Part shown: positions 1-64,000 of the stretch, piece by piece | How positions within the stretch are numbered: the first letter of the stretch is position 1 | Layout: every line of letters starts with the position of its first letter | Virus record (IMG/VR): IMGVR_UViG_3300044638_003984 | Length of the DNA stretch: 64,000 bases | From: a virus | Lineage: Duplodnaviria > Heunggongvirae > Uroviricota > Caudoviricetes | Reading direction: 5' to 3' (one strand) | Position numbers and translations under genes: made by a program | Notes under the pieces: model-generated | Seen by the model: the letters and a program-made list of their open reading frames with translations, nothing else | The model's database searches: none | Told to the model about the DNA's origin: nothing

Positions 1-58
1 TCCAAAAGTTGCGCAATGTATACAAAAATCAAAGTGCATAAGTAGAAATTATAAAAAA

Positions 59-66
59 TATAAATA
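59..66 (+). promoter_or_regulatory. T4-type late promoter motif TATAAATA upstream of homing endonuclease gene
   Basis: Exact TATAAATA octamer ~70 nt upstream of the ATG at 137. Confidence 0.35.
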
Positions 67-136
67 TATTTATACGATTATGGAAGTCGTTACGCAACTC
101 CCATAATCTAAACACAAACTAAGGATAAGTTAGCTT

Positions 137-748
137 ATGTCTAAACCTATTTATTGCACTTACCTCACTGTATACAAAGGTAATAAACTCCCTCCATTTT
201 ATATTGGATCCACTTCTGTTGTCAAGATCAACAATGGTTATCGTGGTTCAGTTAAATCTAAGAAATACAAAGAAATCTGGAAATCTGAATTAAAGAATAA
301 TCCGAATCTATTTACAACAAAAATTGTAACAATTCACGATTCTAGACAAGAAGCTCTTGACAAGGAAGATTTGTTACACAAGAAACTTAATGTTGTTAAA
401 TCACCAATGTATATTAATATGTCATTTGCATCTAAGAACGGTTATTTTGGAACTTCGTTATCTGGATATGGACAAGACGCCCCATTCTACGGTAAAACGC
501 ATACAACAGAAACAAAAATGAAAATATCTAATAGTTTATGTGGTACAAGTAACCATATGTATGGTAAAACACACAGCCAAGAAGCTAGAAAGAATATTTC
601 TTTAAAATTGTCAGGCAATAAAAATGGTTCTTTTGGAAAGGGATGGTTTTATAATCCGTCAACATATGACAGTATTAAATGTTTTCCTGAAAATAAACCA
701 GAAAATTATATTCCTGGAAGAAAAATAAAACCAAGAATAACAAAGTAA
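137..748 (+). CDS. GIY-YIG homing endonuclease with NUMOD3 DNA-binding repeats (Seg-like)
   Basis: N-terminal IYCTYLTVYKGNKLPPFYIGST GIY-YIG motif; repeated GKTHTxETKxKIS NUMOD3 motifs; paralogue of 40428-41237. Confidence 0.8.
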   Translation: MSKPIYCTYLTVYKGNKLPPFYIGSTSVVKINNGYRGSVKSKKYKEIWKSELKNNPNLFTTKIVTIHDSRQEALDKEDLLHKKLNVVKSPMYINMSFASKNGYFGTSLSGYGQDAPFYGKTHTTETKMKISNSLCGTSNHMYGKTHSQEARKNISLKLSGNKNGSFGKGWFYNPSTYDSIKCFPENKPENYIPGRKIKPRITK

Positions 749-761
749 TGAACATTTAAAT

Positions 762-839
762 TGGTCGAGAAGGTAGGATTTGAACCTACGACCTCCTGTT
801 TCCAAAACAGGCGGGGACTCCAGACTCCCCTACTTCTCG
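762..839 (-). tRNA. tRNA-Pro (anticodon UGG), CCA encoded
   Basis: Cloverleaf on reverse complement: acceptor CGAGAAG/CTTCTCG, D-stem GGGG/CCCC, anticodon loop UUUGGAA, T-loop TTCAAAT, A73 then CCA. Confidence 0.8.
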
Positions 840-852
840 AAAAACTTTTGAT

Positions 853-928
853 GGAAAAGAGTGGGATTCGAACCCACGTGCTTCTGTTTCCAAAACAGAC
901 GAGATAAGCCAGACTCCTCTATTTCCCG
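853..928 (-). tRNA. tRNA-like second copy with UGG anticodon loop (degenerate acceptor stem, no CCA; possible pseudo-tRNA)
   Basis: Identical anticodon stem-loop UCUGU-UUUGGAA-ACAGA, same D-loop AGTCTGG and T-arm GTGGG-TTCGAAT-CCCAC as the Pro tRNA, but acceptor pairing is only 5-6/7. Confidence 0.4.
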
Positions 929-938
929 ATATTAAATT

Positions 939-1013
939 TGGAGCGGCCAGTCAAATTCGAATTGACACCAAGAGTTTGGAAGACTCCTGTGCTACCGTTA
1001 ACACCATGGCCGC
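939..1013 (-). tRNA. tRNA-Gly (anticodon UCC)
   Basis: Acceptor GCGGCCA/TGGCCGC, anticodon loop CUUCCAA, T-arm GTCAA-TTCGAAT-TTGAC, CCA encoded. Confidence 0.75.
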
Positions 1014-1024
1014 ATATAATCTTT

Positions 1025-1101
1025 TGGAGGGTATGTTGAGAATTGAACTCAATCTGAGAGATTCACAGTCTCCCGTGCAAAACCTTAAACACTTCATACC
1101 C
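1025..1101 (-). tRNA. tRNA-His (anticodon GUG)
   Basis: Acceptor GGGTATG/CATACCC, anticodon stem GGAGA/TCTCT with loop CUGUGAA, T-loop TTCAATT, CCA encoded. Confidence 0.7.
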
Positions 1102-1107
1102 AAACTT

Positions 1108-1200
1108 TGGTGCTCCCACCAGGATTCGAACCTGGACCGTGCTCTAATCAGGAGCGAACAGCTTATAAGGCTGCCGTGCTTACCATTACACCATAGGAGC
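1108..1200 (-). tRNA. Atypical 93-nt tRNA with anticodon UAU (AUA-decoding, Ile2-like) and a long type-II-like variable arm, discriminator A73
   Basis: Acceptor GCTCCTA/TGGGAGC, D-arm GTGT-AATGGTAA-GCAC, anticodon stem GCAGC/GCTGT with loop CUUAUAA, 22-nt variable region forming hairpin GCTC-CTGATTA-GAGC, T-arm CCAGG-TTCGAAT-CCTGG, CCA encoded. Confidence 0.55.
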
Positions 1201-1207
1201 AAATTTT

Positions 1208-1281
1208 TGGCTCTCCCGTTCGGATTCGAACCGAAATCGACGGTTTTGGAGACCGTAATGTTACCATTACACCACAGGAGT
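1208..1281 (-). tRNA. tRNA-Trp (anticodon CCA)
   Basis: Anticodon stem ACGGT/ACCGT with loop CUCCAAA, D-stem GTGT/ACAT, T-arm TTCGG-TTCGAAT-CCGAA, CCA encoded; 1:72 A-A mismatch. Confidence 0.7.
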
Positions 1282-1481
1282 ATTATTATTTATAGAACTC
1301 TTTGAGAGACCAGACCTCGAACCTGGATCAGTTAGCTTTGAACTAGCACCCAATTAGTGCCCTGGTTTTTCCTTGTTAAACTATCTCTCGAAATTTAAAT
1401 TAATCAGTATGGATTAATAAGCTATCTTTTTCATCCAATCTTTTCATCTGCTTACTAGATGTTGGACCTACTGATTAAAGT

Positions 1482-1563
1482 TGGTTGCGGAGGTAGGATT
1501 TGAACCTTTTGAGACGTCCTCTTGGTTATGAGCCAAGCGAGCTGACCGCTGCTCTACTCCACA
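1482..1563 (-). tRNA. tRNA-Met/Ile2-like (anticodon CAU), 82 nt with weak T-stem
   Basis: Acceptor TGTGGAG/CTCCGCA plus A73-CCA, D-arm GAGC-AGCGGTCA-GCTC, perfect anticodon stem CTTGG/CCAAG with loop CUCAUAA; T-stem only 3 bp and an extra variable segment containing GACGTC. Confidence 0.5.
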
Positions 1564-1568
1564 ACAAT

Positions 1569-1886
1569 TTAATACGAACTAAACGAAACACTCATTCTTT
1601 CGAAATCAACTTCTTCTGGATTGATTTGTGAAAGATCGAATCCTTCAACTTCAAAAACCTTTTCGGTCAATGTATGTTCCATTCCACAAGATCCATTACA
1701 AGAACAACCTGAGGAATAGCACCACAAAATCTTTCCTTCCGAATTAACTCCAATTCCTTCATAGTCATGGTGGCCGTAACCGTGTTCTTCGTTACAAATT
1801 TCTTTTACAATAACGCATTCCTCATCATCGAATGAAGACTTTGGTAGTGTATTGTAATTTTCAACAACATATTTAATGATATCCAT
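1569..1886 (-). CDS. hypothetical Cys-rich small protein embedded in tRNA array
   Basis: ORF-track ORF of 105 aa with a CYSSGCSCNGSCG cluster; sits between tRNA genes. Confidence 0.45.
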   Translation of the reverse strand: MDIIKYVVENYNTLPKSSFDDEECVIVKEICNEEHGYGHHDYEGIGVNSEGKILWCYSSGCSCNGSCGMEHTLTEKVFEVEGFDLSQINPEEVDFERMSVSFSSY

Positions 1887-1904
1887 TATTCCTCACAAAT
1901 TTTA

Positions 1905-1992
1905 TGGTGGAAGCCGTGAGATTTGAACTCACAATCCCCTTGGGGAAATGGTTTTACAGACCACCGCAGCTAACCGTATCTGCCTGACTTCC
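1905..1992 (-). tRNA. tRNA-Tyr (anticodon GUA), type II
   Basis: Acceptor GGAAGTC/GGCTTCC, anticodon stem GTGGT/ACCAT with loop CUGUAAA, long variable arm with CCCC/GGGG stem, T-arm GTGAG-TTCAAAT-CTCAC, A73-CCA. Confidence 0.8.
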
Positions 1993-1993
1993 A

Positions 1994-2149
1994 TTAATCT
2001 TTTCTAAAAACAAACTCAGTACAATCGCAAGTTAAACATTTCTTTTTGGTGTTTGGTATAATTTTACCACAATCACCTATTGGATATTTATGATCTTTTC
2101 TTTCATGACCGCATATACATGGATCATATTTAGTGCAATTAACTATCAT
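1994..2149 (-). CDS. hypothetical small Cys/His-rich (zinc-ribbon-like) protein
   Basis: The ORF-track ORF 1994-2218 overlaps tRNA-Glu; trimmed to the internal Met (MIVNCTKYDPCICGHERKDH...CLTCDC). Confidence 0.35.
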   Translation of the reverse strand: MIVNCTKYDPCICGHERKDHKYPIGDCGKIIPNTKKKCLTCDCTEFVFRKD

Positions 2150-2188
2150 AGATATACTATAACGTATTTTAGTTTGCTTGTCAATATT

Positions 2189-2265
2189 TGGTATGGTCGA
2201 CGGGATTTGAACCCGCAATCCCCACCTTGAAAGGGTGGTGGCTTAACCAATTTGCCTACGACCAT
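2189..2265 (-). tRNA. tRNA-Glu (anticodon UUC)
   Basis: Acceptor ATGGTCG/CGACCAT, anticodon stem CCACC/GGTGG with loop CUUUCAA, T-arm GCGGG-TTCAAAT-CCCGT, A73-CCA. Confidence 0.75.
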
Positions 2266-2283
2266 ATATGTTTAAATATTTTT

Positions 2284-2361
2284 GGTGGCTCCGCCCGGAT
2301 TCGAACCGGGATCTTATGCTCTTCAGGCATATGCTGCATACCAATCCAGCTACACAGAGCC
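2284..2361 (-). tRNA. tRNA-Phe (anticodon GAA)
   Basis: Acceptor GGCTCTG/CGGAGCC, anticodon stem TATGC/GCATA with loop CUGAAGA, T-arm CCCGG-TTCGAAT-CCGGG, A73-CCA; D-arm pairing imperfect. Confidence 0.65.
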
Positions 2362-2459
2362 ATTAAAATTTTGCGCTTCTCAGTGGATTTCACTATAGTT
2401 CCGAATCTTGACTAGATACCTTGAGCTCAGTATCAATCGCACGTCTATCACTAAGAATT

Positions 2460-2533
2460 TGGTGGAATCTGTCAGAATCGAACTGACATCGCCTGAATGC
2501 AAATCAGGAGTTTTCCCATTAAACTAAGACCCC
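2460..2533 (-). tRNA. tRNA-Ala (anticodon UGC)
   Basis: Acceptor GGGGTCT/AGATTCC with G3:U70 wobble, D-arm GTTT-AATGGGA-AAAC, anticodon stem CCTGA/TCAGG with loop UUUGCAU, T-arm GTCAG-TTCGATT-CTGAC, CCA. Confidence 0.7.
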
Positions 2534-2538
2534 AAAAG

Positions 2539-2612
2539 TGGAGGTTGATTGTAGAATTGAACACCAGATTTTCCGTAGACAACGGAAGGTTTTACCACTA
2601 AACTAACGAACC
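2539..2612 (-). tRNA. tRNA-Asp (anticodon GUC)
   Basis: Acceptor GGTTCGT/ATCAACC, D-arm GTTT-AGTGGTA-AAAC, anticodon stem TTCCG/CGGAA with loop UUGUCUA; T-stem has 2 mismatches. Confidence 0.55.
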
Positions 2613-2629
2613 AACTTACTACATTATTT

Positions 2630-2658
2630 AGTATACTTCTTTTAGAACATTTCGTCAA
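2630..2658 (-). promoter_or_regulatory. sigma70-like promoter (TTGACG-17-TATACT) upstream of tRNA-Asp
   Basis: The reverse complement reads TTGACGaaatgttctaaaagaagTATACT. Confidence 0.5.
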
Positions 2659-2664
2659 ACTCTT

Positions 2665-2838
2665 TTACCATTTTGTTAAAGAAAAAAGAACGATACTACC
2701 ATCACGATCAATACCAAACTGCATATCTTTGAATGTAAAGAACCACACTTCAAACAGATTTGAGTATTCAAGATCTGGAATCACTTCAGATAAACCAATT
2801 TCTTGAAGAGAAGAAATTACATCGTCATTAGGTTTCAT
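2665..2838 (-). CDS. hypothetical 57-aa protein (not in ORF track)
   Basis: ATG preceded by AAGGA Shine-Dalgarno at ~7 nt; translates MKPNDDVISSLQEIGLSEVIPDLEYSNLFEVWFFTFKDMQFGIDRDGSIVLFSLTKW. Confidence 0.35.
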   Translation of the reverse strand: MKPNDDVISSLQEIGLSEVIPDLEYSNLFEVWFFTFKDMQFGIDRDGSIVLFSLTKW

Positions 2839-2858
2839 AATTATCCTTTATTATAACT

Positions 2859-2932
2859 TGGAGCACTGTGATGGAATCGAACCATCGTTAACTGTTTTGC
2901 AGACAGTTACCTAGCCTCTCGGACAACAGTGC
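2859..2932 (-). tRNA. tRNA-Cys (anticodon GCA)
   Basis: Perfect acceptor GCACTGT/ACAGTGC, anticodon stem ACTGT/ACAGT with loop CUGCAAA, T-arm GATGG-TTCGATT-CCATC, CCA. Confidence 0.75.
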
Positions 2933-2942
2933 AAAAATTGTT

Positions 2943-3017
2943 TGGTGGGATCGGTGAGGCTCGAACTCACAACTCCAGACTTAAAAGGTCTGTACTCTAC
3001 CATTGAGTTACGATCCC
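2943..3017 (-). tRNA. tRNA-Lys (anticodon UUU)
   Basis: Acceptor GGGATCG/CGATCCC, D-arm ACTC-AATGGTA-GAGT, anticodon stem CAGAC/GTCTG with loop CUUUUAA, T-arm GTGAG-TTCGAGC-CTCAC, A73-CCA. Confidence 0.8.
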
Positions 3018-3100
3018 AAAATTTCTTTCATCACTTTCACATTTGATATTCACACAAACATTGAACCAACCTGACCATCAGTTTTGGATACTTAAAATTA

Positions 3101-3186
3101 TGGAGGAGGATGATAGCATCGAACTATTATCCCTAGAGATACTACGGTTTTCAAGACCGTGCGGGGAGCCAACCCCAGCATCCTCC
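3101..3186 (-). tRNA. tRNA-Ser (anticodon UGA), type II
   Basis: Acceptor GGAGGAT/ATCCTCC, anticodon stem ACGGT/ACCGT with loop CUUGAAA, long variable arm, CCA. Confidence 0.7.
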
Positions 3187-3192
3187 AATATT

Positions 3193-3267
3193 TGGCTCCC
3201 CGGGCAGGACTCGAACCTACAACATCCTGGTTAACAGCCAAGCGCTCTACCATTGAGCTACCGAGGA
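3193..3267 (-). tRNA. tRNA-Asn (anticodon GUU)
   Basis: Acceptor TCCTCGG/CCGGGGA, D-arm GCTC-AATGGTA-GAGC, anticodon stem CTTGG/CCAGG with loop CUGUUAA, T-arm GTAGG-TTCGAGT-CCTGC, G73-CCA. Confidence 0.75.
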
Positions 3268-3392
3268 ACAACTTAAAAAGGCCCGAACTGGGATCTCACG
3301 GGTATTCTCTGCATGCCGAGTTATTTCCCTATCGTTCCATAGAAGGTAACCATACATAGCACCATTTTCTATTGTCTATCCAGTTCAAAATT

Positions 3393-3476
3393 TGGTAGCC
3401 CTGGGAGGAGTTGAACCTCATGCCGTCCGCCCAACTCTAAGGATCGGTTTAGAAGACCGATGTCGGGTTCAGGGCC
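3393..3476 (-). tRNA. Atypical 84-nt tRNA-like with UCU (Arg) anticodon loop and truncated D-arm
   Basis: Acceptor GGCCCTG/CAGGGCT plus A-CCA, T-loop TTCAACT, perfect hairpin ATCGGT-CTTCTAA-ACCGAT; only ~9 nt where the D-arm should be and a ~23-nt extra segment. Confidence 0.4.
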
Positions 3477-3527
3477 AAAACTTGTAACAAGTGAGAGGAT
3501 CAACTTCATCAACTCAATCACTTATTT

Positions 3528-3556
3528 ATTATACTTCATTTTACTACTTTCGTCAA
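3528..3556 (-). promoter_or_regulatory. consensus sigma70-like promoter (TTGACG-17-TATAAT) heading the tRNA array
   Basis: The reverse complement reads TTGACGaaagtagtaaaatgaagTATAAT. Confidence 0.55.
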
Positions 3557-3560
3557 CCCA

Positions 3561-3635
3561 GGCGATTCTTTACCAAACTGATAGTTCACGCATTGTTCAA
3601 TGAACTTCCATGCGTAGATCAGGATAAAGAATCGC
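3561..3635. repeat. perfect 12-bp inverted repeat GGCGATTCTTTA / TAAAGAATCGCC flanking a 51-nt loop with inner palindrome GTTCAATGAAC
   Basis: Lies between two minus-strand promoters upstream of the tRNA array. Confidence 0.6.
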
Positions 3636-3682
3636 CGATCACTTAATTTAGATATTCAGTTGTCAAAGAACTTTACTTATTT

Positions 3683-3712
3683 AGTTTACTACTTTTTACT
3701 TCTTTTCGTCAA
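3683..3712 (-). promoter_or_regulatory. sigma70-like promoter (TTGACG-18-TAAACT)
   Basis: The reverse complement reads TTGACGaaaagaagtaaaaagtagTAAACT. Confidence 0.4.
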
Positions 3713-3750
3713 GCACTTTTTGTGAATTTTTGTTTCAAAAATTTTTTACA

Positions 3751-3963
3751 TTAATCTTCTTCGGTGTAGAGTTCGATATCTTCACGAAGAATTTTTGTTG
3801 CATGGATAGGTTCATCAGTCTGATCTACTCCGATAGCCCAAATTTCTTCATTGATTTCAACTACACGCCAACCAGTCCATTTCATTTCACGACAAGGTTC
3901 AACTCCTCCAATAACTTTTGTCTGTTTCTCATAATACGCATTCATTACTTCATTTTCAGTCAT
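3751..3963 (-). CDS. hypothetical protein (70 aa)
   Basis: ORF track; compact minus-strand operon of small genes. Confidence 0.4.
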   Translation of the reverse strand: MTENEVMNAYYEKQTKVIGGVEPCREMKWTGWRVVEINEEIWAIGVDQTDEPIHATKILREDIELYTEED

Positions 3964-3972
3964 TTGTAATCC

Positions 3973-4170
3973 TTAAAAGAATCGAACGGTTCGGAGATTG
4001 TATTCATCGCAAGTTAGAATTCCGAGATTCGTTTCGACGACAAAATTCTCGCCATCGAAGGATACGCAATAATCTGTAACAGAACCAGAGAATCGAACCA
4101 ATTGTCCGATCCTAGCAGCCCGAACCTGATCATCAGTAATTTCGAACCACGGCGCACTTGCCATTTCCAT
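3973..4170 (-). CDS. hypothetical protein (65 aa)
   Basis: ORF track. Confidence 0.4.
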   Translation of the reverse strand: MEMASAPWFEITDDQVRAARIGQLVRFSGSVTDYCVSFDGENFVVETNLGILTCDEYNLRTVRFF

Positions 4171-4218
4171 ACAACCATTATACCTTTTCAGATTTTGGAA
4201 GTCAAGCGATTTTGGAAA

Positions 4219-4506
4219 TTAATTTCCGAAAATCACTTTTCCTTCCAGGACGATCTTTCCATCAGATGTAGGAACGAGCAAACCATCGTTCATCAGAATC
4301 TTGAGAGGAGCAGCGGAACGAAGTTTTTCGAAATAATCCTCCACAGTATAATGCTTTATGAGCACGTTCATGAACTTTGTCTTCGTGACGGGAGCCTTTC
4401 TGTAGCGGAAACGAGCCACACAAACCTGGTTGCCGTTCAGATCGTAGTTCAGATAGTTGAACTGTAATCCTTTAATGTACGAAAATTTGCTTCGTTCGAA
4501 TTTCAT
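4219..4506 (-). CDS. hypothetical protein (95 aa), start trimmed to MKFERSKF
   Basis: ATG sits 6 nt after a TATAAT box (the conserved TATAATGGTTCTATGAAA element), so the upstream part of the ORF-track ORF is promoter sequence. Confidence 0.45.
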   Translation of the reverse strand: MKFERSKFSYIKGLQFNYLNYDLNGNQVCVARFRYRKAPVTKTKFMNVLIKHYTVEDYFEKLRSAAPLKILMNDGLLVPTSDGKIVLEGKVIFGN

Positions 4507-4512
4507 AGAACC

Positions 4513-4541
4513 ATTATAGCGTACTCGATCGACCGAAGCAA
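4513..4541 (-). promoter_or_regulatory. sigma70-like promoter TTGCTT-17-TATAAT with -10 box 6 nt before the ATG (leaderless-type)
   Basis: The reverse complement reads aaaaaagaTTGCTTcggtcgatcgagtacgcTATAATggttctATGaaa. Confidence 0.5.
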
Positions 4542-4585
4542 TCTTTTTTGAAATTTTTATTGCCTTTAGAATCAATGACTTGCAG

Positions 4586-4822
4586 TTAACTAATTGAAAA
4601 CACATGAGATATTCTTTTCTTCATGCATGCGTATGCATCCGCCGTTTCAATATGAAAAATGTACTTCGGCTTGGGATCCCTTTCCTGGGCTTCCGAAATG
4701 GTTCGGTATACCAAGGGTATACCGTCCTGGCCGATCGTTCCTGTGAGGAATGATTTTGGACACAGGCTGCATCCAAAATCATAAAGCCTATTGGCTACGA
4801 AGAATATTCTCTTTGTTTTCAA
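4586..4822 (-). CDS. hypothetical protein (TTG start in ORF track; uncertain)
   Basis: ORF track only; no clear RBS. Confidence 0.25.
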   Translation of the reverse strand: MKTKRIFFVANRLYDFGCSLCPKSFLTGTIGQDGIPLVYRTISEAQERDPKPKYIFHIETADAYACMKKRISHVFSIS

Positions 4823-4873
4823 TTACTTGCTGCAAATTATTGAAAATAAATAGAATATAGTTCAGAAAAAACT

Positions 4874-4901
4874 TTGATCTATTGTTCGTTCGAGGTATAA
4901 T
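4874..4901 (+). promoter_or_regulatory. sigma70-like promoter TTGATC-16-TATAAT, -10 box 6 nt before the ATG at 4908
   Basis: Reads aaaaaactTTGATCtattgttcgttcgaggTATAATggttctATGaaa; same downstream element as at 47850 and 4513(-). Confidence 0.5.
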
Positions 4902-4907
4902 GGTTCT

Positions 4908-5219
4908 ATGAAAGCTTATCGAAATATTCGGTTAACTGAATGTCCAGATATCGCAGATATCCAATACGAAGGGCGAAAGACCTCTGTTGGTCGGATTCTT
5001 AGAGGAGAGAAGGCGGTCCCTCGCTACAAGAACGGTATTGTTGGATATGCTGATGGTACTCCTGGAATCGACCTCAATGCCGATAAGATCGTCCACAACG
5101 ATCGTGGTTACTGCCGTCCCAAAAAGAAGAAGTCGGTCCGTCGTTATTTGAAGCGCAAAGACAAAGCGATGGAAATGAAGTTCCAAAAAAACTCTGAAAA
5201 TTTTTCTCAGAACGATTGA
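4908..5219 (+). CDS. hypothetical basic protein (103 aa)
   Basis: ORF track; Lys/Arg-rich C-terminus. Confidence 0.5.
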   Translation: MKAYRNIRLTECPDIADIQYEGRKTSVGRILRGEKAVPRYKNGIVGYADGTPGIDLNADKIVHNDRGYCRPKKKKSVRRYLKRKDKAMEMKFQKNSENFSQND

Positions 5220-5245
5220 CATTTTCCGATCAAATAGAGTACACT
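5216..5245 (+). promoter_or_regulatory. sigma70-like promoter TTGACA-18-TACACT, -10 ends 6 nt before the ATG at 5252
   Basis: Perfect -35 TTGACA; the ORF-track TTG start at 5216 is the -35 itself. Confidence 0.45.
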
Positions 5246-5251
5246 AATAAT

Positions 5252-6334
5252 ATGAAGAAACGCTTCTCAAATTCTAACGAAGTCTACTGGGGCAAAGAAC
5301 CCGAAGCAAAAGATTTCGTGGATCCTCTTTCGCCGAACTTTCGCACTTTTCTTCTTGAATCGCTGGCGTGGTACAACTACTCCACGACTTCGGAAAAGAA
5401 GAAGAGATGGTTTATTGACTGGGTGAAGGCCACTCGTCCGAAAGCCAATCATGCTGCTCTTGAAGTCATAAATGATGGCGCCTTCACTACTGCTGGTGCT
5501 CTGGCTCGGATGCATTCTCGTGGACTAACTGAATCCGATTACATTAACCGAAAACTCGCTGGTTGGGTTTCGGACTTTATTACCGAAGGCGAAGGAATCC
5601 TTCGTGCGAAGTCTGTTCAGAAAGAAACCAAGAAGAAGCTTGTTGAAGCCGATCCTCGTCTGTCGAATATGATTAATTCGCTAGATGAAGAATTGGATCG
5701 TCTTATCAAGAATAACTATAAACCGACGGGATTCAATATGGATTATTGGATTCGTCTGAATACTCCTTCTCCGGCTCATCATGCTGCGATTAAAGATCAC
5801 TTCATGAAACTTCTTGAAGAGATTACGAATGAAGATGATGAGCAGATTGCAGAAGCTTACTCTCATCTTAATGAGAAACAATTCAATAATCTGGTTGAAT
5901 TCGTTCTCGATATTGTTTCTACGAAGAAGATTCGGAAGACTCGGGTCGTTCGTAAGAAGAAGACCGCTTCTCCTGTGAAACAAGTTTCTAAGATGAAGTA
6001 TGCTGATAACGATCCGGATACTGGTGTTAAATCTGTTTCTCCCACCGACATTCCTGGTTCTAAGGTAGTCTGGGTTTGGAATAAGAAGTATCGGATGCTT
6101 GGCGCTTATTATGCTCAGGATGGTGCTGAAATCGCAGTGAAGGGTACGACTCTTCTAAACTTCGACGAAGAGATTTCTGTCTGGAAGAAGATTCGTAAAC
6201 CGGAAGTAATTATCCCTCAGATGATCTCCGCAGGAAAACCTGCAATGAAAAAAATCTTCGAAGGAATCGCTTCTAAGTCTTCTAAGATGACTGGTCGAAT
6301 TAACTCTGATACTGTGATCTTGAAGATCTCGTAA
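5252..6334 (+). CDS. hypothetical protein (361 aa)
   Basis: ORF track trimmed to the first ATG downstream of the promoter; no recognisable family. Confidence 0.5.
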   Translation: MKKRFSNSNEVYWGKEPEAKDFVDPLSPNFRTFLLESLAWYNYSTTSEKKKRWFIDWVKATRPKANHAALEVINDGAFTTAGALARMHSRGLTESDYINRKLAGWVSDFITEGEGILRAKSVQKETKKKLVEADPRLSNMINSLDEELDRLIKNNYKPTGFNMDYWIRLNTPSPAHHAAIKDHFMKLLEEITNEDDEQIAEAYSHLNEKQFNNLVEFVLDIVSTKKIRKTRVVRKKKTASPVKQVSKMKYADNDPDTGVKSVSPTDIPGSKVVWVWNKKYRMLGAYYAQDGAEIAVKGTTLLNFDEEISVWKKIRKPEVIIPQMISAGKPAMKKIFEGIASKSSKMTGRINSDTVILKIS

Positions 6335-6354
6335 TAATAAATAAAGATAGGAAT

Positions 6355-6603
6355 ATGTCTCACAACGAAACTGTAAATTATCTTGTACTCCAGGGCTGGG
6401 AGTATGATGCGAATGCTGGTGATGGCTTCGCTTTTCGACCTAATTGGTATGATGAGGATATCGATGAACAAGAATGGTTCACTATTGACCAAGCTCTTGA
6501 AATCGAAAAGATTAATGATCCAGAATCTTATCGAGAATATGATATGGTTCAGAATCTGAATTCTAGATACGCTTGTATGTTCTCTCAATATATGGAGTCG
6601 TAG
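6355..6603 (+). CDS. hypothetical acidic protein (82 aa), TAG stop immediately followed in frame by the next ATG
   Basis: ORF track. Confidence 0.45.
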   Translation: MSHNETVNYLVLQGWEYDANAGDGFAFRPNWYDEDIDEQEWFTIDQALEIEKINDPESYREYDMVQNLNSRYACMFSQYMES

Positions 6604-6819
6604 ATGATTCTCGGTTGGGTTATTACAAAGACTCATTCCTCTGGCGTAACAGAAGTTTACGCCAGAGATTATAAAGAATCATGTTTTGGATATTTTACGC
6701 CGAAGATTTCTGAATCTTATATCTTTCGAAATCGTTCGGCTGCTGAGTTAGAATTTAAGAATTATATAGCTATTGTTTCGGAATCATTTGAACTGGTTCC
6801 GGTAGAAGCTTATATCTAA
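6604..6819 (+). CDS. hypothetical protein (71 aa)
   Basis: ORF track; GGAG ~9 nt upstream. Confidence 0.4.
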   Translation: MILGWVITKTHSSGVTEVYARDYKESCFGYFTPKISESYIFRNRSAAELEFKNYIAIVSESFELVPVEAYI

Positions 6820-7724
6820 CTCAAGAAATTAACCCAACCTAGGATGTGTTTTTCCCAATCATAGTTCTCTCTTGCGAACTCTTGAATGTCGAGGCATTTT
6901 TTATTATATGCTTCTGGATTCTTTTGATAATATTCAATAGATTCTTTCAGAGCAGAACAATATTGATCCTCTTCAGGATAACCCATAGGAAGAACTACAC
7001 CACCACCTTTAGGTCCATAATCTTCGAAATATCCAACTGGTGTTGATAAGACTAATCTTCCTGCTGCAGCTGCTTCCATAGAAGGCAATCCAGCAGATTC
7101 TTCAATAGAAGACACTGCCAATGCATCGATTGAGTTATAATAACCTGGCATACACATCCAGTTATAGAAATTATGTTCCACTAATTTAACTTGTGGAATT
7201 TCTGTTGCAGTCTGTTTAACTAGATGACCACGTTTAATCTCTACATCGAAGAAATTCTTAGTCTCTTTCGCCCCACCATATCCTAACTTCTCAAGTTTTT
7301 CCGAAGGTTTCCTATAGAAGGAGTCGAAATGAATTCCAAAAGGAATTACATCAGGAATTCTTTCGACTCCAAATTCTGCCGCTTTATTCTTCAATACATT
7401 AGAAACTACACCAAATTTTTTAATTTGATTGTAGAAGAGATTACCGAAATCTCTTCTAGCAAGAAGCATATCCCACTGTCCATGAGCAACTGTTGCTAAT
7501 TTTTCAGGTGGAATTCCTAGTCTGTTCAGATGAACAATCGCTTCCGGATTAGTAACGAATAGATCGTAGGAGTCGTTTAATAAACGAATTTCATCAGGAG
7601 TATAGTGTTGTGTCCAATCAAGCAGATTGGCAATAATTCCATACTTATATAATTCTTTTGCTAGAGCATGATGGATCGATCCGAAGGCCCATCTGTTCTG
7701 TGTGTAGAATAATACTTTCTTCAT
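6816..7724 (-). CDS. glycosyltransferase, GT-B fold (group 1 / GT4-like)
   Basis: C-terminal SIEESAGLPSMEAAAAGRLVL (E-x7-E retaining GT motif). Confidence 0.65.
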   Translation of the reverse strand: MKKVLFYTQNRWAFGSIHHALAKELYKYGIIANLLDWTQHYTPDEIRLLNDSYDLFVTNPEAIVHLNRLGIPPEKLATVAHGQWDMLLARRDFGNLFYNQIKKFGVVSNVLKNKAAEFGVERIPDVIPFGIHFDSFYRKPSEKLEKLGYGGAKETKNFFDVEIKRGHLVKQTATEIPQVKLVEHNFYNWMCMPGYYNSIDALAVSSIEESAGLPSMEAAAAGRLVLSTPVGYFEDYGPKGGGVVLPMGYPEEDQYCSALKESIEYYQKNPEAYNKKCLDIQEFARENYDWEKHILGWVNFLS

Positions 7725-7760
7725 TATATACCTCGCAAATTCATTTTTATGTAAATAATA

Positions 7761-8405
7761 TTATTTGGTGGCTTTCCAGTTAGCAAACCATTCATGCTCT
7801 TCTTTACTTATTTTAGGTAAATTTGGATTACTTGTATTATAATCTGAACAACATGTAACTCCAAATACCCTATTATTAGGTAAACCATCAATATACCAAC
7901 AATCTGGTAAACACATATTAAACAAATAATCATCTCCATACAAAATTTGTAATTCACTTGGAATCTGAAGATAATTATTTTTCTTCATAATCATCAAACA
8001 CCCAAAACCCCAACACCGTTCATGTGCTCTTGTTAATTTGAGTGTATCTGAATTACTAAACATATTCAAACCGTATAAACCTGATTCGTGATTATCTAAT
8101 ACTGGTAATAGAGCATCAAAAATATTGGTATCAAATAAAATATCATCATTTAGAAGGCACACGTAATCGAATTTAGCTAATTTTACACCAAGATTCCAAG
8201 CGGGATTCACATAGATATTTTGTTCTTGATCTATTACGTTGATCTTCGGATTCTCTAATATTTTCCAATCAGGTGTTTTATTTTTCTTGTTATTGATAAT
8301 TATAATTTCATGTATTACATCTTGTTGTATCAGTTCAGTCAATTGGATCTCAAAACTCTGAGGAACCCACATTGTGGGTATAATGATTGAGAATTTGTTG
8401 TTCAT
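7761..8405 (-). CDS. glycosyltransferase family 2-like (GT-A)
   Basis: N-terminal FSIIIPT and an NDD (DxD-like) motif. Confidence 0.6.
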   Translation of the reverse strand: MNNKFSIIIPTMWVPQSFEIQLTELIQQDVIHEIIIINNKKNKTPDWKILENPKINVIDQEQNIYVNPAWNLGVKLAKFDYVCLLNDDILFDTNIFDALLPVLDNHESGLYGLNMFSNSDTLKLTRAHERCWGFGCLMIMKKNNYLQIPSELQILYGDDYLFNMCLPDCWYIDGLPNNRVFGVTCCSDYNTSNPNLPKISKEEHEWFANWKATK

Positions 8406-8488
8406 ATTACAGTCCTGCAAAATTTGGCCACCAAGGCGACCATCTATCTAATAAATAATACTTATTATCATGAGAGTGTGACTCTTCA

Positions 8489-8941
8489 TCATATATAAAA
8501 TGTAGTGTTTTTCTCATAATCCTCTATATAATCAGAACATATACCAATACATTTAGAAATATTGTCTTCGTAAAGTTCCGGAATAACAGCTATAGAATTA
8601 TTTATAGGCTGTTTACCTGGATACACCCAAATGAATCCTTTGGATGTTAATGTCATATCGTCCACATCATGCCAGAACCAATTAAACACGGTACTGAACA
8701 TAATATCAACTGCACTATGATTTTTGCAATGAATCCAAAGTTTATGGTTTCTTTCATATAGAAATGATAGATCAATTTCTGAATGACCAGAATCATGACC
8801 AAGAAATAACTGTGAATCATGAACCCACAAATCTACTTCTACATCGTAACCAAGATCTAATGCTCTGTCAATATAATCTGGAGTATTTTCTAGATCCCGA
8901 TTCTTTCCAGAAATGTTACCACGATGTGAAATATATATCAT
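8489..8941 (-). CDS. glycerophosphodiester phosphodiesterase (GDPD)-like protein
   Basis: N-terminal SHRGN...ENT...G-D-VEVD...HD motifs typical of the GDPD family. Confidence 0.5.
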   Translation of the reverse strand: MIYISHRGNISGKNRDLENTPDYIDRALDLGYDVEVDLWVHDSQLFLGHDSGHSEIDLSFLYERNHKLWIHCKNHSAVDIMFSTVFNWFWHDVDDMTLTSKGFIWVYPGKQPINNSIAVIPELYEDNISKCIGICSDYIEDYEKNTTFYI

Positions 8942-9621
8942 AGTCTATTCTTAAATTCTTTATTTAAATATTGTAAACAATAATCAGTTTGATATCTATT
9001 AGATTCATGATACCTCCAATCGATATTATTTTTAAATTCGACAAGATATTCTTTCTTCAAATCCAAGGTATGAAACATCAAAGCCCAACGTCTTTCCATA
9101 CCACAAGCTTGCATTTTATTTGTTGGATATTTTAACCAGTCATTAGGTATCTTATCCATAGATTTCTTGTTTATAGAAAATATTGGGCCAAAAATACCAC
9201 AATCCGGGAGCGAATTGAATGGTATTCCATCTTCAACCCAATTCTGTTGTTCTGTGGAATCATATGAATAGAAGAAATTAAATAGACCCAAAATATCTGT
9301 ATTTTGTAATCTTTCTGAAATTATTTTGAACACATTCGGATTTGTAATTCTGAGAGAATCTTGTAAGAATATGAAGTTTTTAGCCTGATAATTTCTATAT
9401 GCGTGGATATATGCACCAGAATCCCAAGAATCGTATTCTAATCTTTCAAAAATGTATCTAGGATACATATTCTCAAATTCTAAGAAACGATCTTTGAAGT
9501 CTTTATCTTTAGAATTAGTATCTATTATTAATACATCATCAGATGATAGATCACAATTATCCATATCTTGTAATATATTTGATAGACAATCAACATTATC
9601 ATGAGATGCGATTACAATCAT
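8938..9621 (-). CDS. hypothetical protein in glycan island
   Basis: ORF track; operon context. Confidence 0.45.
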   Translation of the reverse strand: MIVIASHDNVDCLSNILQDMDNCDLSSDDVLIIDTNSKDKDFKDRFLEFENMYPRYIFERLEYDSWDSGAYIHAYRNYQAKNFIFLQDSLRITNPNVFKIISERLQNTDILGLFNFFYSYDSTEQQNWVEDGIPFNSLPDCGIFGPIFSINKKSMDKIPNDWLKYPTNKMQACGMERRWALMFHTLDLKKEYLVEFKNNIDWRYHESNRYQTDYCLQYLNKEFKNRL

Positions 9622-9622
9622 A

Positions 9623-10417
9623 TTAATCTATCTTTCCAACAAAAGCCCATTCTTTATTATACCAACATCTTTCAAATTGTTCTGGATATTTTTTACGATA
9701 TTCTTCTGGATATTTCAGTGTGTCGAAAAATATATCTTGTTTATCTAGAACCAAACAATAATCGTCTCTCTGCCATCCAGATTCCCATCTTGTTTTAGCT
9801 CTACATAAACTCTGTTCGTATGATCTAAAAGAATATTGATTATGATTGAAATTATCAACAAATACACTAGGAAGACTTTGTGGGGGAACTGTTACTGAAT
9901 GTTCTTTACCATAAACATAATTCTTGTTGAATCTAAAATATCTATTTTCAGGAAAACCAGGAGCCATGAAGTATTTCATTTTAGGTTCTATCTTATTGCC
10001 CTGTTCAAATTTCCATGTATCTTTTTGGGAAGTGTGAATGAAAAAATGTCTATTTCTAATACAAATAGAATTTGATAAAGGATGATTCACATCTACATAT
10101 TCGAATAATTGTAAAACATTATTATCAGGAAATTCGTCCGGATGAAGTATCCCAACCCATTGTTTATCATTAACCAGTAACTTAGCTTGTTCCCACACAA
10201 ATCCTCTTGTTGTCGAATCATTAGAAGTTGATATTACATTTTTATCACGTTCATAAAATATAACTTCATTAAATTTTGAACAAATTTCTTTACCTTCTAA
10301 ATCAGAAGAACCGTCTAATACCAAAATCTTATCGAAATAGTGAGTAATCTTAGTGAGATATTCTTCTAGAATATCATTTTCGTCTTTCATTATAAGAATA
10401 CCTAACTGTCTATCCAT
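9623..10417 (-). CDS. putative GT-A-like glycosyltransferase
   Basis: ILVLDGSSD DxD-like motif near the N-terminus; operon context. Confidence 0.4.
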   Translation of the reverse strand: MDRQLGILIMKDENDILEEYLTKITHYFDKILVLDGSSDLEGKEICSKFNEVIFYERDKNVISTSNDSTTRGFVWEQAKLLVNDKQWVGILHPDEFPDNNVLQLFEYVDVNHPLSNSICIRNRHFFIHTSQKDTWKFEQGNKIEPKMKYFMAPGFPENRYFRFNKNYVYGKEHSVTVPPQSLPSVFVDNFNHNQYSFRSYEQSLCRAKTRWESGWQRDDYCLVLDKQDIFFDTLKYPEEYRKKYPEQFERCWYNKEWAFVGKID

Positions 10418-11072
10418 ATGTTATTCCTTTCAAATTATAAATTAAGTCATTATCTATGATAAAATCTACACCATCGAATTTTAGATATTTATCAAAAATA
10501 TCTTCGGCATTAACAACATCTTTAATTAATTCTTCTGTATAAAACGATTCATCCGGAACACATCTAGACATAGTTTCATAATCACCATAGAAAAATATAT
10601 CACTGGGAAACCCATTTATTGGAGATCGTTTTCCATAAATTTTTCCAGTTTGTATTTCTTTTCTAAGATCTATATTAATAGAATTTAAATCGAATCTACT
10701 TCTAACAACAACATCATATGATGTATTTGTGTAACTAATACATTGTTTAATCTTTTTGAACATCAATAGAGTATTCAATGCATTAACTGAGTGTGGAGAA
10801 TTAGGCAATATTATATCAAAAGAAGACAAATAATTGTATTTAGATCTATCTTCTATATCGAAAAATTTTGGATTATAATTAGCATTTAAGATATCAGAAT
10901 CAATTAAATCACATTCTTCACGTTCACCTTTCCAAAAAGAGCAATCTATTCCCGATTTAGTCCATGTAGATAAAAAGAAATCTGATTTTAATTCAGAAAA
11001 ATATACACTCGGCTGACTTAATTCATTCTGAAATTCTCTTACGTGACCTGAAATACAATATGCAATTTTCAT
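10410..11072 (-). CDS. hypothetical protein in glycan island
   Basis: ORF track. Confidence 0.45.
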   Translation of the reverse strand: MKIAYCISGHVREFQNELSQPSVYFSELKSDFFLSTWTKSGIDCSFWKGEREECDLIDSDILNANYNPKFFDIEDRSKYNYLSSFDIILPNSPHSVNALNTLLMFKKIKQCISYTNTSYDVVVRSRFDLNSINIDLRKEIQTGKIYGKRSPINGFPSDIFFYGDYETMSRCVPDESFYTEELIKDVVNAEDIFDKYLKFDGVDFIIDNDLIYNLKGITYG

Positions 11073-11665
11073 ATTCTTTTGAAGTGTACGTCCGCTTCTT
11101 TATTAACATTATCAGGAATAACTTGACAAGAAAATCCATTATCATTTAAGAACTGCACAATATCTTCTACTCTATTAGAAGTTCCTGTATATAATTCTAC
11201 AGTATATGATCCTTCACACTTACCTTCTCTTACTATGTTAATTCTATTTCCTAAACTCTGCAATACTCTGAAATCGTTTCCTTGCGCATCTATCCACAAA
11301 TAATCTATATCTAATATAGATTCACTTTCTATTATAGAATCCAATCTCTTCTTTTCTACTAGACAAGACTCAGTGAAACTGAAATCTGGTCTGTTTTCCC
11401 AAAGTTCATGAATATTTTCACTGAATTTATATAGAGAAGAACATCCCCAATCTCCACTACCAGCTATATTAAATTCTGATATTCCTTCTTCAACATCTAT
11501 CGCATAAGGATAAATTTTAATATTTGAATAATGTTTGAAATTATTCGTTAGATCTGAGAATAATTTTGGTGTTGGTTCGAAAGCGAAGACAACATTATTC
11601 TCATTATCAGCAAATCTTTTCGTGTCTAGACCTAAATTTGCTCCGACTTCAAATATTATATTCAT
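11069..11665 (-). CDS. FkbM-family methyltransferase
   Basis: N-terminal FEVGANLGLDT...VFAFEPTP pattern of FkbM SAM-dependent methyltransferases. Confidence 0.55.
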   Translation of the reverse strand: MNIIFEVGANLGLDTKRFADNENNVVFAFEPTPKLFSDLTNNFKHYSNIKIYPYAIDVEEGISEFNIAGSGDWGCSSLYKFSENIHELWENRPDFSFTESCLVEKKRLDSIIESESILDIDYLWIDAQGNDFRVLQSLGNRINIVREGKCEGSYTVELYTGTSNRVEDIVQFLNDNGFSCQVIPDNVNKEADVHFKRI

Positions 11666-13016
11666 AATTCGTTAAAAAGGAATTCAAATCTTCTGGAGTT
11701 CCCAAACCCCACATTTCATTTATGTTAAAAATTTTAAATTTCTTTTTGTCTTTTAGTGCTTCATTGAAGACCGGACAAACGTAAAATTCGTTATTAACCC
11801 TAATATTATTAGATATCATTTGTTCAGTATATTTAACATAATCTGAACCCTTAGACCAATAATATATTCCTGCGGTAGCAATATCAGATATCGGATTCTT
11901 TTCTGCAACCTCTGTCACAAAACCATATTCATCTGTTTTAACAAAAGACCATTTTGGATGTGTTGCATTGAATGTAATAATTCCACCATCTATGGAAGAT
12001 TCTTGCATCTTATACATAAATTCATTAGAATTCCATTCAACAAATTGATCCGAATTCGCCATCAATAGAGGTTCGTCGTTATCTATGAATTCTTTTGCTA
12101 ATAGAGTCGTACAGGCTGCACCTTCTGTTAATCCATCTACTTCCACAATTTTACAGCCAGGAGTAATTAGTTTCAACATGGAATCTAGATTATACTTCTC
12201 TCGATGTTTCTTTTGGATAACATATATGAATCTCCCATCTACATTCAAATTTTCTACAACAACTTGAATCATAGGTTTACCATTTACATCAATTAATGGT
12301 TTCGGAAAGGTATATCCTGCTTGTTCAAATCTGGAACCAGCTCCAGCCAATGGTATCAAAATATTCATAGTATTACCTTGCCATTTTGGCACAAATTTAT
12401 TTGTCTTTGTTTTTAACAAAATATTATCAAGTATTAAATCTTCAGGTGAATTAACTCTCAATACATTAGCTCCTGATCTATAAGCTGCCAATAAACCTGT
12501 TGGTGAATCTTCAATTATTAAAGTTTCTTCAGGTAAAAATTTAAATGATTGCATAGCTTTCCAATATATTTCAGGATAAGGCTTTGGATATCTCACATCT
12601 TCATTAGATATGATGATATCCATATAATGGATTATTCCAATTTTTTTAAGAACAGATTCTATTGTGTTTCTTATTGAATTAGAACAACATCCTAAAATGA
12701 ATGATTGGTGTTTTAATGAATTAAATATTTGAATTAATTTATCTGAAGTATGTAATTTCGACAAATGTTTTTCAATTAATTCTTGTTTCTTTAACCAAAT
12801 AGATTTGTGAAGATTTGGATCTAGATATTTTTCTTTGGTTAATAGATCTAATTTGTCGTAAGTTGTTAATCCATCATATTTCGAATGATGTTCGGATAAT
12901 GATATAGTTTTATCAGAATCCGAATAACATTCTATAGCTTCATTTAGACAACTGAAATGCATTTCTTTAGTGTCTACTAAAACTCCATCTAAATCAAATA
13001 ATATCAATTTAATCAT
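11649..13016 (-). CDS. bifunctional HAD-superfamily phosphatase / sugar-phosphate nucleotidyltransferase
   Basis: N-terminal LILFDLDGVLVDT (HAD motif I); C-terminal ILIPLAGAGSRF...KPLIDVNGKPMI (NTP-transferase glycine-rich loop). Confidence 0.6.
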   Translation of the reverse strand: MIKLILFDLDGVLVDTKEMHFSCLNEAIECYSDSDKTISLSEHHSKYDGLTTYDKLDLLTKEKYLDPNLHKSIWLKKQELIEKHLSKLHTSDKLIQIFNSLKHQSFILGCCSNSIRNTIESVLKKIGIIHYMDIIISNEDVRYPKPYPEIYWKAMQSFKFLPEETLIIEDSPTGLLAAYRSGANVLRVNSPEDLILDNILLKTKTNKFVPKWQGNTMNILIPLAGAGSRFEQAGYTFPKPLIDVNGKPMIQVVVENLNVDGRFIYVIQKKHREKYNLDSMLKLITPGCKIVEVDGLTEGAACTTLLAKEFIDNDEPLLMANSDQFVEWNSNEFMYKMQESSIDGGIITFNATHPKWSFVKTDEYGFVTEVAEKNPISDIATAGIYYWSKGSDYVKYTEQMISNNIRVNNEFYVCPVFNEALKDKKKFKIFNINEMWGLGTPEDLNSFLTNYEYNI

Positions 13017-13037
13017 ATTACCAAACTATATTTATCC

Positions 13038-14210
13038 TTATGCTTGTGGAGCTGTCTTAATCCCTGCTGGATAATAACGATTCAACCATTCTAATTCATC
13101 TGTATGTTCGTCTTCCGTATACCAACCTTTACCAGTGTAAACATTATGAACCATGGTGAAATAATGCTCATACATTCTGGCAACACGGTCCAGTGTGAAG
13201 TTTGCCATCGCCCAATCTCTACAATCTTGTGGATTGATCTTGTCAATATTCTTAGCCGCCCAAGAGAATTCTGAGAATGAACGACAACGATAACCAGTTA
13301 CTCCGTGTAAATTATTCTCTGCGTGTGAACCCCAATCTGTTGTGATAATAGGACAACCTGCAAAAAGAGCTTCGATAGATGCTCCACCAAAAGGTTCGTT
13401 GAACATAGAAGGAAGCCAAAATCCTTTTGCTTTTGACAGGACTCGTTTTCTATCTTCAGAATTTAGATATCCGATAACTTCAATTTGACCAGGAATTTCT
13501 TTATAACCATGTTCTTCAAGAGAACCTTGTCCTGCGATCTTCAATTTCAACCCAAGTTTTTCACAGACTTGATAGGCAACATCAATACCCTTTCCAGGAT
13601 AGATTCTACCCATGAATAGAAGATAATCATCTTTCTCTTTTGAAAATTCAAATTCATCTGGATCGAAATAATTAGGAATCACAGCATGATACCAGGATTC
13701 TTTGCACTGACCAACAGCTTCATGACCACCAACAGCAGAACGAATGGCATATGATTCATAGATTCGCCAAGGAGAGAATTGGCCTGTAGCATATCCAATA
13801 CCAGGCTCTACGATAATCATATCGTCTACAAACGCATCACATACTGGTTTATTACCCCATCCCCAGAAAGGTAGAATGAAATCGTTTGGTTGTTTTCTCT
13901 TTTGAATTTCTCTAATAGCGTTCTTATAGAAAGTTTGATAAGCATGGTCATTCATATCAAACTTAAAGAAATTCTTGCGCCAATCAAAATCACCATATGC
14001 TTTCTTAAAATCATCATTGGTAACAACCGTAACATGTTCCGTACACTCTAGTTCGGAATCTTCGTGACCATAATGAATAACTTCGTGTCCACGTGAGACC
14101 ATCATTTTCCCGAATTTGCGTGTCTTTTGTCCGTACGCACAAGCCGAAAATTCTGCATTAGTTACTACATGTGGTGGTGGTAGAATATGAAATCTAAACT
14201 TTTGACTCAT
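13038..14210 (-). CDS. glycosyltransferase group 1 (GT4-like)
   Basis: GRIYPGKGID...KIAGQG and EPFGGASIEALFAGCPII motifs typical of retaining GT-B enzymes. Confidence 0.65.
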   Translation of the reverse strand: MSQKFRFHILPPPHVVTNAEFSACAYGQKTRKFGKMMVSRGHEVIHYGHEDSELECTEHVTVVTNDDFKKAYGDFDWRKNFFKFDMNDHAYQTFYKNAIREIQKRKQPNDFILPFWGWGNKPVCDAFVDDMIIVEPGIGYATGQFSPWRIYESYAIRSAVGGHEAVGQCKESWYHAVIPNYFDPDEFEFSKEKDDYLLFMGRIYPGKGIDVAYQVCEKLGLKLKIAGQGSLEEHGYKEIPGQIEVIGYLNSEDRKRVLSKAKGFWLPSMFNEPFGGASIEALFAGCPIITTDWGSHAENNLHGVTGYRCRSFSEFSWAAKNIDKINPQDCRDWAMANFTLDRVARMYEHYFTMVHNVYTGKGWYTEDEHTDELEWLNRYYPAGIKTAPQA

Positions 14211-14226
14211 TATAACTCCTAATTCA

Positions 14227-14255
14227 ATTATAATATACTTGAGTATTTAGGTCAA
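14227..14255 (-). promoter_or_regulatory. sigma70-like promoter TTGACC-17-TATAAT for the glycan island, overlapped by palindrome GGTCAAAATTGACC
   Basis: The reverse complement reads TTGACCtaaatactcaagtatatTATAAT, then RBS AGGAG and the ATG at 14210. Confidence 0.5.
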
Positions 14256-14386
14256 AATTGACCAAATAAATTATACATGAGATAGAAATTTTCTAATAAT
14301 CTCTAACCCACTATCCATCTACTATGATTGACTAGTAAATGTCTAATCATATTTATGCACTTTAAAAGTACATAATTATTCCAGCG

Positions 14387-14959
14387 TTATACTCCAAATG
14401 CGATCTTATATAAATCAATTTTAGTTGTAGATCCTGCTGCGGCGGATGCAATTAATCTTATATTTCCACCAGTGATATTGGTTGTATAAGTTACTAGAGG
14501 ATTTGCTGAAGTATGTACTCTAGAGTATTCGGATATATAAGCTGTTGTTCCATTATGGATCAATAGAATTTCAGAACATTGGAAATTTGTGAGGTATGAA
14601 ACTTGTAATACATATTTCACTGTTCTGAATGTAGATATAGGCGATTCATCGATAACAGTTTCTGTAACACCAATATTTGTGATTCTTTTACCAGAAATTA
14701 ATGCTGGATCAATTGAAAGTTGTCCAGTCATTGTTAGTGTATTAGTTTCTTTGACCCATGTTAATCCTGTTGCCCCAACTACAGATGTATTATCTAGATA
14801 CAACAATTCACGATTAGATCCAGAAAATGTTCCTGTCGCTCCAGTAAAACCAGTCGCACCTATTCCTGTAGAACCTTGATTACCTATTGTGCCCTGAGTT
14901 CCTATTGATGCAACTTTTACAGTCGTTGATGATGGTATTGTAACTGTTATATTTGACAT
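14387..14959 (-). CDS. virion structural protein with short collagen-like G-X-Y stretch (neck/tail-associated?)
   Basis: [24 protein letters not shown] motif; directly follows the gp13-gp14-gp15 genes on the same strand. Confidence 0.45.
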   Translation of the reverse strand: MSNITVTIPSSTTVKVASIGTQGTIGNQGSTGIGATGFTGATGTFSGSNRELLYLDNTSVVGATGLTWVKETNTLTMTGQLSIDPALISGKRITNIGVTETVIDESPISTFRTVKYVLQVSYLTNFQCSEILLIHNGTTAYISEYSRVHTSANPLVTYTTNITGGNIRLIASAAAGSTTKIDLYKIAFGV

Positions 14960-14960
14960 T

Positions 14961-15299
14961 TTACTTTGTTGCGTTTGGTTTAACTTCTACAATTCCTTCA
15001 ATAACTCTAGTTACAATAGAACCATTTGTTATCTCAACATCATAAACATATCTACCCGATTTATATGTTGCAGTTTGTGTTGCAGTAGCTGATAATGTTA
15101 ATTTACCATCAGTTGGAGGAGAATCTATAGTAACAGTTAAAGGATATACGTTGAAATCCGAATAATATGATGTTCTTATTTTACAACTACCAGTATATCC
15201 AGTTAGATTCATCGATGAACCATCAGAATTATTTAATTCAATTGTTGTACTAAATGTAGCACCAGATTCTATCTTTAAATTAGTGTAACCTGCTGACAT
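14961..15299 (-). CDS. hypothetical structural protein (112 aa)
   Basis: ORF track; Thr/Ser-rich, beta-sandwich-like composition. Confidence 0.4.
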   Translation of the reverse strand: MSAGYTNLKIESGATFSTTIELNNSDGSSMNLTGYTGSCKIRTSYYSDFNVYPLTVTIDSPPTDGKLTLSATATQTATYKSGRYVYDVEITNGSIVTRVIEGIVEVKPNATK

Positions 15300-15308
15300 G
15301 TAATTTCC

Positions 15309-16334
15309 TTAATATTCCGTAATAGTTGTATTTATTGTATAAACATCATCTCTATCTGCTGTAGATGGATTGACGGAAACTGTTGTTGTTACTAATTTTT
15401 GTGTAGTATCTAATTCGTAAAAATTAGTAACAGCATTTTTAATAATCTTAGCATCAGAAATTGGTGGATAAATCCAAGAGTTTGCAACAAATGTTAACGT
15501 CCATGTTAAAATTCTATCATCTTCTACTGATCCTTCATATTCATCTGATTGTGAAACTGATGTTAAAGTAATTTGCACATCCCTCTTCATATCAATAGAT
15601 GGTATATCGTTCAGAGTAATGGTATAAAAAGGAGTGAAATATGGAAGAATCTGTTCTATAATTTGTAGACCATCATCAATATATTTAACAAATAAATTAA
15701 CAGTAAATTCAAAATTATAAGGAACTGGATTATACTGTCCAATATATGTTGTTTTTAACGTAGAAATACCGGAACCTGGTGCGATTAAATCAATTGCTGT
15801 TCCGGCTTCAGCTAAAGATTTAGAAGAAGCGAGTTTAATTGTATTGTTAGTCGTCTTAATTGTGTAATAAGTTCCACCATCAAAAAATCCTGTTGCTCCA
15901 ATTGAATTTCCAGATCCTTTAATATAAGTTACTGATTGACCAGTTCTTAAATTATGTGACGGGATAGTTATGGTATTTTCACTTACATTAATGGCACTTG
16001 AAGCATTAAACGTCAAATCATTTTGTGGAACAAATATATTCTTTCCAATAGTTTGTTGTTTTCTTGTTGAATCATATGACATAGAAGTTAACTCAAACGA
16101 TAATCTTGGAAGAATAACTTTTACATCAACATAATTATCTCTTCTCTGAACATCTTGTTGTTGTAACATCGTGATGGTTTTATCTGCAGATGCGTATGCA
16201 AGTGGAACTTTAATGGTTTTTTCTATCGATCCATCTTGATTATATCTTAAGACTCTTATATTATTAAATAGAGAACCAAAAGCTGCAGTCAGATTTCTAA
16301 TTGTAGAGAAATAAAAGTTTGATGAATTTAACAT
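15309..16334 (-). CDS. T4 gp15-like tail sheath stabiliser/tail completion protein
   Basis: N-terminal FGSLFNNIRVLRYNQDGS...KVPLAYAS and QIIEQILPYFTPFYTITLNDIPSIDMKRDVQITL...WIYPP blocks align with the remembered T4 gp15 sequence; follows the gp13 and gp14 homologues. Confidence 0.6.
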   Translation of the reverse strand: MLNSSNFYFSTIRNLTAAFGSLFNNIRVLRYNQDGSIEKTIKVPLAYASADKTITMLQQQDVQRRDNYVDVKVILPRLSFELTSMSYDSTRKQQTIGKNIFVPQNDLTFNASSAINVSENTITIPSHNLRTGQSVTYIKGSGNSIGATGFFDGGTYYTIKTTNNTIKLASSKSLAEAGTAIDLIAPGSGISTLKTTYIGQYNPVPYNFEFTVNLFVKYIDDGLQIIEQILPYFTPFYTITLNDIPSIDMKRDVQITLTSVSQSDEYEGSVEDDRILTWTLTFVANSWIYPPISDAKIIKNAVTNFYELDTTQKLVTTTVSVNPSTADRDDVYTINTTITEY

Positions 16335-16357
16335 TTAATACACATATTCCTTTATAA

Positions 16358-16996
16358 TTAATTATTGATATTAGAAAAAGGATTTGACTCTGTGAAGTCT
16401 ATTATAATATCGGATTTAGATTGTATTTTATCGTTCTTAGCAAATGGATCACCAATTCCTGTAGCACCATCATTATTATAAGTTACATTAACTTCATCTG
16501 CTTCAGTACCAGTGTCAATAGTTTCATTAGAATATTTAAATACTTCGCAAGTTAGAATAAAATATTGTCTCGCCCCAAGAGGAAATAGAGGATTCTTATC
16601 ATCAACATATTTAATTTCGAAAAGGGATCTTGCTGTAGGATACATTATAAGATCACCTTCGACTGGAAGAACCTTTCCTACAATAGATTCAAATCTTTCT
16701 CTAGAAACAATTAATCTTAATCTATCACCTAGAGTGAATCCAAATTTAGAAATTAAAGCTCCGTCCCCAAGAAATGCTTCATAATTCTCTATGTACATTT
16801 CTATTACAAAATTTCTCTCGAATTTAGATATATAATCTTCACGATATAATTCATCAACATTAACAATAGTTCTTGGTAAATAAACAAAATCACATCCTGC
16901 AATTTGTATAGATTCATTTACCAAAACTTGGAGAAGATTCTGTTCTTCTGTAGAACCTATACCACGACCGGATTGAAAAAATTTATTAGTTGGCAT
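16358..16996 (-). CDS. T4 gp14-like neck protein
   Basis: Position between the gp13 and gp15 homologues; size 212 aa. Confidence 0.5.
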   Translation of the reverse strand: MPTNKFFQSGRGIGSTEEQNLLQVLVNESIQIAGCDFVYLPRTIVNVDELYREDYISKFERNFVIEMYIENYEAFLGDGALISKFGFTLGDRLRLIVSRERFESIVGKVLPVEGDLIMYPTARSLFEIKYVDDKNPLFPLGARQYFILTCEVFKYSNETIDTGTEADEVNVTYNNDGATGIGDPFAKNDKIQSKSDIIIDFTESNPFSNINN

Positions 16997-16999
16997 GAT

Positions 17000-17764
17000 T
17001 TATCCAATAAATAGATCCAACGGTAATTGTAAATCTTTAGTGAGTCTTGTTTCTAATTTTTCTATTTCAGTTATAGCTTCTGAATATATTGCATCACCAT
17101 TAATTGTTATACCACCTGGTAAATTCATATTTCCAAATTTCTTAAGATTCTCGCCCCATTGTCTTTTAATTAGAGCTGTAGCATATTCCTTAAGAAATTC
17201 GTCAGCCCAAATATCGTTAAAAGTATTGATATCTAATTTCTTGTAAATTTTCAAAACAATATTGGATGTTTTCTCTTTTAATAAAGAGAGCGGTTCGTTG
17301 AATCTTATTCTATTTGTTTTTCTATTAAAGTTAAAAGAATTTAATGGTGATAAAGACATCTGCATAGTGGCAAGATATGATTTCATAGAATCTAAATAAG
17401 CTAAATTATTTCCTATAATATTTGATGTATTATAGAAATCGTTCATATAGAACTGATATTGTGCATTAAATAGATCGCCACTACCAACTCCTGTAGAAAC
17501 GTCATTACCGACAGGAAGTGCAGATATTACAGAAAATACTTTTTCATCTAGAGTAATATATCCATTAGTTACATCCGTATTAGTTATAGGAACAATAAGA
17601 TAATCTTCTTCAACGCCATCAAAATGATAATCAAAATATTTCGTTATGGCATCATCGATTCTATCATCAACTTGTTCTTCTGCAACATTTATTTCTATTA
17701 CAGGAAAACCTAGTCTTCTTAAACAGTAATCGGAAAATTGTTCTCTAGTTGTTGGCGTTGCCAT
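17000..17764 (-). CDS. T4 gp13-like neck protein
   Basis: CLRRLGFPVIEINV...YFDYHFDG and C-terminal LPGGITINGDAIYSEAI...LPLDLFIG match T4 gp13 blocks. Confidence 0.8.
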   Translation of the reverse strand: MATPTTREQFSDYCLRRLGFPVIEINVAEEQVDDRIDDAITKYFDYHFDGVEEDYLIVPITNTDVTNGYITLDEKVFSVISALPVGNDVSTGVGSGDLFNAQYQFYMNDFYNTSNIIGNNLAYLDSMKSYLATMQMSLSPLNSFNFNRKTNRIRFNEPLSLLKEKTSNIVLKIYKKLDINTFNDIWADEFLKEYATALIKRQWGENLKKFGNMNLPGGITINGDAIYSEAITEIEKLETRLTKDLQLPLDLFIG

Positions 17765-17779
17765 TACATACTCCTATCT

Positions 17780-17793
17780 TATTTATATAAATA
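17780..17793 (-). promoter_or_regulatory. palindromic T4-type late promoter (TATAAATA on both strands) upstream of gp13
   Basis: TATTTATATAAATA; minus-strand TATAAATA ends ~16 nt before the ATG at 17764, with RBS AGGAG in between. Confidence 0.5.
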
Positions 17794-17796
17794 AAG

Positions 17797-17819
17797 AGGG
17801 AACTCTTTAAGAGTTCCCT
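17797..17819 (-). terminator. intrinsic terminator hairpin (9-bp stem AGGGAACTC/GAGTTCCCT) followed by a U-rich tract on the minus transcript
   Basis: Perfect stem with 5-nt loop immediately after the stop of gene 17841-18197. Confidence 0.55.
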
Positions 17820-17840
17820 AAGAAATATGAACTTATAAAT

Positions 17841-18197
17841 TCAATCAGCAATAAAAAAACTTAATTGTGATAATTGTATTGGCGACAAATTAACTGATTC
17901 CGGAAGAGACTCTACTTTAATAGGTTCTAGTGGAATCTCAATTTCTTCCTGTAGAAGAGGATTTAATTCTTCAACAAACATATTAAGATTTTCTTCAGTT
18001 ACCACAACACTTCCTTCGTTCTCTACACCATATTTTTGCACTAACTTCTGTCTTGTTTCTTCTAGATTTGTGAGCTCAGAAGCTATTACTTTTAAAGCCT
18101 TAGAAATTCTGTATGCAATATTAATTGGTAAAGTGCAGTTTGATAGTGCAACCAACGCAGCTTCAGAATTTTTAAGTTGTCCTAATGTCAATTTCAT
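17841..18197 (-). CDS. hypothetical protein (118 aa)
   Basis: ORF track; a minus-strand TATAAATA at 18277-18284 could be its late promoter. Confidence 0.45.
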   Translation of the reverse strand: MKLTLGQLKNSEAALVALSNCTLPINIAYRISKALKVIASELTNLEETRQKLVQKYGVENEGSVVVTEENLNMFVEELNPLLQEEIEIPLEPIKVESLPESVNLSPIQLSQLSFFIAD

Positions 18198-18294
18198 TTT
18201 ATTATCTCCTAAATATAGTTATGCACTAAATTTCTCAGCACACCATTCTTTCGTCATGAATTAAATTCATCAAAACTATTTATAGGAGACAATT

Positions 18295-18708
18295 TTGATT
18301 AGAAATATAATAATTTCTATTGCTTTTTGCACGCTTGTTTTTAGCTATGATACAAGCAATAGAAATGTAAACTGTATGACACAAGCAATTTATCACGAAG
18401 CAAGAGGAGAATCTTATATGGGGAAAATTGCAGTCGGACATATAATTCTAAACAGAATAAAAAAAGGATATGGAACGGATCCTTGTGAAATAGTTTCTAG
18501 TAAGAGACAATTTTCTTGGTATGGAAAAAACAATTCCATCAAAGAACGAGATAGATGGGATGAATGTTATAGATTATCAAAAAAGATTCTTGCAAATGAA
18601 ACTCAAGATCCAACCAAAGGATCTATATTCTTTCATGAGAAGAGTATCAACCCAGGTTGGAAATATAAGAGAATAGTAGTCATCGATAGTCATATATTCT
18701 ATAAGTAA
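18295..18708 (+). CDS. cell wall hydrolase, SleB/CwlJ (Hydrolase_2) family, N-terminal hydrophobic anchor
   Basis: QAIYHEARGE...IAVGHIILNR...PCEIV...QFSWY motif series; TTG start 8 nt after AGGAG. Confidence 0.65.
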   Translation: MIRNIIISIAFCTLVFSYDTSNRNVNCMTQAIYHEARGESYMGKIAVGHIILNRIKKGYGTDPCEIVSSKRQFSWYGKNNSIKERDRWDECYRLSKKILANETQDPTKGSIFFHEKSINPGWKYKRIVVIDSHIFYK

Positions 18709-18827
18709 TATACTTAAAATCGCTACATACTAAGTATAGCGTAGAAAGTCAAGTTCGTCAAGTGAGATGATGTTGAATCTCAAAAAATCATATTGATGAA
18801 TCATATGTTATATAGTATAATAGTTAT

Positions 18828-19844
18828 ATGAGTATATTGGTTGATTCAAAATATCTTTCGTTGATATCTCCTAAATTAGACTTATTTAAGAAGAAGTCTG
18901 AAGTCTTATGGAATTTTAGATGTCCATATTGTATGGATTCGAAGAAGAGAGAATCAAAGGCGAGAGGTTATGTCTACAGGAAACACAACGACCTCTTTTT
19001 TAAGTGTCATAATTGTGTGAAAGGCACAACGTTCTCTAATTTCCTTAAATTCTTAGACCCTGTTTTACATAAACAATATATATTCGAGAGATTCACATCA
19101 GGAGATACTCATCCAAATCATAATTACAAGAAACCAATTTTAGTCTCTTCTGATGCAAAAAACAAATTTCAGAAAAAAAGCATAAATTATGATATCGGTT
19201 TGGAATCTATAAAGGATCTTCAAGACGGACATTACGCAAAAGAATATATTAGATCAAGAGAAATACCATCTGAGCATTGGAATAAATTGTTTTTTACAAA
19301 CGACTTTAAACAATATGTCGAATCTATTAATAAAGAAAAATCTAAGAACTTAAAACCAAAAGATCCAAGGATTGTGATTCCTTTCTTTGATAAAACTGGT
19401 AAATTGATAGCAGTTCAAGGTCGTGCATTGGAAGACAGTATCGCAAGATATATTACAATTAAATTACACGAAGATAATGATAAAATATATGGTTTAGAAC
19501 GTATAAATACAAATACAACTTTATGGATATTTGAAGGTCCAATTGATTCGTTATTTGTGAAAAATGCTCTGGCTACAGCTGGAGCTGAATTATCAAAATT
19601 AATAAAAGATTATCCTAAAGCAATATTCGTTTTTGATAATGAACCATCAAATAAACAGATTATTCAAAATATGAATTTTGTAATAGATTCTGGATGTAAA
19701 ATTGTAATTTGGAAAAAAGAAAACAAATGTAAAGATGTCAATGATATGGTTCTTGCAGGTTTAGATATTGATTTAGAATTAACAGAATCGTCTTATTCGG
19801 GGTTAGAAGCATTATTTAAATTTAATATTTGGAAGAAGGTGTGA
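18828..19844 (+). CDS. DNA primase, T4 gp61-like (zinc ribbon + Toprim)
   Basis: FRCPYCMDSKKRESKARGYVY...CHNC zinc ribbon; IFEGPIDSLFV, VFDNEP and KDVNDM blocks match T4 gp61. Confidence 0.85.
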   Translation: MSILVDSKYLSLISPKLDLFKKKSEVLWNFRCPYCMDSKKRESKARGYVYRKHNDLFFKCHNCVKGTTFSNFLKFLDPVLHKQYIFERFTSGDTHPNHNYKKPILVSSDAKNKFQKKSINYDIGLESIKDLQDGHYAKEYIRSREIPSEHWNKLFFTNDFKQYVESINKEKSKNLKPKDPRIVIPFFDKTGKLIAVQGRALEDSIARYITIKLHEDNDKIYGLERINTNTTLWIFEGPIDSLFVKNALATAGAELSKLIKDYPKAIFVFDNEPSNKQIIQNMNFVIDSGCKIVIWKKENKCKDVNDMVLAGLDIDLELTESSYSGLEALFKFNIWKKV

Positions 19845-19845
19845 C

Positions 19846-20214
19846 ATGTATACTTACAGTGCTAAGATTTTAAGAGTTATAGATGGCGATACAATTGAAT
19901 CTGAAATTGATTTGGGGTTTGGAGTAAGTATTCGAAAGATTGTTAGATTGAATGGAATCGATACTCCAGAAAAAAATTCAAGGATCGTATCGGAACGTGA
20001 ATTGGCTGTAAAGGCGACAGCTAGAACTAAATATGCTTTAGAAAATAAAACAGTAATTATAAAAACGCAGTTAGATAAAGATGATAAATATGGGCGTGTC
20101 TTGGCTTATGTTTATGTGTCTGAGAAAGATGTTGAATCTAACCAATCGTTTAATATTAAGTTAATTCAAGAAGGATTAGCTTTTCCATATTCTGGAGGAA
20201 AGAAGAATGTATAA
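19846..20214 (+). CDS. staphylococcal (thermo)nuclease-like protein
   Basis: RVIDGDT...VRLNGIDTPE pattern of the SNase fold. Confidence 0.6.
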   Translation: MYTYSAKILRVIDGDTIESEIDLGFGVSIRKIVRLNGIDTPEKNSRIVSERELAVKATARTKYALENKTVIIKTQLDKDDKYGRVLAYVYVSEKDVESNQSFNIKLIQEGLAFPYSGGKKNV

Positions 20215-20890
20215 GAAATATGAAGATATTCTTTCCGTTAAATTGATTTCCTACACACAACCAAATCCAGAAGAATTTTCACAAGGATTTATTGATGATG
20301 GTATTCAAAATTTAATCTCTTATTGTGCCAGAGTTTCTAATCCCTCAAACCAAAACAATCTAGATACAGTCGATAAGCTACTTAATTATCTAATTAAGAA
20401 TAAACATTGGTCTCCATTTGAGATGGTTGATGTTTGTCTTGAGATTACAAGCACCAGAGATATTGTACGTCAGATTCTAAGACATCGTTCTTTTTCATTC
20501 CAGGAATTTTCACAAAGATATGCAGATCCAACAAAAGAATTAGATTTCTGTCTAAAGGAATGTAGACTTCAAGATACAAAGAATAGACAGAATTCAATTC
20601 TAATTAATAATGATGAATTGGCTGAGATTTGGAAACAGTTACAAATACAAGTAATTGATATTGCTAAAGCTAATTATGAAAATGCAGTCTCAAGTGGTAT
20701 TGCTAAGGAAGTAGCAAGAGTTATGCTACCGGAAGGTAATACAGTTTCAAGAATGTACATTAAAGGTTCTATTCGTTCCTGGATTCATTACATTGAAGTT
20801 CGTGATGGCAATGGTACACAGAAAGAACACCAATTAGTTGCACGTGCTTGTGCCGAAGCCATAAATAAAATTTTCCCTTATATTAAGTAG
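20207..20890 (+). CDS. thyX: flavin-dependent thymidylate synthase ThyX
   Basis: ThyX signature RHRSFSFQEFSQRY (RHR-x7-S-x-R). Confidence 0.85.
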   Translation: MYKKYEDILSVKLISYTQPNPEEFSQGFIDDGIQNLISYCARVSNPSNQNNLDTVDKLLNYLIKNKHWSPFEMVDVCLEITSTRDIVRQILRHRSFSFQEFSQRYADPTKELDFCLKECRLQDTKNRQNSILINNDELAEIWKQLQIQVIDIAKANYENAVSSGIAKEVARVMLPEGNTVSRMYIKGSIRSWIHYIEVRDGNGTQKEHQLVARACAEAINKIFPYIK

Positions 20891-20898
20891 GAGTTTAG

Positions 20899-22677
20899 AT
20901 GTCAGAATATCTAGGTATTAATATTGACCGTTCAAGAGATTCTCTCTTTGATGAATTAGGTTTGAAGAGATTACAGGAATCGTATATGAGAGAAGAGGAA
21001 ATCTCTCCACAAGAAAGATATGCATTCGTTGCAAAGACTTTCGGTTCTAATCCAGAACACGCACAAAGATTATATGATTATGCATCTAAACATTGGTTGA
21101 GTTTTTCTACACCAATTCTTTCTTATGGTAGAACAAAGAAAGGATTGCCAATTTCGTGTTATCTCGCCCATATACATGACTCAGCAGAAGGTTTAATTGA
21201 TACTCTAGCTGAAACTAATTGGTTATCTATGTTGGGTGGTGGAGTTGGTTTGGGTGTAGGAATGAGATCTTCCAGTGAAAAATCTACTGGTGTTATGGCA
21301 CATATGAAGACTTATGATGCGTGTTCTCTTGCATACAGACAAGGAACAACTAGACGTGGATCATATGCTGCTTATCTTGATATCTCACATCCTGATATCA
21401 TTAACTTCATGGAGATGAGAAAACCGACTGGCGATCCAAATATTCGCTGTCTTAATATGCATAATGCTGTTATGATCCCAGATTCTTTCATGCAAATTAT
21501 TGAACGATGTATGATTGATCCGAATGCAGATGATTCCTGGAATCTTATCGATCCGTCTTCAAAGGAAATTAAAGAAACGGTTTCAGCAAAGTATCTCTGG
21601 CAGTTACTTTTGGAATTGAGAATGATGACTGGTGAACCTTATCTGATGTTCATTGATACTGCAAATAATGCTCTACCAAGAGAACAATATGATAAAGGTC
21701 TAAGGATAAGACAATCGAATATATGTTCAGAGATCCATTTGTGTACGGATAAAGATCGAACAGCAGTATGTTGTTTATCGTCAATTAATATTTACAGATA
21801 TGATGAGTTTAAGGATTATTTTGAACAGATTATTTCTGATGTTGCTGAGATGTTAGATAATGTCTTAACTAGATTTATTAATGATGCCCCAAAAACAATT
21901 AAAAGAGCAAAATATAGTGCGATGATGGAGAGAGCAATTGGGATTGGAGTTTTGGGATATCATTCATATCTGCAATCTAAATCTATCCCATTTGAATCAG
22001 TTGCAGCTAAGATCTTTAATAAAACTTTCTTTAAGACAATGAAAGAATATGCCGATGCAGCCAATCTAAGATTAGGAAAAGAACGTGGTGAGGCTCCGGA
22101 TATGGTTGGTTCAGGAAAGAGGTTTTCAAATTGCATTGCAATTGCACCAACTGCTTCCACATCCATCATCATGGGTAACATAAGTCCTTCTATCGAACCT
22201 CTTAGAGCAAATGTATTCAGACAAGATACTCTGTCTGGTTCTTTTATTCACAGAAATCATGAACTAGAAAAAGTTCTTCTCAAAAAGAATGTTGATATGG
22301 AAGAAATCTGGAATTCAATAGTATTGAATGACGGATCAGTTCAACATCTAACTTGTCTGACAGATGATGAGAAGGAAGTGTTCAAGACAGCAATTGAAAT
22401 CGATCAACGTTGGATTATTGAAAAAGCTGGTGATAGACAGAAATATATTGATCAAGGACAATCTGTCAATCTATTCTTCAAACCAGATACACACGTAAAA
22501 TATCTTCATGCGATTCATTTCTTAGGATGGAAAGTTGGTTTGAAAGCATTATATTATTGTAGATCAGAAAAGATTAGAAAAGCCAATAAGATCTCACAGA
22601 GAATCGATAGAAAGAGAATTGAAGATATTGATATCAAATCAATAGTCGAAGGAGAAGGGTGTATTGCTTGTGAATGA
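20899..22677 (+). CDS. nrdA: ribonucleotide reductase large subunit (class I, no ATP-cone)
   Basis: Catalytic NxCSE motif (QSNICSEIHL); C-terminal Cys pair EGCIACE; beta subunit gene downstream. Confidence 0.8.
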   Translation: MSEYLGINIDRSRDSLFDELGLKRLQESYMREEEISPQERYAFVAKTFGSNPEHAQRLYDYASKHWLSFSTPILSYGRTKKGLPISCYLAHIHDSAEGLIDTLAETNWLSMLGGGVGLGVGMRSSSEKSTGVMAHMKTYDACSLAYRQGTTRRGSYAAYLDISHPDIINFMEMRKPTGDPNIRCLNMHNAVMIPDSFMQIIERCMIDPNADDSWNLIDPSSKEIKETVSAKYLWQLLLELRMMTGEPYLMFIDTANNALPREQYDKGLRIRQSNICSEIHLCTDKDRTAVCCLSSINIYRYDEFKDYFEQIISDVAEMLDNVLTRFINDAPKTIKRAKYSAMMERAIGIGVLGYHSYLQSKSIPFESVAAKIFNKTFFKTMKEYADAANLRLGKERGEAPDMVGSGKRFSNCIAIAPTASTSIIMGNISPSIEPLRANVFRQDTLSGSFIHRNHELEKVLLKKNVDMEEIWNSIVLNDGSVQHLTCLTDDEKEVFKTAIEIDQRWIIEKAGDRQKYIDQGQSVNLFFKPDTHVKYLHAIHFLGWKVGLKALYYCRSEKIRKANKISQRIDRKRIEDIDIKSIVEGEGCIACE

Positions 22678-22951
22678 ACCAAATTTTATTGAGGAAATGA
22701 TTCATCACTTCATTTCTTATCAATCTAAAAAATATAAGTTAGATATGATGGTCCATGAAATATTTGAACACGATCCAGAAAATTTTGATTTTGATGACGA
22801 TATAGAATTTGATTGGTTTAATAAATCAATTACATTAGATCTAAAAGGAAATTATCCAAAAGAAAAGTTTAAACCTTTGTTTGATCTTGGGATATCTATA
22901 ATCATAATAAGAAAACATTTACTCGAAAGTATAACTCTAGTTCAGGAATAA
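22664..22951 (+). CDS. hypothetical protein between nrdA and nrdB
   Basis: ORF track. Confidence 0.4.
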   Translation: MLVNEPNFIEEMIHHFISYQSKKYKLDMMVHEIFEHDPENFDFDDDIEFDWFNKSITLDLKGNYPKEKFKPLFDLGISIIIIRKHLLESITLVQE

Positions 22952-22952
22952 T

Positions 22953-23930
22953 ATGTCAAAGAAAAAGAATCAATTGCAATTGACTGATAAAAGATCTACA
23001 TTCAAACCAATGAATTATCCTTGGTGTTTTGACGCCTGGAGAACACATGAACAAATGCATTGGTTGTGGACTGAAGTAGAAATGATGCAAGATATTAAAG
23101 ATTGGAAGGAAAAGTTGTCTACTTCAGAAAAGACTTTCTTAACACACATCTTTCGTTTCTTTACACAAGGAGATATTGACGTCTCAGATGGATATGTCAC
23201 AAATTATCTACCATTTTTTCCACAACCAGAAGTTAGAATGATGTTACTTGGATTCGCTGCTCGTGAAGCAATTCACGTTGCCGCTTATTCTCATCTTGTT
23301 GAAACTCTTGGTCTACCAGAAACAACTTATAATGAATTCTTAGAATATACTTCTATGAAAGAGAAGCACGAATATATCTTCTCACATAAGGGCGATGATA
23401 TCAGAAGTATTGCTAAGAATATTGCAGTATTTTCTGCTTTTACAGAAGGAATGCAATTATTCTCTTCATTCGTTATGTTGCTTAATTTTGCAAGACACGG
23501 AAAGATGAAAGGAATGGGTATGATTATCCAATGGTCTCTGTTGGATGAAGATATGCATTCTGAATCAATGATTCGATTATTCAGAACTTTTATCGAAGAG
23601 AATAGAGAGATTTGGGACGATGAGTTGAAATCAGAAATCTATACCATCGCAACTAAAATGGTAGAATTAGAAGATCAATTTATTGATCTGGCATTTAGTA
23701 TGGGTCCGATGGAGAATCTTACTCCCGAAGAAGTTAAGAAATATATTCGCTATATTGCAGATAAGAGATTAATCTCGATGGGTATGAAAGGAATCTTTAA
23801 AGTTAAGAAGAATCCTCTAACTTGGGTCGATGCGATGGTTGGAGTCGGTCACACAAGTTTCTTTGAGAATCGTTCTACAGATTATGCGAAGGGTGCTCTG
23901 ACTGGATCTTGGGAAGATGTTTGGAAATGA
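22953..23930 (+). CDS. nrdB: ribonucleotide reductase small subunit (ferritin-like di-iron)
   Basis: EAIHVAAYSHL and E..H iron-ligand motifs. Confidence 0.85.
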   Translation: MSKKKNQLQLTDKRSTFKPMNYPWCFDAWRTHEQMHWLWTEVEMMQDIKDWKEKLSTSEKTFLTHIFRFFTQGDIDVSDGYVTNYLPFFPQPEVRMMLLGFAAREAIHVAAYSHLVETLGLPETTYNEFLEYTSMKEKHEYIFSHKGDDIRSIAKNIAVFSAFTEGMQLFSSFVMLLNFARHGKMKGMGMIIQWSLLDEDMHSESMIRLFRTFIEENREIWDDELKSEIYTIATKMVELEDQFIDLAFSMGPMENLTPEEVKKYIRYIADKRLISMGMKGIFKVKKNPLTWVDAMVGVGHTSFFENRSTDYAKGALTGSWEDVWK

Positions 23931-24217
23931 CAATTGAAGAATTGATGCAATGGAACGAACAACTAGCAGATGAGATAACAGGTTCGGCTCTATATTATGG
24001 TAACAATACTGCGGAAGATTTTCGAAAGATTATCCTGAAAATTATTAATCAATCGACTCAACGTGGATATTCTCTCGCCAAAATAGAATCTTTCACAGAA
24101 GAACGTTGCTGGTGTCTATCTGCAGAATACGAAGATCATCCTTATAATCCTAATAAAAAAGTTGGAGAAATATGTGAAGTTTGTGGAAACTTAGTTGAGT
24201 CTGAATGGTATTTGTAG
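23909..24217 (+). CDS. hypothetical small protein with CxC / CxxC pairs; ends TAG TAA
   Basis: ORF track. Confidence 0.4.
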   Translation: MGRCLEMTIEELMQWNEQLADEITGSALYYGNNTAEDFRKIILKIINQSTQRGYSLAKIESFTEERCWCLSAEYEDHPYNPNKKVGEICEVCGNLVESEWYL

Positions 24218-24238
24218 TAACACAATAAATAATGGATA

Positions 24239-24871
24239 ATGCCTACATTATCCATTAATATTCCACTACAATATTGTCTGTTAAGAAAAGAATATCTCTA
24301 TAATTTAGAAGATCGTTTTGGTGAATTTATTCCTTGCTCTGTGTTTGGTGTTACTTCAATACCAGCCAGAGCAATCACTTTTTCATGCATGATTAATAAT
24401 GGTGCACAAGTAGCCAGATTACCTATTTCTGCATTCTGTTGGAAAGAGACCGAACCACAACCACTTGAAGTTCTAGAACTTTGGGATTGTTTCTCATACG
24501 ATCTAACTTGTGTAGAATATGATTATCTTCGTGGAATGAGAGCATCTGCTTTCCTAAAAGATAAGTCTTGGTATGAAGGTGAATATTGTTTTACTCTAGA
24601 TTGGTACGGCTCACCGACAGCAGAAAATCCAGGAGAAGGTGGATTTAAGACTGCTCACATCTTGAAGTTAGATAATGGTAATTTTGCTGCACAACCAAAT
24701 AACAGAATCTGTTGGTTCGAACCATCATTTATTACGAAACCATATATAGATTGCGAAACAAAACCAGATTATAAAGTAAATGAACATATTTGGAAATGTG
24801 AAGGACGATCGAAATGGTATACAGAAGATTCTGATAAATACTTTTACGATATAGTAAGAGGAAAAGATTAA
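24239..24871 (+). CDS. hypothetical protein (210 aa)
   Basis: ORF track; the start codon lies in a 10-bp AT-rich hairpin (24228-24259). Confidence 0.4.
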   Translation: MPTLSINIPLQYCLLRKEYLYNLEDRFGEFIPCSVFGVTSIPARAITFSCMINNGAQVARLPISAFCWKETEPQPLEVLELWDCFSYDLTCVEYDYLRGMRASAFLKDKSWYEGEYCFTLDWYGSPTAENPGEGGFKTAHILKLDNGNFAAQPNNRICWFEPSFITKPYIDCETKPDYKVNEHIWKCEGRSKWYTEDSDKYFYDIVRGKD

Positions 24872-26221
24872 ATGGCTCAATACAGAAAAGATTTGCAAAT
24901 TATAGACGATTCTCCACAAAGATACGAAATGTTTATGTTAGCGGATCGTTGGGGAAACCAAACAACTGATTCTAAATCAACAGTTAATGATGCTTTTGGT
25001 CGACAAAGAGTCTCTTCACCATTTACGCTTTTCGATTCGCAACATAGATATGGTCCTAATGGTAAGTTCACTACTTATGTCAATAATGCTGTTGGTGCGA
25101 CTGGGTTTTCCGGTGCAACAGGAATAGGAACATCGTATATAACACATTCAAGCGCAGAATCAGCTATTAATTTACATATTGGAACTGGTTCCGGTCACTA
25201 TATTATAAGAGAATCCAAAAATATTTTTCCTTATCAACCAGGAAAATCATTATTGATTTTAGAATCATTTGCATTTAATGAGCAAAAGACGAATCTAAGA
25301 CAAAGAACTGGATATTTCGGTCACCAGAATGGTATCTATTTCGAGAATGATGGAACAGGAAATTGGATTGTTCTAAGATCATATTCTGGCGGCGGTGGCG
25401 GCGCCACTGGTCCTGTCGGAACGATTGTAGAAAAAAGAGTAGCGCAAGCGGATTGGAACGTAGATACATTTGATGGGAATGGTGATGCATTAAGAACTCT
25501 AGATATCACCAAAGCGAATATCGTATTTATTGATATTGAATGGCTTGGTGTTGGAGATGTTAGAGTTGGGTTTGTGGTTGATGGTGTTATGAGAGTGGCA
25601 CATATTTTTCATAATGAAAATATTTGTCCATCTACATATATGACAACAGCTTGTCTTCCAATCAGACTAGAGATAGAAAATACTGGAACAACTGCATCTC
25701 CATCATCGATGAAACAAGTGTGTTCTTCTGTTATTTCTGAAGGTGGATATGATTTGAAGGGAACATCATATTCTGCGTCAAGAGGAGTTGTTGGTTATCA
25801 AACTCTTAATGGATCTGGAACTGCAACTCCTACAATTTCCATTCGATTGAATTCTTCATATCTAGATCAGATTGCAGTCTTATCTGAATTGGCTATTTTA
25901 TTAGATACTAATACAAACTTACAATATAAATTGTTGTTGAATGCAACAATAAATCCAACAAATTGGGTTACATCTGCTTCAGGTAGAATAGATTATAATA
26001 TCGATGCAACTACAGTTAGTGGTGGAACTGAGATATTATCTGGTTTCGTAGCTTCTCATTCAACAATTTCATTGCAATCAACATCTATTCAATTAGGAAG
26101 AACAGTAGTAGATACTTCTAAATCTATAACAGGAATATCTGATGTACTCACACTAGCATTAACTTCTTTTGGTAATAATACAAAAGTTGCCACTCTATTG
26201 GGATGGTCAGAATTAATTTAA
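24872..26221 (+). CDS. tail fibre/baseplate-associated structural protein (collagen-like [10 protein letters not shown] motif)
   Basis: Immediately upstream of, and coupled to, the large collagen-like fibre gene; Thr/Ser/Gly-rich. Confidence 0.45.
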
Positions 26222-26222
26222 T

Positions 26223-29200
26223 ATGACAACTCTGAATTTCAATACATCATCGAATTCAATAGTCGATTCATCAATATCAATAACATCCCATAATTTAATA
26301 ACTGGAGTTAATGTAAGATATCAAAATGGCTCTGACCCATCACCATATAATATTGGTTTGACAGATGGAACCGAATATTATGTTGTAGTTAAAAATACAA
26401 ATACAATTTATCTGACATCTAATTTAGATGATATACAATTCTTTTTGAGTTCATTTGATGATTTAATTAATTTGAATGAAAATTCCATTTATATCGATGA
26501 ACACAATTTTTCTACTGGTGATAGAGTTATATATTCTTCTAATGAGGGAATTGATATTGGTGGATTAACTTCTTGGCAAATCTATTATGTAATATCGATT
26601 GATGAAAACAAAATAAAATTAGCAACAAATTATTCGAACGCATTGAATAATATTTCTGTTGATTTAACGAATTTGGGTGAAGGATATACTCATTTAATAT
26701 TTAAATATATTGAGTTATCACCTTCTTCTCTTCCAGGACAAACACATTCATTAGAATACAATTATATTGAAATTGGTGGAGGAGGAGTCTCAGGATCAAC
26801 TGGATTTACAGGATCTACTGGGTTGACAGGAGCTACAGGTCAATTCGGATCAACTGGATTTACTGGTGCAACTGGATTTACAGGATCAACTGGATTTACA
26901 GGATCTACTGGGTTGACAGGAGCTACAGGTCAATTCGGATCAACTGGATTTACTGGTGCAACTGGATTTACAGGATCAATTGGATTTACAGGATCTACTG
27001 GATTTACAGGATCAACTGGATTTACTGGTGCAACTGGATTTACAGGATCAATTGGATTTACAGGATCTACTGGATTTACAGGATCAACTGGATTTACAGG
27101 ATCAACTGGATTTACAGGATCTACTGGATTTACTGGTGCAACTGGATTTACAGGATCAACTGGATTTACAGGATCAACTGGATTTACAGGATCTACTGGA
27201 TTTACTGGTGCAACTGGATTTACAGGATCAACTGGATTTACAGGATCTACTGGATTTACAGGATCAACTGGATTGACAGGAGCTACAGGTCAATTCGGAT
27301 CAACAGGATTTACTGGTGCAACTGGGCCGATTGGCGGTTCAAATACACAAGTTTTATATAATTCTAGCGGAGTCGCCACAGGTTCTGCCAATTTTACATT
27401 TGATGGAACTAGGGCAACCATTGCTGCGTTGACGGTAGATACAAGTACATTGTATGTTGATGCAACAAATGATAGAGTTGGTATTGGGACAACGAGTCCT
27501 GCGGTTATTTTAGATCTTGGTGGTGGAACAAATTTTGTTAATGGTGTAACATCTTATACTGGTATTTCACCAACTGCAAAAACAATACAAATATATGATG
27601 CCACACAATCTTTCTTAAATTTAGTCAGCGGTGTTGACACCGCTGGTGCAGTGCTAGGTGGAATATTTTTCAGTAGAAGTCTTGGTCAAGGCGATGCTCA
27701 CTACAATGTTGCTGGAATAACTGCTTTACAAAATAGTACAGGAACAATTTCTGGTGGGGAATTATTATTTTATACAAAGGCTAACTCTTCACCTACAGAG
27801 AAAATGAGAATCAATGTAACAGGTGACATTATTTTCGGAAATGGGGAATCGAGTGCTACAACTACAGCAGCTACTTTAAGAGGACCAGCTAGAACAGGAA
27901 CAAATGCTGCTGGTTCTAACTTAACTATTGCTACTGGCAATGGAACTGGAACGGGTGGTAGCGGATCTCTAATATTTCAAACTGCTTCTGCCGGATCTTC
28001 TGGGACAACGGCAAATACTTTAAGTGAAAGAATGAGAATCGACTCCTCCGGCAACGTCGGTATTGGAACAGCGAGTCCAAAGCAATTGCTGCATGTAGCT
28101 GGGCAAGGATTGTTTACAACTAGTACATCAAGTTATGACCCAGGTGATTCAGCCGGATCTGCGGTAAGAATCGGTTACAATACTGGTGGAGATTATGGAT
28201 ATGTAATATCCAACAATACTGGCGTAGCCAGTAAACGACTTCTTGTTGGCGGATCTACTGTTGAATTTCTAGTTAGCGGCGCAGAAAAAGGCCGTTTTAA
28301 CTCTGATGGGAAGTTTGGTATTGGAACGACGAGTCCATTAACCACACTACATGTAGGTGCTGTTGCTGCCCTCGACGGCGATGTCACTCTTAGTGCTGGC
28401 ACTAACATGGTGTATGCCACTGCTACTAGTGGGGCGGCGCTGACCTGGAATGCAACCACCAATGGTGGATATGCAAACACCATCATGGCTAGATTACAGC
28501 CTCGCCAGGACACTGGCGCAAACTACTGCTTGGATGTATTCTGCGGTACCTGGAACAACAACAACTCTGCTGGCACTGCTATTGCTACATTCTCAAGTTC
28601 TGGCAATGTCGGTATTGGAACGCAAAGTCCATCTAAGAAAGGTTCCGTAGGGACTGCCGGGACGGACGGCTTTGCGATCCAGTATTCCCCCACCTCGCAA
28701 GAAGTTTTTTCAGTTACGGCAAACACAGGGACTGGCGAGACAAAATTCTTTTGCGATACCAATTACTTCCAGACGTTCTACACGAATAACTCTGAAAAGA
28801 TGCGTGTTAATACTGATGGATACCTTCTTGTTGGATACGCTTCTTCAAACGGATCATACAAACTCCAGGTTAACTCTCAGATATTTGCTACTAACGCAAC
28901 CATCGCTACCTCTGATGGACAATACAAGCAGAACGTTGTTTCGTTGCAGTCTGGTTTGGACGTGATAGAAAAGCTCAATCCAGTCACTTTTAACTGGAAG
29001 GATCACGATATTCACAACTTTGAGAGTGGTACTCAGGTTGGCTTCATCGCTCAGGAAGTTAAGGAGGTTCTTGCGGATACTCCGTACCTGGATTCAGTCA
29101 TCAAGCGCAACGAGCTAAAGCGAGACGATGGATCTGTTGAAGAATTCTACGGCATGGCGGATGCCAAGCTGATCCCCGTATTGGTCAAAGCAATTCAAGA

Positions 29201-29240
29201 ACTGAAGGCAGAGATTGACCTTCTGAAAGCAGGAAATTAA
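26223..29240 (+). CDS. collagen-like tail fibre protein with C-terminal intramolecular chaperone (peptidase S74-like) domain
   Basis: ~170 residues of (G-S/A-T-G-F/L-T) triplet repeats; C-terminal [11 protein letters not shown]...[15 protein letters not shown] resembles endosialidase/tail-fibre self-cleaving chaperone domains. Confidence 0.7.
26790..27340 (+). repeat. tandem 9/18-bp repeats (ggatttacaggatcaact units) encoding collagen-like G-X-Y triplets
   Basis: About 30 near-identical 18-bp units with higher-order ~96-bp periodicity. Confidence 0.8.
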
Positions 29241-29363
29241 TGGCTATCACATACGATTGGATCTTCAACCCCTTTGATTCAAGGATCGACTAGATGGATC
29301 AAAGAACTTTCTGAACAAAATAAACAGTTATTAGAAGAGATAAATAAATTAAAAGGGTAATAT

Positions 29364-29693
29364 ATGGCAATTAATTTTACGTGGCAATTCAGCAACTTCA
29401 AAGTCAAACCAAGTTTGGATGAACTAGAAGATGTATTGGTTTCCTATGAATGGCGAAGAGGAGCAAAAGATGGAGAGTATTTTATAGATTGTTATGGTTT
29501 ATTATCTCTATCAGATCCTGACCGAGATTCTTTTAAAGATTATGAAACTTTAACAAAAGATGATATAATTAACTGGACTATTTCCAAATTAACACAAGAA
29601 ACTGTTGATAATTATGATTTAAGTTTGGTGTCTCAGATTGAAAATTTGAAGAATCCGCCATTAATAACCAAACCCGTTCCTTGGAGCGAATAA
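29364..29693 (+). CDS. hypothetical protein (109 aa) upstream of terminase genes
   Basis: ORF track. Confidence 0.45.
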   Translation: MAINFTWQFSNFKVKPSLDELEDVLVSYEWRRGAKDGEYFIDCYGLLSLSDPDRDSFKDYETLTKDDIINWTISKLTQETVDNYDLSLVSQIENLKNPPLITKPVPWSE

Positions 29694-29694
29694 A

Positions 29695-30081
29695 ATGATC
29701 GATGATAAATTGAATGAAATCTTCGATATAGAGTCTACACCAAATCAATCAGATATCATTAAAAACGTCCCACCAGTACGAGAAGATATTGATGAAGATA
29801 TTGAAGCAGCAAAAAAGATACATCGTGATCTAATGGAAAAATCACAAGATGCTTTAGATAATCTGATTGAATTTGCAAAAGCATCTGAATCACCACGTGC
29901 ATATGAAGTTGTTGCCAATCTTATTAAGACGACTTCAGAAGTTGCAAAAACACTAGTAGAAATCAAGAATAAAGAAACAAAAGCTAAACCAGAAATTCAG
30001 AATAATACACAGAATAATCTTTTCGTCGGTTCAACTGCAGAATTACAGAAGTTCTTGAAAGGACAAAAAGAAGATGTTTAA
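29695..30081 (+). CDS. terminase small subunit, T4 gp16-like
   Basis: SPRAYEVVANLIKTTSEVAKTLVEIK block resembles T4 gp16 [27 protein letters not shown]; immediately precedes gp17. Confidence 0.65.
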   Translation: MIDDKLNEIFDIESTPNQSDIIKNVPPVREDIDEDIEAAKKIHRDLMEKSQDALDNLIEFAKASESPRAYEVVANLIKTTSEVAKTLVEIKNKETKAKPEIQNNTQNNLFVGSTAELQKFLKGQKEDV

Positions 30082-31663
30082 TACAGGTGATAAGAATTAT
30101 TATCTAAATCCACAAATAAAAAGATCTGGATTATCGGAAGAATACACCACAGAACAGATTCAAGAGTATGTTAAATGTTCACAGGATCCAATATACTTTA
30201 TAGAAAATTATGTAGAGATTAATTCTCTTGATAAAGGATTCGTGAAATTCAAAACACGTGGTTATCAACAAGATCTAATAGAAAAATACCATAAAAATAA
30301 AAAGAATATTGTACTTTCAAGTAGACAGAGTGGAAAAACGATTACTACTGCATCATTCATTCTTTGGTATATATTCTTTAATCCTGATAAGAATGTTGCA
30401 ATTCTAGCAAATAAAGCTGCAGTAGCAAGAGAAATTCTAGCAAGAATAGTTGCTTCTTTCGAACGAATACCATTCTTCTTACAACCTGGTGTTAAAATTC
30501 TAAATAAAGGTTCTGTAGAATTGGGTAATTCTTCTAGAATAATTGCATCTGCAACTTCAGCATCCGCAATTCGTGGTTTTTCAGTTTCGTTACTTTATCT
30601 AGATGAATTTGGTTTCGTAGATAATGCGGAAGAATTCTTTAGATCAGTTATTCCAACAATTTCATCGGGCGAAACAACAAAAGTTATTATTTCATCTACA
30701 CCAAATGGGTTGAATCTTTTCCATAAATTGTGGAAAGATGCTATAGATGGAAATAATGATTATGTACCGACAGAGATAACTTGGGATCAAGTTCCAGGAA
30801 GAGACGAATCTTGGAAGAATCTACAAATTGCGCAACTCGGAGAACATGGATTTAGACAAGAATTCGGAAATGAATTTCTTGGATCTTCGAATACTCTAAT
30901 TTCTGGATATAAATTGCAATCTCTAACTTGGGAAAAACCAAAATTAGATTCTGATTCTTTAATTATTTTGGAAGAACCTATTCAAAATCATAATTATGTA
31001 ATTTCAGTAGATTCTTCTAGAGGAGTCGAAAATGATTATTCAGTTGCAATTGTTATCGATACAACACAAATTCCATATAAAATAGTTGCAAGATTTAAAG
31101 ATAATACAACTAGACCAATACTTCTACCGAATATCATTGTTGATTTGGCAAAGAAATATAATATGGCATTTTTGTTAATAGAAAGAAATACAGTAGGACA
31201 AACAGTTGCAGAATCCTGTTATTGGGATTTAGAATATGAAAATATATTCACAACTATTCCAGGAAAATCTGGACAAGAATTACGATCATCATTTTCAAAA
31301 TCAAATAAAATCGGTGTTGAAATGACTTCACAAGTGAAAAGATTGGGTACTTCTATTCTAAAAACGCTTGTTGAAGAAGATAAGTTAATTAATTATACAG
31401 AAGATATTGTTAATGAATTATATTCATTTATTAATAAACATGGTTCTTGGGGTGGAGAAGCAGGAAAACATGATGATCTTGTTATGTCTTTAGTGTTGTT
31501 TTCTTGGGCGACAAACCAATCTTTCTTTAAAGAAATAACAAATTCTGATTTAAGAAAATCGTTTTTCGATTCACAGGAAGAATCTGTAGAAGAAATCTAT
31601 TCTTTTGCTGGAATTACTACTGGATCTGAAGAAGAAACTGCAGATAATTCTTGGTTAATTTAG
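30074..31663 (+). CDS. terminase large subunit, T4 gp17-like
   Basis: Walker A SSRQSGKT; GYQQDLIEKY, YLDEFGFV, STPNGLNLFHKLW and HDDLVMSLVLFSW blocks match T4 gp17. Confidence 0.9.
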   Translation: MFNTGDKNYYLNPQIKRSGLSEEYTTEQIQEYVKCSQDPIYFIENYVEINSLDKGFVKFKTRGYQQDLIEKYHKNKKNIVLSSRQSGKTITTASFILWYIFFNPDKNVAILANKAAVAREILARIVASFERIPFFLQPGVKILNKGSVELGNSSRIIASATSASAIRGFSVSLLYLDEFGFVDNAEEFFRSVIPTISSGETTKVIISSTPNGLNLFHKLWKDAIDGNNDYVPTEITWDQVPGRDESWKNLQIAQLGEHGFRQEFGNEFLGSSNTLISGYKLQSLTWEKPKLDSDSLIILEEPIQNHNYVISVDSSRGVENDYSVAIVIDTTQIPYKIVARFKDNTTRPILLPNIIVDLAKKYNMAFLLIERNTVGQTVAESCYWDLEYENIFTTIPGKSGQELRSSFSKSNKIGVEMTSQVKRLGTSILKTLVEEDKLINYTEDIVNELYSFINKHGSWGGEAGKHDDLVMSLVLFSWATNQSFFKEITNSDLRKSFFDSQEESVEEIYSFAGITTGSEEETADNSWLI

Positions 31664-31676
31664 AAAACCCTTTTTT

Positions 31677-31684
31677 TATAAATA
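31677..31684 (+). promoter_or_regulatory. T4-type late promoter TATAAATA upstream of the tail sheath gene
   Basis: Exact octamer ~55 nt upstream of the ATG at 31739. Confidence 0.5.
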
Positions 31685-31738
31685 TAACTAGAAATATATA
31701 TTCGAAAGAATAAAAACCTCTCAACAAGGAGAAAAATA

Positions 31739-33679
31739 ATGGCTTTTCAGCTTAGTCCAGGCGTAAATGTTTCTGAAATCGATTTAACAACTACGGTTCC
31801 TGCAGTTGCAACTTCAATTGGAGCAATTGCTGGCGCTTTCCAATGGGGCCCAGTTTTAGAAATAAGAACAATTTCTTCAGAAATTGAATTAATAGATACT
31901 TTCTTTAAACCAAATAACACTGTTGCAGATACTTTCTTTTCTGCAGCAAATTTCTTACAATATTCTAATGCTCTAAGAGTTGTTAGAAATGTTGGTACTG
32001 ATGCTAGAAATGCAACAAATGGCGCTTCTGGTATTTCCGGATTGACTATTGCAAATGCTGGTGTGTCAAATAATATGGCACCAGGAACTTTTGCATTATC
32101 ATTTACAGGTGCTACTGGAGCAGGTTCTGGTGCTGCTGGTACTGCAACTATATCTTATGGTGCAACAGGAGCAATTGTTTCTGCAGTAACTCTGACAAAT
32201 GCAGGATCAGGATATACTTCTGCTCCAACAGTTGGTATTACAGGTGCTACAGGATTTACTACAAATTTCTCTATCACATCATCAACTGCAAATACTTTAA
32301 TTATTAAGAATGAAACTGATTATCAACAAAATTATATTTCTGGTTCAGCTTCAGCTGCTGGTACTTGGACTGCAAAGTATCCAGGAATCTTAGGAAATTC
32401 TCTGAAAGTTTCAATTTGCGACTCTCAAACTTTTTCCAGTTGGACATATAAGAATGCATTTACAGTAACACCAGGAACTTCTGATTATGTATCTACTCGT
32501 GGTGGTTCTAATGACGAATTGCATGTTATTGTTATTGACGAAGATGGTGCGTTTACTGGAACGCCAGGAACAGTATTAGAAAAATATGCTTTCTTATCAA
32601 AAGCTTCTGATGCTAAGACTGAATCCGGAGAAACTAATTATTATGCAAATGTAATCAATACCAAGTCACAATATATCTGGTGGACTAATCACCCTTCAGT
32701 TGGTGTTGATTGGGGTTCTGCCTCAACTGGTATTGCATTCGATCTATCCGGTCCTCTAACTGCTTCATTATCTGCAGGAGTTGATGCAAATACATTAACT
32801 AATGGCGAAATCCAAGCTGGTTATGATCTATTTGCCGATCCAGAAACTATTGACGTAAATCTAATTATTGGTGGATCTTCAAATACTACTGTCGGAACTT
32901 ATCTAGTCCAATCTATTGCAGAAAATAGAAAGGATGCTATTGTGTTCTTATCACCAGCCAAATCAGATGTTGTAGATAATAAAGGACAAGAAGTAACTGA
33001 CATAACAACAACCAAAAATGCACTACAATTGTCATCATCTTATGCTGTTTTTGATTCTGGTTGGAAGTATCAATACGATAAGTACAATGATGTATTCCGC
33101 TGGGTTCCTCTAAATGCAGATATTGCTGGTCTATGTGCTAGAACCGATCAAACTAACGATCCATGGTTCTCGCCAGCTGGATTTAACAGAGGAAATATCA
33201 AAAACGTTGTGAAGTTGGCATTCAATCCAGATAAGGCTGATAGAGATGATCTATATAAGATCGGCGTCAATCCTGTGGTAACTTTCCCAGGACAAGGCAC
33301 TATCTTATATGGAGATAAGACTCTTCTTTCTAAGCCTTCTGCTTTCGATAGAATCAATGTTCGTAGATTATTCATTGTTCTTGAAAAGGCAATTGCAACT
33401 GCTTCTAAATTCTCTCTATTTGAATTGAACGACGAATTTACTAGAGCACAATTTATTGGATTAGTTGAACCTTATCTACGAGATGTGCAAGGTAGAAGAG
33501 GAATTATCGATTTCAAGGTTGTGTGTGACGAAACCAATAATACTCCTCAAGTAATTGATTCTAATTCATTCGTTGGTGATATCTATATTAAGCCAGCAAG
33601 ATCTATCAATTTCATTCAATTGAATTTCGTAGCTGTCAGAACTGGCGTGGAATTTTCTGAGATTGTTGGACAATTCTAA
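31739..33679 (+). CDS. tail sheath protein, T4 gp18-like
   Basis: FQWGPV, SAANFLQYSNALRVVR, KYQYDKYNDVFRWVPLNADIAGLCARTD...WFSPAG, FDRINVRRLF and PARSINFIQLNFVA blocks match T4 gp18. Confidence 0.9.
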   Translation: MAFQLSPGVNVSEIDLTTTVPAVATSIGAIAGAFQWGPVLEIRTISSEIELIDTFFKPNNTVADTFFSAANFLQYSNALRVVRNVGTDARNATNGASGISGLTIANAGVSNNMAPGTFALSFTGATGAGSGAAGTATISYGATGAIVSAVTLTNAGSGYTSAPTVGITGATGFTTNFSITSSTANTLIIKNETDYQQNYISGSASAAGTWTAKYPGILGNSLKVSICDSQTFSSWTYKNAFTVTPGTSDYVSTRGGSNDELHVIVIDEDGAFTGTPGTVLEKYAFLSKASDAKTESGETNYYANVINTKSQYIWWTNHPSVGVDWGSASTGIAFDLSGPLTASLSAGVDANTLTNGEIQAGYDLFADPETIDVNLIIGGSSNTTVGTYLVQSIAENRKDAIVFLSPAKSDVVDNKGQEVTDITTTKNALQLSSSYAVFDSGWKYQYDKYNDVFRWVPLNADIAGLCARTDQTNDPWFSPAGFNRGNIKNVVKLAFNPDKADRDDLYKIGVNPVVTFPGQGTILYGDKTLLSKPSAFDRINVRRLFIVLEKAIATASKFSLFELNDEFTRAQFIGLVEPYLRDVQGRRGIIDFKVVCDETNNTPQVIDSNSFVGDIYIKPARSINFIQLNFVAVRTGVEFSEIVGQF

Positions 33680-33741
33680 TGATGGGAGGAGAAATCCTCC
33701 CATTTCTAACGAATAAATAAGAATAAAGGATTTAAACACAT

Positions 33742-34254
33742 ATGCCATTTAACTTAACAAATTTCAAAGGAGCGTTTGCTGCAGAAGGCGCAAGACCTAC
33801 TCTGTTTGAAGCAGATGTTTTTGGAGGAGGGATTGGTCCAGACTTCAAATTCCATTGCAAGGCGGCACAATTACCAGGAAAGACAATAGGAATTGTTGAA
33901 GTTCCTTATTTTGGTAGAAAAATTAAGGTAGCTGGTGATCAAACGTTCGCAGAATGGACTGTAACTGTGATGAATGAAGAAACATTCAATGTCAGAAACG
34001 CATTCGAAAGATGGATGAGTGGAATTAATGCTCATGTTAGAAACGTGAAAACTGATGGTGGTTATAAAACAACTACAGCTCAAGTTCGTCAATATTCAAA
34101 AGAAGGAACTGTATTAAAGAGATATAATTTCGTCGGAATATGGCCTTCTGATATTGCACCAATAGATGTTTCTTGGGAATCTAATGATACAATTGAAGAA
34201 TTTACAGTAACTCTTCAATATGATTGGTGGGAATCAGTTCCTAATATTAATTAA
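33742..34254 (+). CDS. tail tube protein, T4 gp19-like
   Basis: FKFHCKAAQLPG, VAGDQTFAEWTVTVMNEE and AQVRQYSKEG blocks match T4 gp19. Confidence 0.85.
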   Translation: MPFNLTNFKGAFAAEGARPTLFEADVFGGGIGPDFKFHCKAAQLPGKTIGIVEVPYFGRKIKVAGDQTFAEWTVTVMNEETFNVRNAFERWMSGINAHVRNVKTDGGYKTTTAQVRQYSKEGTVLKRYNFVGIWPSDIAPIDVSWESNDTIEEFTVTLQYDWWESVPNIN

Positions 34255-34265
34255 GGATTCACTGA

Positions 34266-35876
34266 ATGTTTGATTTTTTTGGTTTTACTATCAAGAGAAA
34301 AGGTCCGGAAGAGGAGAAAGAATTACTTTCTCCTGTTCCACCACAATCTGACGACGAAGCTACTATAGTAACTTCTAGTGGTGGTTTCGTCAACACATCG
34401 TTTAATACGGAGTTTTCTTCTTCAGATAAGAGAGTTCTGATAAACAAATATAGAGAACTTTCTCTTATGCCAGAAATCGAATCGGCAATTGATGAAATCG
34501 TTAACGAAGCAATTGTTACCGGAGACCCAGAATCTCCGGTCGGAGTTATTTTAGACCGTCTTCCTTTTTCAGAAGATATTAAAGAAGTAATACAAGACGA
34601 ATTTTCTGCAGTCTTGAATCTACTTGATTTCAATGAAAATGCTTACGAAATATTCAAAAGATGGTATATAGATGGAAGATTATTCTTTTCAGTTGTAATT
34701 GATTCGAAGAATACAAAAGATGGTATTCAAGAACTAAGATATATTGATCCAAGAGAAATTGAAAAGATCAGAGAAGTGAAAGAAGAATTTTCTAAGCGTG
34801 GTGTGAAGTTACAAAAGACTGTACAAGAATATTATTTTTATAAAAACGATATTAAGTTACCTGCAGATTCAGTAGCATATTGTAACTCAGGATTGATTGA
34901 TTATAAAAATAAAGCAACAGTAATTTCGTACTTACACAAATCAATTAAACCGTACAATCAATTGAGAATGTTAGAAGATGCTACTGTAATCTACAGGTTA
35001 GCAAGAGCTCCTGAAAGAAGAGTCTTCAAGATTGGAACTGGTGGGCTTCCAAAAATTAAAGCAGAACAATATGTAAATTCATTGATGAATAAGTTCAGAA
35101 ATAAGATTGTATATGATCAAGCAACAGGAGATCTCAGAGACGATTCAAGAACTCTATCCGTTCTTGAAGATTTCTGGATTCCAGTTGGAGAAGATGGTAA
35201 GACAACAGACATCTCTACTCTACCTGGTGGACAAAATCTCGGTGAAATGGGAGATGTGGAATACTTCCGCAAGAAATTATATAATGCCCTACATGTCCCA
35301 ATCACTAGAATTTCAGAAGGATCTACATTCAATACAGGTAGATCTGCAGAAATAGATAGAGAAGAAGTTAAGTTTAACAAATTTATTAAAAGATTAAGAG
35401 TGAGATTCTCTTCTATCTTCACAGATCTTCTGAGAACTCAGTTAATTCTAAAGAATATTATAACTACTGAAGAATGGGATACTTATGTGAAGAACAATAT
35501 TTATTATGACTTCAGAAAAGATTCTCACTTCGCAGAATATAATGAAGCTGAAATCATGTCTAGAAGAATGGAATTGGCCTCATCTGCAATAAGTTTAGGT
35601 GATAATTATTTCTCTGAAGATTATATTAAGAAACACTTCTTGAAGTTATCTGATGAAGAATTGAAGGAAATGGAAACAGATAAAGAATCTGTTCCTGATG
35701 AAGAGACTCCTGTAGAACCTGAGATGGATCTAGGAATGTCGGACCTTGGTAATCCTTCTCCTGAAGAACTTCCACCATTAGAAACTCCAGAGATTTCTAA
35801 CATTGAATTACCTCAACAAAATCCCTCAACAATTATAAATAAGAAAGGGAAAGAAAATGAACCTAGAAAATTTTAA
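34266..35876 (+). CDS. portal vertex protein, T4 gp20-like
   Basis: YLHKSIKPYNQLRMLEDATVIYRLARAPERRV and FWIP...GKTTDISTLPG blocks match T4 gp20. Confidence 0.9.
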   Translation: MFDFFGFTIKRKGPEEEKELLSPVPPQSDDEATIVTSSGGFVNTSFNTEFSSSDKRVLINKYRELSLMPEIESAIDEIVNEAIVTGDPESPVGVILDRLPFSEDIKEVIQDEFSAVLNLLDFNENAYEIFKRWYIDGRLFFSVVIDSKNTKDGIQELRYIDPREIEKIREVKEEFSKRGVKLQKTVQEYYFYKNDIKLPADSVAYCNSGLIDYKNKATVISYLHKSIKPYNQLRMLEDATVIYRLARAPERRVFKIGTGGLPKIKAEQYVNSLMNKFRNKIVYDQATGDLRDDSRTLSVLEDFWIPVGEDGKTTDISTLPGGQNLGEMGDVEYFRKKLYNALHVPITRISEGSTFNTGRSAEIDREEVKFNKFIKRLRVRFSSIFTDLLRTQLILKNIITTEEWDTYVKNNIYYDFRKDSHFAEYNEAEIMSRRMELASSAISLGDNYFSEDYIKKHFLKLSDEELKEMETDKESVPDEETPVEPEMDLGMSDLGNPSPEELPPLETPEISNIELPQQNPSTIINKKGKENEPRKF

Positions 35877-36249
35877 GCAAGCATATGTAAAGACAATATC
35901 GGAATCAACAGATGATTCGGATCTCACGAATTATATCAGATCTATTGTAGAAGAAGCGGTAACTGAAGGCAAACTATCTAGTTTAGCGAAAACGGCGGTC
36001 GGACGTTTAGGGAAAATGGCTGGGATTGGATCAAAAAACGAACCAAATTTTGGCTTCAAACCAAAAGACAAAGTTGGTACTCCAAAAGAACAAGAACAAG
36101 CCATGGAACAATTAGATAATATTAGAAATTATTTTATGGAGATAGATGATTTACTAAGAATATTAGATACCAAAATCAAGAATGAATACATTGATGACTT
36201 TATTGATGAATTCAATGAGTTACTCGTAGATCTTAAATCATTAAAATAA
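35857..36249 (+). CDS. prohead core protein (gp67/gp68-like position), acidic
   Basis: Between portal and prohead protease as in T4; shares its N-terminal MNLENFKxAY with the small ORF at 41251. Confidence 0.45.
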   Translation: MNLENFKQAYVKTISESTDDSDLTNYIRSIVEEAVTEGKLSSLAKTAVGRLGKMAGIGSKNEPNFGFKPKDKVGTPKEQEQAMEQLDNIRNYFMEIDDLLRILDTKIKNEYIDDFIDEFNELLVDLKSLK

Positions 36250-36265
36250 AATAGAGTATAATATT

Positions 36266-36289
36266 GTGAGGCTCCTGCAGGAGCCTCAC
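36266..36289. other. GC-rich perfect 10-bp-stem hairpin GTGAGGCTCC-TGCA-GGAGCCTCAC
   Basis: Exceptional GC-rich palindrome in an AT-rich genome, between a stop codon and the next RBS; no U-tract follows. Confidence 0.6.
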
Positions 36290-36307
36290 ACGGAGATCGA
36301 GGATTAT

Positions 36308-36463
36308 ATGACACAAACCGAAAGAACAAAAATTGAAACCATTATTAATTATTGCAAAGAAGATAATCCGCAAGCAATAAAACCACTAATGAACTCTTTA
36401 ATTGCTAGTAGAATTTCTCATTTATTAGATCAAAAGAGAGATCAAATTAAGAAAGAGATATAA
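36308..36463 (+). CDS. hypothetical small protein (51 aa)
   Basis: ATG with GAGGA RBS just downstream of the hairpin; ORF-track ORF trimmed. Confidence 0.3.
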   Translation: MTQTERTKIETIINYCKEDNPQAIKPLMNSLIASRISHLLDQKRDQIKKEI

Positions 36464-36466
36464 TAA

Positions 36467-36886
36467 ATGGCGACAACAACTATCTTAAGACAAGACGAAA
36501 ATTCTGCAGTTGTTACTATTTCTGGTGCTGGAGCAGAAACTCTAGCATTCGTTTTACATCCAGGTGGTGCAACAGGTCCAATCGGCGCCACTGGTTTCGC
36601 TGGAACAACAGGCGTTGGAATTGTTTCTTTAGAAAAGATAGATTGGTCTATCACAGGAACTAACAAAATCTCATTATATTTCAACGGATCAACTGATCAA
36701 TTGATTGGTCATTATGATGGATCTGGTAGAATTGATTATTATAGAGATTATCAAACTAAGATTACTAATATCGCCCCAGCCACAGATTCAACAATCTTAT
36801 TAACTTCTACTACATCCGATCCATATGTTCTTGTTATGAAACTAGAAAAAACATCGGGATTTGTTAAGGTTGGACAATACTCTTAA
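36467..36886 (+). CDS. hypothetical head-module protein with GPIGATGFAGTTG collagen-like motif
   Basis: ORF track; position in the prohead core gene block. Confidence 0.4.
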   Translation: MATTTILRQDENSAVVTISGAGAETLAFVLHPGGATGPIGATGFAGTTGVGIVSLEKIDWSITGTNKISLYFNGSTDQLIGHYDGSGRIDYYRDYQTKITNIAPATDSTILLTSTTSDPYVLVMKLEKTSGFVKVGQYS

Positions 36887-37155
36887 TGCTTAACGAAAAA
36901 ACAGTTAAGATGGGTCAGAAAATCCGCTACGATAGGGTTCGTGGCGGTAAGATTCAACGTAAGAAGATTAAATCTGCTAAAGCAGGATATAGAGTTTCTG
37001 GTAAAAAATTAGTTAGAATGAATCCCGCTGAAAAAAGAAAACGAGCAATATCTGCTAGAAAAGCGTCAAGAAAAAGAGCAGCAAAATTATCATCAATCTT
37101 AAAGAAAAGAAAGATCTCAATTAAAAAAGGTAAAAGAGCAGGAATATACAAATGA
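36886..37155 (+). CDS. highly basic small protein (internal head protein / prohead core candidate)
   Basis: About 40% Lys/Arg; sits before gp21 where T4 has the gp67/gp68 core proteins. Confidence 0.45.
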   Translation: MLNEKTVKMGQKIRYDRVRGGKIQRKKIKSAKAGYRVSGKKLVRMNPAEKRKRAISARKASRKRAAKLSSILKKRKISIKKGKRAGIYK

Positions 37156-37793
37156 AACTATTAACAGAAGTAAATGAATTCATAAAAATTGTTTCAGAAT
37201 CTGCTGAAGGTAAACCAAAAGATTATTTTATTGAAGGTATTTTCATCCAATGCGAGAAGCCAAATAGAAATAATAGAGTATATAAGATGGAATATATGCA
37301 ACCAGAAGTAGATCGTTATGTTGAAGAATACGTCAACAAGAATAGAGCTTTTGGTGAATTAGGTCATCCAGATAATCCTACAATTAATCTAGATAGAGTA
37401 TCGCATCTTATTACTGTTCTAGAACAAAAAGGTAATGATTATATCGGTAAAGCAAAAGTTCTAGATACACCAAACGGAAAGATTGTTAAAGCATTTATCG
37501 ATGGTGGTTGTATGTTAGGTGTTTCTACTAGAGGATTAGGTTCTCTTCAACAAGAAAAGTCTTTTTCTATGGTTCAACCAGATTACAAAATTATGACTGC
37601 CGCAGATATTGTTGCTGATCCATCTGCGCACGAAGCATTTGTGGAAGCTGTTATGGAATCAAAAGAATGGGTTTGGAATAATGGAATTGTGAAGGAAGTA
37701 ACTATTGATTCATATAAGAAGAAGCTAACAACATCAAAAAGATTACAAGAAGATAAGATTGCCATTTTTACAGACTTTCTTTCGAGATTGTAA
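37152..37793 (+). CDS. prohead core protease, T4 gp21-like
   Basis: YFIEGIFIQCEKPNRNNRVY, GELGHP and GVSTRGLGSL blocks match T4 gp21. Confidence 0.85.
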   Translation: MKLLTEVNEFIKIVSESAEGKPKDYFIEGIFIQCEKPNRNNRVYKMEYMQPEVDRYVEEYVNKNRAFGELGHPDNPTINLDRVSHLITVLEQKGNDYIGKAKVLDTPNGKIVKAFIDGGCMLGVSTRGLGSLQQEKSFSMVQPDYKIMTAADIVADPSAHEAFVEAVMESKEWVWNNGIVKEVTIDSYKKKLTTSKRLQEDKIAIFTDFLSRL

Positions 37794-37830
37794 ATTTAAT
37801 AAATAAATTAAGAATATAGGAGAATAATTA

Positions 37831-38982
37831 ATGGAAAACAAACAAGATCCATTTGATTCAATCTTCGAAGGCATCGATCTTCCGGAAGATTTTGCTGCTA
37901 AGTTGAAGAAAGCATTCGACGATGCAGTTGATGAAAAATTAAAACAAGCAACTAAAGGTGTTATGAAAACTGAAGAGGAAGAGGAGATTGTTCATCTAGA
38001 ATCCGAAGGTGAGATGGAAGATGATGAGGAAGAAGTTGTAGAACAAGACGAATCTAAAACATATTCTCTTGAAGATATCAGAGCACTATTAACTGATATC
38101 GATATCGTCAGATTACTACAATCTTCAGACGTAGAAAGAACAAAATTCTTAAATTCTATGCGTGCTGCAGTTACAGATCTATCTGGCAACAGTATAGCAG
38201 AACCGTTCTTATCTCTAGTCATGAGTATTATACAAGTGATCGCAGATGATTCTAGAATTTCTACTATGATTGCAAGAGAACTTAAAGATATGGAAACTGA
38301 GAAAAGCTCAGAAGAGCCAGCTGATAACATGAATCAAGTTAAAGTTAATGCTGAACTTGAAGTTTATGAAAATGTTATCGAATCAGTAGATAAGTATCTA
38401 ACTTATGTTGCTGAATCGTGGATCGAAGAAAACGCTCTAGCTGTTGAACAAGGTCTAAAGATTGAGATCATGGAATCTTTCTGGAATGGATTAAAGACTC
38501 TATACGTCGAAAATAATATTGTTCTACCAGAAGAAATTAATGTTGTTGAAGATCTAAATACAAAAATTGCCGATCTAGAATCAACTCTTTCTGAGGAAAA
38601 GCAAGCATTTGCTGAAGAATTATCTAAGCAAAAGGCTCAATATGAAGAAAAGATAAACGAAGAAATTAATAGATCAATTGTATACAAAAACAAAGCAGAA
38701 GAATCTACTAAGAAAGCTGTATTTGAATCAGTTTCAAAGGATCTATCTCTTTCACAAAAAGAAAGATTTGCGAAGTTAACAGAATCTGTAACTTATGAAT
38801 CAAAGAAATCTTACGAAGAAAAGTTGAAAGATATTGTTAAGAATGCGTTCGATTCTTCTAAACCAAAGAAGAAATTGACCGAAGAATCAATGATTGAAGT
38901 ATCTGAAGAAAATACAATTATTTCTGAAGATCCTATCATGAACCTTTATTCTCAAGCAATTTCTAAGAATGTCAAGTTTTAA
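37831..38982 (+). CDS. prohead scaffold protein, T4 gp22-like
   Basis: Acidic, Glu-rich coiled-coil protein between gp21 and gp23. Confidence 0.65.
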   Translation: MENKQDPFDSIFEGIDLPEDFAAKLKKAFDDAVDEKLKQATKGVMKTEEEEEIVHLESEGEMEDDEEEVVEQDESKTYSLEDIRALLTDIDIVRLLQSSDVERTKFLNSMRAAVTDLSGNSIAEPFLSLVMSIIQVIADDSRISTMIARELKDMETEKSSEEPADNMNQVKVNAELEVYENVIESVDKYLTYVAESWIEENALAVEQGLKIEIMESFWNGLKTLYVENNIVLPEEINVVEDLNTKIADLESTLSEEKQAFAEELSKQKAQYEEKINEEINRSIVYKNKAEESTKKAVFESVSKDLSLSQKERFAKLTESVTYESKKSYEEKLKDIVKNAFDSSKPKKKLTEESMIEVSEENTIISEDPIMNLYSQAISKNVKF

Positions 38983-38987
38983 TTTTT

Positions 38988-38995
38988 TATAAATA
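38988..38995 (+). promoter_or_regulatory. T4-type late promoter TATAAATA upstream of the major capsid gene
   Basis: Exact octamer 31 nt before the ATG at 39026; a second near-match TATAAATT at 39001. Confidence 0.55.
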
Positions 38996-39025
38996 CTATT
39001 ATAAATTTATTTCTTAAGGAGAAAT

Positions 39026-40285
39026 ATGTCTAATCTACAAAACAAATGGAAAGCGATTCTGGAACACCCAGAAGCTGCTCCAATTAAGGACGCTTACAGA
39101 AAGCAAGTAACTGCAGTTCTTTTAGAAAACCAAGAAAAGGCTCTAGCAGAATCAAGAAAGATCATCACTGAATCTGGTGTTCCATCAAACGTTGCAGGAA
39201 ACGTTGATAAGTTTGATCCAATTCTAATTGCTCTAGTTCGTAGATCTATGCCAAATCTAATGGCTTATGATATCTGCGGCGTTCAGCCAATGAACATGCC
39301 AACAGGTTTGATCTTCGCAATGAAGTCAAAGTATGGTTCAGGCGCAACTGGTCCTCTATCTTCAACTGAAGCTCTATTCAATGAAGCAGATACTGACTTC
39401 TCTGGAACTGGTACTCACCAAGATAATATCTTTAGAACTTCTTCAGATACACTATCTACTTATGGTACTGGTATGGCAACTGCAGACGGCGAAGGTTTCT
39501 CACCACTAAACATGGGTTTCTCTATCGAGAAGGTAACAGTTACTGCAAAGACTCGTGCTCTAAAGGCAGAATACTCTCTAGAATTGGCACAAGACCTAAA
39601 GGCTATGCACAATCTAGATGCAGAATCTGAGCTATCTAACATCCTATCAACTGAAATCATGGCAGAAATCAACCGTGAAGTTATCAGAACTCTATACAAG
39701 ATTGCAAAGTCTGGTGCATCTTCTGGTACAACTACAGCAGGTTATTTCGATCTTGATACAGATTCTGACGGACGTTGGTCAGTTGAAAGATTCAAGGGTC
39801 TAATGTTCCATGCTGAAAGAGAAGCAAACCAAATTGCAAAGGCAACTCGTAGAGGAAAGGGTAATATCATTATCTGCTCTTCTGACGTAGCATCTGCTCT
39901 AGCAATGGCAGGCAAGCTAGATTATACTCCAGCTCTATCTACTGATCTAAACGTCGACGATACTGGTAATACATTTGCTGGTGTTCTAAACGGCAAGTAC
40001 AAGGTCTATGTTGATCCATACTTCGCAGTAGGTTCTGGCGTAACATTCTCTGACGTCATGGTTGTTGGGTACAAGGGATCTAACGCTTATGACGCTGGTT
40101 TATTCTACTGCCCATACGTTCCATTACAAATGGTCAAGGCAGTTGATCCAGATACATTCCAGCCAAAAATAGGTTTCAAGACCCGCTACGGCATGGTCGC
40201 AAACCCACTATCTGGCGACGGAAACACTCTAGGTGCAGCTTCCAACGATTATTATAGACTCGTCAAAATTAAAAATATTCTCTAA
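39026..40285 (+). CDS. major capsid protein, T4 gp23-like
   Basis: VRRSMPNLMAYDICGVQPMNMPTGLIFA, YSLELAQDLKAMHNLDAESELSNILSTEIMAEINREV and FQPKIGFKTRYG blocks match T4 gp23. Confidence 0.95.
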   Translation: MSNLQNKWKAILEHPEAAPIKDAYRKQVTAVLLENQEKALAESRKIITESGVPSNVAGNVDKFDPILIALVRRSMPNLMAYDICGVQPMNMPTGLIFAMKSKYGSGATGPLSSTEALFNEADTDFSGTGTHQDNIFRTSSDTLSTYGTGMATADGEGFSPLNMGFSIEKVTVTAKTRALKAEYSLELAQDLKAMHNLDAESELSNILSTEIMAEINREVIRTLYKIAKSGASSGTTTAGYFDLDTDSDGRWSVERFKGLMFHAEREANQIAKATRRGKGNIIICSSDVASALAMAGKLDYTPALSTDLNVDDTGNTFAGVLNGKYKVYVDPYFAVGSGVTFSDVMVVGYKGSNAYDAGLFYCPYVPLQMVKAVDPDTFQPKIGFKTRYGMVANPLSGDGNTLGAASNDYYRLVKIKNIL

Positions 40286-40308
40286 ATTAGAGGATAGCAA
40301 TAAACTAA

Positions 40309-40333
40309 GGGAACCTTCGGGTTCCCTTTTTTT
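40309..40333 (+). terminator. intrinsic terminator: 7-bp GC stem with UUCG tetraloop plus T7 run
   Basis: GGGAACC-TTCG-GGTTCCC-TTTTTTT, 24 nt after the gp23 stop. Confidence 0.8.
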
Positions 40334-40427
40334 GTCTCGAAATTTGTATTTTACTAAATAAGAATGAGGATACTAGATGCAACTAACATCCAATACCCTC
40401 TAAACACATACTAAGGACAATTAGCAT

Positions 40428-41237
40428 ATGCCTAATAATATTTATTGTACATACCTTACAATCTACAAAGGTAACAAACTCCCTCTATATTATATTGGTT
40501 CAACTTCTGTTAATAGAATTAACAAAGGTTATCATGGAACCGTGTCTTCTAAGAAATATAAAGATATCTATAAACAAGAATTAATATCTAATCCTCACCT
40601 ATTCAAAACAAAAATACTTACAACACATGAAACCAGAGAAGAAGCTTATGAGAAAGAATTGTTCTTTCAAATAAAATTATCTGTAGTTAAATCACCAATG
40701 TATTTCAATGAATCATTGGCTGTGACAAATGGTTATTTTGGTCGTGCTCTAAATGGAAAAGATAATCCCCTACACGGTAAGAATCATTCAGAAGAAACAA
40801 GAAGAAAGATGTCTGAGAATAGAAAAGGAAAATATAAAGGAATTCCTAAGTCTGAAGAACATAAAAGAAAAATTGCATTGGCAAATACAGGTAAGAAACA
40901 TTCTGAAGAATCTAAACGAAAAATGTCTTTAAATCATATTGGTATTGTTGCTTCTGATGAAACTAAGAAGAAATTATCTGATATGAGAAAGGGTGAAAAG
41001 CATCCTCTTTATGGAAAGACACATTCTCCAGAATCAATTCAGAAGATGAAAGAGACGCATAGTAATCGTTCAGAAGAAACACTAAAGAAGCTGTCTGCTG
41101 CCAAGAGTGGTGAAAATAATCCTAGTTATGGAAAGAAATGGTTCCATAATCCCATTACCTTAGAACAAATTAGGATCCATCCTAACAATCCTCCATCTGG
41201 ATTCTTTCCTGGTAGAATTCCTAAAATTAATAAATAG
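40428..41237 (+). CDS. GIY-YIG homing endonuclease with NUMOD3 repeats (paralogue of 137-748)
   Basis: N-terminal IYCTYLTIYKGNKLPLYYIGST nearly identical to the first copy; multiple HGKxHSEETRxKMS NUMOD3 motifs; inserted directly after gp23. Confidence 0.8.
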   Translation: MPNNIYCTYLTIYKGNKLPLYYIGSTSVNRINKGYHGTVSSKKYKDIYKQELISNPHLFKTKILTTHETREEAYEKELFFQIKLSVVKSPMYFNESLAVTNGYFGRALNGKDNPLHGKNHSEETRRKMSENRKGKYKGIPKSEEHKRKIALANTGKKHSEESKRKMSLNHIGIVASDETKKKLSDMRKGEKHPLYGKTHSPESIQKMKETHSNRSEETLKKLSAAKSGENNPSYGKKWFHNPITLEQIRIHPNNPPSGFFPGRIPKINK

Positions 41238-41250
41238 ATGAGAGGAATAT

Positions 41251-41508
41251 ATGAACCTAGAAAATTTTAAAGAAGCTTATTTAACAGTTATTAATGAAGA
41301 AATTGAAGAGACCGAAGTAGTCGAAACAGAAGTAACTGATGTCGATGAAGAAACACCTGAAAACGAATTATCTGCAGCAGATCATTTTAAGATGGGTGTT
41401 ATGGCTTTGATGGGTAAGATGGATGCTTCCGAAGAAGAGAATGAAATGATCAATGATTTGGTTGCATCAATCATTTCAGATCTTAACGATTCAATGTCTG
41501 GTGATTAA
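41251..41508 (+). CDS. small acidic protein sharing N-terminal MNLENFKxAY with the prohead core gene at 35857
   Basis: The first 21 nt are identical to 35857-35877. Confidence 0.4.
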   Translation: MNLENFKEAYLTVINEEIEETEVVETEVTDVDEETPENELSAADHFKMGVMALMGKMDASEEENEMINDLVASIISDLNDSMSGD

Positions 41509-42095
41509 TACCATTCTACAATCTTATCGGCAATTCCATATCTTACTGCTTCTTCGGCAGAAAGCCACACATCGTGAGACGGCAAAAGAATTTCTCTTAC
41601 CTTCTTTTCATTCAATCCTGTACACTTCTTATAATGAGCAAGCATTCTCTGGGTAGTTAATTCAAACTCTTTATTTCTTGCATACAATTCATGTTCTTTT
41701 CCAAAAGAACCCCAAGAGAATTGATGTGAAAGGATAGAAGTATTCTGTGTAATATATCTCTTTCCTTTCTTTCCAGCCATGAAAATTGCAAGTCCAGCAG
41801 AAGCGATTGTCCCTAACCCAAAAGTAGAGATATCAATCTCGGATCCTTTCATAATATCAATAAGGGCAAATCCAGAACAAAGATCACCACCAACTGAATT
41901 AATCAGCATCCTGATTTCTGTTCGATCTTTTTGATCTTGGAAATTGGAATTTCTCTCAACAATATACTGAATAGCATCAGATGTAGATTCTATGTTTATC
42001 TCGCCAGAGAGAAGATAATAACCTGCTCCCTCGAAGGAGATATACATCTGAGGAATCTCTGGCTTTGGTTTGATTTTAGACATTTTAGTTCTCAT
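41505..42095 (-). CDS. ClpP/NfeD-like serine protease
   Basis: ClpP-family core (INSVGGDLCSGFALIDIM, GLGTIASAGLAIFMAGKKGKRYITQNTSILSHQ); start trimmed from the TTG ORF-track start to ATG (MRTKMSKIK). Confidence 0.65.
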   Translation of the reverse strand: MRTKMSKIKPKPEIPQMYISFEGAGYYLLSGEINIESTSDAIQYIVERNSNFQDQKDRTEIRMLINSVGGDLCSGFALIDIMKGSEIDISTFGLGTIASAGLAIFMAGKKGKRYITQNTSILSHQFSWGSFGKEHELYARNKEFELTTQRMLAHYKKCTGLNEKKVREILLPSHDVWLSAEEAVRYGIADKIVEWY

Positions 42096-42256
42096 TTCGG
42101 TTGAGGAATCGAACTCCAACGAAAATATTTATCAGATGAATATAAGGACTCAACAATCCTAGAAGCATCAAAGGGATTAGAGGCTTGCACCTCATAATCC
42201 CTCATCATTACGGATCTTTGTTGACCGCAATAAAATGAGCACTTGTATGTTGTCAT
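42092..42256 (-). CDS. hypothetical 54-aa protein between the SPFH and ClpP-like genes (not in ORF track)
   Basis: ATG 1 nt after the SPFH stop; its TGA overlaps the ClpP-like ATG (ATGA coupling). Confidence 0.3.
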   Translation of the reverse strand: MTTYKCSFYCGQQRSVMMRDYEVQASNPFDASRIVESLYSSDKYFRWSSIPQPK

Positions 42257-42257
42257 G

Positions 42258-43049
42258 TTACTTCACATTAACTAGAGGAACAGCATTTGTACCAAGAATC
42301 ATAGTGCAATTCGATTTAGAACAAGCTTCGATTTGTAACATACGAAGATATTGATCTGGAGTTAAGCCTCTAGAATCCTGATATGCACGATCTGCTTCAG
42401 CACGTTTAATCTCAGCCGACTTACGAGACTCTTCAGCAAGAGCTCTTTGTGTTTCAGTCTTAGATCGTTGTTGTTGAACACCCGTTTCATTATATGCCGC
42501 AATAATTTCTTTTTGTGGAGAAATCTTACCAAGCGATACATCTAAAACTTTTACAGGAATCTTATGTTTGGTTACATATTCTTGTAATTGAATTTCTAAT
42601 TCTCGTTCAACTTTCTCTACAACCTCTTGTTGTAGTGCCAATTCTGGCATTGAATATTGTCGAACTTGATTACGATTCATTGTTTGGAAAGGTCGTTGAA
42701 TATTCTTCTGATAGAATTCCGGCCCAAAATTCACTACTAGAGCAACAGAATCTGTAATTTGTAGAAGAACGGAAGCATGATAATCAATTGGATTATTATC
42801 CTTGGGCATAATATCATCAAATGGCTCGTCATATTTAATTGGCTTCTTATCTACATCATAAGAATCTGTAGATAGAGCCACGATAACAGAACCAGGTTTA
42901 ATTGGTTCCTTGTCAATACCACCATGACCAAACAACCATGGTTTATAGATTAGAACTGCTTCATGTCCAGGTTCAACATTTACTCTCGTACAAGAAGTTC
43001 CCATTAGAACCAAACATAAACTAAATACAACTGCAATTTTCTTAATCAT
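42258..43049 (-). CDS. SPFH (stomatin/prohibitin/band-7)-domain protein with lipoprotein-type signal peptide
   Basis: N-terminal MIKKIAVVFSLCLVLMGTSC; central SPFH-like region followed by a coiled-coil QQRSKTETQRALAEESRKSAEIKRAEADRAYQD. Confidence 0.6.
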   Translation of the reverse strand: MIKKIAVVFSLCLVLMGTSCTRVNVEPGHEAVLIYKPWLFGHGGIDKEPIKPGSVIVALSTDSYDVDKKPIKYDEPFDDIMPKDNNPIDYHASVLLQITDSVALVVNFGPEFYQKNIQRPFQTMNRNQVRQYSMPELALQQEVVEKVERELEIQLQEYVTKHKIPVKVLDVSLGKISPQKEIIAAYNETGVQQQRSKTETQRALAEESRKSAEIKRAEADRAYQDSRGLTPDQYLRMLQIEACSKSNCTMILGTNAVPLVNVK

Positions 43050-43210
43050 TATTTCTCCTTAATTATTCAAACCGAATCTTTCGGGTCTTCTTCTTTTCTT
43101 GAGTCGTATCAAAGAAAAGTGATATGATCTCATCAAAAGATTCTTCATTAGTCTTGATTCGAACCGAAGGATTATCGGTTGTGTAAATCGAAAAACAATC
43201 ATTAGAGAAC

Positions 43211-44137
43211 TTAACTAGCATAATTACTCTCCTTAAGAATTTTCATTAGAGCCAAATCTTTTGCTTTTGTTTCTAGATCAAGATAGAAATCTTTTCCATA
43301 ATCATCAGGAAGCGAATTAATATAATCAGAGTGAGCAGTTCGATTACATACAATTCCTTCATGAATCGCTTTTGATTCTGAATAATGGAATAGAGGAACC
43401 TCTTTCCAAGTAGAGAAAGCCATATCGAATGCTTCTTCTTCAGTTAATTCATATTCATTACCATTATATAACGAATGATGGAAGAAGTCAAACGTCAGAG
43501 GAATTCCAATCTTCGAGTGAATATCCAAGAATAGATGAGATGTAGAATATGACGATTGTTTATCATCATTCTCCACAACAAGTCTCTTCTTCATACTATC
43601 AGATAATCTTCCAAAGTTTGCACAGAATCGATCGGAAGTCTCTTCGGAATAAGACATTCCAACATGGATATTAATTGGATAAAATTCACTGGCCTCAAGA
43701 CCCATATGATTCATGATAGAATTGTGAATCTCTAAATCTTTGATCGAATTTAGAACAACATTCTCTTTCATCGATCCCAACTTAACAAATGGACCAGGAT
43801 GAAATGATAATCTCATATCATAATATTTTGCCAAAGACCCAATATCTTGTAGGATGCTTTTAATTTTCGACCAATCAGGAAGATCTTCGAATACATATTC
43901 TGAAGCCCAAGGAAACATCTCGGAAGACATGCGGAAATTCTTAATCTTATTCTGGCCATTCCAATCTACAATCCTGAGTAGATCTGACACGTTCTGAACA
44001 ATAAGATCCGACGCATAATCTATTCCTTTTGTGAGGAATGTATCTTTGCGCATGGTTCTATTAGAAGTAAGTCCTAATGATTTCTGGAGAGTAAGATTAA
44101 TGCAACAATATCCAGGATAAATCACAATTGATCCCAA
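43211..44137 (-). CDS. uvdE: UV damage endonuclease UvdE/UVDE
   Basis: YPINIHVG, RLVVENDDKQ and ETKAKDLALMKIL blocks match bacterial UvsE (YINIHVG / LENDDK / EAKQKDLAML). Confidence 0.75.
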   Translation of the reverse strand: MGSIVIYPGYCCINLTLQKSLGLTSNRTMRKDTFLTKGIDYASDLIVQNVSDLLRIVDWNGQNKIKNFRMSSEMFPWASEYVFEDLPDWSKIKSILQDIGSLAKYYDMRLSFHPGPFVKLGSMKENVVLNSIKDLEIHNSIMNHMGLEASEFYPINIHVGMSYSEETSDRFCANFGRLSDSMKKRLVVENDDKQSSYSTSHLFLDIHSKIGIPLTFDFFHHSLYNGNEYELTEEEAFDMAFSTWKEVPLFHYSESKAIHEGIVCNRTAHSDYINSLPDDYGKDFYLDLETKAKDLALMKILKESNYAS

Positions 44138-44541
44138 CCTTCTGTTTCAAGAGTATAATATACTTTCTTGATATCAAATTCAAATATTGCCCGCATACAA
44201 CCAGAACAAGGTTTCGCCAACCCATAGACTATACTATTAGTCAAAATATCATACTTAACACGACAAACATATAGACTAACTTTCTTGAAATCTTCTACAT
44301 CTATTTGTCTCAATGCATTCTTAATTGCAGATATCTCTGCGTGTAGATAGATAGACAGATCTTTGTTTGTTGCATATTTAGCTTGGAGTGGAGATGATTT
44401 CATAGAATTTACTCCAACCGAAACTATCTTGTTTTTGTAAACAATAGCGGCAGCAAGTTTAGCGCCAGAAACTTTCGGATTAGCTATCGCTATTTGTTTG
44501 AGGAGAGAAAAGACTCTAGAGATCTTCAGCTCAGATTCCAT
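44122..44541 (-). CDS. cytidine/deoxycytidylate deaminase-family protein
   Basis: Zinc-binding HAE...PCSGC motif. Confidence 0.6.
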   Translation of the reverse strand: MESELKISRVFSLLKQIAIANPKVSGAKLAAAIVYKNKIVSVGVNSMKSSPLQAKYATNKDLSIYLHAEISAIKNALRQIDVEDFKKVSLYVCRVKYDILTNSIVYGLAKPCSGCMRAIFEFDIKKVYYTLETEGWDQL

Positions 44542-44581
44542 ACATTAAGTATACCGTATCCGACGGGTAAAGTCAAGCTCA

Positions 44582-45094
44582 TCAAAAATTAAAATATTTT
44601 AATTTTGTTCGGTAGATCGAGTCGTCAATCTCTTTCAAGAATTCGAACCAATTACTCGCAATCTTGACATTTAGATAATCACACACCATCTTGACATTAC
44701 CATATCTCCAAAAATCTTCTGTACAATACACAATCGTTTTTCGACCGGATTTACCGATCGATCTTCCGAATAAGCCTAATTCTAGTAACGTAATAGGAGA
44801 TTTAGTATTCGGATCAAAATAATAACAGTTAATATCTGAATTTTCTTGACACCGCAATTCCCACATCACTTGTTCGTGAAATCTTGGATCATCCGGATGC
44901 TGCCTCCAGGATGAATCCCAGTCATCACGACGGGGATTCATAACAACAACATCTTCATGAAGAGATAGATGTTGGATTACACGGTCTTGCCAATTATCAG
45001 CGATACCCATCTCAATAGATCCACCAAGAAAGATGGTGATATTTTCAAGGTGCTTTGCAGTCAACTTAGTTGGAGGTTTGATTACATTAAACAT
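44582..45094 (-). CDS. nucleoside 2-deoxyribosyltransferase/DNPH1-like protein
   Basis: ITIFLGGSIEMG N-terminal Rossmann-like motif; ORF trimmed to MFNVIKPP. Confidence 0.45.
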   Translation of the reverse strand: MFNVIKPPTKLTAKHLENITIFLGGSIEMGIADNWQDRVIQHLSLHEDVVVMNPRRDDWDSSWRQHPDDPRFHEQVMWELRCQENSDINCYYFDPNTKSPITLLELGLFGRSIGKSGRKTIVYCTEDFWRYGNVKMVCDYLNVKIASNWFEFLKEIDDSIYRTKLKYFNF

Positions 45095-45971
45095 ATAAAC
45101 TATCCAATTCTTCTTTCGCAATTTCAGCCATCCAATCAATAACGTCAATAACTTCGACATTATCAGAAATACCAGACTCTGTGAAAGAATTTGTTGTGTA
45201 GATCTTATCAAAGTATTTCGATAGATCATCGAATCCTTTCGAGAAGATTCCGTGTGTCACAAACAACCGAAGATTTGGGATCTGCAACTTTTCAGCAATA
45301 CCCAAGAAAGTTCCACCACCATCACAGATATCGTCGATGATATAAGAATTTCGTGTCGTGTCTTTGATTACTGGAACTTCGAAACCAAGAAATCTGCCAG
45401 TAACAGGATCACGTTTCTTTTTGCAGTAATATTTCGGATGATTATCGGAAAGCATATCAGCATATCTATTCTTCGCACCTTCATCCGGAAAGATAATATT
45501 TGCTTCAGGATCAGTTACAAGAATTTCTTGAATAATCTTATTAATCGGAATATCTTTATACTCATAATCAAACCTGTTAGAATGACAATCTAAAGTATAG
45601 ATTTTTGCATATGGCCAGACGCAGGTAATGATATTCAAGAAAACTTTCTTACCGAGACAATCTCCTTCTACGAAGCGACGATCGGCTCTTGAATATGGAA
45701 GATAAGGAATCACAACAGCAATATTATTGGATGGCATAGACAAAGTAATATCGTTGATTGCATCTTGCAACAGAAGCAACTTCATTACATCATCGGAATT
45801 CTTAATTCGATGAATTAAGACAACACCAAAACACGAAGTCAATGCTTTGATAGTTTCGGGTTTGAGGCGAACCTGAAGTTCGCCTCCTGGATACTTAAAC
45901 CACTCGTACGAATTTTCGTCGATACGCAATACATTACGATTGGACACGAACACGCTCCTTAATGGTTTCAA
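45087..45971 (-). CDS. prs: ribose-phosphate pyrophosphokinase (PRPP synthetase)
   Basis: PRPP-binding loop IIDDICDGGGTF and overall Prs architecture. Confidence 0.8.
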   Translation of the reverse strand: MKPLRSVFVSNRNVLRIDENSYEWFKYPGGELQVRLKPETIKALTSCFGVVLIHRIKNSDDVMKLLLLQDAINDITLSMPSNNIAVVIPYLPYSRADRRFVEGDCLGKKVFLNIITCVWPYAKIYTLDCHSNRFDYEYKDIPINKIIQEILVTDPEANIIFPDEGAKNRYADMLSDNHPKYYCKKKRDPVTGRFLGFEVPVIKDTTRNSYIIDDICDGGGTFLGIAEKLQIPNLRLFVTHGIFSKGFDDLSKYFDKIYTTNSFTESGISDNVEVIDVIDWMAEIAKEELDSLYV

Positions 45972-47409
45972 ACTTCACTTTATTCAGTATACCGTCTTTC
46001 AAGATGCAAGTCAAGTCGCAATTTTCAAGTTCTTCGAGAGTCGCTTCTTCCTTACAAATCCAGTTGTTATTTTCTGGAGTCCAATCTGGAGCCTTGTAGA
46101 CAGCAAGAATACCTTTACGAGATTTCTTCATTCCAGAATCAGTCTTTGGATCCTTAAAGATAGGAATGATTTTTCCATCTTTTTCGATAGCAGTCGCCTT
46201 CATTGCGAATCCGAAAGTGTCTCTTGTGACATACTCATAAGTATATGACCCGACACCAAACACCATATTATATGGTGAGATCTTCAATTTCTCAACGATG
46301 CCAGATAGAATCTGGCGTGCACGATCCAACGTAATCGAATCACCATAGATACAACCTGCTTTGTTGATCATACGATTATGATCCAAACCAAAAACTTCTT
46401 TCAGAAGAGCCAAGACACCAAGATCAGCTGGTCCATTACCTCGTTCTTGAATGCTAGAATTATTCTTGCCTAGTACAATCTCAACAGGATCACCGGAATC
46501 AGGACGAATAACAATCTTACCGTTACGAGCAATGATTTTATCTTTCAAACGAGGCATGAAGTCTGTTAGAACAGTCCACAGATCCCAAGTATCAGAAACG
46601 ATCGAAACGATTCCTTCTGGATAGATATCTTCAACTAGACGACGGAAAGTTTCAAATTCGTCTTCTTTACCACCAGCACACATAACAGAGTGCTCTGTAG
46701 CAGGAACAGAAGAACCTGTCGTAGCAATGTTTGCATCATAATAATGCTCAGCTGCTAGAATAGCAGGGATAGTATCAGTTCCATTGAACGATAGAAGGTG
46801 ACCCATACCAGAAGCTACTGCATCACCTAGAGACGACATACCACGCATGGAGAAATCGTGGAATTGATAATCGATGAAACCAAAATCAGTCTCTCCTGCT
46901 TTTCGTGCCCATTCCATACCAATCTTACGATATTCAAGAGCAGTCGTTGCCGAAGTGTATGGTTTCCAAATAGATAGAGAAAGAATCGTTTCTAGGAAAT
47001 TAGGAAGCCAGAAAGCGTGGTCGACTGTATTGTAAATGACAAGAGATGGAATTCCAATATTAACCGAATATCCTTCCGGAATTGCGTAGATGTTAATAGG
47101 AAGACGTCCTTCATCATGAAGTGCCTTGATGTGGTCTGTTTTGGGATTCTGAATTCCAAGAGTTTTAGAGATTACACGGACATATTCTGCTTCTACTTCG
47201 ATCCAAGGCACAGAGAAAAAGCTATTATCGAATTCCTTCAGAAGATCAAGTAGAAAATACTGGTGTCCAAAAACAACAATTTTTTCAATACCAGGGACAC
47301 GAGATTTTCGTGCAGTCCAATTTGAGTAGACTCGTGTCACTCCTTCTGGATATTGGCGAACGTGATCAATCTTGTAGAAGTCTGCTAAGAGAACTGGGAT
47401 GGTGTTCAT
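45934..47409 (-). CDS. nadV: nicotinamide phosphoribosyltransferase (NAMPT/NadV)
   Basis: N-terminal MNTIPVLLADFYKIDH and the rest matches the NAMPT family; start chosen at the ATG with a GAAAGG RBS. Confidence 0.8.
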   Translation of the reverse strand: MNTIPVLLADFYKIDHVRQYPEGVTRVYSNWTARKSRVPGIEKIVVFGHQYFLLDLLKEFDNSFFSVPWIEVEAEYVRVISKTLGIQNPKTDHIKALHDEGRLPINIYAIPEGYSVNIGIPSLVIYNTVDHAFWLPNFLETILSLSIWKPYTSATTALEYRKIGMEWARKAGETDFGFIDYQFHDFSMRGMSSLGDAVASGMGHLLSFNGTDTIPAILAAEHYYDANIATTGSSVPATEHSVMCAGGKEDEFETFRRLVEDIYPEGIVSIVSDTWDLWTVLTDFMPRLKDKIIARNGKIVIRPDSGDPVEIVLGKNNSSIQERGNGPADLGVLALLKEVFGLDHNRMINKAGCIYGDSITLDRARQILSGIVEKLKISPYNMVFGVGSYTYEYVTRDTFGFAMKATAIEKDGKIIPIFKDPKTDSGMKKSRKGILAVYKAPDWTPENNNWICKEEATLEELENCDLTCILKDGILNKVKFETIKERVRVQS

Positions 47410-47460
47410 AATTAACCTTTCTTTATTCATTATACTAAATATAGAATCAGAAAGCAAGCT

Positions 47461-47661
47461 TTACTTAAAAATAGTTGCCAAAAACAGGAAGAACCCAGCA
47501 AGCAAAAACAAACCAAGGAATATTGCGGCTGGAATCCAAAGAGGAGAGAGTACCCAAAGCCAAGACCAGGTAATGTGACCAGTTAATTTCAATCCGATGA
47601 ATAGTAGTCCAAACATCGGATTGAAAGAGAACGAAACATTGAAGTTTTTTTCAGAAGCCAT
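47461..47661 (-). CDS. small membrane protein (two predicted TM helices)
   Basis: Hydrophobic FGLLFIGL... and IPAAIFLGLFLLAGFFLFLATIF segments. Confidence 0.45.
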   Translation of the reverse strand: MASEKNFNVSFSFNPMFGLLFIGLKLTGHITWSWLWVLSPLWIPAAIFLGLFLLAGFFLFLATIFK

Positions 47662-47696
47662 TTCAGTTTAATATTCCTTTCAATCGGTACATACCC

Positions 47697-47725
47697 ATTA
47701 TAGCGTACTGAGTCAAGCATGTAAA
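47697..47725 (-). promoter_or_regulatory. sigma70-like promoter TTTACA-17-TATAAT
   Basis: The reverse complement reads TTTACAtgcttgactcagtacgcTATAAT; shares GTACGCTATAATGG with the promoter at 4513. Confidence 0.45.
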
Positions 47726-47826
47726 GGTTTTCTAGAAAAAATAAAAAAAAAAAAGAATATCTCCTTTATTTTCAATATCTTACTGCAAACTATTGATTCT
47801 AAAGAGAATATTCTTTCGAAAAAAAC

Positions 47827-47855
47827 TTGCTTCGGTTGAATGGATAAGGTATAAT
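47827..47855 (+). promoter_or_regulatory. sigma70-like promoter TTGCTT-17-TATAAT, -10 box 6 nt before the ATG at 47862
   Basis: Reads aaaaaacTTGCTTcggttgaatggataaggTATAATggttctATGaaa. Confidence 0.5.
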
Positions 47856-47861
47856 GGTTCT

Positions 47862-48092
47862 ATGAAAAGGAAAACTGTTCGGGTGACTGATGTTGTCGAT
47901 ACTGTGAATCGAATTTTAGATGTTTCCACGTGTTCTGTCGATACTCGCTGGGGCATGATTGCTGTTCTTGAACAGATTCTTCACGACTCAGGAAATTACA
48001 AGGGATATAATAATGTCAAAGACGGAAAGATTTGTGGATACAAAGAACAGCCTGATGACACGAGACGATATTATTATGGCGGGACGAAGTAA
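47862..48092 (+). CDS. hypothetical protein (76 aa), start trimmed to MKRKTVRV
   Basis: First ATG after the promoter. Confidence 0.45.
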   Translation: MKRKTVRVTDVVDTVNRILDVSTCSVDTRWGMIAVLEQILHDSGNYKGYNNVKDGKICGYKEQPDDTRRYYYGGTK

Positions 48093-48197
48093 GTTGTTTT
48101 GTTTGGTGTTGTGGTATTGCTGAAATTTATGGTCGCAGTTAATTTTGATTGACGACTAAACCGCAATTTAGTAAAATAATTCTAAGGAGAAATAATT

Positions 48198-48464
48198 ATG
48201 AAGAAGATTCTTACAGAAGTACAGGGCGAAGGTTTGGTTGCCCTTCTAGGTGAGCATGTGATGTTGTTCTGTGCGAACTACATCTATGCTGGTACACTCA
48301 CTGGAGTGAACGATACATGTGTCCTTCTAGACGATGCGAAGATTGTTTATGAGACTGGTCCGTTCAGCGATGCGAAGTACAAGGACGCTCAGAGTCTTCC
48401 TACCAAGTCTTGGTATATCCAGACTTCTGCGATTGAGTCTTTCGGCATCGGCAAGAAGGGTTAA
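48198..48464 (+). CDS. hypothetical protein (88 aa)
   Basis: Strong RBS TAAGGAG; terminator hairpin follows. Confidence 0.55.
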   Translation: MKKILTEVQGEGLVALLGEHVMLFCANYIYAGTLTGVNDTCVLLDDAKIVYETGPFSDAKYKDAQSLPTKSWYIQTSAIESFGIGKKG

Positions 48465-48466
48465 GT

Positions 48467-48499
48467 GATGGGGGATTTAAAATCCCCCATCCTTTTATT
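48467..48499 (+). terminator. intrinsic terminator (9-bp stem GATGGGGGA/TCCCCCATC plus T-rich tail)
   Basis: Directly after the stop at 48464. Confidence 0.7.
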
Positions 48500-48602
48500 T
48501 GTTCTATGAAAAATATGTTTACAAGAGAACTTGTAAAAATATTGCATCTAGATCTGGTTCTAATTCATCTGGTTGGTCGGTAGCAACTTGGACTCCTACA
48601 TC

Positions 48603-48788
48603 ATGAAGAAATCAATTTACAAAAGAAATATTGGGTCTAGGTCTTGGTCTGGGTCTAGGTCTTGGTCTTGGTCTGGGTCTTGGTCTGGGTCTTGGTCTGA
48701 GTCTAGGTCTAGGTCTGAGTCTAGGTCTAGGTCTGAGTCTAGGTCTGGGTCTGGGTCTGGGTCTTGGTCTTGGTCTAGGTCTAACTAA
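48603..48788 (+). CDS. putative Ser-X dipeptide-repeat mini-protein, unit 1 (MKKSIYKRNIG-(S-R/W/G/E)n-N)
   Basis: ATG-headed frame through the (TCTNGG)n array ends at TAA directly after the array; no RBS. Confidence 0.25.
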   Translation: MKKSIYKRNIGSRSWSGSRSWSWSGSWSGSWSESRSRSESRSRSESRSGSGSGSWSWSRSN

Positions 48789-48792
48789 AAAT

Positions 48793-49035
48793 ATGATAAA
48801 GAAATCAATTTACAAAAGAAATATTGGGTCTTGGTCTAGGTCTGGGTCTAGGTCTGGGTCTGAGTCTAGGTCTGAGTCTTGGTCTTGGTCTGGGTCTGAG
48901 TCTAGGTCTGAGTCTGGGTCTTGGTCTAGGTCTTGGTCTGAGTCTTGGTCTAGGTCTGGGTCTGGGTCTAGGTCTAGGTCTAGGTTTAGGTCTGGGTCTA
49001 GGTCTAGGTTTAGGTTTAGGTCTGGGTCTAACTAA
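48793..49035 (+). CDS. putative Ser-X dipeptide-repeat mini-protein, unit 2
   Basis: Same architecture as unit 1; 80 aa. Confidence 0.25.
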   Translation: MIKKSIYKRNIGSWSRSGSRSGSESRSESWSWSGSESRSESGSWSRSWSESWSRSGSGSRSRSRFRSGSRSRFRFRSGSN

Positions 49036-49039
49036 AAAT

Positions 49040-49264
49040 ATGATAAAGAAATCAATTTACAAAAGAATTATTTGGTCTAGGTCTGGGTCTGAGTCTGGGT
49101 CTAGGTCTTGGTCTGAGTCTGGGTCTTGGTCTTGGTCTTGGTCTTGGTCTGAGTCTTGGTCTGGGTCTAGGTCTTGGTCTGGGTCTGGGTCTTGGTCTTG
49201 GTCTGGGTCTGAGTCTGGGTCTTGGTCTAGGTCTAGGTCTGGGTCTAGGTCTGGGTCTAACTAA
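49040..49264 (+). CDS. putative Ser-X dipeptide-repeat mini-protein, unit 3
   Basis: Same architecture; 74 aa; followed by a 4th header with no array (11-codon ORF). Confidence 0.25.
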   Translation: MIKKSIYKRIIWSRSGSESGSRSWSESGSWSWSWSWSESWSGSRSWSGSGSWSWSGSESGSWSRSRSGSRSGSN

Positions 49265-49346
49265 AAATATGATAAAGAAATCAATTTACAAAAGAATTAT
49301 TTGATCAATGTAGTATAATTGTATACAACTGACAAGGTTATTAATA

Positions 49347-51572
49347 ATGATTATTTCACATTCTCCTGATAATAATGTTGTTCTTTCTTCTATTGATAGA
49401 ACAGATGAATTTAAAATCAAGAATTCTTCGAAAGCATTCTCGATTTTAAGTTCTGGTTTATATGCAAATAAGATTAAAGCGATTATTCGAGAACTTTCTT
49501 GTAATGCTTATGATTCGCATGTGGCAGCAGGAAAGAAGGATATTCCGTTTGACGTACACCTTCCTAATCGTATTGAACCATGGTTCTCTATTCGTGATTA
49601 TGGAACTGGTCTAGATGACACACAAGTGAAATCTATCTATACAACTTATTTCGAATCAACGAAAACGCATTCGAATGAATTCGTTGGTGCACTTGGACTT
49701 GGTTCCAAATCACCATTCAGTTATACTGAAAACTTCAGCATCACTACGATTAAGAACGGTAAGTGTTGGATTTTTAGTGCGTTCGTGAATGAACATGGCA
49801 TCCCTTCCATTGCGTCTATGGGAGTTTCTGATACGACAGAACCGAACGGCGTTGAGATTAAATTTTCAGTAGATAACCAAGACGATATCGTTAAGTTTGT
49901 CACAGAAGCTCCTAACGTATTTATCTGGTTCGAGACACAACCAAATATCTCCGGTAATAGAGAGTATACATTATCTTTCGATTACGTCGTTAAAAGAGAA
50001 AAGAATTACGAAGAACAGAATATCATACCAGGAATTCATGTATTATCTACAAGAGGTTATGGTACTAGTAAAGCTCTGATGGGAAATATCTGTTATCCTA
50101 TTGATGTTCCAAACGCAAAAACGAATTTAACGGATAAACTGCATTCTTTACTATCCAATAATCTTGTAATGGAATTCAATATTGGAGAATTAGATTTCCA
50201 AGCTTCTCGAGAAGGTTTGGCTTACACTCCGTTGACTATTTCTTCAATCAAGAATAAACTTCAAAAGTTAAGTGATTCATTGTACTGTATTCTAGATGAA
50301 CAAGCTAAACAACACAATCATAATTCTTGGTTTCTTGCAGATTTCTTAGTTAATAAAAATTCTCTTCCTATTTGGAAGATGACTGTGACAGAATATGTAA
50401 ATAATAATAACTTAAATGTTGTCGCAATTAACAAATACAATAATTTACATGAAATCTATTACAATGTAATTTCTATTTCGCGAGAAAAGTGTTCTGAATT
50501 CAATATTTCAATTAATTCTTTCGAAAAGGATTCGTATTCTGGAAGAACTAGAAGATATGATCTAAATAACTCTGGCATTAATATGTATCAAACATGTTCA
50601 AAATACAAGTTCATTATTAATGATACGACTATTGGTGCTGGAGAAAGATGTAAACGATATATCGATAATCTAGAAACAGGACACAAGATAAAGAAATTTA
50701 TCCTTTTACAGAAAATCGATAAAGATAAAGATATGAATCTTGAAGAATTCTTCAAGTCAATAAGTAATCCACCAGATGATATTATCATAAATGTTTCTAC
50801 CCTTCCGGAATTGGAAAAGAAAAAGAGAACCAAAGATGTAACAGTTGTTAAAATACAAGAAGATAATAGAAAATATTACAATCCAAATTATACTTGGAAA
50901 GAATGTGGTAAATTACAAGATCTAAATAACACGACGAATACCATGTATTATATTCCTCTTTCTGGGTATAATGTTATTTCAAATTACACTACTGACTTTA
51001 AAGGAGTCTATAAATTATTGAAAGAATGTGGTTTTTTTGGACCGATTGGTTCACGTATGACTATTTATGGAATCAGAAAAGGGGATATTGAATCACTTTC
51101 GAATTATCCAAATTGGATAAATATTGAACGTGTTATTATCGATAAATTACAATCCGAAAAAGAATCCATTAAGAATCGAATTTATGCAGATTTGAATATT
51201 GACTGCATCAATAAATTCAAGTATAATAAAAATATATTGGATAAATTGAATGATAATTCTCCATTCAAGAAAGTTGTTCAAGAATTCAATATAACAAATA
51301 ATTCGAAAAACAACAAACCAGGTTCAATTAATTCCTATATGATGTTGGCGAATATATATTCCAACGATAATATCTATAAAGAATTAAAGGAATTCCAGTT
51401 GGCGGCAGAAACTAAAGTGCAAACAATTTTAAATAGATATCCATTATTACGTTATATGGTTGATATTGATTCTTATTTGTTTGAAACAGACAAAAATAGA
51501 TATGATGTATTTGCAGGATACATTAATTTAATTGACGATCAGAAAAAGGAGTTAACATGTTCCCTTACTTAA
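49347..51572 (+). CDS. rIIA: rIIA protein (GHKL-ATPase-like N-terminus)
   Basis: SKAFSILSSGLYANKIKAIIRELSCNAYDSH and FVGALGLGSKSPFSYTENFSITT blocks match T4 rIIA. Confidence 0.9.
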   Translation: MIISHSPDNNVVLSSIDRTDEFKIKNSSKAFSILSSGLYANKIKAIIRELSCNAYDSHVAAGKKDIPFDVHLPNRIEPWFSIRDYGTGLDDTQVKSIYTTYFESTKTHSNEFVGALGLGSKSPFSYTENFSITTIKNGKCWIFSAFVNEHGIPSIASMGVSDTTEPNGVEIKFSVDNQDDIVKFVTEAPNVFIWFETQPNISGNREYTLSFDYVVKREKNYEEQNIIPGIHVLSTRGYGTSKALMGNICYPIDVPNAKTNLTDKLHSLLSNNLVMEFNIGELDFQASREGLAYTPLTISSIKNKLQKLSDSLYCILDEQAKQHNHNSWFLADFLVNKNSLPIWKMTVTEYVNNNNLNVVAINKYNNLHEIYYNVISISREKCSEFNISINSFEKDSYSGRTRRYDLNNSGINMYQTCSKYKFIINDTTIGAGERCKRYIDNLETGHKIKKFILLQKIDKDKDMNLEEFFKSISNPPDDIIINVSTLPELEKKKRTKDVTVVKIQEDNRKYYNPNYTWKECGKLQDLNNTTNTMYYIPLSGYNVISNYTTDFKGVYKLLKECGFFGPIGSRMTIYGIRKGDIESLSNYPNWINIERVIIDKLQSEKESIKNRIYADLNIDCINKFKYNKNILDKLNDNSPFKKVVQEFNITNNSKNNKPGSINSYMMLANIYSNDNIYKELKEFQLAAETKVQTILNRYPLLRYMVDIDSYLFETDKNRYDVFAGYINLIDDQKKELTCSLT

Positions 51573-52318
51573 TTCAAGGTTCTAACATTATTATTGTGAT
51601 TGGGTCGAAGACTCATACAATCAACAAACAACATCTTTCTTATAACAAGATTGTAGATGCCATCAAGACAAGCGATTGGGATACTGTGAAGGATCTCATT
51701 GAACCAAAGAAAGCCATTCTGAAGTATGGTGCTGGGAATATCTCAATCCAAGGTGACAAGATCTTCTGGAAGGATGAGGAGTTCACTAATTATTTATCAG
51801 ATAAGATTGTTTCTATGTTCCAAGAAGGATTTCCAATTGAACCGATGGTTCTATTTATGGAGAATCTAATGAAGAATCCATCGAAGCGTGCAGTTAACGA
51901 ACTGTATGGTTTCTTGGAAAAGGGGAAAATGCCTATTACTTCAGATGGTTGTTTCCTTGCTTACAAGCGTGTCCGTTCTGATTATAAAGACGTACATAGC
52001 GGAACATTCGATAATTCAGTAGGCAAGATCGTTCAGATGGAACGAAATAAAGTAGACGACGACAAGGATCGAACTTGTTCCAGCGGTTTACATTTCTGTT
52101 CTGAAGAATATCTAAAGCATTTCTCTGGTGAACGAATTATGATCTTGAAGATTAATCCACGTGATGTGGTTTCAATTCCTGCAGATTATAATGATTCTAA
52201 GGGTCGATGCTGCCGTTATGAAGTTATCGGAGAACTTGGAGCCGAAACGAATCCTAAGGATGCTTTCCAAGAGCCAGTACAAGATAATGGTATTGGTATC
52301 TGGATTGAAGTTGGGTAA
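51557..52318 (+). CDS. rIIB: rIIB protein
   Basis: MENLMKNPSKRAVNELYGFL, GCFLAYKRVRSDYKDVHSGTFDNSVGKIVQM and CSSGLHFCSEEYLKHF...PRDVVSIPADYNDSKGRCCRYEV blocks match T4 rIIB. Confidence 0.9.
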   Translation: MFPYLIQGSNIIIVIGSKTHTINKQHLSYNKIVDAIKTSDWDTVKDLIEPKKAILKYGAGNISIQGDKIFWKDEEFTNYLSDKIVSMFQEGFPIEPMVLFMENLMKNPSKRAVNELYGFLEKGKMPITSDGCFLAYKRVRSDYKDVHSGTFDNSVGKIVQMERNKVDDDKDRTCSSGLHFCSEEYLKHFSGERIMILKINPRDVVSIPADYNDSKGRCCRYEVIGELGAETNPKDAFQEPVQDNGIGIWIEVG

Positions 52319-52326
52319 AAGATATT

Positions 52327-52401
52327 GCGCTTGTAGCATAATGGTAATGTAGAAGATTCTAAACCTTCGAGATGAGAGTTCGATTCTCTCCAAGCGCACC
52401 A
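52327..52401 (+). tRNA. amber suppressor tRNA (anticodon CUA), 75 nt, CCA encoded
   Basis: Cloverleaf GCGCTTG-TA-GCAT-AATGGTA-ATGT-A-GAAGA-TTCTAAA-CCTTC-GAGAT-GAGAG-TTCGATT-CTCTC-CAAGCGC-A-CCA; anticodon loop positions 34-36 = CTA. Confidence 0.7.
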
Positions 52402-52451
52402 AATTAAAAGAGGAATATATGACATAGAAGACTAAAATTAAGTGTGAATAT

Positions 52452-52673
52452 TTGATTTTTCACTTCAATAAGAAACATCTTGAAGATCCTTCCATTCCAA
52501 TGTGGTCGATCAAAGCAAAAGGTGAAACTTATTATGTGAAGCATGTAGATTGTGCTCTACCATGGAGCACAAAAGAAACTCCTGATAATCCTCATACAAA
52601 AGGATCTATCAAAATCAAAAATTGTACTTTGACAATAGACTATCTAGATAATGCTTATATAACGGGAGAGTAA
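52452..52673 (+). CDS. hypothetical protein; in frame with upstream RBS-ATG-ACA-TAG at 52419 (amber at codon 3)
   Basis: ORF-track ORF starts at TTG. The only strong SD (AAGAGGA, 52408-52414) precedes the ATG at 52419, followed by ACA TAG and then the same reading frame. Confidence 0.4.
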   Translation: MIFHFNKKHLEDPSIPMWSIKAKGETYYVKHVDCALPWSTKETPDNPHTKGSIKIKNCTLTIDYLDNAYITGE

Positions 52674-52694
52674 AATCTCCCGTTTCATTTTTTT
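52663..52694 (+). terminator. intrinsic terminator (CGGGAGA stem, U-rich tail) overlapping the stop codon
   Basis: CGGGAGAG-TAAAA-TCTCCCG then TTTCATTTTTTT. Confidence 0.65.
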
Positions 52695-52701
52695 ATAAAT
52701 A
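52694..52701 (+). promoter_or_regulatory. T4-type late promoter TATAAATA
   Basis: Exact octamer 20 nt upstream of the ATG at 52721. Confidence 0.5.
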
Positions 52702-52720
52702 CTCTTGGAGTATAATAGTC

Positions 52721-52951
52721 ATGTTCACAATTAATTCAGCAACCAATCCTAATGATCGAAATCTTAATAATTATTATCTAAAACATTTTAAAAATAATAA
52801 TAAATTGTCTCAAGAATTGAAGAAACAAATAACACCAAAACTTATTTCTGATGCTATCAAAGAAGCAATATCACAATCAAAAAAAACCAAGGACAAGGGA
52901 TATAAATTAGAATTCACAATCGACGGTATAAAACCCGTAGAGGAACAGTAA
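52721..52951 (+). CDS. hypothetical late protein (76 aa)
   Basis: ORF track; late promoter upstream. Confidence 0.5.
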   Translation: MFTINSATNPNDRNLNNYYLKHFKNNNKLSQELKKQITPKLISDAIKEAISQSKKTKDKGYKLEFTIDGIKPVEEQ

Positions 52952-53943
52952 TGTTATCTTTTAAATCTTTTCTTATACTAGAAGGTGGCGTCGGGGGCCA
53001 CATGGCGCATGTTTTTGACATATCTTCAACTGGAAAAGAATTGATTGGAGTATTTAAGGAAGCAATCAAATTCATCAATTCTGGTAAGACATCTGTTAAG
53101 ATAGATGGAATCAATGCTTCACTTCGTTTGGTTGAAGGAAAATTTGTTCTAGATCGTGGTTCGGCAAAGCCTTTGGATATTAAAGGAATTCGTCCAGAAG
53201 ATTTGGAAGATAGATTTGGACAAGGACATGGATTTGTTGAAAAAGGAAAGAAGATAATTGACATTTTTGACACAGCTTATCCGAAAATTAAGCCAGAATT
53301 GGAGAAACTTGGTCTTTTAAATAATCCTAATATCTTATTCAATACTGAGTATGTTGAAGGTAAGACTAATGTTGTTCAATATGAAGGAATCGATAATTTC
53401 TTAGCAATCCATGGATTAAAAGAAATTAAGGTTAATAAGACAAATCCAAAGACTGGCGTTGTTACATCAAGAGTAGCTTCCAATATTTCATTCGATCAAA
53501 CAACAATGGCTTCTCTTATCAAGAAATTAGATGAAGTTGCAAAAGCTTTTGGATTTAAAGTTCTCGGTAATGTTGGTGTAACATTCAAAGAGAACCCTGA
53601 TTTAACCAAGGTTTTATCAGAAGAGATTACTCTAAACGAACAAACTAAAACGCTTGGAGAATGGTTATCTAATCTGACATTTAAGACTCCTCTAATTACA
53701 AGAGCAAAATTCATCCAAATTATGAACTCAGATAAGAAAGATCTTACTGAGAAACAACTTACAGATTATCTAGTTTATATTGCAACTATTCGCCTTGGTG
53801 ATGAAATTCTTAATAGTTCAACTTCAGATCTAGGCGATCTTAAAGGTCAAGAAGGAATCGTCATAAGAAGATCTGATAATTCTTTATACAAAATAACTGG
53901 ATCGTTTATTCTTCGTGGATTAGAATCTACATTTGGAAAGTAA
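52951..53943 (+). CDS. hypothetical protein (330 aa); N-terminus MLSFKSFL resembles that of the GH19 lysin gene
   Basis: ORF track. Confidence 0.5.
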   Translation: MLSFKSFLILEGGVGGHMAHVFDISSTGKELIGVFKEAIKFINSGKTSVKIDGINASLRLVEGKFVLDRGSAKPLDIKGIRPEDLEDRFGQGHGFVEKGKKIIDIFDTAYPKIKPELEKLGLLNNPNILFNTEYVEGKTNVVQYEGIDNFLAIHGLKEIKVNKTNPKTGVVTSRVASNISFDQTTMASLIKKLDEVAKAFGFKVLGNVGVTFKENPDLTKVLSEEITLNEQTKTLGEWLSNLTFKTPLITRAKFIQIMNSDKKDLTEKQLTDYLVYIATIRLGDEILNSSTSDLGDLKGQEGIVIRRSDNSLYKITGSFILRGLESTFGK

Positions 53944-56107
53944 TATGTCTAAGAAATATTTCGCACGTCTATCTAAGTCTACAGCTACTAAAAGAAAAAC
54001 ATTCTGGAAGAAACTTGGTTCTTATCCGTTCACTAAAGATGAGTATGATCGTGCGGAAAAAGTTCCTGGAGATGCGAAGTCTGAGACAAGACCATCGCAA
54101 TATAATAAGAAGTATAGAGAAATGTATGAAGCAGTACATAATGAAGCTCCTTATCTAAAATGGGGTATTATTTCTCCAACTGGTAAAGTTATTTCTGGCG
54201 ATGAATATAAAAGTAGTGATAATTTGAATCATGCATCATTTCTTGTCAGACTTGGGTTAGAAAAAGAATACGATCTAAATGGGAAAAATTCGAACTATTC
54301 AAGATATGCTATTTTGAAGGATGTCTATGGATTAACCTCAATAATAACCATACCAGGTCGTGCAAAAATTGATTCTGTTATAAAAGCATGGAAAAATATT
54401 CCGATGGGAGATGATATATTAATCTTACTTAGTAAGTATAATGATGATGAATATGAAGGTCCTTCATCTAAAGCTCTATCGTGGTTAAAACAATATAAAT
54501 CAAAAGTACAAGAAGAATATGACGAAATCAGTGAATCCAGATCAATCAAGGCGCTTCAAAAGAAAGCAAAAGCTTCTGGTGTTCCTTATTCTATCTTGAA
54601 GCGAGTTTATAATCGTGGTATGGCTGCTTGGGTTACAGGACACAGACCAGGTGCAACACAATCTGCTTGGGCATTTGCAAGAGTCAATTCGTTCCTAACA
54701 AAAGGAAAGACTTGGTATGGGCCAGATGCAGATCTCGCGAAGAAAGCAAGAAAGTATCTACAAGAAGCTCATTTTATACCACAATATTTTGATTGGGGCT
54801 GGATTGATGATCGTGGAAATATTCAATATCCAGAAGAGCATGATAGAACACATACATCTATTCTAAGAAGATTAACAGAAAAACAACCTGAATATAATTT
54901 GGGCGATAGGCCAACAGAAACTGATGCAACAAAACAAGGTTGGATTCGTTGGGTAGTTGAATACAGCAATTCTGAATTTGTTTTATTTTTCAATACAAAG
55001 AAATTGATTAAAACGATAAAGATGTATAGATCTATAGAAAATATTGTAAATAAACATAAAGATTCGTCATATATTTCATTTGATTTGCCTAGAAAATTTA
55101 TACAATCTAGAACGAGGAACGAATTCATGTTAGAGCTATCTAAGGTATTTGGAATAAAAGAAGATCAAGATTACGAAATAGAAATGATTTCTGGACAATT
55201 AAAGAAAATTATAGATCTATCTACAGATACCTTGAATATTATCCAGAATCAGTCAGAAATTCCTGCATGGATTCAAGATAAGATCTCAGTTTCTACTCAT
55301 AACGCAGAAGCAATATTTGATTACTACAATTATTCGGAAGAAAAGATTCAAGAAGAAACGCAGATGAAGAAAGTTGTCATATTTCCAGGTGGTTTCCATC
55401 CATTCCATAAAGGCCATTATTCGGTTTATACTGCAATCAAAAAGAAATTTCCAGATGCAGATGTATATGTTGCTTCAACAAACGAACAAACCGAAAGACC
55501 ATTTTCATTTGAAGATAAAAAATATCTAGCAAGTCAACTAGGAGTTCCTGAGAAATCATTCGTTGAAGTAAAGATTCCATATGTTGCTACAGAGATTACA
55601 CGGAAATATGATAAAAAGAATACGATAGTTATCTTTGCTATTTCTGGAAAAGATCCAGATAGAATCTCTTACACAAAGAAAGATGGTACACCAGGATACT
55701 TTGCAGAATGGACTGGTGAAAATGTCGAACCATTTGAATCAAAAGGATATATCTTTATTACACCAAAGGTAGATTTTAAGATTGCAGGTAAACAAGTTGA
55801 TTCTGCTTCAATGATTAGAAAAATGTATAAAGAAGCTGATGATTCAGAAAAGAATCAAATTATCAAAGATATGTATCCTGGTGGTGATGTCAAAAATATT
55901 AAAAAAATCTTAGACAATAATTTGATAGATTCTACACAAGAATCAGTAGAAATTATTTCTGAAACTATCAGATGCAGTAAGAAGACTGGTAAGAATATCT
56001 GTTTCGTATTCTCTAAAAAGGGTAAGAAGATGGGTGGTCCATATTCTGAAACGAAAGCCAAGAAAAGACTCAGACAAATTGAATTCTTCAAACATTTAAA
56101 TAAATAA
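53933..56107 (+). CDS. large protein with C-terminal NMN/NaMN-adenylyltransferase-like (HxGH cytidylyltransferase-fold) domain
   Basis: VVIFPGGFHPFHKGHYSVY (H/T-x-G-H nucleotidyltransferase motif) around residue 480; N-terminal ~450 aa unrecognised. Confidence 0.5.
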   Translation: MESNMSKKYFARLSKSTATKRKTFWKKLGSYPFTKDEYDRAEKVPGDAKSETRPSQYNKKYREMYEAVHNEAPYLKWGIISPTGKVISGDEYKSSDNLNHASFLVRLGLEKEYDLNGKNSNYSRYAILKDVYGLTSIITIPGRAKIDSVIKAWKNIPMGDDILILLSKYNDDEYEGPSSKALSWLKQYKSKVQEEYDEISESRSIKALQKKAKASGVPYSILKRVYNRGMAAWVTGHRPGATQSAWAFARVNSFLTKGKTWYGPDADLAKKARKYLQEAHFIPQYFDWGWIDDRGNIQYPEEHDRTHTSILRRLTEKQPEYNLGDRPTETDATKQGWIRWVVEYSNSEFVLFFNTKKLIKTIKMYRSIENIVNKHKDSSYISFDLPRKFIQSRTRNEFMLELSKVFGIKEDQDYEIEMISGQLKKIIDLSTDTLNIIQNQSEIPAWIQDKISVSTHNAEAIFDYYNYSEEKIQEETQMKKVVIFPGGFHPFHKGHYSVYTAIKKKFPDADVYVASTNEQTERPFSFEDKKYLASQLGVPEKSFVEVKIPYVATEITRKYDKKNTIVIFAISGKDPDRISYTKKDGTPGYFAEWTGENVEPFESKGYIFITPKVDFKIAGKQVDSASMIRKMYKEADDSEKNQIIKDMYPGGDVKNIKKILDNNLIDSTQESVEIISETIRCSKKTGKNICFVFSKKGKKMGGPYSETKAKKRLRQIEFFKHLNK

Positions 56108-56122
56108 CGATAAGGAAAGAAA

Positions 56123-58171
56123 ATGAAAAATTTTTCACAAATACGAAACGAAATCAATATCCAAAATAAATCTTTATTGACTGAAGAATCACAGTTATTC
56201 GGATTAGATGAAACACATTTAATTGAGTCGATAGATATTCTATCTAAGAATTTAATTCTAGCTTCTCTGATTACAGAACAGATTTCTGATTCAGAAATTA
56301 AAGAGATTGTCGATTCAATTCCACTAGATGTAGATAAATTAGAAGATTATATGATTCAAACCAAGAACAATATTGTAATTGTTAATTGGGATGGATCAAA
56401 AGCTTCTGTAGAAGTAGACGGAAAGGAAATTGATATTCCTGGTGTTGTAAATAATCCTGAAGCTCTGCGTGGTGCTGTTGAAGGAATTCTTCAAGATTAT
56501 CCTATGTCTGAAGAAGTTACACAAGATGATTTGGCAGATGTTCTATATAATATTCCAACAGATACAAAAGAGTTAATTGGTAAAGAATTTGATATAAATG
56601 GCGATAAGTTATCTGTAGACTGGAATTCGGAAACAGGATCTGTAAAAGTTTCTTTGAATGGAAAATCTATTGATATTAATGATAAAGCTTATGATTTGGA
56701 TACATTGGCACAAGCAATTATGAAGGCTGTTGGATCAGATTCTAAAGAAAAAGAAGAACCAAAGAAAGATGATAAGCCTGTAACTGATCCTGAAACGAAG
56801 AAGAAACTGGCAGTACTTAATACAATAATCAAACCAAGATTAATTTACAAATATGCAAATACAAGTACAGATAGAAATAGAGTAATTGCAGCTCTAACTG
56901 ATTATATTAAAACTGGTTCAGATGAATCAAAGACAACTGCCGATTTAGATCAAAGAGCTCTAGTTGATCTCTTATTCGATTTAGTTGATGTATTAGTTAC
57001 AAATAGAAATCTAGCAACTCTAGTTACAAAGAATGCAACAGCTGCTTCAGTTTCTGAATCTGTTATTCTTGAAGCAAAGAAGAAATCAAAGAAGAAGCCG
57101 CCTACAGAAGAAGGTGTCGATGTTAAGTTAGATATGCTTTTGAAACTTGGTCTTGTTGATCAGAAGTTGTATAATAGAGCAAAGAAAGCTCTTTCAAATA
57201 AGAAAGCAGCTGGAACAGTTCCTTATTTAAGAAATCTTCTATTTGATTTATTGGATAGATTAATTTCTTATATCAAGAAAGATCCTACTCTATATAATAG
57301 AATTAGAATCAACGTCATGAAAGAAATGAAAGGAATTCTTCCAACAAAGAAAGATCTTGATGAAGCATCATGTGCTGGAAAGAAAGCTGCCGAAGAAGGT
57401 AAGGGAAAAGAAGTCCCTGAATCATATTCAAGACACTACTTCACAAAAGAAGCTTGGTTAGAAGGTTTCGATTCTTGGGATGGAACTATAACTAATATTA
57501 ATTCGGAAGAGGAAGAAATGAAAACATTCAAAGAATTTAATGAAACATTCAAAGAAGAACAAGAAACAAATGAATCGGTAAAGTTATCTGAATTAAATGT
57601 TATTAATGATGTTATAAATGGATTGGAGATCTTATCAACAACTCCTTTTGCAAATCTAGAAGAAGCTGAGAGCGAAATTAAATCTCTATTAGGAACTATC
57701 GGTTTGTCATTTGATAATCTTGAAGATGGCGAGATTCCTTTAGATTCAATTGACGGCGAAAATGCAGTTCTTTCTGTATTTTCTGCAGACGAAACGGTAG
57801 AAGATGAATTGGAAGGAGATATGGTTTTAAAATGTTCCATTTCTGAAGGAGAATCTGGTGTAACAGTTTCTGCTGAAATTATGGTTTACTTCGAAGATGG
57901 AGAAGCAGTTGCATTGACTGACGTTGAATTTGAAGTAGAGAAAGAAGATGGCGAGGAAGCCGAAGACGAAATGGAAGATAATCTAGAAGAAGAATTTGAA
58001 ACTGGTAAAGTCTTTAACGTCATCTTATTCAAGCCAACCACAAGAAGATTCTTATCTTCAATTATCCACGCAAACTCAGTAGAAGAAGTTGAGAAGATTG
58101 TTTCAGAAGAAATGCCTTTGTATGTAGTTCACTCAATTAATCCTATTGAAGTAACAGATACAACTAAATAA
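56123..58171 (+). CDS. large acidic hypothetical protein (682 aa)
   Basis: ORF track; Asp/Glu-rich, possible virion-internal protein. Confidence 0.5.
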   Translation: MKNFSQIRNEINIQNKSLLTEESQLFGLDETHLIESIDILSKNLILASLITEQISDSEIKEIVDSIPLDVDKLEDYMIQTKNNIVIVNWDGSKASVEVDGKEIDIPGVVNNPEALRGAVEGILQDYPMSEEVTQDDLADVLYNIPTDTKELIGKEFDINGDKLSVDWNSETGSVKVSLNGKSIDINDKAYDLDTLAQAIMKAVGSDSKEKEEPKKDDKPVTDPETKKKLAVLNTIIKPRLIYKYANTSTDRNRVIAALTDYIKTGSDESKTTADLDQRALVDLLFDLVDVLVTNRNLATLVTKNATAASVSESVILEAKKKSKKKPPTEEGVDVKLDMLLKLGLVDQKLYNRAKKALSNKKAAGTVPYLRNLLFDLLDRLISYIKKDPTLYNRIRINVMKEMKGILPTKKDLDEASCAGKKAAEEGKGKEVPESYSRHYFTKEAWLEGFDSWDGTITNINSEEEEMKTFKEFNETFKEEQETNESVKLSELNVINDVINGLEILSTTPFANLEEAESEIKSLLGTIGLSFDNLEDGEIPLDSIDGENAVLSVFSADETVEDELEGDMVLKCSISEGESGVTVSAEIMVYFEDGEAVALTDVEFEVEKEDGEEAEDEMEDNLEEEFETGKVFNVILFKPTTRRFLSSIIHANSVEEVEKIVSEEMPLYVVHSINPIEVTDTTK

Positions 58172-58180
58172 GGGAATAAC

Positions 58181-58468
58181 ATGAATTCATTTACTAAAGC
58201 ATATATGGAAGTCCTCAACGAAGGTACCTTCTTGATGGGACAAGATACAACTCTTGCAGATATCTTAAAGGAAACTAAGTTTGAAGATTTTTCTAAATCA
58301 GATTTTGATGCATTTGCTGGTGTGGAAACAGATAATCCTGTTATAGGAACATATAAAGATTATCAGATAATCATAGATGGTAATGACATTATATTGATAT
58401 CTGATAATGAAGAATCAGCTGGTTTTTCTCAAAAGATCTTTTCGTTGAAGTTACAATCAACCATTTAA
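58181..58468 (+). CDS. hypothetical protein (95 aa)
   Basis: ORF track. Confidence 0.45.
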   Translation: MNSFTKAYMEVLNEGTFLMGQDTTLADILKETKFEDFSKSDFDAFAGVETDNPVIGTYKDYQIIIDGNDIILISDNEESAGFSQKIFSLKLQSTI

Positions 58469-58857
58469 TGATTCTAAATTTAACAAAAGACAATATTAAA
58501 TTATATGCAGCCAGTGTTTACCAAAATCCTGGCTGCGCTTCGTCTTTAGAATTTGAAGAGGATTATCTTCGAATCAAATATCTGAAGACGATTTTATATA
58601 AATATCTAAATAACAAGAGTATAAATATTCGTATTTTGTTAAATCATATTATTTGTATACAGAATGTTTTTCCTGGAGAAGCAACTGCTAAGATCTTATT
58701 CGTTGTGTTTTCTGAATCTTCGTGGAATGCATTAGCAACAATCTTGATCTATTTGTCTTTGATGCCTCCAGAAATTAGAGGAATAACGGGAAAAACGATT
58801 ACTCTATCATCAATATCTATAGACAATAATCTATTAGAAAAATTAAAGGAACTATGA
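58468..58857 (+). CDS. hypothetical protein (129 aa)
   Basis: ORF track. Confidence 0.45.
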   Translation: MILNLTKDNIKLYAASVYQNPGCASSLEFEEDYLRIKYLKTILYKYLNNKSINIRILLNHIICIQNVFPGEATAKILFVVFSESSWNALATILIYLSLMPPEIRGITGKTITLSSISIDNNLLEKLKEL

Positions 58858-59765
58858 TGTTACTAGAAGGCGTTTACGGAAGTTTCAAATTAACTGAAGA
58901 TTCAGCAAATAAGTTAACTGAATGGATAAAAGATAACAATGTTATAGAACCTGTTGAAGATGAAGATTTACATATCACAACAACATACTCAAAGGTAGAT
59001 CCGAAACAAGAAATAACTCCTTCCGAAAAGAACAATATCAGATTAGATCATAAAGAATTTTCTATAGCAACATATGGTCGGGCTTTGGTTATTGAAGTGG
59101 AATCGAAAGATCTCGAAACAATTCATAAATCAGCAATAGATTCTGGCGCTTCTTATGATTACGAAACTTATAAACCGCACATAACCATTTCTTATAATGC
59201 AGAAGCAAACGAAAACATAATTCCTCTTCTATTTCCTCCAGATTTTGATATCGTTCTTTCTCATGAAGAAGTAGAACCTCTAAATTATAATTTTTGGGGT
59301 TGGATTAAGCCTGATGGTTCTCTTCTTCTTCCAACAGAAAAGATGAGGTACTCTTATAATGAGTATTCACACATAGATGTATTAAAAAAACAACAAAAAT
59401 CAATTTCTAGTTATGACGCAGCATATAAATTGAATTATATTCGTTTCTATGTAGAAACGGCATTAGATCGCCTTGTTTTTGATTGTCCAAACACAGTTCC
59501 TGCTTCTATTGTTGAAAAAGGATACAAGAATATTCTATATTATGTCAGAACTAAACAATTCAAATTTTATATAAAAAAGAAAAAAGGTCGTAACGAAACT
59601 CATGATTTTGAAACAATTGATAGTGGCAATTCTTTACAAGAATTGCTTGCCAAATTGGTGAAGCTGCAGGAATCAGATGCACCCGCCAATTCAACAGCAA
59701 ATATTGCTACTTATGCAAAACCAATGACATTTAAGATGTTTAAAAGAAAAATGGATTTGAAATAG
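58854..59765 (+). CDS. 2H phosphoesterase superfamily (LigT-like) protein
   Basis: Two H-x-T-x motifs (LHITTTY and PHITISY) with the spacing typical of 2H phosphoesterases. Confidence 0.5.
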   Translation: MMLLEGVYGSFKLTEDSANKLTEWIKDNNVIEPVEDEDLHITTTYSKVDPKQEITPSEKNNIRLDHKEFSIATYGRALVIEVESKDLETIHKSAIDSGASYDYETYKPHITISYNAEANENIIPLLFPPDFDIVLSHEEVEPLNYNFWGWIKPDGSLLLPTEKMRYSYNEYSHIDVLKKQQKSISSYDAAYKLNYIRFYVETALDRLVFDCPNTVPASIVEKGYKNILYYVRTKQFKFYIKKKKGRNETHDFETIDSGNSLQELLAKLVKLQESDAPANSTANIATYAKPMTFKMFKRKMDLK

Positions 59766-59772
59766 GTGTTTT

Positions 59773-60147
59773 ATGGACAAGGGTTTAGAACAAATGGAAA
59801 AAGACGTCCAAGAAATTAAAGTTCAAGTAGAACTTGTCAAGAAAGACATTCAACAATTCCAAAAAGTAGTGGATAAACTAGACACAACAAACGATAAAAT
59901 TCAAGAGTTGATTAATAACATAACAACCATCACAACACAACATCAACAAAAAATAGTTGACTCGGAAACGAATTCTAAGTATATCTGGGAAGAAATTGCT
60001 GATGTTAAAAAACAAATTGCTTCCGAGAAAAAAACTATAGAAGAAAGATTAACTGATTTAGAAAAATCAAAGTGGATGTTAATTGGTGGTGTATCTTTCT
60101 TAACTCTATTGATGAATATTGTTTCTACTTTTGTAAAGAGTAATTAA
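59773..60147 (+). CDS. coiled-coil protein with C-terminal transmembrane anchor (holin/spanin-like candidate)
   Basis: C-terminal WMLIGGVSFLTLLMNIVSTFV hydrophobic helix; immediately upstream of the GH19 lysin. Confidence 0.4.
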   Translation: MDKGLEQMEKDVQEIKVQVELVKKDIQQFQKVVDKLDTTNDKIQELINNITTITTQHQQKIVDSETNSKYIWEEIADVKKQIASEKKTIEERLTDLEKSKWMLIGGVSFLTLLMNIVSTFVKSN

Positions 60148-61467
60148 ATGAAATCCTTCAAACAATTTCTTATTGAAAACGAATTATCTATTGGTAAATG
60201 GGAAATTATTGCCTCAACTGAAAGAAGAAGAAAGTATGCTGAAAATCTATTCGATCTAGTTCAAACAGCATATAAGGACACACCATATGGTTCATTTATT
60301 AAAACTGTAGATAATGTAATTAATGGTATTAAGAATGAAACAGATCCAACAAAACCACCGACAATTTCAGATTGGCAAGTAATTAATCTAGACTCAGATC
60401 CATATGCAGAAGCCACAGTATTCTATAGAAAAAATAGATCAGATGAAACTTGGATTGGAAATAAGATACAAGGTATAGGACATGATGGAAGATATCATAA
60501 TAGAATTAAATCATCTCAGTATGCTGTAGAAAAGATTGTTGAATTGATTAATGAAGAGGGTTGGTGGATAGAAGTTTCAGATGCGTTGAAATACATTTTA
60601 TTTAAAAGATATAATGGAAAATTTCCTGTTGTTTCTGATGTTGTGTTTTTGAGAAAATTATATAATGATCCAACTCTTGAAATGATTGATGAAGTTACAT
60701 ACACTAGAGATATTGGTAGTGGAAGAATCCAGGAATCTACCCTGGGAAAACCTGTTCTTAAGATGAAAGAAGAATCTCTAGATGAAGGTCTTTCGGATTG
60801 GTTGAGGAATATTGTGCTCGCTGCTGGTCTATTCGCTTCGGGGGAGCAGGGTGCAGAAGCAAAAAGAATAACAGTTTATCCTGATGGTAAGGCAATTTAT
60901 ACTGATACAGGAAAACCAGTAATCAATAAATTACCCAAACTACAATCTACAAAGAATATATTATTAAATGTCAAAGCAGATACTCCTGATGAAAGAAAGA
61001 AACTTTTGAATAAGATGGCGATTGCTTCTGGAATAAAAGGAAACGAGTTAGAACATTTTATTGCACAAGCTAGTCATGAAACATTAGATTTCTCGAAGCT
61101 TGAAGAAATTGGTTCTAATAATAAATTTGAATTAAAATATGGTCCGAATTCTAGAATAGGAAAAAAATTAGGTAACGATACCAAAGGTGATGGGGCGAAA
61201 TTCAAAGGACGTGGTTTCTTACAATTAACAGGTAAGTATAATTATGAGAAGATTGGTAAGATATTAAATCTAGATCTTGTTTCTAATCCTAATATGATTT
61301 CTAAGTATCCTGGTGTTGCAGCTGCTACTGCTATTGCTTATTGGAAATGGAGAGTTAAACCTAATGTTAAATCTTTCGCAACAAAAGATACAGTTTCGAA
61401 AGTTACTAAGCAAATCTCCGGATCTAGTAAAGAAAAACATATAGATAGAAGAAAACCAAAAAAGTAG
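60148..61467 (+). CDS. glycoside hydrolase family 19-like lysozyme/endolysin with N-terminal accessory domain
   Basis: C-terminal FIAQASHET...KYGPNS...GDGAKFKGRGFLQLTGKYNY...AAATAIAYW, characteristic of GH19 chitinase-like lysins. Confidence 0.6.
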   Translation: MKSFKQFLIENELSIGKWEIIASTERRRKYAENLFDLVQTAYKDTPYGSFIKTVDNVINGIKNETDPTKPPTISDWQVINLDSDPYAEATVFYRKNRSDETWIGNKIQGIGHDGRYHNRIKSSQYAVEKIVELINEEGWWIEVSDALKYILFKRYNGKFPVVSDVVFLRKLYNDPTLEMIDEVTYTRDIGSGRIQESTLGKPVLKMKEESLDEGLSDWLRNIVLAAGLFASGEQGAEAKRITVYPDGKAIYTDTGKPVINKLPKLQSTKNILLNVKADTPDERKKLLNKMAIASGIKGNELEHFIAQASHETLDFSKLEEIGSNNKFELKYGPNSRIGKKLGNDTKGDGAKFKGRGFLQLTGKYNYEKIGKILNLDLVSNPNMISKYPGVAAATAIAYWKWRVKPNVKSFATKDTVSKVTKQISGSSKEKHIDRRKPKK

Positions 61468-61582
61468 TTTTATAGGAAATGGTAAGTATGAAATCATTTA
61501 AATCGTTCGTAACGGAAAAGAAATTTGCAGATCTTAAACCAACAAAAGGTAAATGGGCAAACTTATCATAAGAATAAGTTAT

Positions 61583-61610
61583 TGCTTTCTTCAACTTAAT
61601 AAGGTATAAT
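61583..61610 (+). promoter_or_regulatory. sigma70-like promoter TTGCTT-16-TATAAT upstream of gp55
   Basis: ttgctttcttcaacttaataaggtataat. Confidence 0.4.
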
Positions 61611-61642
61611 ATAGTTATATCATATGATTCATAATGAGGTTT

Positions 61643-62179
61643 ATGTCAAAAGAATACGTCAACAATCAAGAGTTACTACAAGCACTAGTTAACTATAAAC
61701 AGTCTGTTGCAGAAGCCGAAAACACTGGATTACCGAAACCCAGGGTTCCTGAATATATTGGAGAATGCATTCTTAAGATTACCGAGAATATTGCTAAAAG
61801 ACCGAATTTTTCAGGTTATACATTTAGAGAAGATATGATAGGTGATGCTGTCGAAAACTGTCTATTATATCTTCATAACTTTAATGAGGAAGCTTCACAA
61901 AATGCATTTGGTTATTTCTCTAAGATTATCTGGTACGCATTCTTAAGAAGAATTGAAAAAGAATCTACAGAAACTTATGTCAAATTCAAATCTCTTGAAG
62001 CTTCTCCTTTATTCACAGATCACAAGATGGAATCTAAAAAATTCGTTAATCTTAATAAGTCTGTTCTGAATGAAAACACAATTCATATCATTGAAAAATA
62101 TGAAGAAAAGATATTGAGAAGAAAGAAGATAAAGGTTCTCGATGAGAGTCTAACTAAATTAGAGGAGTTTATGGAATAA
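61643..62179 (+). CDS. late sigma factor, T4 gp55-like
   Basis: YVNNQELLQAL, KRPNFSGYT, DAVENCLLYLHNFNEE and AFLRRIEKE blocks match T4 gp55. Confidence 0.85.
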   Translation: MSKEYVNNQELLQALVNYKQSVAEAENTGLPKPRVPEYIGECILKITENIAKRPNFSGYTFREDMIGDAVENCLLYLHNFNEEASQNAFGYFSKIIWYAFLRRIEKESTETYVKFKSLEASPLFTDHKMESKKFVNLNKSVLNENTIHIIEKYEEKILRRKKIKVLDESLTKLEEFME

Positions 62180-63237
62180 TGTTTGTAGCTCTTATCACCG
62201 ACACACATTTCGGTATCAAAAATGATTCTCCTCTATTCTATGAATATTTCGATTTATTCTTAGATAATGTCTTCTTTCCGACCATAGAACAAAAAGGAAT
62301 AGACAAGATAATTCACTTGGGAGATTGTTTTGATAGAAGGAAATATGTAAATTTCAATACTCTAACATGGGCTAGATCTTCTTTCTTTGATAGAATTCAG
62401 GATATAGCCACAATGGATATTATCATTGGGAATCATGATACATATTTTAAGAATACGAATGATGTCAATTCTCCCAATCTATTGCTTAGTGATTATGATA
62501 ATATTCGCATATTTGATGATGTGTATGAAGAAGACAATTTAATATACGTTCCTTGGATTACAGAAGATAAAAAGAAAGACGTATTAGAAAAGATTTCGAA
62601 ATCTTCTGCTAACATTCTTCTTGGTCATCTTGAAGTAAAAGGATATACTATGTTCAAGGGCGCAATCTGCGATCATGGTTTGTCTTCTGATATTTTCTAC
62701 AATTATGATCTAGTTCTTTCAGGACATTTTCATTCTAAGAACGATTCGTCAAATATCTATTATCTTGGATGTCCTTGGGATTTGATGTTTAATGACGTCG
62801 ATGATGTTAAAGGTTTCCATATCTTAGATACAGAAACAGCTGAATTGACTTTCATTGAGAACCCATATAAATTATTTAATAAATTATATTATGATGATTC
62901 TTCTGCAAAGAAGGTTCAAGATGTTCTTTATTCTGATAAAAAATACAATTCATTAACAAAGACTTTCATTAAAGTTTATATTAAAGCTAAAACAAACCCA
63001 GTATTTTTCGATAGATTTTGTGATCGATTAACAGAATCGAATCCTTATTCTGTAGTTTATGCTGAACAATATCTAGACATTGAAGATTCAGAAGAAGTCG
63101 CTTCACTATCAGAAGATACTCTTTCTCTTCTAAAATCTTCTATCGAAGATTATGTAGATTTAATACCTGATGATAGTAAAATGCGAGAATTAGAAACATT
63201 ATTATCAGATTTATATACCGAGGCAATAAAATCATGA
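62179..63237 (+). CDS. recombination endonuclease subunit, T4 gp47-like (Mre11/SbcD)
   Basis: Phosphoesterase motifs DTHFG, GDCFD, GNHD and GHFH; followed by the gp46 homologue with ATGA overlap. Confidence 0.85.
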   Translation: MFVALITDTHFGIKNDSPLFYEYFDLFLDNVFFPTIEQKGIDKIIHLGDCFDRRKYVNFNTLTWARSSFFDRIQDIATMDIIIGNHDTYFKNTNDVNSPNLLLSDYDNIRIFDDVYEEDNLIYVPWITEDKKKDVLEKISKSSANILLGHLEVKGYTMFKGAICDHGLSSDIFYNYDLVLSGHFHSKNDSSNIYYLGCPWDLMFNDVDDVKGFHILDTETAELTFIENPYKLFNKLYYDDSSAKKVQDVLYSDKKYNSLTKTFIKVYIKAKTNPVFFDRFCDRLTESNPYSVVYAEQYLDIEDSEEVASLSEDTLSLLKSSIEDYVDLIPDDSKMRELETLLSDLYTEAIKS

Positions 63238-64000
63238 TTATATTTGAAAAAATGAAATATAAAAATATTCTTTCAACCGGAAATAAATTTAATGAAATAA
63301 TATTCAATGGTGTGAAAACAAATCTCTGCATCGGAAAAAATGGTGAAGGAAAATCAACTTTTCTTGACGCATTAACTTTCGTTCTATACGGTAAACCTTT
63401 CAGAAAAATCAACAAACCACAACTAATTAATTCTACAAATAACTCAGATTTACTTGTTGAAATTAACTTTAAAATCAATAAAGATTCATACCTAATACGT
63501 CGTGGTATGAAACCAAATATTTTCGAAATCTTTACAAATAACAAGTTAATAGATCAGAATGCAATCTCAAGAGATTATCAAGAATTACTGGAAAATCATA
63601 TCTTGAAGATGAATTATAAAACATTCACTCAGATTGTCGTTATTGGAAACGCAACTTACATGCCATTTATGAAGTTGAATCCAGTAGATAGAAGAAATAT
63701 CGTTGAAAATCTTTTGGATATTGATATCTTCTCTAAGATGAATTCTCTTCTTAAAACAAAAGTGTCTAAGACAAAAGAAGAAATAAATGGAACTTCTTAT
63801 AAACTAGATCTATCTAAAGAAAAGATGAAGATACATAAGAATCTAATTTCGAATTCAACATCAGATATTGACAAATCAATCACAGATATCGATGCTGAAA
63901 TGAGACGAAATGAATTGCAAGTAATTGCAAAAGAATTGGCTATAGATAAATTGAATAAAGAGATTCAAGAGATCATTGTTAATGATTCAAAAATCAGTAC
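63234..64000 (+). CDS. recombination endonuclease ATPase subunit, T4 gp46-like (Rad50/SbcC), 5' part only (runs off the window)
   Basis: Walker A GKNGEGKSTFLDALTFVLYGKPFRKINKPQLINSTN matches T4 gp46; no stop before the window end. Confidence 0.85.
   Translation, partial: MIIFEKMKYKNILSTGNKFNEIIFNGVKTNLCIGKNGEGKSTFLDALTFVLYGKPFRKINKPQLINSTNNSDLLVEINFKINKDSYLIRRGMKPNIFEIFTNNKLIDQNAISRDYQELLENHILKMNYKTFTQIVVIGNATYMPFMKLNPVDRRNIVENLLDIDIFSKMNSLLKTKVSKTKEEINGTSYKLDLSKEKMKIHKNLISNSTSDIDKSITDIDAEMRRNELQVIAKELAIDKLNKEIQEIIVNDSKIS

Follow-up and report, generated by a model that had tools for sequence, protein, structure and literature searches.

Upstream of rIIA, in a 64,000-nucleotide stretch of DNA from a tailed bacteriophage (the window), copies of a short header beginning with ATG are each followed by a long run of the hexamer TCTNGG, and the question raised by this locus is whether such runs are of consequence as protein, as DNA, as RNA, or not at all. 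The original prediction, made from the letters of this one stretch, favored putative Ser-X repeat miniproteins, but also allowed for a Gly-Leu product of the +2 frame, for iterated protein-binding sites, and for a contingency locus. Here, comparison with relatives of the locus in other viral contigs is used to decide among these readings, and a conserved neighboring gene is considered for what it may say about function.

Organization of the Repeat Locus

In the locus, three intact microprotein genes stand in tandem between one decayed and one truncated copy (Table 1). Three complete units and a stub with a header alone lie within positions 48603-49304 of the window. A complete unit opens with an ATG header of 10-11 codons, continues with TCTNGG hexamers (24, 33, and 30 in the three units), and closes on AAC TAA. 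Header cores are found at 48606, 48799, 49046, and 49275, and the in-register hexamer arrays occupy 48636-48779 (24 hexamers), 48829-49026 (33), and 49076-49255 (30). Only five types of hexamer occur in them, TCTAGG, TCTTGG, TCTGGG, TCTGAG, and TTTAGG, with TCTCGG absent from all arrays of the window, and every array closes with TCT AAC TAA, 4 nt before the next ATG. The motif TCTNGGTCTNGGTCTNGG, allowing at most one mismatch, has 77 matches in the window, every one in the repeat region, against a chance expectation of 0.01. The array is thus found where it had been placed, with the hexamer counts of 24-33, the common ending, and the fourth, array-less header that had been described. Two details required correction: the three full units and stub are present, but the units are 190, 247, and 229 bp in length rather than uniformly ~230 bp, and the header, although shared by all units, begins in unit 1 with ATGAAG (MKK...) and not with ATGATAAAG.

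Table 1. Features of the repeat locus and its upstream neighborhood, in window coordinates
Feature	Position	Strand	Basis
Sigma-70-like promoter candidate, TTGACG-17-TAAAAT	48149..48177	+	Consensus scan, 10/12 matches; 20 nt upstream of partner gene
Partner gene, 88-aa acidic protein of predicted Sm/LSm fold, C-terminal end ...AIESFGIGKKG	48198..48464	+	Predicted fold
G+C-rich hairpin and T-run, intrinsic-terminator-like, between partner gene and repeat genes	48467..48491	+	Terminator scan, 11-pair stem, 6 GC pairs
Unit 0, decayed microprotein gene copy	48499..48606	+	ORF list, sequence, header alignment
Unit 1 microprotein gene, 61 aa, MKKSIYKRNIG-(S-X)24-SN*, pI 11.9, net charge +9	48603..48788	+	ORF including stop
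Unit 2 microprotein gene, 80 aa, MIKKSIYKRNIG-(S-X)33-SN*, pI 12.0, net charge +13	48793..49035	+	ORF including stop
Unit 3 microprotein gene, 74 aa, MIKKSIYKRIIW-(S-X)30-SN*, pI 11.3, net charge +6	49040..49264	+	ORF including stop
Header-only stub, MIKKSIYKRII*	49269..49304	+	ORF including stop

Unit 0 was absent from the original prediction, as were the Sm-like partner gene and the membership of the locus in a family spread over hundreds of uncultured phages. In this decayed copy the Ser-X frame (...ASRSGSNSSGWSVATWTPTS*) has no start but a TTG and ends in a TGA that overlaps the unit 1 ATG. The copy also contains, at 48519-48536, the palindrome TTACAAGAGAACTTGTAA that had been likened to an operator; restricted to contigs of this one phage (L213-L220) and lying within the decayed unit, the palindrome looks instead like a local inverted duplication.

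The window copy adjoins rIIA and rIIB and lies among early-type genes, a linkage to rII that is not conserved in other phages. Promoter-like sites in the region are no more numerous than expected from shuffled sequence, and the promoter candidate in Table 1 is a consensus match only. None of the window microprotein genes has a Shine-Dalgarno sequence, compared with 26 of 45 long ORFs that have one, and these genes use the rarest Gly and Arg codons of the genome (GGG, 5%; AGG, 4%). An equivalent of the terminator-like hairpin is also present in relatives (L121-L124).

The Reading Frame of the Arrays

Because the hexamer leaves several frames open, the choice among them was examined in 104 similar arrays from other viral contigs. 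In the Ser-X frame, an in-frame ATG lies no more than 60 nt upstream (19-40 nt) in 92 arrays, a stop no more than 15 nt downstream in 93, and both in 83; internal stops are absent from all 104, though single mutations to TAG or TGA are possible, and the headers of relatives differ only by synonymous changes. The antisense frames have both start and stop in just 0-2 of 103 arrays, and Pro-Arg or Asp-X products from them are ruled out by this architecture together with their non-conservation where the Ser codon changes. Judged by these comparisons, the Ser-X (ATG) frame is the coding frame, in agreement with what had been favored at the outset.

The alternative that the true product is a Gly-Leu repeat, read in the +2 frame from a TTG codon within the header or by way of a frameshift, draws on the openness of that frame and on the fact that the variable base of the hexamer is synonymous in it. 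Public gene callers, moreover, give chimeric or antisense ORFs over the arrays and not the ATG microproteins, among them a Gly-Leu-to-Ser-X chimera (L217 3627-4067, equivalent to 48824-49264 of the window). An upstream ATG, however, serves the Gly-Leu frame in only 7 of the 104 arrays, a nearby stop in 30, and both in 5, and in lineages with TCG, AGC, or TCC as the Ser codon the +2 frame would give Arg-Gly, Ala-Gly, or Pro-Gly, and the Gly-Leu repeat is therefore not conserved. This part of the original prediction is effectively refuted.

A Two-gene Cassette in Uncultured Phages

Sequence comparison places the repeat genes in a large family of microproteins that has no annotation and is carried by hundreds of uncultured phages. 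In a conserved two-gene cassette they form the downstream part, the upstream gene encoding a protein of predicted Sm/LSm fold. Microproteins were found in well over 100 viral contigs ranging from 25 to 60% GC. When loci were sampled through the partner protein alone, a Ser-X run followed downstream in 65 of 73, and most of the remaining 8 have short or interrupted runs. In the reverse test, the partner was located upstream in 39 of the 56 testable loci found via the hexamer, with 15 of the 56 showing no Sm-like gene in the DNA retrieved. A median of 2 nt separates the partner stop from the start of the microprotein, ATGA overlaps occur in 26 of 87 pairs, and translation of the two genes is coupled in most phages. 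Another family found in the upstream position is distantly homologous to the partner (hhalign probability 95.5%, E = 1.4e-8), and the class of header, basic versus neutral/hydrophobic, tracks the partner family (Mann-Whitney p ~1e-8, uncorrected for shared ancestry).

No third gene is consistently linked to the cassette, and a RiPP-like precursor with its modifying enzyme, or a system with some other third component, was rejected on this ground. None of the longer members of the partner family is an Sm-SX fusion protein. Searches for the cassette in cultured phages by megablast and tblastn found none, megablast returning no cultured relative and tblastn a single record, itself uncultured; in the sole GenBank phage record with the cassette, both genes are unannotated. 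The search for bacterial hosts or prophages recovered nothing beyond short MAG contigs, which came from mixed phyla. The microprotein has no match in Pfam, PHROGs, or PADLOC and only sub-threshold matches in NCBIfam, and phmmer against 5.8 billion proteins gave nothing at E <= 0.001, a search limited by HMMER bias correction and by mis-called ORFs. Full-text searches of the literature, including those for the peptide strings SWSGS and SRSWS, returned nothing relevant apart from a paper on LSm-like proteins of T4, considered below.

The Partner Protein

The fold of the partner protein is confidently predicted to be Sm/LSm. In its model, a helix at the N terminus precedes a five-stranded antiparallel beta-sheet that is strongly bent, and the best structural matches of the model are eukaryotic Sm/LSm structures. 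At the level of sequence, a Pfam search gave no family at E <= 0.1, the LSM model included, and a PDB sequence search gave no match; in the alignment as read by eye, QT takes the place of the Sm2 "RG," and the Asp and Asn positions of Sm1 are Asn and Val. Direct RNA binding by a ring of the partner is doubtful because the protein is acidic (pI ~5, versus pI ~12 and net charge +9 for the microproteins), is without the canonical Sm1 Asp/Asn and Sm2 Arg-Gly pocket residues, and has no Pfam LSM match. The partner family comprises 516 clusters at 50% identity, and its tandem double-domain members (P0121, P0127, and P0150) are compatible with oligomerization. Homology between the partner and T4 rIIA.1 was not detected.

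Selection on Composition and Pattern

The DNA that encodes the microproteins varies by lineage in ways that their composition does not. The Ser codon may be TCT (673), TCG (621), or AGC (149), with TCC and TCA also occurring, and the Arg codon ratio AGG:CGG moves from 204:20 to 23:148 across the GC range, yet the X residues remain Gly, Trp, and Arg at ~30, 26, and 26%, steady from 25% to 60% GC. All three are kept in 146 of 162 ORFs. Half of the residues are Ser, ~13% are Trp and ~13% Arg, and Trp nearly always has Ser on both sides. Since the composition of a neutral repeat would be expected to follow GC content, constant shares of Gly, Trp, and Arg accompanied by a changing Arg codon argue against neutrality, and the conservation of composition across very distant phages argues against independent origins at each locus. 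By these comparisons, selection is acting on the protein, for a Ser in each alternate position and, at X, for Gly, Trp, and Arg in about equal parts.

It could still be supposed that only the header peptide or its translation matters and that the Ser-X body is a neutral coding microsatellite, a tolerated product of slippage. The shortest natural versions are of just 19-20 aa, with three or four Ser-X pairs (L134 and L144), array length ranges from ~11 to 50 hexamers, and codons are uniform within arrays, as slippage predicts. Nevertheless, the steady composition and the retention of all three X residues, together with the freedom from internal stops in 104 of 104 arrays and the keeping of the repeat behind two deeply diverged partner families, make such neutrality improbable.

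Within an array, five of the six hexamer positions are nearly invariant, synonymous sites included. X is almost always an NGG codon despite synonymous alternatives (GGG makes up 93% of Gly codons), a bias seen across lineages that could reflect a constraint at the RNA level, and the self-pairing energy of the array RNA is -84.4 kcal/mol (z = -6.1 versus dinucleotide shuffles). These features would be expected if the array acted as DNA (iterons, binding sites, or a restriction enzyme decoy), as structured RNA, or as a G-quadruplex, with the ORFs incidental. Such a reading is nonetheless very improbable: the DNA unit varies by lineage (TCT, TCG, or AGC, then NGG) while the peptide and the start/stop architecture are conserved, the folding energy is unchanged on permuting the order of the hexamers (z = +0.37), no G-quadruplex is predicted, and Rfam has no family above threshold.

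Specific variants of the nucleic acid reading were also rejected. The iteron-like sites of the original prediction do not fit a hexamer that differs between lineages (TCT, TCG, AGC, TCC, or TCA) while its peptide is conserved. A specific RNA structure is contradicted by an energy equal to that of hexamer-order permutations, Rfam giving only sub-threshold miRNA noise. A type III restriction enzyme decoy would depend on GGTCT, whose reverse complement AGACC we take to be the EcoP1I site; this site occurs only in TCT-type arrays and is lacking in TCG- and AGC-type arrays. The sole A of TCTAGG is the variable base, but adenine mutagenesis of the DGR type was rejected on the evidence of the arrays, as no array of the window has A at every variable position and no template-like array of that kind was seen in the loci examined; most loci, it was also noted against a DGR, carry only a few arrays.

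Variation within One Phage Population

In other samples, the same phage is represented by contigs from short-read assemblies whose flanks are 99.8-100% identical; they contain 2, 3, or 4 full units, and the hypervariability in length originally proposed is therefore real. Unit 3 is missing in some of these contigs, the stub is retained in 2-, 3-, and 4-unit variants alike, and independent samples and assemblies show the same unit-number variants again. Unit 1 has a point divergence of 1.6-2.7%, the flanks one of ~0.2%, and two relatives (L122 and L123) differ by hexamer indels. With a tandem unit number that differs between otherwise identical genomes, the locus is a coding VNTR, or minisatellite. 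It is not a classical contingency locus, as had been suggested, since a repeat of 6 nt is unable to switch a frame on and off, and all 104 arrays stay open in the Ser-X frame. The stub has the same header variant as unit 3 (AAGAATTATTTG), that is, a direct repeat, which could allow gain or loss of whole units by unequal recombination. More generally, hexamer slippage and unequal recombination between headers would produce both uniform codons within each array and fast change in length and unit number. The identity of the units and these evolutionary dynamics can be put forward with high confidence.

Proposed Function

The best explanation of the whole, to which we give slightly less than an even chance, is that the basic low-complexity peptides and the Sm-like protein work together, RNA being their probable target. 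Its components differ in strength: a physical partnership between microprotein and Sm-like protein is reasonably probable, and RNA or polyanion binding as the function is a more tentative proposal. The header would be the partner-specific part, docking the peptide onto an acidic, probably ring-forming Sm-like protein, and the Ser-(Arg/Trp/Gly) body would provide a low-complexity polycationic, aromatic arm in which composition and valency matter rather than exact sequence. Early in infection the two proteins would jointly bind a polyanion, most likely RNA, with the peptide acting like an RG/RGG or RS tail in trans and possibly driving assembly or condensation. The opposite charges of the two proteins and the tracking of partner family by header class speak for this explanation. 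The lack of Shine-Dalgarno sequences, the terminator-like hairpin after the partner gene, and the rare codons of the window copy were counted against it.

A more far-reaching form, speculative and rather unlikely as it stands, would make the cassette a minimal RNP-type or condensate-forming phage system, in which an Sm-like ring and amplified Ser-(Arg/Trp/Gly) "sticker-and-spacer" peptides supplied in trans capture or reorganize host or phage RNA early in infection, with a valency that depends on the length of the repeat and the number of gene copies and is tuned fast by slippage and unequal recombination.

The marked difference in pI between the two proteins could also serve a quite different purpose. 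Arg/Trp-rich peptides are typical of antimicrobial peptides, and the microproteins may be membrane-active cationic peptides (amphipathic if beta-strand, with a Ser face and an Arg/Trp face) directed at the envelope of the host (in superinfection exclusion, for instance, or in the timing of lysis), with the acidic Sm-like protein as chaperone or antidote until release. The Trp and Arg content of the microproteins, the adjacency of the window copy to rIIA and rIIB, and an AF2 prediction for unit 2, which suggests three long beta-strands with alternating faces, would suit such a role. The prediction, however, was made from a single sequence at low to moderate confidence (pLDDT 53-59 in four of five models), the rII linkage is not kept in other phages, and peptides that are half Ser and have neither a hydrophobic segment nor a signal peptide make membrane activity an unlikely function.

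Fast turnover inside one phage population may, in turn, be the mark of an arms race, with the repeats acting as an anti-defense decoy or hook that mimics a ligand or substrate of a host defense or regulatory protein. Trp flanked by small residues recalls the GW/WG "Ago-hook" motifs used by some eukaryotic viruses, and Ser-rich stretches could be decoys for kinases or proteases; the near-constant flanking of Trp by Ser, its ~26% share of X at every GC level, the confinement of the family to phages, and the place of the window copy among early-type genes behind a sigma-70-like promoter candidate are consistent with this. The idea has little probability all the same, as PADLOC models show no similarity, the Sm-like partner is left unexplained, and conservation of composition but not of sequence better fits a bulk physicochemical function than specific mimicry.

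Comparison with Known Systems

In eukaryotes, SmB, SmD1, SmD3, and LSm4 carry Arg-Gly-rich tails, and Scd6/LSm14 are LSm-domain proteins of RNP granules with RGG boxes. The phage cassette likewise combines a predicted Sm-fold core with a low-complexity, Arg/Gly-rich, positively charged segment. Unlike the eukaryotic tails, however, its low-complexity part is a separate, tandemly amplified microprotein, with a strictly alternating Ser-X repeat containing ~13% Trp, and its core is acidic and without recognizable Sm sequence motifs, in a bacteriophage setting where RNA binding is putative. The RS domains of SR splicing factors are disordered, basic Ser-Arg repeats that interact with RNA and protein. 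Basic Ser-Arg dipeptides are shared by the microproteins, but Arg accounts for only ~26% of X, with Gly and Trp equally frequent, and the phage proteins fall outside the SR proteins in having no RRM or other Pfam domain and no linked kinase. RS-like RNA-binding or condensate-forming proteins, as put forward in the original prediction, would still be the functional class with most plausibility.

The sole named database similarity of the microprotein is to the Clf/Sdr MSCRAMM proteins of staphylococci (NCBIfam, 13-19 bits versus cut-offs of 999-2500), whose Ser-Asp regions are likewise long Ser-X repeats, vary in length, and are specified by short DNA repeats in tandem. Judged by sequence, the resemblance is one of low complexity only, the scores lying below the cut-offs for these adhesins, which carry an A-domain and an LPXTG anchor; the Ser-Asp regions form acidic stalks in large secreted cell-wall proteins, whereas the phage proteins are basic, free-standing, cytoplasmic, and 61-80 aa long.

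Among mobile elements, the Borgs have fast-evolving perfect or near-perfect coding tandem repeats that create disordered regions (PMC9879509). As far as the available portion of that paper describes them, Borg repeats resemble the phage repeat as fast-evolving tandem repeats of a mobile-element genome that encode disordered sequence, and differ in that the phage repeat is, in a conserved microprotein family with a fixed partner gene, the entire body of the gene. Closer in setting are T4 GoF and MotB.1, as well as Frd.2, described in the available text of PMC12152347 as small proteins made early by the phage, in which a predicted LSm-like beta-barrel is accompanied by C-terminal domains. They share with the partner a small size and a predicted LSm-like fold, and in T4 they are encoded in the general early region of rIIA, but GoF and MotB.1 have no detectable sequence relationship to it (hhalign probability <=0.2%). 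The T4 annotation next to goF or motB.1 contains no repeat microprotein gene, and the portion of PMC12152347 available mentions none.

Implications

The family appears to be previously undescribed, a novelty judged from the absence of matches in four profile libraries, the PDB, and the full-text literature, and it amounts to a sizeable gene family invisible to current annotation. It offers an unusually clean natural case of a protein selected for composition and pattern rather than for sequence. Since a fixed structured partner is combined with measurable length polymorphism within a population and with only two small genes, questions about low-complexity proteins in bacteria and phages become directly testable, among them those of multivalent RNA binding, condensates, and charge-driven complexes. 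If the RNP-type system proposed above is true, the cassette would be a bacteriophage counterpart of the eukaryotic Sm-core-plus-RG/RS-tail arrangement for RNA processing.

Short Ser-X proteins encoded by the hexamer arrays

The hexamer arrays upstream of rIIA are translatable microprotein genes that change rapidly in length and copy number, are selected at the level of composition and have an obligatory partner, a small protein of predicted Sm fold encoded upstream. As the original prediction described, header cores (AAGAAATCAATTTACAAAAGAA) are followed in register by TCTNGG arrays, read as (Ser-X)n with X the variable residue; each array closes with TCT AAC TAA, and the following ATG lies 4 nt further on (TAA-N4-ATG). 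The fourth core belongs to a header-only stub. Hexamers in the window arrays are limited to TCTAGG, TCTTGG, TCTGGG, TCTGAG and TTTAGG, and all 77 window occurrences of a three-hexamer pattern fall within the array region, versus 0.01 expected. Upstream of unit 1 lies a decayed additional copy, unit 0, whose Ser-X frame has TTG as its sole start and whose TGA stop overlaps the ATG of unit 1 (ATGA).

Features of the cassette, its surroundings and related contigs (window positions unless a contig is named)
Feature	Position	Description
tRNA cluster	762-3267 (-)	17 genes, including Trp(CCA), Ser(UGA), Gly(UCC) and the unusual calls Ile(UAU), Asn(AUU)
Tail-fibre protein	26223-29240 (+)	1005 aa
Nicotinamide phosphoribosyltransferase (NAMPT)	45934-47457 (-)	NAMPT_N and NAPRTase domains; just upstream of cassette
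Sigma-70-like site	48149-48177	precedes partner gene
Partner gene	48198-48464 (+)	88 aa
Terminator-like hairpin	48467-48491	3' of partner gene; kept in relatives L121-L124
Unit 0	48499-48606	decayed copy
Palindrome	48519-48536	within unit 0
Unit 1 ORF	48603-48788 including stop	61 aa; header core at 48606
Array 1	48636-48779	24 TCTNGG hexamers
Unit 2 ORF	48793-49035 including stop	80 aa; header core at 48799
Array 2	48829-49026	33 TCTNGG hexamers
Unit 3 ORF	49040-49264 including stop	74 aa; header core at 49046
Array 3	49076-49255	30 TCTNGG hexamers
Stub ORF	49269-49304 including stop	11 aa, MIKKSIYKRII; header core at 49275
rIIA	start at 49347	rIIB homolog next
Lone tRNA	52327-52401 (+)	anticodon CUA; directly 3' of rIIB homolog
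Public gene calls, L213-L219	3627-4067, 3627-4019, 3627-3878, 3613-3825 (-)	over arrays of the same phage
L006 units	5562-8950 (- strand orientation)	at least 14 units
L124 insertion	~4040-4440	between array and rIIA
L004 promoter-ATG	~7480-7520
L083 promoter-ATG	~1960-1990, 2550-2580

Scans of viral contigs, by header and by a header-independent (GGTCTN)5 search, identified at least 119 loci; the frame was assigned on 104 non-redundant arrays of at least 15 hexamers each. In the Ser-X frame (TCT NGG), 92 have an in-frame ATG within 60 nt upstream (nearly always at 19-40 nt), 93 a stop within 15 nt downstream and 83 both. The corresponding numbers are 7, 30 and 5 for the Gly-Leu frame, 1, 2 and 0 for the third sense frame (open in only 10 arrays), and 1-9, 2-26 and 0-2 of 103 for the three antisense frames. 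Textbook Shine-Dalgarno sequences occur at many loci, such as ACTAGGAGGAAGAACTATG in contig L118, and the window header differs from those of relatives L121 and L124 by synonymous changes only (ATA/ATC/ATT, TCA/TCT, ATT/ATC). Together these observations identify the units as genes whose products are short proteins made of a header plus (Ser-X)n, as first read from the ATG. The Gly-Leu repeat noted in the same DNA, which has both start and stop in just those five arrays and is not conserved where the Ser codon changes, is scarcely credible as a real product. Public gene calls over the arrays include none of the ATG microproteins, being antisense ORFs or chimeras in which the Gly-Leu frame of one unit runs into the Ser-X of the next; such systematic mis-calls, which hide the microproteins from protein databases, are part of the reason that the family has gone unnoticed.

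The window belongs to a large myovirus of environmental origin, which encodes tail sheath, portal, major head protein, terminase, RNR and NAMPT and has no close relative found among annotated phages. It carries 18 tRNA genes, and the large cluster includes no tRNA for AGG or GGG, rare codons heavily used by the arrays. The lone CUA tRNA, of amber-suppressor type (tRNA-Pyl according to ARAGORN), may point to TAG read-through or recoding in this phage; TAA is the stop of all microprotein genes in the window. The upstream neighbour of the NAMPT gene matches Pribosyltran_N (PRPP-synthetase-type) weakly, and the two resemble a pair of auxiliary metabolic genes for NAD salvage. The tail-fibre protein, also repeat-bearing, matches collagen-like repeat families and is unrelated to the Ser-X arrays.

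Variation in length and copy number

In eight contigs from other samples the encoded partner protein is identical, and the flanks match the window at 99.8-100% identity. Among contigs of this phage, two full units plus the stub are found in L214 and L216, three plus the stub in the window, L215, L217 and L218, and four plus the stub in L213, bearing out the expectation of a length-hypervariable locus; these alleles are read from short-read assemblies, and the same ones recur across independent samples and pipelines. Internal divergence of unit 1 is 1.6-2.7%, versus ~0.2% in the flanks and rIIA. As the stub repeats the header variant of unit 3, unequal recombination between headers is suggested to gain and lose whole units. 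Because the repeat is 6 nt long, slippage alters length and never frame, as was foreseen; for the same reason an on/off contingency locus, also envisaged, gives way to length and dosage polymorphism. One block of unit 1 repeats TCTGAG (Ser-Glu) at 18-nt intervals (GAG-AGG-AGG x3), which looks like the footprint of recent slippage of an 18-nt unit, and Glu accounts for 14% of X in this phage versus 2.6% across the family.

More distant relatives carry one unit (L121, L124) or two (L122, L123, which hexamer indels distinguish), and other phages up to 14. That largest expansion, in the GC-rich contig L006, has the header MITKRTKWRR, some GTG starts and successive genes overlapping as ATGA. Besides an inserted gene, the close relative L124 has between array and rIIA two small ORFs, rich in Ser and diverged (for example MFKRHVGKNKMYSSRSGSWSGNRS); their resemblance to unit 0 suggests a birth-and-decay cycle of units.

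An acidic partner with a predicted Sm fold

At many loci the immediately upstream gene ends in WYVQTxAIESFG, as does the 88-aa ORF of the window. Among 80 loci fetched by alignment to this partner protein alone, and so free of ascertainment on the repeat, a Ser-X run follows in 65 of the 73 with enough downstream DNA, usually 20-140 nt past the stop codon; most of the eight misses show a short or interrupted Ser-X, for example MNLNVARCRYKRWSWSWSG ending in a stop. Conversely, of the 56 testable loci ascertained through the hexamer, 39 have the partner directly upstream on the same strand. A second family, also recurrent in the upstream position (ending SIVDAFPWKHKLPKxQK), is distantly homologous to the first (hhalign E = 1.4e-8 across 69 columns, a match of very high probability), and no third gene is consistently linked among the module loci. 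For 87 distinct pairs of genes, a median of 2 nt separates the partner stop from the microprotein start; 32 pairs overlap (26 as ATGA), so that translational coupling is the rule.

Window microprotein genes lack a Shine-Dalgarno sequence; their spacing and the overlap of unit 0 with unit 1 would fit read-through transcription with termination-reinitiation, an arrangement weaker than the tight coupling of most relatives and one that counts against high expression here. In other relatives (L004, L001/L003, L083), the microprotein ATG lies 6 nt 3' of a perfect promoter (TTGACT-17-TATAAT or TGTGGTATAAT), a distance that would imply leaderless mRNAs starting at AUG.

The partner family comprises 287 close homologs and 516 clusters at 50% identity (1.84 billion representatives searched), with no named member and no Pfam domain; searches of Pfam, PHROGs, NCBIfam, PADLOC and PDB sequences were empty. 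The AlphaFold2 model, of very high confidence, shows a short helix leading into a small beta-barrel, a predicted Sm fold. As canonical Sm sequence motifs are unrecognizable and both branches are acidic (median pI ~5), strict membership of the RNA-binding Sm family is unproven. No sequence relationship of the partner to the published T4 LSm-like proteins GoF and MotB.1 (PMC12152347) was detected. Some family members (P0121, P0127, P0150) have two tandem Sm-like domains per polypeptide, an architecture compatible with oligomeric, ring-type assembly; no fusion of a Ser-X repeat to a partner-family protein was found.

Selection on the peptide

Inside a single ORF, Ser is written with an essentially uniform codon (median major-codon share 1.0), the expected product of slippage and concerted evolution. 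Between lineages of the partner-ascertained sample the codon varies (TCT 673, TCG 621, AGC 149, TCC 39, TCA 15), so that neither a DNA or RNA hexamer nor any other reading frame is conserved, which disposes of the suggested iteron-like sites. The operator-like palindrome is confined to this phage's own contigs, inside unit 0. A nucleic-acid element would be favored by the strong self-pairing of the array RNA (-84.4 kcal/mol, z = -6.1 versus dinucleotide shuffles), but permuting hexamer order leaves the energy the same (z = +0.37), making the pairing a generic consequence of the repeat; no G-quadruplex is predicted and an Rfam search gave only sub-threshold noise. With the Ser-codon switch, this renders such an element very unlikely.

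X is Gly in 31%, Trp in 27% and Arg in 26% of cases, and all three are present in 146 of 162 ORFs. Their proportions across GC bins, from which two ORFs at 60-75% GC are omitted, are listed with Arg codon usage.

Composition of X and Arg codons by locus GC content
Locus GC	Gly	Trp	Arg	AGG:CGG
25-38%	0.29	0.29	0.28	204:20
38-45%	0.32	0.26	0.24	239:27
45-52%	0.30	0.27	0.26	165:128
52-60%	0.33	0.24	0.27	23:148

These comparisons indicate that selection acts on the peptide, and a neutral, tolerated repeat behind a functional header is distinctly improbable. The X codon is nearly always NGG (GGG over GGT/GGA, AGG or CGG over AGA/CGT), GGG and AGG being the rarest Gly and Arg codons of the window genome. 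Single-base descent from TGG-type units, homogenized by slippage, is the simplest explanation; an RNA-level constraint on GG spacing could also account for it.

The microproteins have a median length of 62 aa, pI 12 and net charge +9, with ~13% Trp, roughly ten times that of other window proteins. That such an Arg/Trp peptide is membrane-active, with the acidic partner holding it in check, is rather unlikely. AlphaFold2 gave long beta-strands for one microprotein in one of five models, at fair confidence (the others lower), which hints weakly that amphipathic strands could arise from alternating Ser-X.

Possible function and relation to known systems

By analogy the module comes nearest to Sm/LSm cores bearing RG-rich tails, and the microproteins to RS domains, neither of which would admit them as members; nor would the staphylococcal adhesin Ser-Asp repeats, the sole named similarity found, which scored far below threshold. 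No cassette was found in cultured phages. The only GenBank match is an uncultured spring-water phage record, where both cassette genes are unannotated, and genome matches are limited to short contigs from MAGs of mixed phyla, which are probably phage DNA caught in the bins. As the full-text literature yielded no description either, the module is rated as outside every described kind, with a function that we infer.

Headers behind the first partner family are basic (median net charge +4, with a recurrent K-Q-K-[YW]-R motif), whereas those behind the second are neutral or hydrophobic (median net charge 0); charge and hydropathy each differ at Mann-Whitney p ~1e-8, a statistic that ignores shared ancestry. 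Both groups share the Ser-X body. A role as an anti-defence decoy or hook is decidedly doubtful. Tentatively preferred is a header-mediated peptide-partner complex: header/partner co-variation, charge complementarity and translational coupling suggest that the header would dock the microprotein on the partner, leaving the repeat as effector arm. The Ser-(Arg/Trp/Gly) body may then contact a polyanion, RNA being the most plausible, in a multivalent and sequence-independent manner, and so would play the part of an RG/RGG or RS tail provided in trans.

What the first reader, a model, noticed from the sequence alone, without database searches (positions are those of the whole stretch)
52327..52401. 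Amber suppressor tRNA (anticodon CUA) encoded on the plus strand right after rIIB
A canonical 75-nt cloverleaf with all stems intact has the anticodon loop UUCUAAA and would read UAG. Several genes in the window end in TAG (for example ThyX, terminase gp17 and gene 23909-24217, the last with a TAA back-up). No essential gene is interrupted by TAG, so this is not wholesale code reassignment. Rather it is partial read-through or a regulatory switch, or a defence against hosts using TAG-dependent mechanisms.
Basis: seen in the sequence. Interest (0 to 1): 0.7.

Follow-up and report, generated by a model that had tools for sequence, protein, structure and literature searches.

The report
Suppressor tRNA unlocks its neighbour gene
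This phage carries a working-looking tRNA that reads the stop codon TAG, and the gene right next to it has a TAG as its third codon, so the tRNA appears to act as a private key for one locked gene; the same pairing recurs in hundreds of phages and seems not to have been described.

Summary
The tRNA is real: 52327-52401 (+), anticodon CTA, Rfam 64 bits, CCA encoded. It is not a sign of recoding or of general read-through.

It continues in frame into a conserved 81-residue all-beta protein. No other start codon precedes conserved, structured residues.

In about 170 related phage loci (102 distinct sequence contexts) this gene always has TAG, never TAA or TGA, at codon 2-6. The codons after the TAG show coding periodicity. 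A CTA tRNA usually lies upstream on the same strand and is often the only tRNA in 20 kb.

A second client family, PTH2-type peptidyl-tRNA hydrolase, has the same architecture in metagenomic and cultured phages: Phosso, fHe-Yen9-04, RsoM2USA, XacN1, GAP32 and ME3. Atu_ph07 has an opal (TCA) suppressor, and its orthologue carries TGA instead of TAG.

Best reading: a dedicated suppressor-tRNA and early-stop translational gate. It probably answers the published "orphan suppressor" question for XacN1-like phages.

Still unknown: the inserted amino acid and what the gate is for. An apparent TAG=Gln signal was a gene-caller artefact.

The parts
51557..52318 (+). rIIB gene. Its stop codon lies 8 nt before the tRNA, so it is probably part of the same transcription unit.
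   Evidence: tblastn matches rIIB of Xoo-sp13, XacN1, PA5oct and T4-like phages at 45-52% identity. JGI assigns Pfam PF26926.
52327..52401 (+). Amber suppressor tRNA with anticodon CUA at 52359-52361. It is a class I tRNA with G1-C72, C2-G71, G3-C70, A73, U33, A37, A38, an A31.C39 mismatch and an encoded CCA.
   Evidence: Searches identify it. Searches give the family signature. One search shows covariation. Searches show it is identical in 9 further lake-metagenome contigs apart from a 3-nt D-loop indel.
52408..52414 (+). Shine-Dalgarno sequence AAGAGGA serving the ATG at 52419. It lies 6 nt after the tRNA 3' end.
   Evidence: Read directly from the sequence. It was the only SD+ATG+early-TAG+long-ORF hit in the 64-kb window.
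52419..52421 (+). True start codon (ATG) of the client gene.
52425..52427 (+). In-frame TAG at codon 3 of the client gene. This is the codon the neighbouring tRNA is proposed to decode.
   Evidence: It is invariant (entropy 0) in 83 aligned distinct homologues and is never TAA or TGA.
52419..52673 (+). Client gene, reading M-T-[TAG]-K-T-K-I-K-C-E-Y-L-I-F-H-F-N..., 84 codons plus a TAA stop. It encodes a small all-beta protein of unknown function. JGI called only 52452-52673 from a TTG start, which cuts off the conserved Cys and part of the first beta-strand.
52661..52694 (+). Intrinsic-terminator-like hairpin AACGGGAGA-GTAAAA-TCTCCCGTT followed by a T-run, overlapping the client's stop codon. 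It closes the rIIB-tRNA-client unit.
   Evidence: This is a consensus match only.

Best explanation
The tRNA and the gene next to it form a matched pair. The client mRNA has a strong Shine-Dalgarno sequence and an ATG, but its third codon is UAG. Without the phage's tRNA(CUA), release factor 1 ends translation after a dipeptide and no protein is made. With the tRNA, UAG is decoded and the 84-residue beta protein is produced. The stop sits at codon 2-6 in this gene family (2-7 when the PTH2-like client is included), so a failed attempt costs almost nothing and leaves no truncated protein. A ribosome waiting at that codon still covers the start site, so output should follow the suppressor-to-release-factor ratio. 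The device is therefore a translational lock, or a gauge of suppressor activity, on one or two client genes: this beta protein and, in many relatives, a PTH2-type peptidyl-tRNA hydrolase that is often in the same operon. Shown by sequence evidence: the architecture, its conservation, its specificity, coding selection right after the stop, and stop/anticodon covariation. Inferred: that decoding happens in vivo, and that the purpose is gating, timing or dosage coupling. The PTH2 client suggests a link to peptidyl-tRNA recycling or ribosome rescue. The inserted amino acid is unknown.
For: (1) In the window, SD AAGAGGA, ATG 52419, ACA and TAG 52425 are in frame with the conserved ORF. The only later start, TTG 52452, lies after the conserved Cys and inside predicted strand 2-14. 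(2) In 88 of 90 loci in the first sets the interrupting stop is TAG at codon 2-5. A second IMG/VR scan gave 74 of 76. RHph_I1_18 has it at codon 6. Many loci have no ATG, GTG or TTG between the TAG and the conserved core. (3) Specificity: in 1.72 Mb, the SD+ATG+<=5 codons+stop+>=60-codon-ORF pattern occurs 175 times with TAG. Of these 165 are this family, 18 use TAA and 11 use TGA, with none of the TAA or TGA cases in this family. In the window it occurs once. (4) Coding periodicity starts right after the TAG: entropy is 0.47, 0.37 and 1.15 at codon positions 1, 2 and 3, and the TAG is invariant in 83 distinct sequences. (5) Linkage: a tRNA(CTA) lies within 2.5 kb in 62 of 88 loci and within 10 kb in 59 of 74. 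It is almost always upstream on the same strand and is often the only tRNA in 20 kb. (6) The second client family, PTH2-like (Pfam PF01981, E about 1e-20), has the same start architecture in 5 of 5 IMG/VR loci. It also appears in cultured Phosso, fHe-Yen9-04, RsoM2USA, GAP32, ME3 and XacN1. (7) Covariation: Atu_ph07 has a TCA suppressor and TGA at codon 7 of its PTH2 gene. Its relative Phosso has TAG at codon 4, and the predicted CTA tRNA was found 4.6 kb upstream. RsoM2USA and XacN1 are reported to have CUA suppressors. (8) The tRNAs are functional by covariation and have the A36-A37-A38 loop typical of efficient UNN readers. (9) The early TAG has a distinct context: +4 is A in 97 of 102 cases against 57 of 165 terminator TAGs, p=2e-25.
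Against: There is no experimental evidence of read-through, charging or expression. About a quarter of client loci show no CTA tRNA in the flank examined, although it could lie elsewhere in the genome. Three loci keep the tRNA while the beta gene has no TAG. In L034 and L105 the TAG sits on the tightly coupled upstream PTH2-like gene instead, but L081 is unexplained. TAG is still a normal terminator for about 11-14% of genes, so an efficient suppressor should also extend those proteins, and I see no compensation for that. The codon after the stop is ATT in 83 of 102 cases and its third position is unusually conserved. That could mean re-initiation at AUU and not suppression. No CTA suppressor was searched for in GAP32 or ME3. 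The physiological purpose is inferred only.
Confidence: 0.8

Rival explanations
1. General read-through. The suppressor's main job would be to extend TAG-terminated phage or host proteins or to recode TAG partially across the genome, and the neighbouring TAG gene would be incidental.
For: TAG ends 11 of 80 ORFs in the window and 165 of 1478 long ORFs in related loci, so read-through substrates exist. L081 keeps the tRNA with no TAG client visible in its flank.
Against: No other gene in the 64-kb window has an internal or early TAG. The one same-frame TAG junction, at 6601, is an ordinary GGAG-N3-TAG-ATG stop-start junction. TAG terminators show no excess of back-up stops. XacN1's authors read through all 18 of its TAG stops and found nothing. 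This reading does not explain why one gene family keeps TAG at codon 2-6 in 102 distinct contexts.
Confidence: 0.08
2. Mini-ORF with termination and re-initiation. ATG-NNN-TAG would be a 2-codon leader ORF, and the ribosome would restart at the adjacent AUU or another near-cognate codon. The tRNA would be unrelated.
For: ATT follows the stop in 83 of 102 contexts and is conserved even at its third position. TGA-ATT is also seen in Atu_ph07. The architecture resembles lambda bar minigenes (own knowledge).
Against: The window itself has TAG-AAG. Other members have ACT, AAA, AAC, GTA, GTT or TCG after the stop. Re-initiation would work with any stop codon, yet TAA and TGA are never used in the beta family, and the stop type follows the suppressor anticodon (TGA with TCA, TAG with CTA). 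The tight physical linkage with a CTA tRNA would be left unexplained.
Confidence: 0.07
3. Decay. The gene would be a pseudogene killed by a nonsense mutation and the tRNA a mutated sense tRNA with no function.
For: Gene callers and GenBank annotators routinely skip or truncate these genes.
Against: The TAG is invariant across 83 or more distinct sequences at 56-74% protein identity. There is clear coding periodicity downstream and a confident fold. Compensatory changes occur in 14 of 16 tRNA pairs. The pairing is present in at least 9 cultured, viable phages.
Confidence: 0.01
4. The tRNA would be primarily a counter-defence spare or decoy, for example against host anticodon nucleases or tRNA depletion. 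The early-stop clients would simply exploit its presence as a marker of an infected cell.
For: The clients and their neighbours are tRNA- and translation-related: PTH2, RnlA RNA ligase, CysRS and SerRS flank the Phosso tRNA. Iyer et al. link phage PTH2 to rescue after tRNA cleavage. The RHph suppressor most resembles phage tRNA-Lys genes.
Against: A CUA anticodon cannot replace any sense tRNA. There is no direct evidence for this idea. It is compatible with the best explanation and does not exclude it.
Confidence: 0.04

Closest known systems
Genome-wide TAG-to-Gln recoding ('code 15') with phage-encoded suppressor tRNAs in crAss-like, Lak and other gut phages (Borges et al. bioRxiv 10.1101/2021.08.26.457843; Peters et al. 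PMC9523058; Yutin et al. PMC7886860)
   Same: A phage-encoded tRNA(CUA) decodes in-frame TAG in phage genes inside a standard-code host. It has been proposed to act as a translational regulator.
   Different: In those phages tens to hundreds of TAGs are spread through late and structural genes, and TAG is largely given up as a stop. Here there is one TAG in 64 kb, it always falls in the first few codons of one or two specific small genes, and TAG remains a normal terminator. Gln identity is not supported here.
Orphan suppressor tRNAs reported in T4-related jumbo phages (XacN1 PMC5852040; RsoM2USA PMC8504454; Atu_ph07 PMC6102473)
   Same: The kind of tRNA and the phage supergroup are the same. 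The window's rIIB is closest to these phages.
   Different: Those papers found no target, or assumed 'several potential genes'. I find an SD-ATG-early-stop client, PTH2-like, in each of them, and its stop type matches the anticodon.
Synthetic suppressor-tRNA feed-forward 'leak dampener' (PMC7969014)
   Same: The logic is the same: amber codon(s) early in a gene plus a co-expressed suppressor tRNA, so that protein appears only when both are present.
   Different: That circuit is engineered. This one is natural, conserved, and has the tRNA and client in one apparent transcription unit.
prfB (RF2) autoregulation through an early in-frame UGA (own knowledge of the E. coli system)
   Same: An in-frame stop near the 5' end of a gene acts as a gauge of termination efficiency and sets the output of a translation-related protein.
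   Different: prfB escapes by +1 frameshifting and senses RF2. Here escape is by a dedicated suppressor tRNA, in frame, and would sense the tRNA(CUA)-to-RF1 ratio.
Selenocysteine and pyrrolysine recoding
   Same: A dedicated tRNA reads a stop codon in a small, defined set of genes.
   Different: There is no SECIS- or PYLIS-like requirement and no pyl or sel genes. The tRNA has a canonical body (G18G19, T-loop GTTCGAT, 5-nt variable loop). ARAGORN's 'tRNA-Pyl' label reflects only the anticodon.
Lambda bar minigenes (SD-AUG-AUA-stop; own knowledge)
   Same: A strong SD, an ATG, one or two codons and then a stop.
   Different: bar minigenes have no downstream in-frame coding sequence and act by peptidyl-tRNA drop-off. 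Here the frame continues into a conserved protein. The link with peptidyl-tRNA hydrolase clients is still intriguing.

Membership tests
Canonical elongator tRNA (Rfam RF00005) | Cloverleaf with conserved D-loop GG, T-loop GTTCRANYC, U33 and a 7-nt anticodon loop | tested here: met
   64 bits against a threshold of 29. ARAGORN calls it. AATGGTAA and GTTCGATTC are visible in the sequence.
Canonical elongator tRNA (Rfam RF00005) | Helices maintained by compensatory substitutions among homologues | tested here: met
   14 of 16 pairs show double changes in 36 sequences.
Amber suppressor tRNA | Anticodon CUA in register (positions 34-36), flanked by U33 and a purine at 37 | tested here: met
   U33 in 73 of 74, A37 in 74 of 74, A38 in 72 of 74.
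Amber suppressor tRNA | An in-frame UAG that needs decoding exists in the same genome | tested here: met
   TAG at 52425-52427, codon 3 of the adjacent conserved gene.
Amber suppressor tRNA | Is aminoacylated and inserts an amino acid at UAG in vivo | not testable with these tools
   This needs tRNA charging assays, proteomics or reporters.
tRNA-Pyl (ARAGORN's label) | Atypical pylT body: 3-nt variable loop, short D-loop lacking G18G19, 6-bp anticodon stem | tested here: not met
   The tRNA has a canonical D-loop with GG, a 5-nt variable loop and a 4-5 bp anticodon stem.
tRNA-Gln-derived suppressor (as in code-15 phages) | Bacterial tRNA-Gln acceptor signature (U1-A72, G73), or homologues with Gln at the TAG site | tested here: not met
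   The family has G1-C72 in 72 of 74 and A73 in 62 of 74. RHph_I1_18's own tRNA-Gln has U1-A72 and G73, and its suppressor does not. The 'Q' in database homologues is a TAG=Gln gene-calling artefact.
Genome-wide TAG recoding (code 15) | Many in-frame TAGs in many genes | tested here: not met
   One gene in 64 kb.
Genome-wide TAG recoding (code 15) | TAG no longer used as a terminator | tested here: not met
   TAG ends 11 of 80 ORFs in the window and 165 of 1478 in related loci.
Dedicated suppressor / early-stop client pair (class proposed here) | SD + ATG + 1-6 sense codons + stop codon + conserved in-frame ORF with no earlier usable start | tested here: met
   Window. Family.
Dedicated suppressor / early-stop client pair (class proposed here) | The stop type matches the anticodon of the phage's suppressor | tested here: met
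   TAG with CTA in the window and in about 120 loci. TGA with TCA in Atu_ph07, against TAG with CTA in Phosso.
Dedicated suppressor / early-stop client pair (class proposed here) | The segment just after the stop is under coding selection | tested here: met
   Entropy 0.47, 0.37 and 1.15 by codon position.
PTH2 peptidyl-tRNA hydrolase (second client family) | A Pfam PF01981 match above threshold somewhere in the window | tested here: not met
   tblastn with 7 PTH2-like queries finds nothing in the window. The family is present in relatives, so in this phage it is absent or lies outside the 64 kb.
Lambda bar-type minigene | A short ORF that ends at the stop, with no conserved in-frame continuation | tested here: not met
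   There is a conserved in-frame protein with coding periodicity.

The most novel reading that the evidence does not exclude
Many T4-related and jumbo phages carry a previously unrecognised regulatory device. A private suppressor tRNA gates translation of a small translation-quality-control module, made of a PTH2 peptidyl-tRNA hydrolase and/or this beta protein. The gate is a single stop codon placed in the first few codons, whose type covaries with the tRNA's anticodon. The early stop would measure the suppressor-to-release-factor balance, or the integrity and charging of the tRNA. The phage could then switch on ribosome-rescue or counter-defence functions only in a defined state of the infected cell. 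This would explain the 'orphan' suppressor tRNAs of XacN1, RsoM2USA, Atu_ph07, fHe-Yen9-04 and their relatives. It would also reveal a set of genes that current annotation pipelines systematically miss.
Probability: 0.45. Interest if true: 0.9.

Novelty: new variant of a known kind. Interest (0 to 1): 0.8.

Why it matters
Phage suppressor tRNAs have been explained either as agents of genome-wide recoding, as in gut crAss-like and Lak phages, or left unexplained. Authors of several jumbo-phage genome papers looked for targets and found none.

This window points to a third use: one tRNA and one stop codon at the very start of one or two specific genes.

If confirmed, it would do four things:
- Answer a stated open question for several cultured phages.
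- Show that gene callers and GenBank records systematically omit or truncate these clients. Nothing is annotated under the match in 13 of 35 cultured-phage records.
- Provide a natural counterpart of synthetic suppressor-gated circuits.
- Connect suppressor tRNAs to peptidyl-tRNA hydrolase and ribosome rescue, a link that can be tested directly in Yersinia, Serratia, Acinetobacter, Ralstonia, Xanthomonas and Rhizobium phages.

Tried and rejected
(1) TAG=Gln. Database homologues read 'MSQIEY...', with Q where others have the stop. I first took this as evidence for Gln. The DNA shows TAG there, and the collection's gene caller had used a TAG=Gln table, so I retracted it.

(2) A second TAG-split gene at 6355-6819. 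This is an ordinary GGAG-N3-TAG-ATG stop-start junction between two genes.

(3) Origin of the suppressor from one sense isoacceptor. Nearest neighbours are only 63-80% identical and are scattered over Trp, Thr, Arg, Lys and others. The RHph tRNA's best hits are phage tRNA-Lys, and the Atu_ph07 opal tRNA resembles tRNA-Trp. No firm assignment is possible.

(5) Back-up stops after terminator TAGs. There is no enrichment.

(6) Other early-TAG hits. GIY-YIG-like homing endonucleases begin 'MS*IEYS...', but they have internal Met starts. They look like insertions that copied the client's 5' end.

(7) Locating Phosso's suppressor by synteny with Atu_ph07 failed at both the DNA and protein level. It was found by scanning 49 kb around the client.

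(8) A megablast of the region against cultured phages found no match.

Full report
OBSERVATION. ARAGORN finds 18 tRNAs in the window. Seventeen form a minus-strand cluster at 762-3267. One stands alone on the plus strand at 52327-52401 with anticodon CTA. Rfam's tRNA model scores it 64 bits. It folds as a cloverleaf, but the anticodon stem has an A31.C39 mismatch. The 3' CCA is encoded. It starts 8 nt after the stop of rIIB (51557-52318), which was confirmed by tblastn and by Pfam PF26926. The phage is a novel T4-related virus with 34% GC, and megablast finds no match among cultured phages.

Directly after the tRNA the sequence reads AAAAGAGGAATAT ATG ACA TAG AAG ACT AAA ATT AAG TGT GAA TAT TTG ATT TTT CAC TTC AAT. 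A good Shine-Dalgarno (52408-52414) serves the ATG at 52419. Codon 3 is TAG (52425-52427). The frame then stays open to the TAA at 52671-52673. JGI called this gene from the TTG at 52452, giving 73 aa (P0001). Homologues, however, have 7-12 further N-terminal residues with a conserved Cys three residues before the (V/I)FHFNKKH core. The window encodes that Cys upstream of the TTG. There is no ATG, GTG or TTG between the TAG and that TTG. An AlphaFold model built from a 50-sequence alignment is confident (pLDDT 92.6), and its first beta-strand spans residues 2-14, which includes TKIKCEY. The only sensible start is therefore the ATG before the TAG.

CONSERVATION AND SPECIFICITY. Nine further lake-metagenome contigs carry the same rIIB-tRNA-gene arrangement. 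They are identical except for a 3-nt D-loop indel. Eighty more distant IMG/VR loci, at 62-74% protein identity, were then examined. In 78 of them the gene begins SD-ATG, then 1-4 sense codons, then a stop, and the stop is always TAG. A second scan with 10-kb flanks gave 74 of 76. In all there are 102 distinct sequence contexts.

Across 1.72 Mb of these loci I counted the architecture SD+ATG+<=5 codons+stop+>=60-codon ORF. It occurs 175 times with TAG, and 165 of those are this family. It occurs 18 times with TAA and 11 times with TGA, never in this family. In the 64-kb window it occurs once.

In 83 aligned distinct sequences the TAG is invariant. The nine codons after it show clear coding periodicity, with entropy 0.47, 0.37 and 1.15 at positions 1, 2 and 3. 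No periodicity is seen upstream of the ATG. That segment is therefore translated in this frame.

LINKAGE WITH THE tRNA. A tRNA(CTA) lies within 2.5 kb in 62 of 88 loci and within 10 kb in 59 of 74. It is nearly always upstream on the same strand, and in many 20-kb loci it is the only tRNA.

Seventy-four distinct CTA tRNAs were collected. They share:
- G1-C72 in 72 of 74
- C2-G71 in 66 of 74
- A73 in 62, and G73 in 11
- U33, with A37 in 74 of 74 and A38 in 72 of 74
- an encoded CCA
- a usually non-Watson-Crick 31-39 pair: C.A in 31, A.C in 11, U.G in 14

Stems are kept by compensatory changes in 14 of 16 pairs. These are working tRNAs and not relics.

A SECOND CLIENT AND THE COVARIATION TEST. 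L034 and L105 are two loci whose beta gene lacks the TAG but which still carry the tRNA. In both, the gene immediately upstream starts AGGAG..ATG NNN TAG AT(A/T). In L034 its stop lies 1 nt from the beta gene's ATG. That upstream gene encodes a PTH2-type peptidyl-tRNA hydrolase (Pfam PF01981). All five IMG/VR loci of this family begin the same way, and four have a CTA tRNA 137-7547 nt upstream.

Cultured phages show the same architecture:
- Sinorhizobium phage Phosso: ATG AAG TAT TAG
- Yersinia phage fHe-Yen9-04: ATG TCT CAC TAG ATT, in an unannotated gap 3.4 kb from its annotated tRNA-Sup-CTA
- Ralstonia phage RsoM2USA: ATG TTG TAG ATT, unannotated
- Cronobacter phage GAP32: ATG GCA CAA TAG
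- Acinetobacter phage ME3: ATG ACT TAG ATT
- Xanthomonas phage XacN1: AGAGGA-N8-ATG AAG TAG, in frame with annotated ORF364

Where GenBank annotates a start, it cuts into the PTH2 domain, and no other start codon is available.

The sharpest test was Atu_ph07, whose only suppressor is an opal tRNA with anticodon TCA (verified). Its PTH2 orthologue has ATG ATT GGC GAA CAC TTT TGA ATT, which is a TGA and not a TAG. I then predicted that its relative Phosso, with an early TAG, should have a CTA tRNA. It does: the tRNA is annotated 'tRNA-Undet', lies 4.6 kb upstream on the same strand, and is the only tRNA in 49 kb. RsoM2USA and XacN1 are reported to carry CUA suppressors. The cultured Rhizobium phage RHph_I1_18 has the beta-protein client with an in-frame TAG at codon 6. 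That gene is unannotated, and a CTA tRNA lies 36 nt downstream of it. RaK2 and L097/L100 have PTH2-like genes with ordinary starts, so the early stop is not universal in that family.

MECHANISM. The best-supported reading is that the phage tRNA decodes the early stop, so the client is made only when the suppressor is present and competes successfully with the release factor. Placing the stop in the first few codons limits the cost of failure to a short peptide of a few residues (a dipeptide in this window). It also keeps the waiting ribosome over the start site, so output should follow suppression efficiency.

The early TAG has its own context. An A follows it in 97 of 102 cases, compared with 57 of 165 for terminator TAGs (p=2e-25). 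That fits a suppression-prone context, based on my own knowledge of E. coli context effects, although ATT as a restart codon is a rival reading.

In the window, rIIB, the tRNA, the client and a terminator-like hairpin (52661-52684) look like one transcription unit. If so, tRNA processing would free an mRNA with a 17-nt leader; this is inference.

Why the lock exists is not shown. One client is a peptidyl-tRNA hydrolase, and the other is often in the same operon with it. In Atu_ph07 and Phosso the beta domain forms the C-terminal half of a larger protein two genes downstream of PTH2. RNA ligase and aminoacyl-tRNA synthetase genes lie nearby. All of this points to translation quality control. 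Iyer et al. proposed ribosome rescue after tRNA cleavage as the role of phage PTH2.

Possible roles are a timer, a feed-forward dose coupling of rescue capacity to suppressor activity, or a sensor of tRNA integrity. I cannot choose between them.

WHICH AMINO ACID. This is unknown. The tRNA body is not Gln-like. A73 and the similarity of the RHph tRNA to phage tRNA-Lys genes hint at Lys. In E. coli the 31-39 pair is an identity element that trades Lys acceptance against Gln acceptance in CUA suppressors (PMC1483225), and this family usually has a mismatch there. The residues around the stop are poorly conserved, so the identity of the inserted residue may not matter.

AGAINST GENERAL READ-THROUGH. 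TAG remains an ordinary terminator: it ends 11 of 80 ORFs in the window and 11% of ORFs in related loci. TAG-terminated ORFs have no closer back-up stops than the others. No other gene in the window is split by TAG.

NOVELTY. Full-text searches found genome-wide TAG recoding in gut phages, reports of orphan suppressors in jumbo phages and a synthetic analogue. They found no description of a conserved early-stop client paired with a phage suppressor tRNA. The library is incomplete, so prior description cannot be excluded. I class this as a new variant of a known kind, namely phage suppressor-tRNA-dependent stop-codon decoding, with a distinct architecture and probably a distinct purpose.

Noticed in passing
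window 762-3267 (- strand): A cluster of 17 tRNA genes. It includes two unusually long calls, tRNA-Ile(tat) of 93 nt at 1108-1200 and tRNA-Asn(att) of 91 nt at 1301-1391, and two tRNA-Pro(tgg). The long ones may carry insertions or introns, or may be miscalls. Rfam supports 1111-1200 at 62.9 bits but not 1301-1391.
   Followed up: no
Protein collection entries P0011, P0014, P0016 (loci L173-L177): The public protein collection translated these contigs with a TAG=Gln table, so homologues show a spurious 'Q' at the stop position. 'translates_to_query: no' is the warning sign. This can mislead any inference about what a suppressor inserts.
   Followed up: yes
L013, L022, L068, L069, L129, L130 (and L037-L042 with TAA): GIY-YIG-like homing endonuclease genes sit between the suppressor tRNA and the client gene. 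They begin with a copy of the client's 5' end (MS*IEYS...), as if the endonuclease had inserted at or duplicated the client start.
   Followed up: partly
L001-L009 versus window, tRNA D-loop (window about 52340): There is a strain-level polymorphism: 8 of 10 near-identical contigs have an extra ATA in the suppressor's D-loop (78 versus 75 nt). ARAGORN still calls both forms.
   Followed up: no
Cultured phage records: fHe-Yen9-03/04, Serratia BF, six Erwinia pEa_SNUABM phages, RsoM2USA, K64-1, RHph_I1_18: The early-stop client genes are unannotated or annotated from an internal start in GenBank. Nothing is annotated under the PTH2-like match in 13 of 35 records. This is a systematic annotation gap caused by the stop codon.
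   Followed up: partly
L179 (Phosso 152-201 kb) and L091 (Atu_ph07): In Phosso the suppressor tRNA is flanked by phage-encoded cysteinyl- and seryl-tRNA synthetase genes, an RNA ligase and queuosine-pathway genes. In both phages the client operon contains a 174-aa protein whose C-terminal half is the beta domain found in the window.
   Followed up: no
window 6355-6819 (+): Two small same-frame ORFs are joined by GGAGTCG-TAG-ATG. It looks like a TAG-split gene but is a normal coupled stop-start junction.
   Followed up: yes
window 49158-49191 (+): A GGTCTGGGTCT-type short tandem repeat lies just upstream of rIIA and was picked up as a terminator-like hairpin.
   Followed up: no
L081: This locus keeps a CTA tRNA 1.1 kb upstream, but its beta gene has an ordinary start (MIKLACDN) and no early-TAG client was found within the 5-kb locus. 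It is an unexplained exception.
   Followed up: no

What the first reader, a model, noticed from the sequence alone, without database searches (positions are those of the whole stretch)
52408..52673. Gene with strong RBS whose third codon is TAG, 17 nt downstream of the suppressor tRNA
AAGAGGA, then 4 nt, then ATG ACA TAG, continues in frame (33 nt) into the ORF-track ORF 52452-52673. Neither the TTG at 52452 nor the next ATG (52500) has a Shine-Dalgarno sequence. Expression of the 85-aa product would depend on amber suppression by the adjacent tRNA, a self-contained suppressor/target pair. Otherwise the locus encodes a 2-codon mini-ORF.
Basis: partly seen in the sequence, partly recalled or inferred. 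Interest (0 to 1): 0.7.

Follow-up and report, generated by a model that had tools for sequence, protein, structure and literature searches.

The report
Phage gene gated by its own suppressor tRNA
A phage carries a tRNA that reads the stop codon UAG and, 17 bases downstream, a small gene whose third codon is UAG; this pairing recurs in more than a hundred related phage sequences, so the protein is probably made only when the phage's own tRNA is working.

Summary
A canonical tRNA with anticodon CUA lies at 52327-52401. It is followed by AAGAGGA, ATG (52419), ACA and TAG (52425), in frame with a conserved ORF that ends at TAA 52671-73. The product is 84 aa, not 85.

- The protein belongs to a phage-only family with no Pfam or PHROG entry.
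- Of 112 distinct family genes, 86 start ATG, 1-6 codons, then TAG. TAG is the third codon in 62, and a purine follows TAG in 85 of 86.
- 82 of 112 have a tRNA(CUA) within 4 kb, always on the same strand. It is often the only tRNA there.
- Equivalent TGA or TAA leaders are absent.
- A second family (PTH2 peptidyl-tRNA hydrolase), often the upstream neighbour in other loci, carries the same leader in 31 of 38 cases.

The window uses the standard code, and 52425 is its only such site. In the complete genome of the cultured Rhizobium phage RHph_I1_18, the unannotated homologue next to its tRNA(CUA) is the only credible target.

Best reading: a co-transcribed suppressor tRNA licenses translation of an amber-gated gene, a natural feed-forward gate. 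The protein's function, the amino acid inserted and any expression in vivo are untested.

The parts
51557..52318 (+). rIIB-like gene directly upstream (stop TAA 52316-18, 8 nt before the tRNA). Context: probably the same transcription unit as rIIA-like 49347-51572.
   Evidence: blastn hits to annotated rIIB genes of Xanthomonas, Proteus, Morganella and Stenotrophomonas phages. ORF list. No terminator-like site between it and the tRNA.
52327..52401 (+). Amber suppressor tRNA gene, anticodon CUA, encoded CCA end, discriminator A73.
   Evidence: ARAGORN. Rfam RF00005 at 64 bits, E 1e-12, with alignment. Cloverleaf in the MFE fold. Most similar window tRNA is Lys(UUU).
52408..52414 (+). Shine-Dalgarno sequence AAGAGGA. 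The GAGG core is 5 nt before the ATG.
   Evidence: Sequence. The same AAGGAG-type motif 6-8 nt before the leader ATG appears in most homologues.
52419..52427 (+). Leader ATG ACA TAG: start codon, one sense codon, then an in-frame amber codon as codon 3, followed by A (AAG).
   Evidence: Sequence. Leader conserved in 86 of 112 distinct homologues; base after TAG is A in 75 and G in 10 of 86. TGA and TAA controls.
52419..52673 (+). Amber-gated gene: 84-aa product MT-X-KTKIKCEYLIFHFNKKHLEDPSIPMW...ITGE of a phage-restricted family without Pfam or PHROG entry (short form, all-beta domain). Stop is TAA 52671-73.
   Evidence: Translation. Homologues. Alignments A1-A3. AlphaFold model, pLDDT 90.
52452..52454 (+). 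TTG, the only canonical alternative start between the TAG and the conserved motif. No SD upstream. This is the start used by the standard-code gene call (P0001, 73 aa).
   Evidence: ORF list. Sequence. P0001 begins LIFHFNK.
52661..52694 (+). Terminator-like hairpin (9 pairs) plus T-run, overlapping the stop codon. Probable end of the transcription unit.
   Evidence: scan_promoters_terminators. Hairpin also present in the MFE fold.

Best explanation
The window comes from a T4-like or large phage that uses the standard genetic code. It carries a two-part translational gate.

Anatomy:
- A phage tRNA with anticodon CUA sits at the end of the rIIA-rIIB-like unit.
- 17 nt downstream, with no terminator in between, a small gene starts with a good ribosome-binding site, ATG, one sense codon and then UAG.

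Proposed mechanism:
- Ribosomes initiate at 52419.
- At codon 3 the outcome is a competition between host release factor 1, or drop-off of the dipeptidyl-tRNA, and the phage suppressor tRNA.
- Only decoding by the suppressor gives the 84-aa protein. Failure costs a dipeptide.
- Because tRNA and mRNA are made from the same transcript, the arrangement is a coherent feed-forward (AND) gate. Protein output follows the amount of mature, charged suppressor tRNA, not transcription alone.

What is shown:
- the anatomy;
- its deep conservation;
- its restriction to TAG;
- its near-restriction to the first 2-7 codons;
- the specific linkage to tRNA(CUA);
- the same leader on a second, unrelated neighbouring gene family (PTH2 peptidyl-tRNA hydrolase) in other phages.

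What is inferred:
- that suppression happens in vivo;
- the residue inserted. Lys or Gln is likely from what is known of E. coli tRNA identity (A73, U35). The position lies in a variable leader, so the identity probably does not matter;
- the purpose. The most likely purpose is to tie proteins that act on translation or tRNA (PTH2 and this partner protein of unknown activity) to the presence of the suppressor, with a delay or threshold in timing.
For: The tRNA and the leader in the window:
- The tRNA is canonical.
- The leader anatomy is as described.

The window is not recoded:
- ORFs of at least 100 aa under code 11 cover 87% of it.
- TAG terminates 8 of 64 long ORFs.
- 52425 is the only leader-type TAG site.

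Family survey (IMG/VR loci; analysis):
- 86 of 112 distinct genes have ATG, 1-6 codons, then TAG.
- tRNA(cta) lies within 4 kb in 82 of 112, always on the same strand (68 upstream, 17 downstream), median distance 510 nt.
- It is the only tRNA in 40 loci and the nearest tRNA in 63.

Evidence that the upstream ATG is the start:
- 42 of 79 leader-bearing loci have no alternative start codon.
- The nearest SD-ATG is in frame in 67 of 68.

Stop-codon specificity: 126 TAG leaders against 10 TGA and 13 TAA.

Gene-call evidence:
- Database 'Q' residues at this position are TAG in the DNA.
- About 30 of 150 family representatives are truncated at the internal Met.

Other supporting loci:
- PTH2 genes (Pfam PF01981, above the gathering threshold) directly upstream carry the leader in 31 of 38 loci.
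- In L055 a TAG at the domain junction separates the short form from the long form.
- In the complete RHph_I1_18 genome, the only credible target lies 12 nt from its tRNA(cta) and is unannotated.

No RNA structure follows the TAG (mean z -0.09, n=86), as expected for tRNA-dependent rather than structure-stimulated read-through.

An engineered circuit of the same logic works in E. coli (PMC7969014).
Against: - There are no expression, proteomic or aminoacylation data.
- In the window a TTG (52452) could start a 73-aa product that keeps the conserved body. 37 of 79 loci also have some in-frame ATG/GTG/TTG just before the motif.
- With 10-kb flanks, 13 of 49 distinct leader-bearing loci show no ARAGORN tRNA(cta). 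Some of these have odd tRNA-like genes with a UUCUAA loop, and one tested has no Rfam hit.
- The codon after TAG is ATT in 54 of 86. This could hint at re-initiation at AUU. The window has AAG there.
- TAG is a genuine stop of several window genes, so an efficient suppressor has a cost.
- Counts are of distinct sequences, not independent evolutionary events. The loci are the best 80 hits of each of two searches.
Confidence: 0.8

Rival explanations
1. ATG-ACA-TAG is a real two-codon upstream mini-ORF. The protein is started downstream, at TTG 52452 in the window or at the codon after TAG elsewhere, by coupling or re-initiation. The tRNA(CUA) sits nearby for unrelated reasons.
For: - TTG at 52452 exists and is the start used by the standard-code gene call.
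- 37 of 79 loci have an in-frame ATG/GTG/TTG just before the motif.
- ATT follows TAG in 54 of 86 leaders. From general knowledge, AUU can serve as a weak start, as in infC.
Against: - A mini-ORF would work with any stop codon, yet leaders are TAG 126 times against 10 TGA and 13 TAA, and the latter are mostly shadows inside other genes.
- 42 of 79 loci have no canonical start after the TAG.
- The window has AAG after TAG and no SD before the TTG.
- The specific linkage to a CUA tRNA (82 of 112 against at most 24 of 112 for any other anticodon) would be left unexplained.
Confidence: 0.1
2. UAG is decoded by the phage tRNA, but the leader has no regulatory role. It is a near-neutral dependency (ratchet) that arose once a suppressor was present, or an early step towards stop-codon reassignment.
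For: - The leader lies in a poorly conserved N-terminal stretch where any residue may be tolerated (alignment).
- Some members have lost the leader (26 of 112).
- Published work proposes that acquiring a suppressor tRNA precedes recoding in phages (bioRxiv 10.1101/2021.08.26.457843).
Against: - Neutral TAGs should scatter over tolerant positions and over many genes. Here they sit in codons 2-7 of two unrelated families, plus once at a domain junction.
- No other credible TAG-interrupted ORF was found in the 64-kb window or in the 171-kb RHph_I1_18 genome.
- The +4 purine context is kept in 85 of 86 leaders.
- The leader persists across genes only 46-98% identical.
Confidence: 0.15
3. The phage uses a reassigned code (TAG as a sense codon, code 15) throughout or in a block, and this gene is just one recoded gene.
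For: - A CUA suppressor tRNA is present.
- Gene callers translated family members with code 15.
Against: - Standard-code ORFs of at least 100 aa cover 87% of the window.
- Long genes (741, 724, 1005 aa) contain no TAG.
- TAG ends 8 of 64 long ORFs, some directly followed by the next gene.
- There is only one leader-type TAG in 64 kb.
- The same picture holds in the complete RHph_I1_18 genome.
Confidence: 0.03
4. The gene is a pseudogene or an assembly error, or the UAG encodes pyrrolysine (ARAGORN labels the tRNA 'Pyl').
For: An in-frame stop is the usual mark of a pseudogene. The ARAGORN label.
Against: - The same TAG occurs in 86 distinct sequences from independent samples, with an intact, strongly conserved body.
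- ARAGORN names any CUA tRNA 'Pyl'.
- This tRNA fits the general tRNA model with normal D and T loops and a normal anticodon stem. From general knowledge, tRNA-Pyl does not.
- The codon lies in a variable leader, not at a functional site.
Confidence: 0.02

Closest known systems
Stop-codon-recoded phages with suppressor tRNAs (crAss-like, Lak and others; TAG read as Gln, code 15)
   Same: A phage-encoded CUA tRNA decodes in-frame TAG in phage genes while the host uses the standard code. Timing control of translation has been proposed for these phages (bioRxiv 10.1101/2021.08.26.457843).
   Different: In those phages many genes, especially late and lysis genes, carry TAGs scattered through their bodies, and standard-code coding density is low. 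Here the genome is standard-code. TAG is still used as a stop. The in-frame TAG is confined to codons 2-7 of one gene (two families across related phages), next to the tRNA.
Synthetic suppressor-tRNA coherent feed-forward loop ('leak dampener', Ho et al. 2021, PMC7969014)
   Same: One promoter drives both a suppressor tRNA and a gene carrying stop codons, so the protein appears only when the tRNA has accumulated. The window has the same wiring: tRNA and amber-bearing gene adjacent, on the same strand, with a terminator only after the gene.
   Different: That circuit is engineered in E. coli with a Leu suppressor and a ribozyme. This one is natural, conserved and phage-borne, and its purpose is unknown.
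Autoregulation of release factor 2 (prfB) through an early in-frame UGA (my own knowledge)
   Same: An early in-frame stop codon in a translation-related gene acts as a sensor of the balance between termination and an alternative decoding event.
   Different: prfB uses a +1 frameshift and senses its own product. Here the alternative event is decoding by a dedicated tRNA. It is not known whether the product feeds back on termination.
Orphan CUA suppressor tRNAs of large standard-code phages, e.g. Xanthomonas jumbo phage XacN1 (PMC5852040)
   Same: A large phage with many tRNAs, standard code and CUA suppressor tRNAs.
   Different: [quoted passage not shown] Here the target is found, at the 5' end of a gene that standard annotation misses or truncates. 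XacN1 itself was not examined.
Two-codon minigenes such as the lambda bar minigenes, and their link to peptidyl-tRNA hydrolase (my own knowledge)
   Same: Without suppression the leader is a strong-SD two-codon ORF. In other loci the neighbouring gene is a peptidyl-tRNA hydrolase (PTH2).
   Different: bar minigenes end in any stop codon and have no downstream in-frame gene. Here the stop is always TAG, in frame with a conserved protein, and linked to a suppressor tRNA.

Membership tests
tRNA (Rfam RF00005), amber suppressor | Cloverleaf that fits the tRNA covariance model above the gathering score | tested here: met
   64 bits against a gathering score of 29, E 1e-12, full-length match 1-71. 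ARAGORN call.
tRNA (Rfam RF00005), amber suppressor | Anticodon CUA in a 7-nt loop, with U33 before it and a purine at 37 | tested here: met
   Loop UUCUAAA in the Rfam alignment. 41 distinct homologous-context CUA tRNAs share CUCUAAA or UUCUAAA.
tRNA (Rfam RF00005), amber suppressor | Is processed, aminoacylated and decodes UAG in vivo | not testable with these tools
   Needs tRNA sequencing or an acylation assay, and a reporter or proteomic test.
Genome-wide TAG reassignment (code 15 phage) | Many genes interrupted by in-frame TAG, and low coding density under the standard code | tested here: not met
   87% of the window is covered by standard-code ORFs of at least 100 aa. One leader-type TAG in 64 kb. 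One in the 171-kb RHph_I1_18 genome.
Genome-wide TAG reassignment (code 15 phage) | TAG no longer used as a terminator | tested here: not met
   8 of 64 long ORFs in the window end in TAG. 23 of 207 long open frames in RHph_I1_18 do.
Pyrrolysine system | tRNA-Pyl architecture (atypical D and T loops, elongated anticodon stem), plus pylS and pylBCD | tested here: not met
   The tRNA has canonical loops and fits the general model. The pyl genes were not searched for explicitly. The defining features of tRNA-Pyl are from my own knowledge.
FHFNKKHL-motif phage protein family (unnamed; no Pfam or PHROG) | Conserved body FHFNKxHL..P.W..K..G.TYYV.H....STKETPDNP.TKGS.K.K | tested here: met
   phmmer E 2e-45 to 1e-20 for the best 120 homologues listed. 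Invariant columns in A1 and A2. 155 clusters at 50% identity. No Pfam, PHROG, NCBIfam or PADLOC hit.
FHFNKKHL-motif phage protein family (unnamed; no Pfam or PHROG) | N-terminal leader of ATG, 1-6 codons, then TAG | tested here: met
   In the window TAG is codon 3. 86 of 112 distinct members have the leader.
Peptidyl-tRNA hydrolase PTH2 (PF01981), second member of the module in other phages | A PTH2 gene present next to the tRNA or the gene | tested here: not met
   No tblastn hit in the window at E 1e-3. Present in 38 of 112 related loci, 31 of them with the TAG leader.
Structure-stimulated programmed read-through (viral type) | A conserved stimulatory RNA structure just 3' of the stop codon | tested here: not met
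   The 60 nt after the TAG fold no better than shuffles: mean z -0.09 over 86 leaders, window z -1.05.

The most novel reading that the evidence does not exclude
Standard-code phages carry a small tRNA-based regulon. A dedicated amber suppressor tRNA licenses a private set of genes that bear a UAG within their first few codons: this unnamed family and a PTH2 peptidyl-tRNA hydrolase. It would act as a natural translational AND gate or timer for proteins that act on translation. It could also be the seed from which full TAG reassignment in phages evolves, and it would explain the 'orphan' suppressor tRNAs of large phages.
Probability: 0.45. Interest if true: 0.9.

Novelty: new variant of a known kind. 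Interest (0 to 1): 0.8.

Why it matters
- It gives a concrete, conserved target for phage-encoded amber suppressor tRNAs in genomes that are not recoded. For at least one jumbo phage this question was left open in the literature.
- It shows a natural counterpart of an engineered suppressor-tRNA feed-forward gate.
- It exposes a systematic annotation failure. Genes of this family are missed, as in RHph_I1_18. Or they are truncated at an internal Met. Or they are silently translated with Q under code 15.
- It links a suppressor tRNA, a peptidyl-tRNA hydrolase and an unknown all-beta protein into one module, which points to an unexplored piece of phage control over host translation.
- It offers a plausible intermediate on the path to stop-codon reassignment.
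- A cultured phage and host (RHph_I1_18 on Rhizobium phaseoli) carries the pair, so the idea can be tested directly.

Tried and rejected
Searches for the protein's function that gave nothing usable:
- PHROGs, Pfam, NCBIfam and PADLOC gave no family.
- A profile against PDB sequences gave only noise.
- BFVD returned only uncharacterised phage proteins.
- The AFDB50 library was unavailable.
- Conserved protein-coding neighbours: none besides PTH2. Neighbours are peroxiredoxins, ATP-grasp proteins, homing endonucleases and rIIA/rIIB in different lineages.

An inference I withdrew: I first read the TAG as aligning with a conserved Gln in database homologues. The DNA of P0122 and P0114 shows TAG there, so the Q is a code-15 gene-calling artefact.

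Tests that did not discriminate or found nothing:
- Comparing ORF coverage under code 11 and code 15 on 8-kb loci is not discriminating, because removing a stop always lengthens spurious ORFs.
- A read-through-stimulating hairpin after the TAG: none.
- The tRNA-like gene called Arg(tct) upstream of the leader gene in L007 and L008 could be a CUA tRNA in another register, but it has no Rfam tRNA hit. This is left open.
- The bacterial and archaeal genome scan gave only 6 hits, all on MAG contigs. The family is not a prophage or cellular family.
- Literature searches found no description of N-terminal amber leaders next to phage suppressor tRNAs. The library lacks most subscription journals, so this is not proof of novelty.

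Full report
**1. The observation**

- ARAGORN finds one tRNA on the + strand at 52327-52401 with anticodon CUA.
- The Rfam tRNA model matches it over its full length at 64 bits (gathering score 29, E 1e-12). It has an ordinary D loop (G18G19), T loop (GTTCGA), U33, A37 and an encoded CCA.
- After 6 nt comes AAGAGGA (52408-14), then ATAT, ATG (52419), ACA and TAG (52425-27).
- The frame then runs open to TAA at 52671-73, through the TTG at 52452 that the mechanical ORF list uses as the start.
- The read-through product is 84 residues, not 85.
- The TTG at 52452 and the ATG at 52500 have no purine-rich SD. The ATG would also delete the family's best-conserved motif.

**2. Setting in the window**

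- The window is 34% G+C. It carries a 17-tRNA array at 762-3267 on the other strand.
- The two ORFs upstream are rIIA- and rIIB-like, so this is a T4-like or large lytic phage.
- The rIIB-like gene stops 8 nt before the tRNA.
- No promoter- or terminator-like site separates rIIB, the tRNA and the gene.
- A 9-pair hairpin with a T-run (52661-52694) overlaps the gene's stop codon.
- tRNA and gene are therefore most simply read as the 3' end of one transcription unit. This is an inference.

The window is not recoded.
- Standard-code ORFs of at least 100 aa cover 87% of it.
- The longest genes contain no TAG.
- TAG ends 8 of 64 long ORFs.
- 52425 is the only place in 64 kb where SD, ATG, up to 8 codons, TAG and at least 60 open codons occur outside another gene's shadow.

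**3. The protein family**

- The 81 residues after the TAG belong to a large family. An exhaustive profile search of 1.84 billion representatives finds 155 clusters at 50% identity.
- There is no Pfam, PHROG, NCBIfam or PADLOC model.
- It is essentially absent from 185,579 bacterial and archaeal species genomes: 6 hits, all on MAG contigs.
- The body (FHFNKKHL..P.W..K..G.TYYV.H...STKETPDNP.TKGS.K.K) is very well conserved. The 8-13 residues before it are not.
- Three architectures exist:
  - short, about 85 aa, as in the window;
  - long, about 170-205 aa, with a ferredoxin-like C-domain and an acidic tail;
  - a C-terminal fusion in the jumbo phages Atu_ph07 and Phosso.
- AlphaFold models are confident (pLDDT 90 and 84).
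- The biochemical function is unknown.

**4. The leader is conserved**

I fetched 80 + 80 loci from IMG/VR and reduced them to 112 distinct gene sequences. The results are unless stated.
- 86 of 112 begin with ATG, 1-6 sense codons and TAG, in frame with the body. TAG is codon 3 in 62.
- The consensus is AAGGAG, N6-8, ATG, NCN, TAG, ATT, GAA.
- The base after TAG is A in 75, G in 10 and C in 1. From my own knowledge, a 3' purine, especially A, is the context that favours amber suppression in E. coli.
- In 42 of 79 leader-bearing loci there is no ATG, GTG or TTG between the TAG and the motif.
- Where an SD-ATG can be found in the 75 nt upstream, it is in frame with the body in 67 of 68 cases.
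- The same search for SD, ATG, 1-6 codons, a stop, and at least 50 open codons finds 126 TAG cases against 10 TGA and 13 TAA. The TGA and TAA cases are mostly antisense or out-of-frame shadows.
- Apart from the leader, I saw only one TAG inside a family gene. In L055, which has no leader, a TAG followed by ATT GAA sits exactly between the N-domain and a C-domain. Read-through there would turn the short form into the long form.

**5. A correction to my own reading**

- Many database homologues read M-x-Q-I..., and I first took the TAG to replace a conserved Gln.
- The contigs encoding P0122 and P0114 have TAG at that codon, and the tool reports 'translates_to_query: no'.
- Those proteins were called with code 15, so the Q carries no information.
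- About 30 of the 150 representatives start at the internal Met of ..PMW... These are standard-code calls truncated by the TAG.
- In the cultured Rhizobium phage RHph_I1_18 the gene is not annotated at all.

**6. Linkage to the suppressor tRNA**

- A tRNA(cta) lies within 4 kb in 82 of 112 distinct loci, always on the gene's strand: 68 upstream and 17 downstream, median 510 nt.
- In several distinct lineages it ends about 15-25 nt before the ATG, as in the window.
- It is the only tRNA in the flanks of 40 loci and the nearest tRNA in 63. The next most frequent anticodon (gca) is present in 24.
- The 41 distinct CUA tRNAs are diverse in sequence. They share G1-C72, A73 or G73, the loop YUCUAAA and an encoded CCA.
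- The window's is most like its own tRNA-Lys(UUU). That is a weak hint that it is charged with Lys.
- The linkage is not universal. With 10-kb flanks, 13 of 49 leader-bearing loci have no ARAGORN tRNA(cta). Some of these have odd tRNA-like genes with a UUCUAA loop directly upstream. One I tested has no Rfam hit.

**7. A second amber-gated family**

- 21 of the 26 family genes without a leader still have a tRNA(cta) nearby.
- In many of these the gene between the tRNA and the family gene is a PTH2-type peptidyl-tRNA hydrolase: PF01981 at 37.8, 29.6 and 60.6 bits against a cut-off of 23.
- That PTH2 gene itself starts M-x(1-3)-TAG-I.
- Over the 112 loci, 38 have a PTH2 gene, usually ending a few tens of nt before the family gene. 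31 of those carry the leader. 101 loci have at least one amber-gated gene.
- The window has no PTH2.
- In Phosso and Atu_ph07 a PTH2 gene lies two genes upstream of the fused homologue, without a convincing leader.
- Homing-endonuclease ORFs inserted beside the gene sometimes carry a duplicated 'MA*IEY' leader.

**8. A complete genome**

RHph_I1_18 (MN988519, 170,978 bp, T4-like, densely annotated under the standard code) has one tRNA(cta) at 10911-10988.
- The family gene (MSEFM-TAG-NESCREVIFHFNK...) lies at 11000-11248, 12 nt from the tRNA, in an unannotated gap. It has no canonical start between the TAG and the motif.
- A relaxed genome-wide search gives 5 TAG candidates, and only this one is a credible gene. 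The controls give 13 TGA and 4 TAA.
- There, as in the window, suppressor and target form a self-contained pair.

**9. Mechanism**

- The best-supported reading is that the UAG is decoded by the phage's own tRNA, so synthesis of the protein is conditional on that tRNA.
- Because the two are co-transcribed, the wiring is a coherent feed-forward gate, like an engineered E. coli circuit (PMC7969014).
- Placing the stop at codon 2-7 makes failure cheap (a di- to hexapeptide). From my own knowledge of minigene work, it also puts the competition where release is comparatively inefficient.
- No RNA structure follows the TAG. That fits tRNA-dependent rather than structure-stimulated read-through.
- The purpose is inferred. 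The two gated families travel with the tRNA, and one is a peptidyl-tRNA hydrolase. I therefore think the gate ties translation-maintenance proteins to the presence and level of the suppressor, with a built-in delay or threshold.
- A neutral 'ratchet' origin cannot be excluded. It fits poorly with the positional restriction, the kept +4 purine and the recurrence in two unrelated families.

**10. Rivals**

- Downstream initiation after a two-codon mini-ORF does not explain the exclusive use of TAG or the tRNA linkage. It is impossible with canonical starts in 42 of 79 loci.
- Genome-wide recoding is excluded for the window and for RHph_I1_18.
- Pseudogene, sequencing error and pyrrolysine are excluded by conservation and by the ordinary tRNA structure.

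**11. Known or new**

- The literature I could search describes suppressor tRNAs in recoded gut phages. It notes orphan suppressors in standard-code jumbo phages; for XacN1 the authors could not find targets.
- I found no report of N-terminal amber leaders next to the tRNA. The library is incomplete.
- I class it as a new variant of a known kind: amber suppression used as gene control, in a new, conserved, cis-linked architecture.

**12. Caveats**

- Everything rests on sequence comparison.
- The loci are the best hits of two searches and are phylogenetically related. The counts describe distinct sequences, not independent events.
- tRNAs were called with ARAGORN only.
- The protein's function and the inserted residue are unknown.

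Noticed in passing
L085-L124 (e.g. L089 3651-3980; L113 about 3660-4005): PTH2-type peptidyl-tRNA hydrolase genes directly upstream of the family gene start M-x(1-3)-TAG-I, the same amber leader. In L089 both leaders share the 12 nt TAGATTAACAAA.
   Followed up: yes
L055 4022-4258 and the 200 nt beyond: This family gene has no N-terminal TAG. It ends its N-domain at TAG-ATT-GAA, followed in frame by a stretch homologous to the long-form C-domain. Read-through would switch the short isoform to the long one. A tRNA(cta) lies 1.1 kb upstream.
   Followed up: partly
L084-L088 (contigs encoding P0122 and P0114): Database proteins of this family show Q at codon 3 because they were called with code 15; the DNA has TAG. 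Other entries are truncated at the internal Met or at a TTG/GTG. In Rhizobium phage RHph_I1_18 (MN988519 11000-11248) the gene is unannotated.
   Followed up: yes
L006, L017, L061, L062 (about 3317-3980); L004 3232; L022, L025, L026: GIY-YIG and HNH homing-endonuclease ORFs inserted just upstream of the family gene begin with a copy of its leader (MA-TAG-IEY...). One group has MS-TAA-IEQ. This looks like insertion next to the leader, with duplication of it.
   Followed up: no
L007 87-161; L008 3613-3687; L228 9729-9805: tRNA-like genes sit directly upstream of leader-bearing genes in loci that lack a called tRNA(cta). ARAGORN calls them Arg(tct) or '???', but the loops read UUCUAAC or CCCUAAC. 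The L008 copy has an odd T loop and no Rfam tRNA hit. They may be suppressors in another register.
   Followed up: partly
window 762-3267 (- strand): An array of 17 tRNA genes. Two calls are over-long (Ile(tat) 93 nt at 1108-1200; Asn(att) 91 nt at 1301-1391) and may hold inserts or be miscalls. No tRNA-Gln is in the visible part.
   Followed up: no
window 48631-49264, 49158-49191: Two overlapping ORFs contain a direct repeat about 229 nt apart and a run of GGTCT-type short repeats. The terminator scan picked this run up as a hairpin.
   Followed up: no
window 53933-56107: A 724-aa ORF with DUF5824 (68 bits) and a weak cytidylyltransferase-like match around the GGFHPFHKGH motif. The 330-aa ORF before it (52951-53943) and the rIIA- and rIIB-like ORFs have no Pfam hit.
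   Followed up: partly
L002 372-866 (Sinorhizobium phage Phosso): The annotated peptidyl-tRNA hydrolase gene has an in-frame upstream SD-ATG-AAA-TAT-TAG, about 50 codons before its annotated start. It is unclear whether this is a leader or chance.
   Followed up: no
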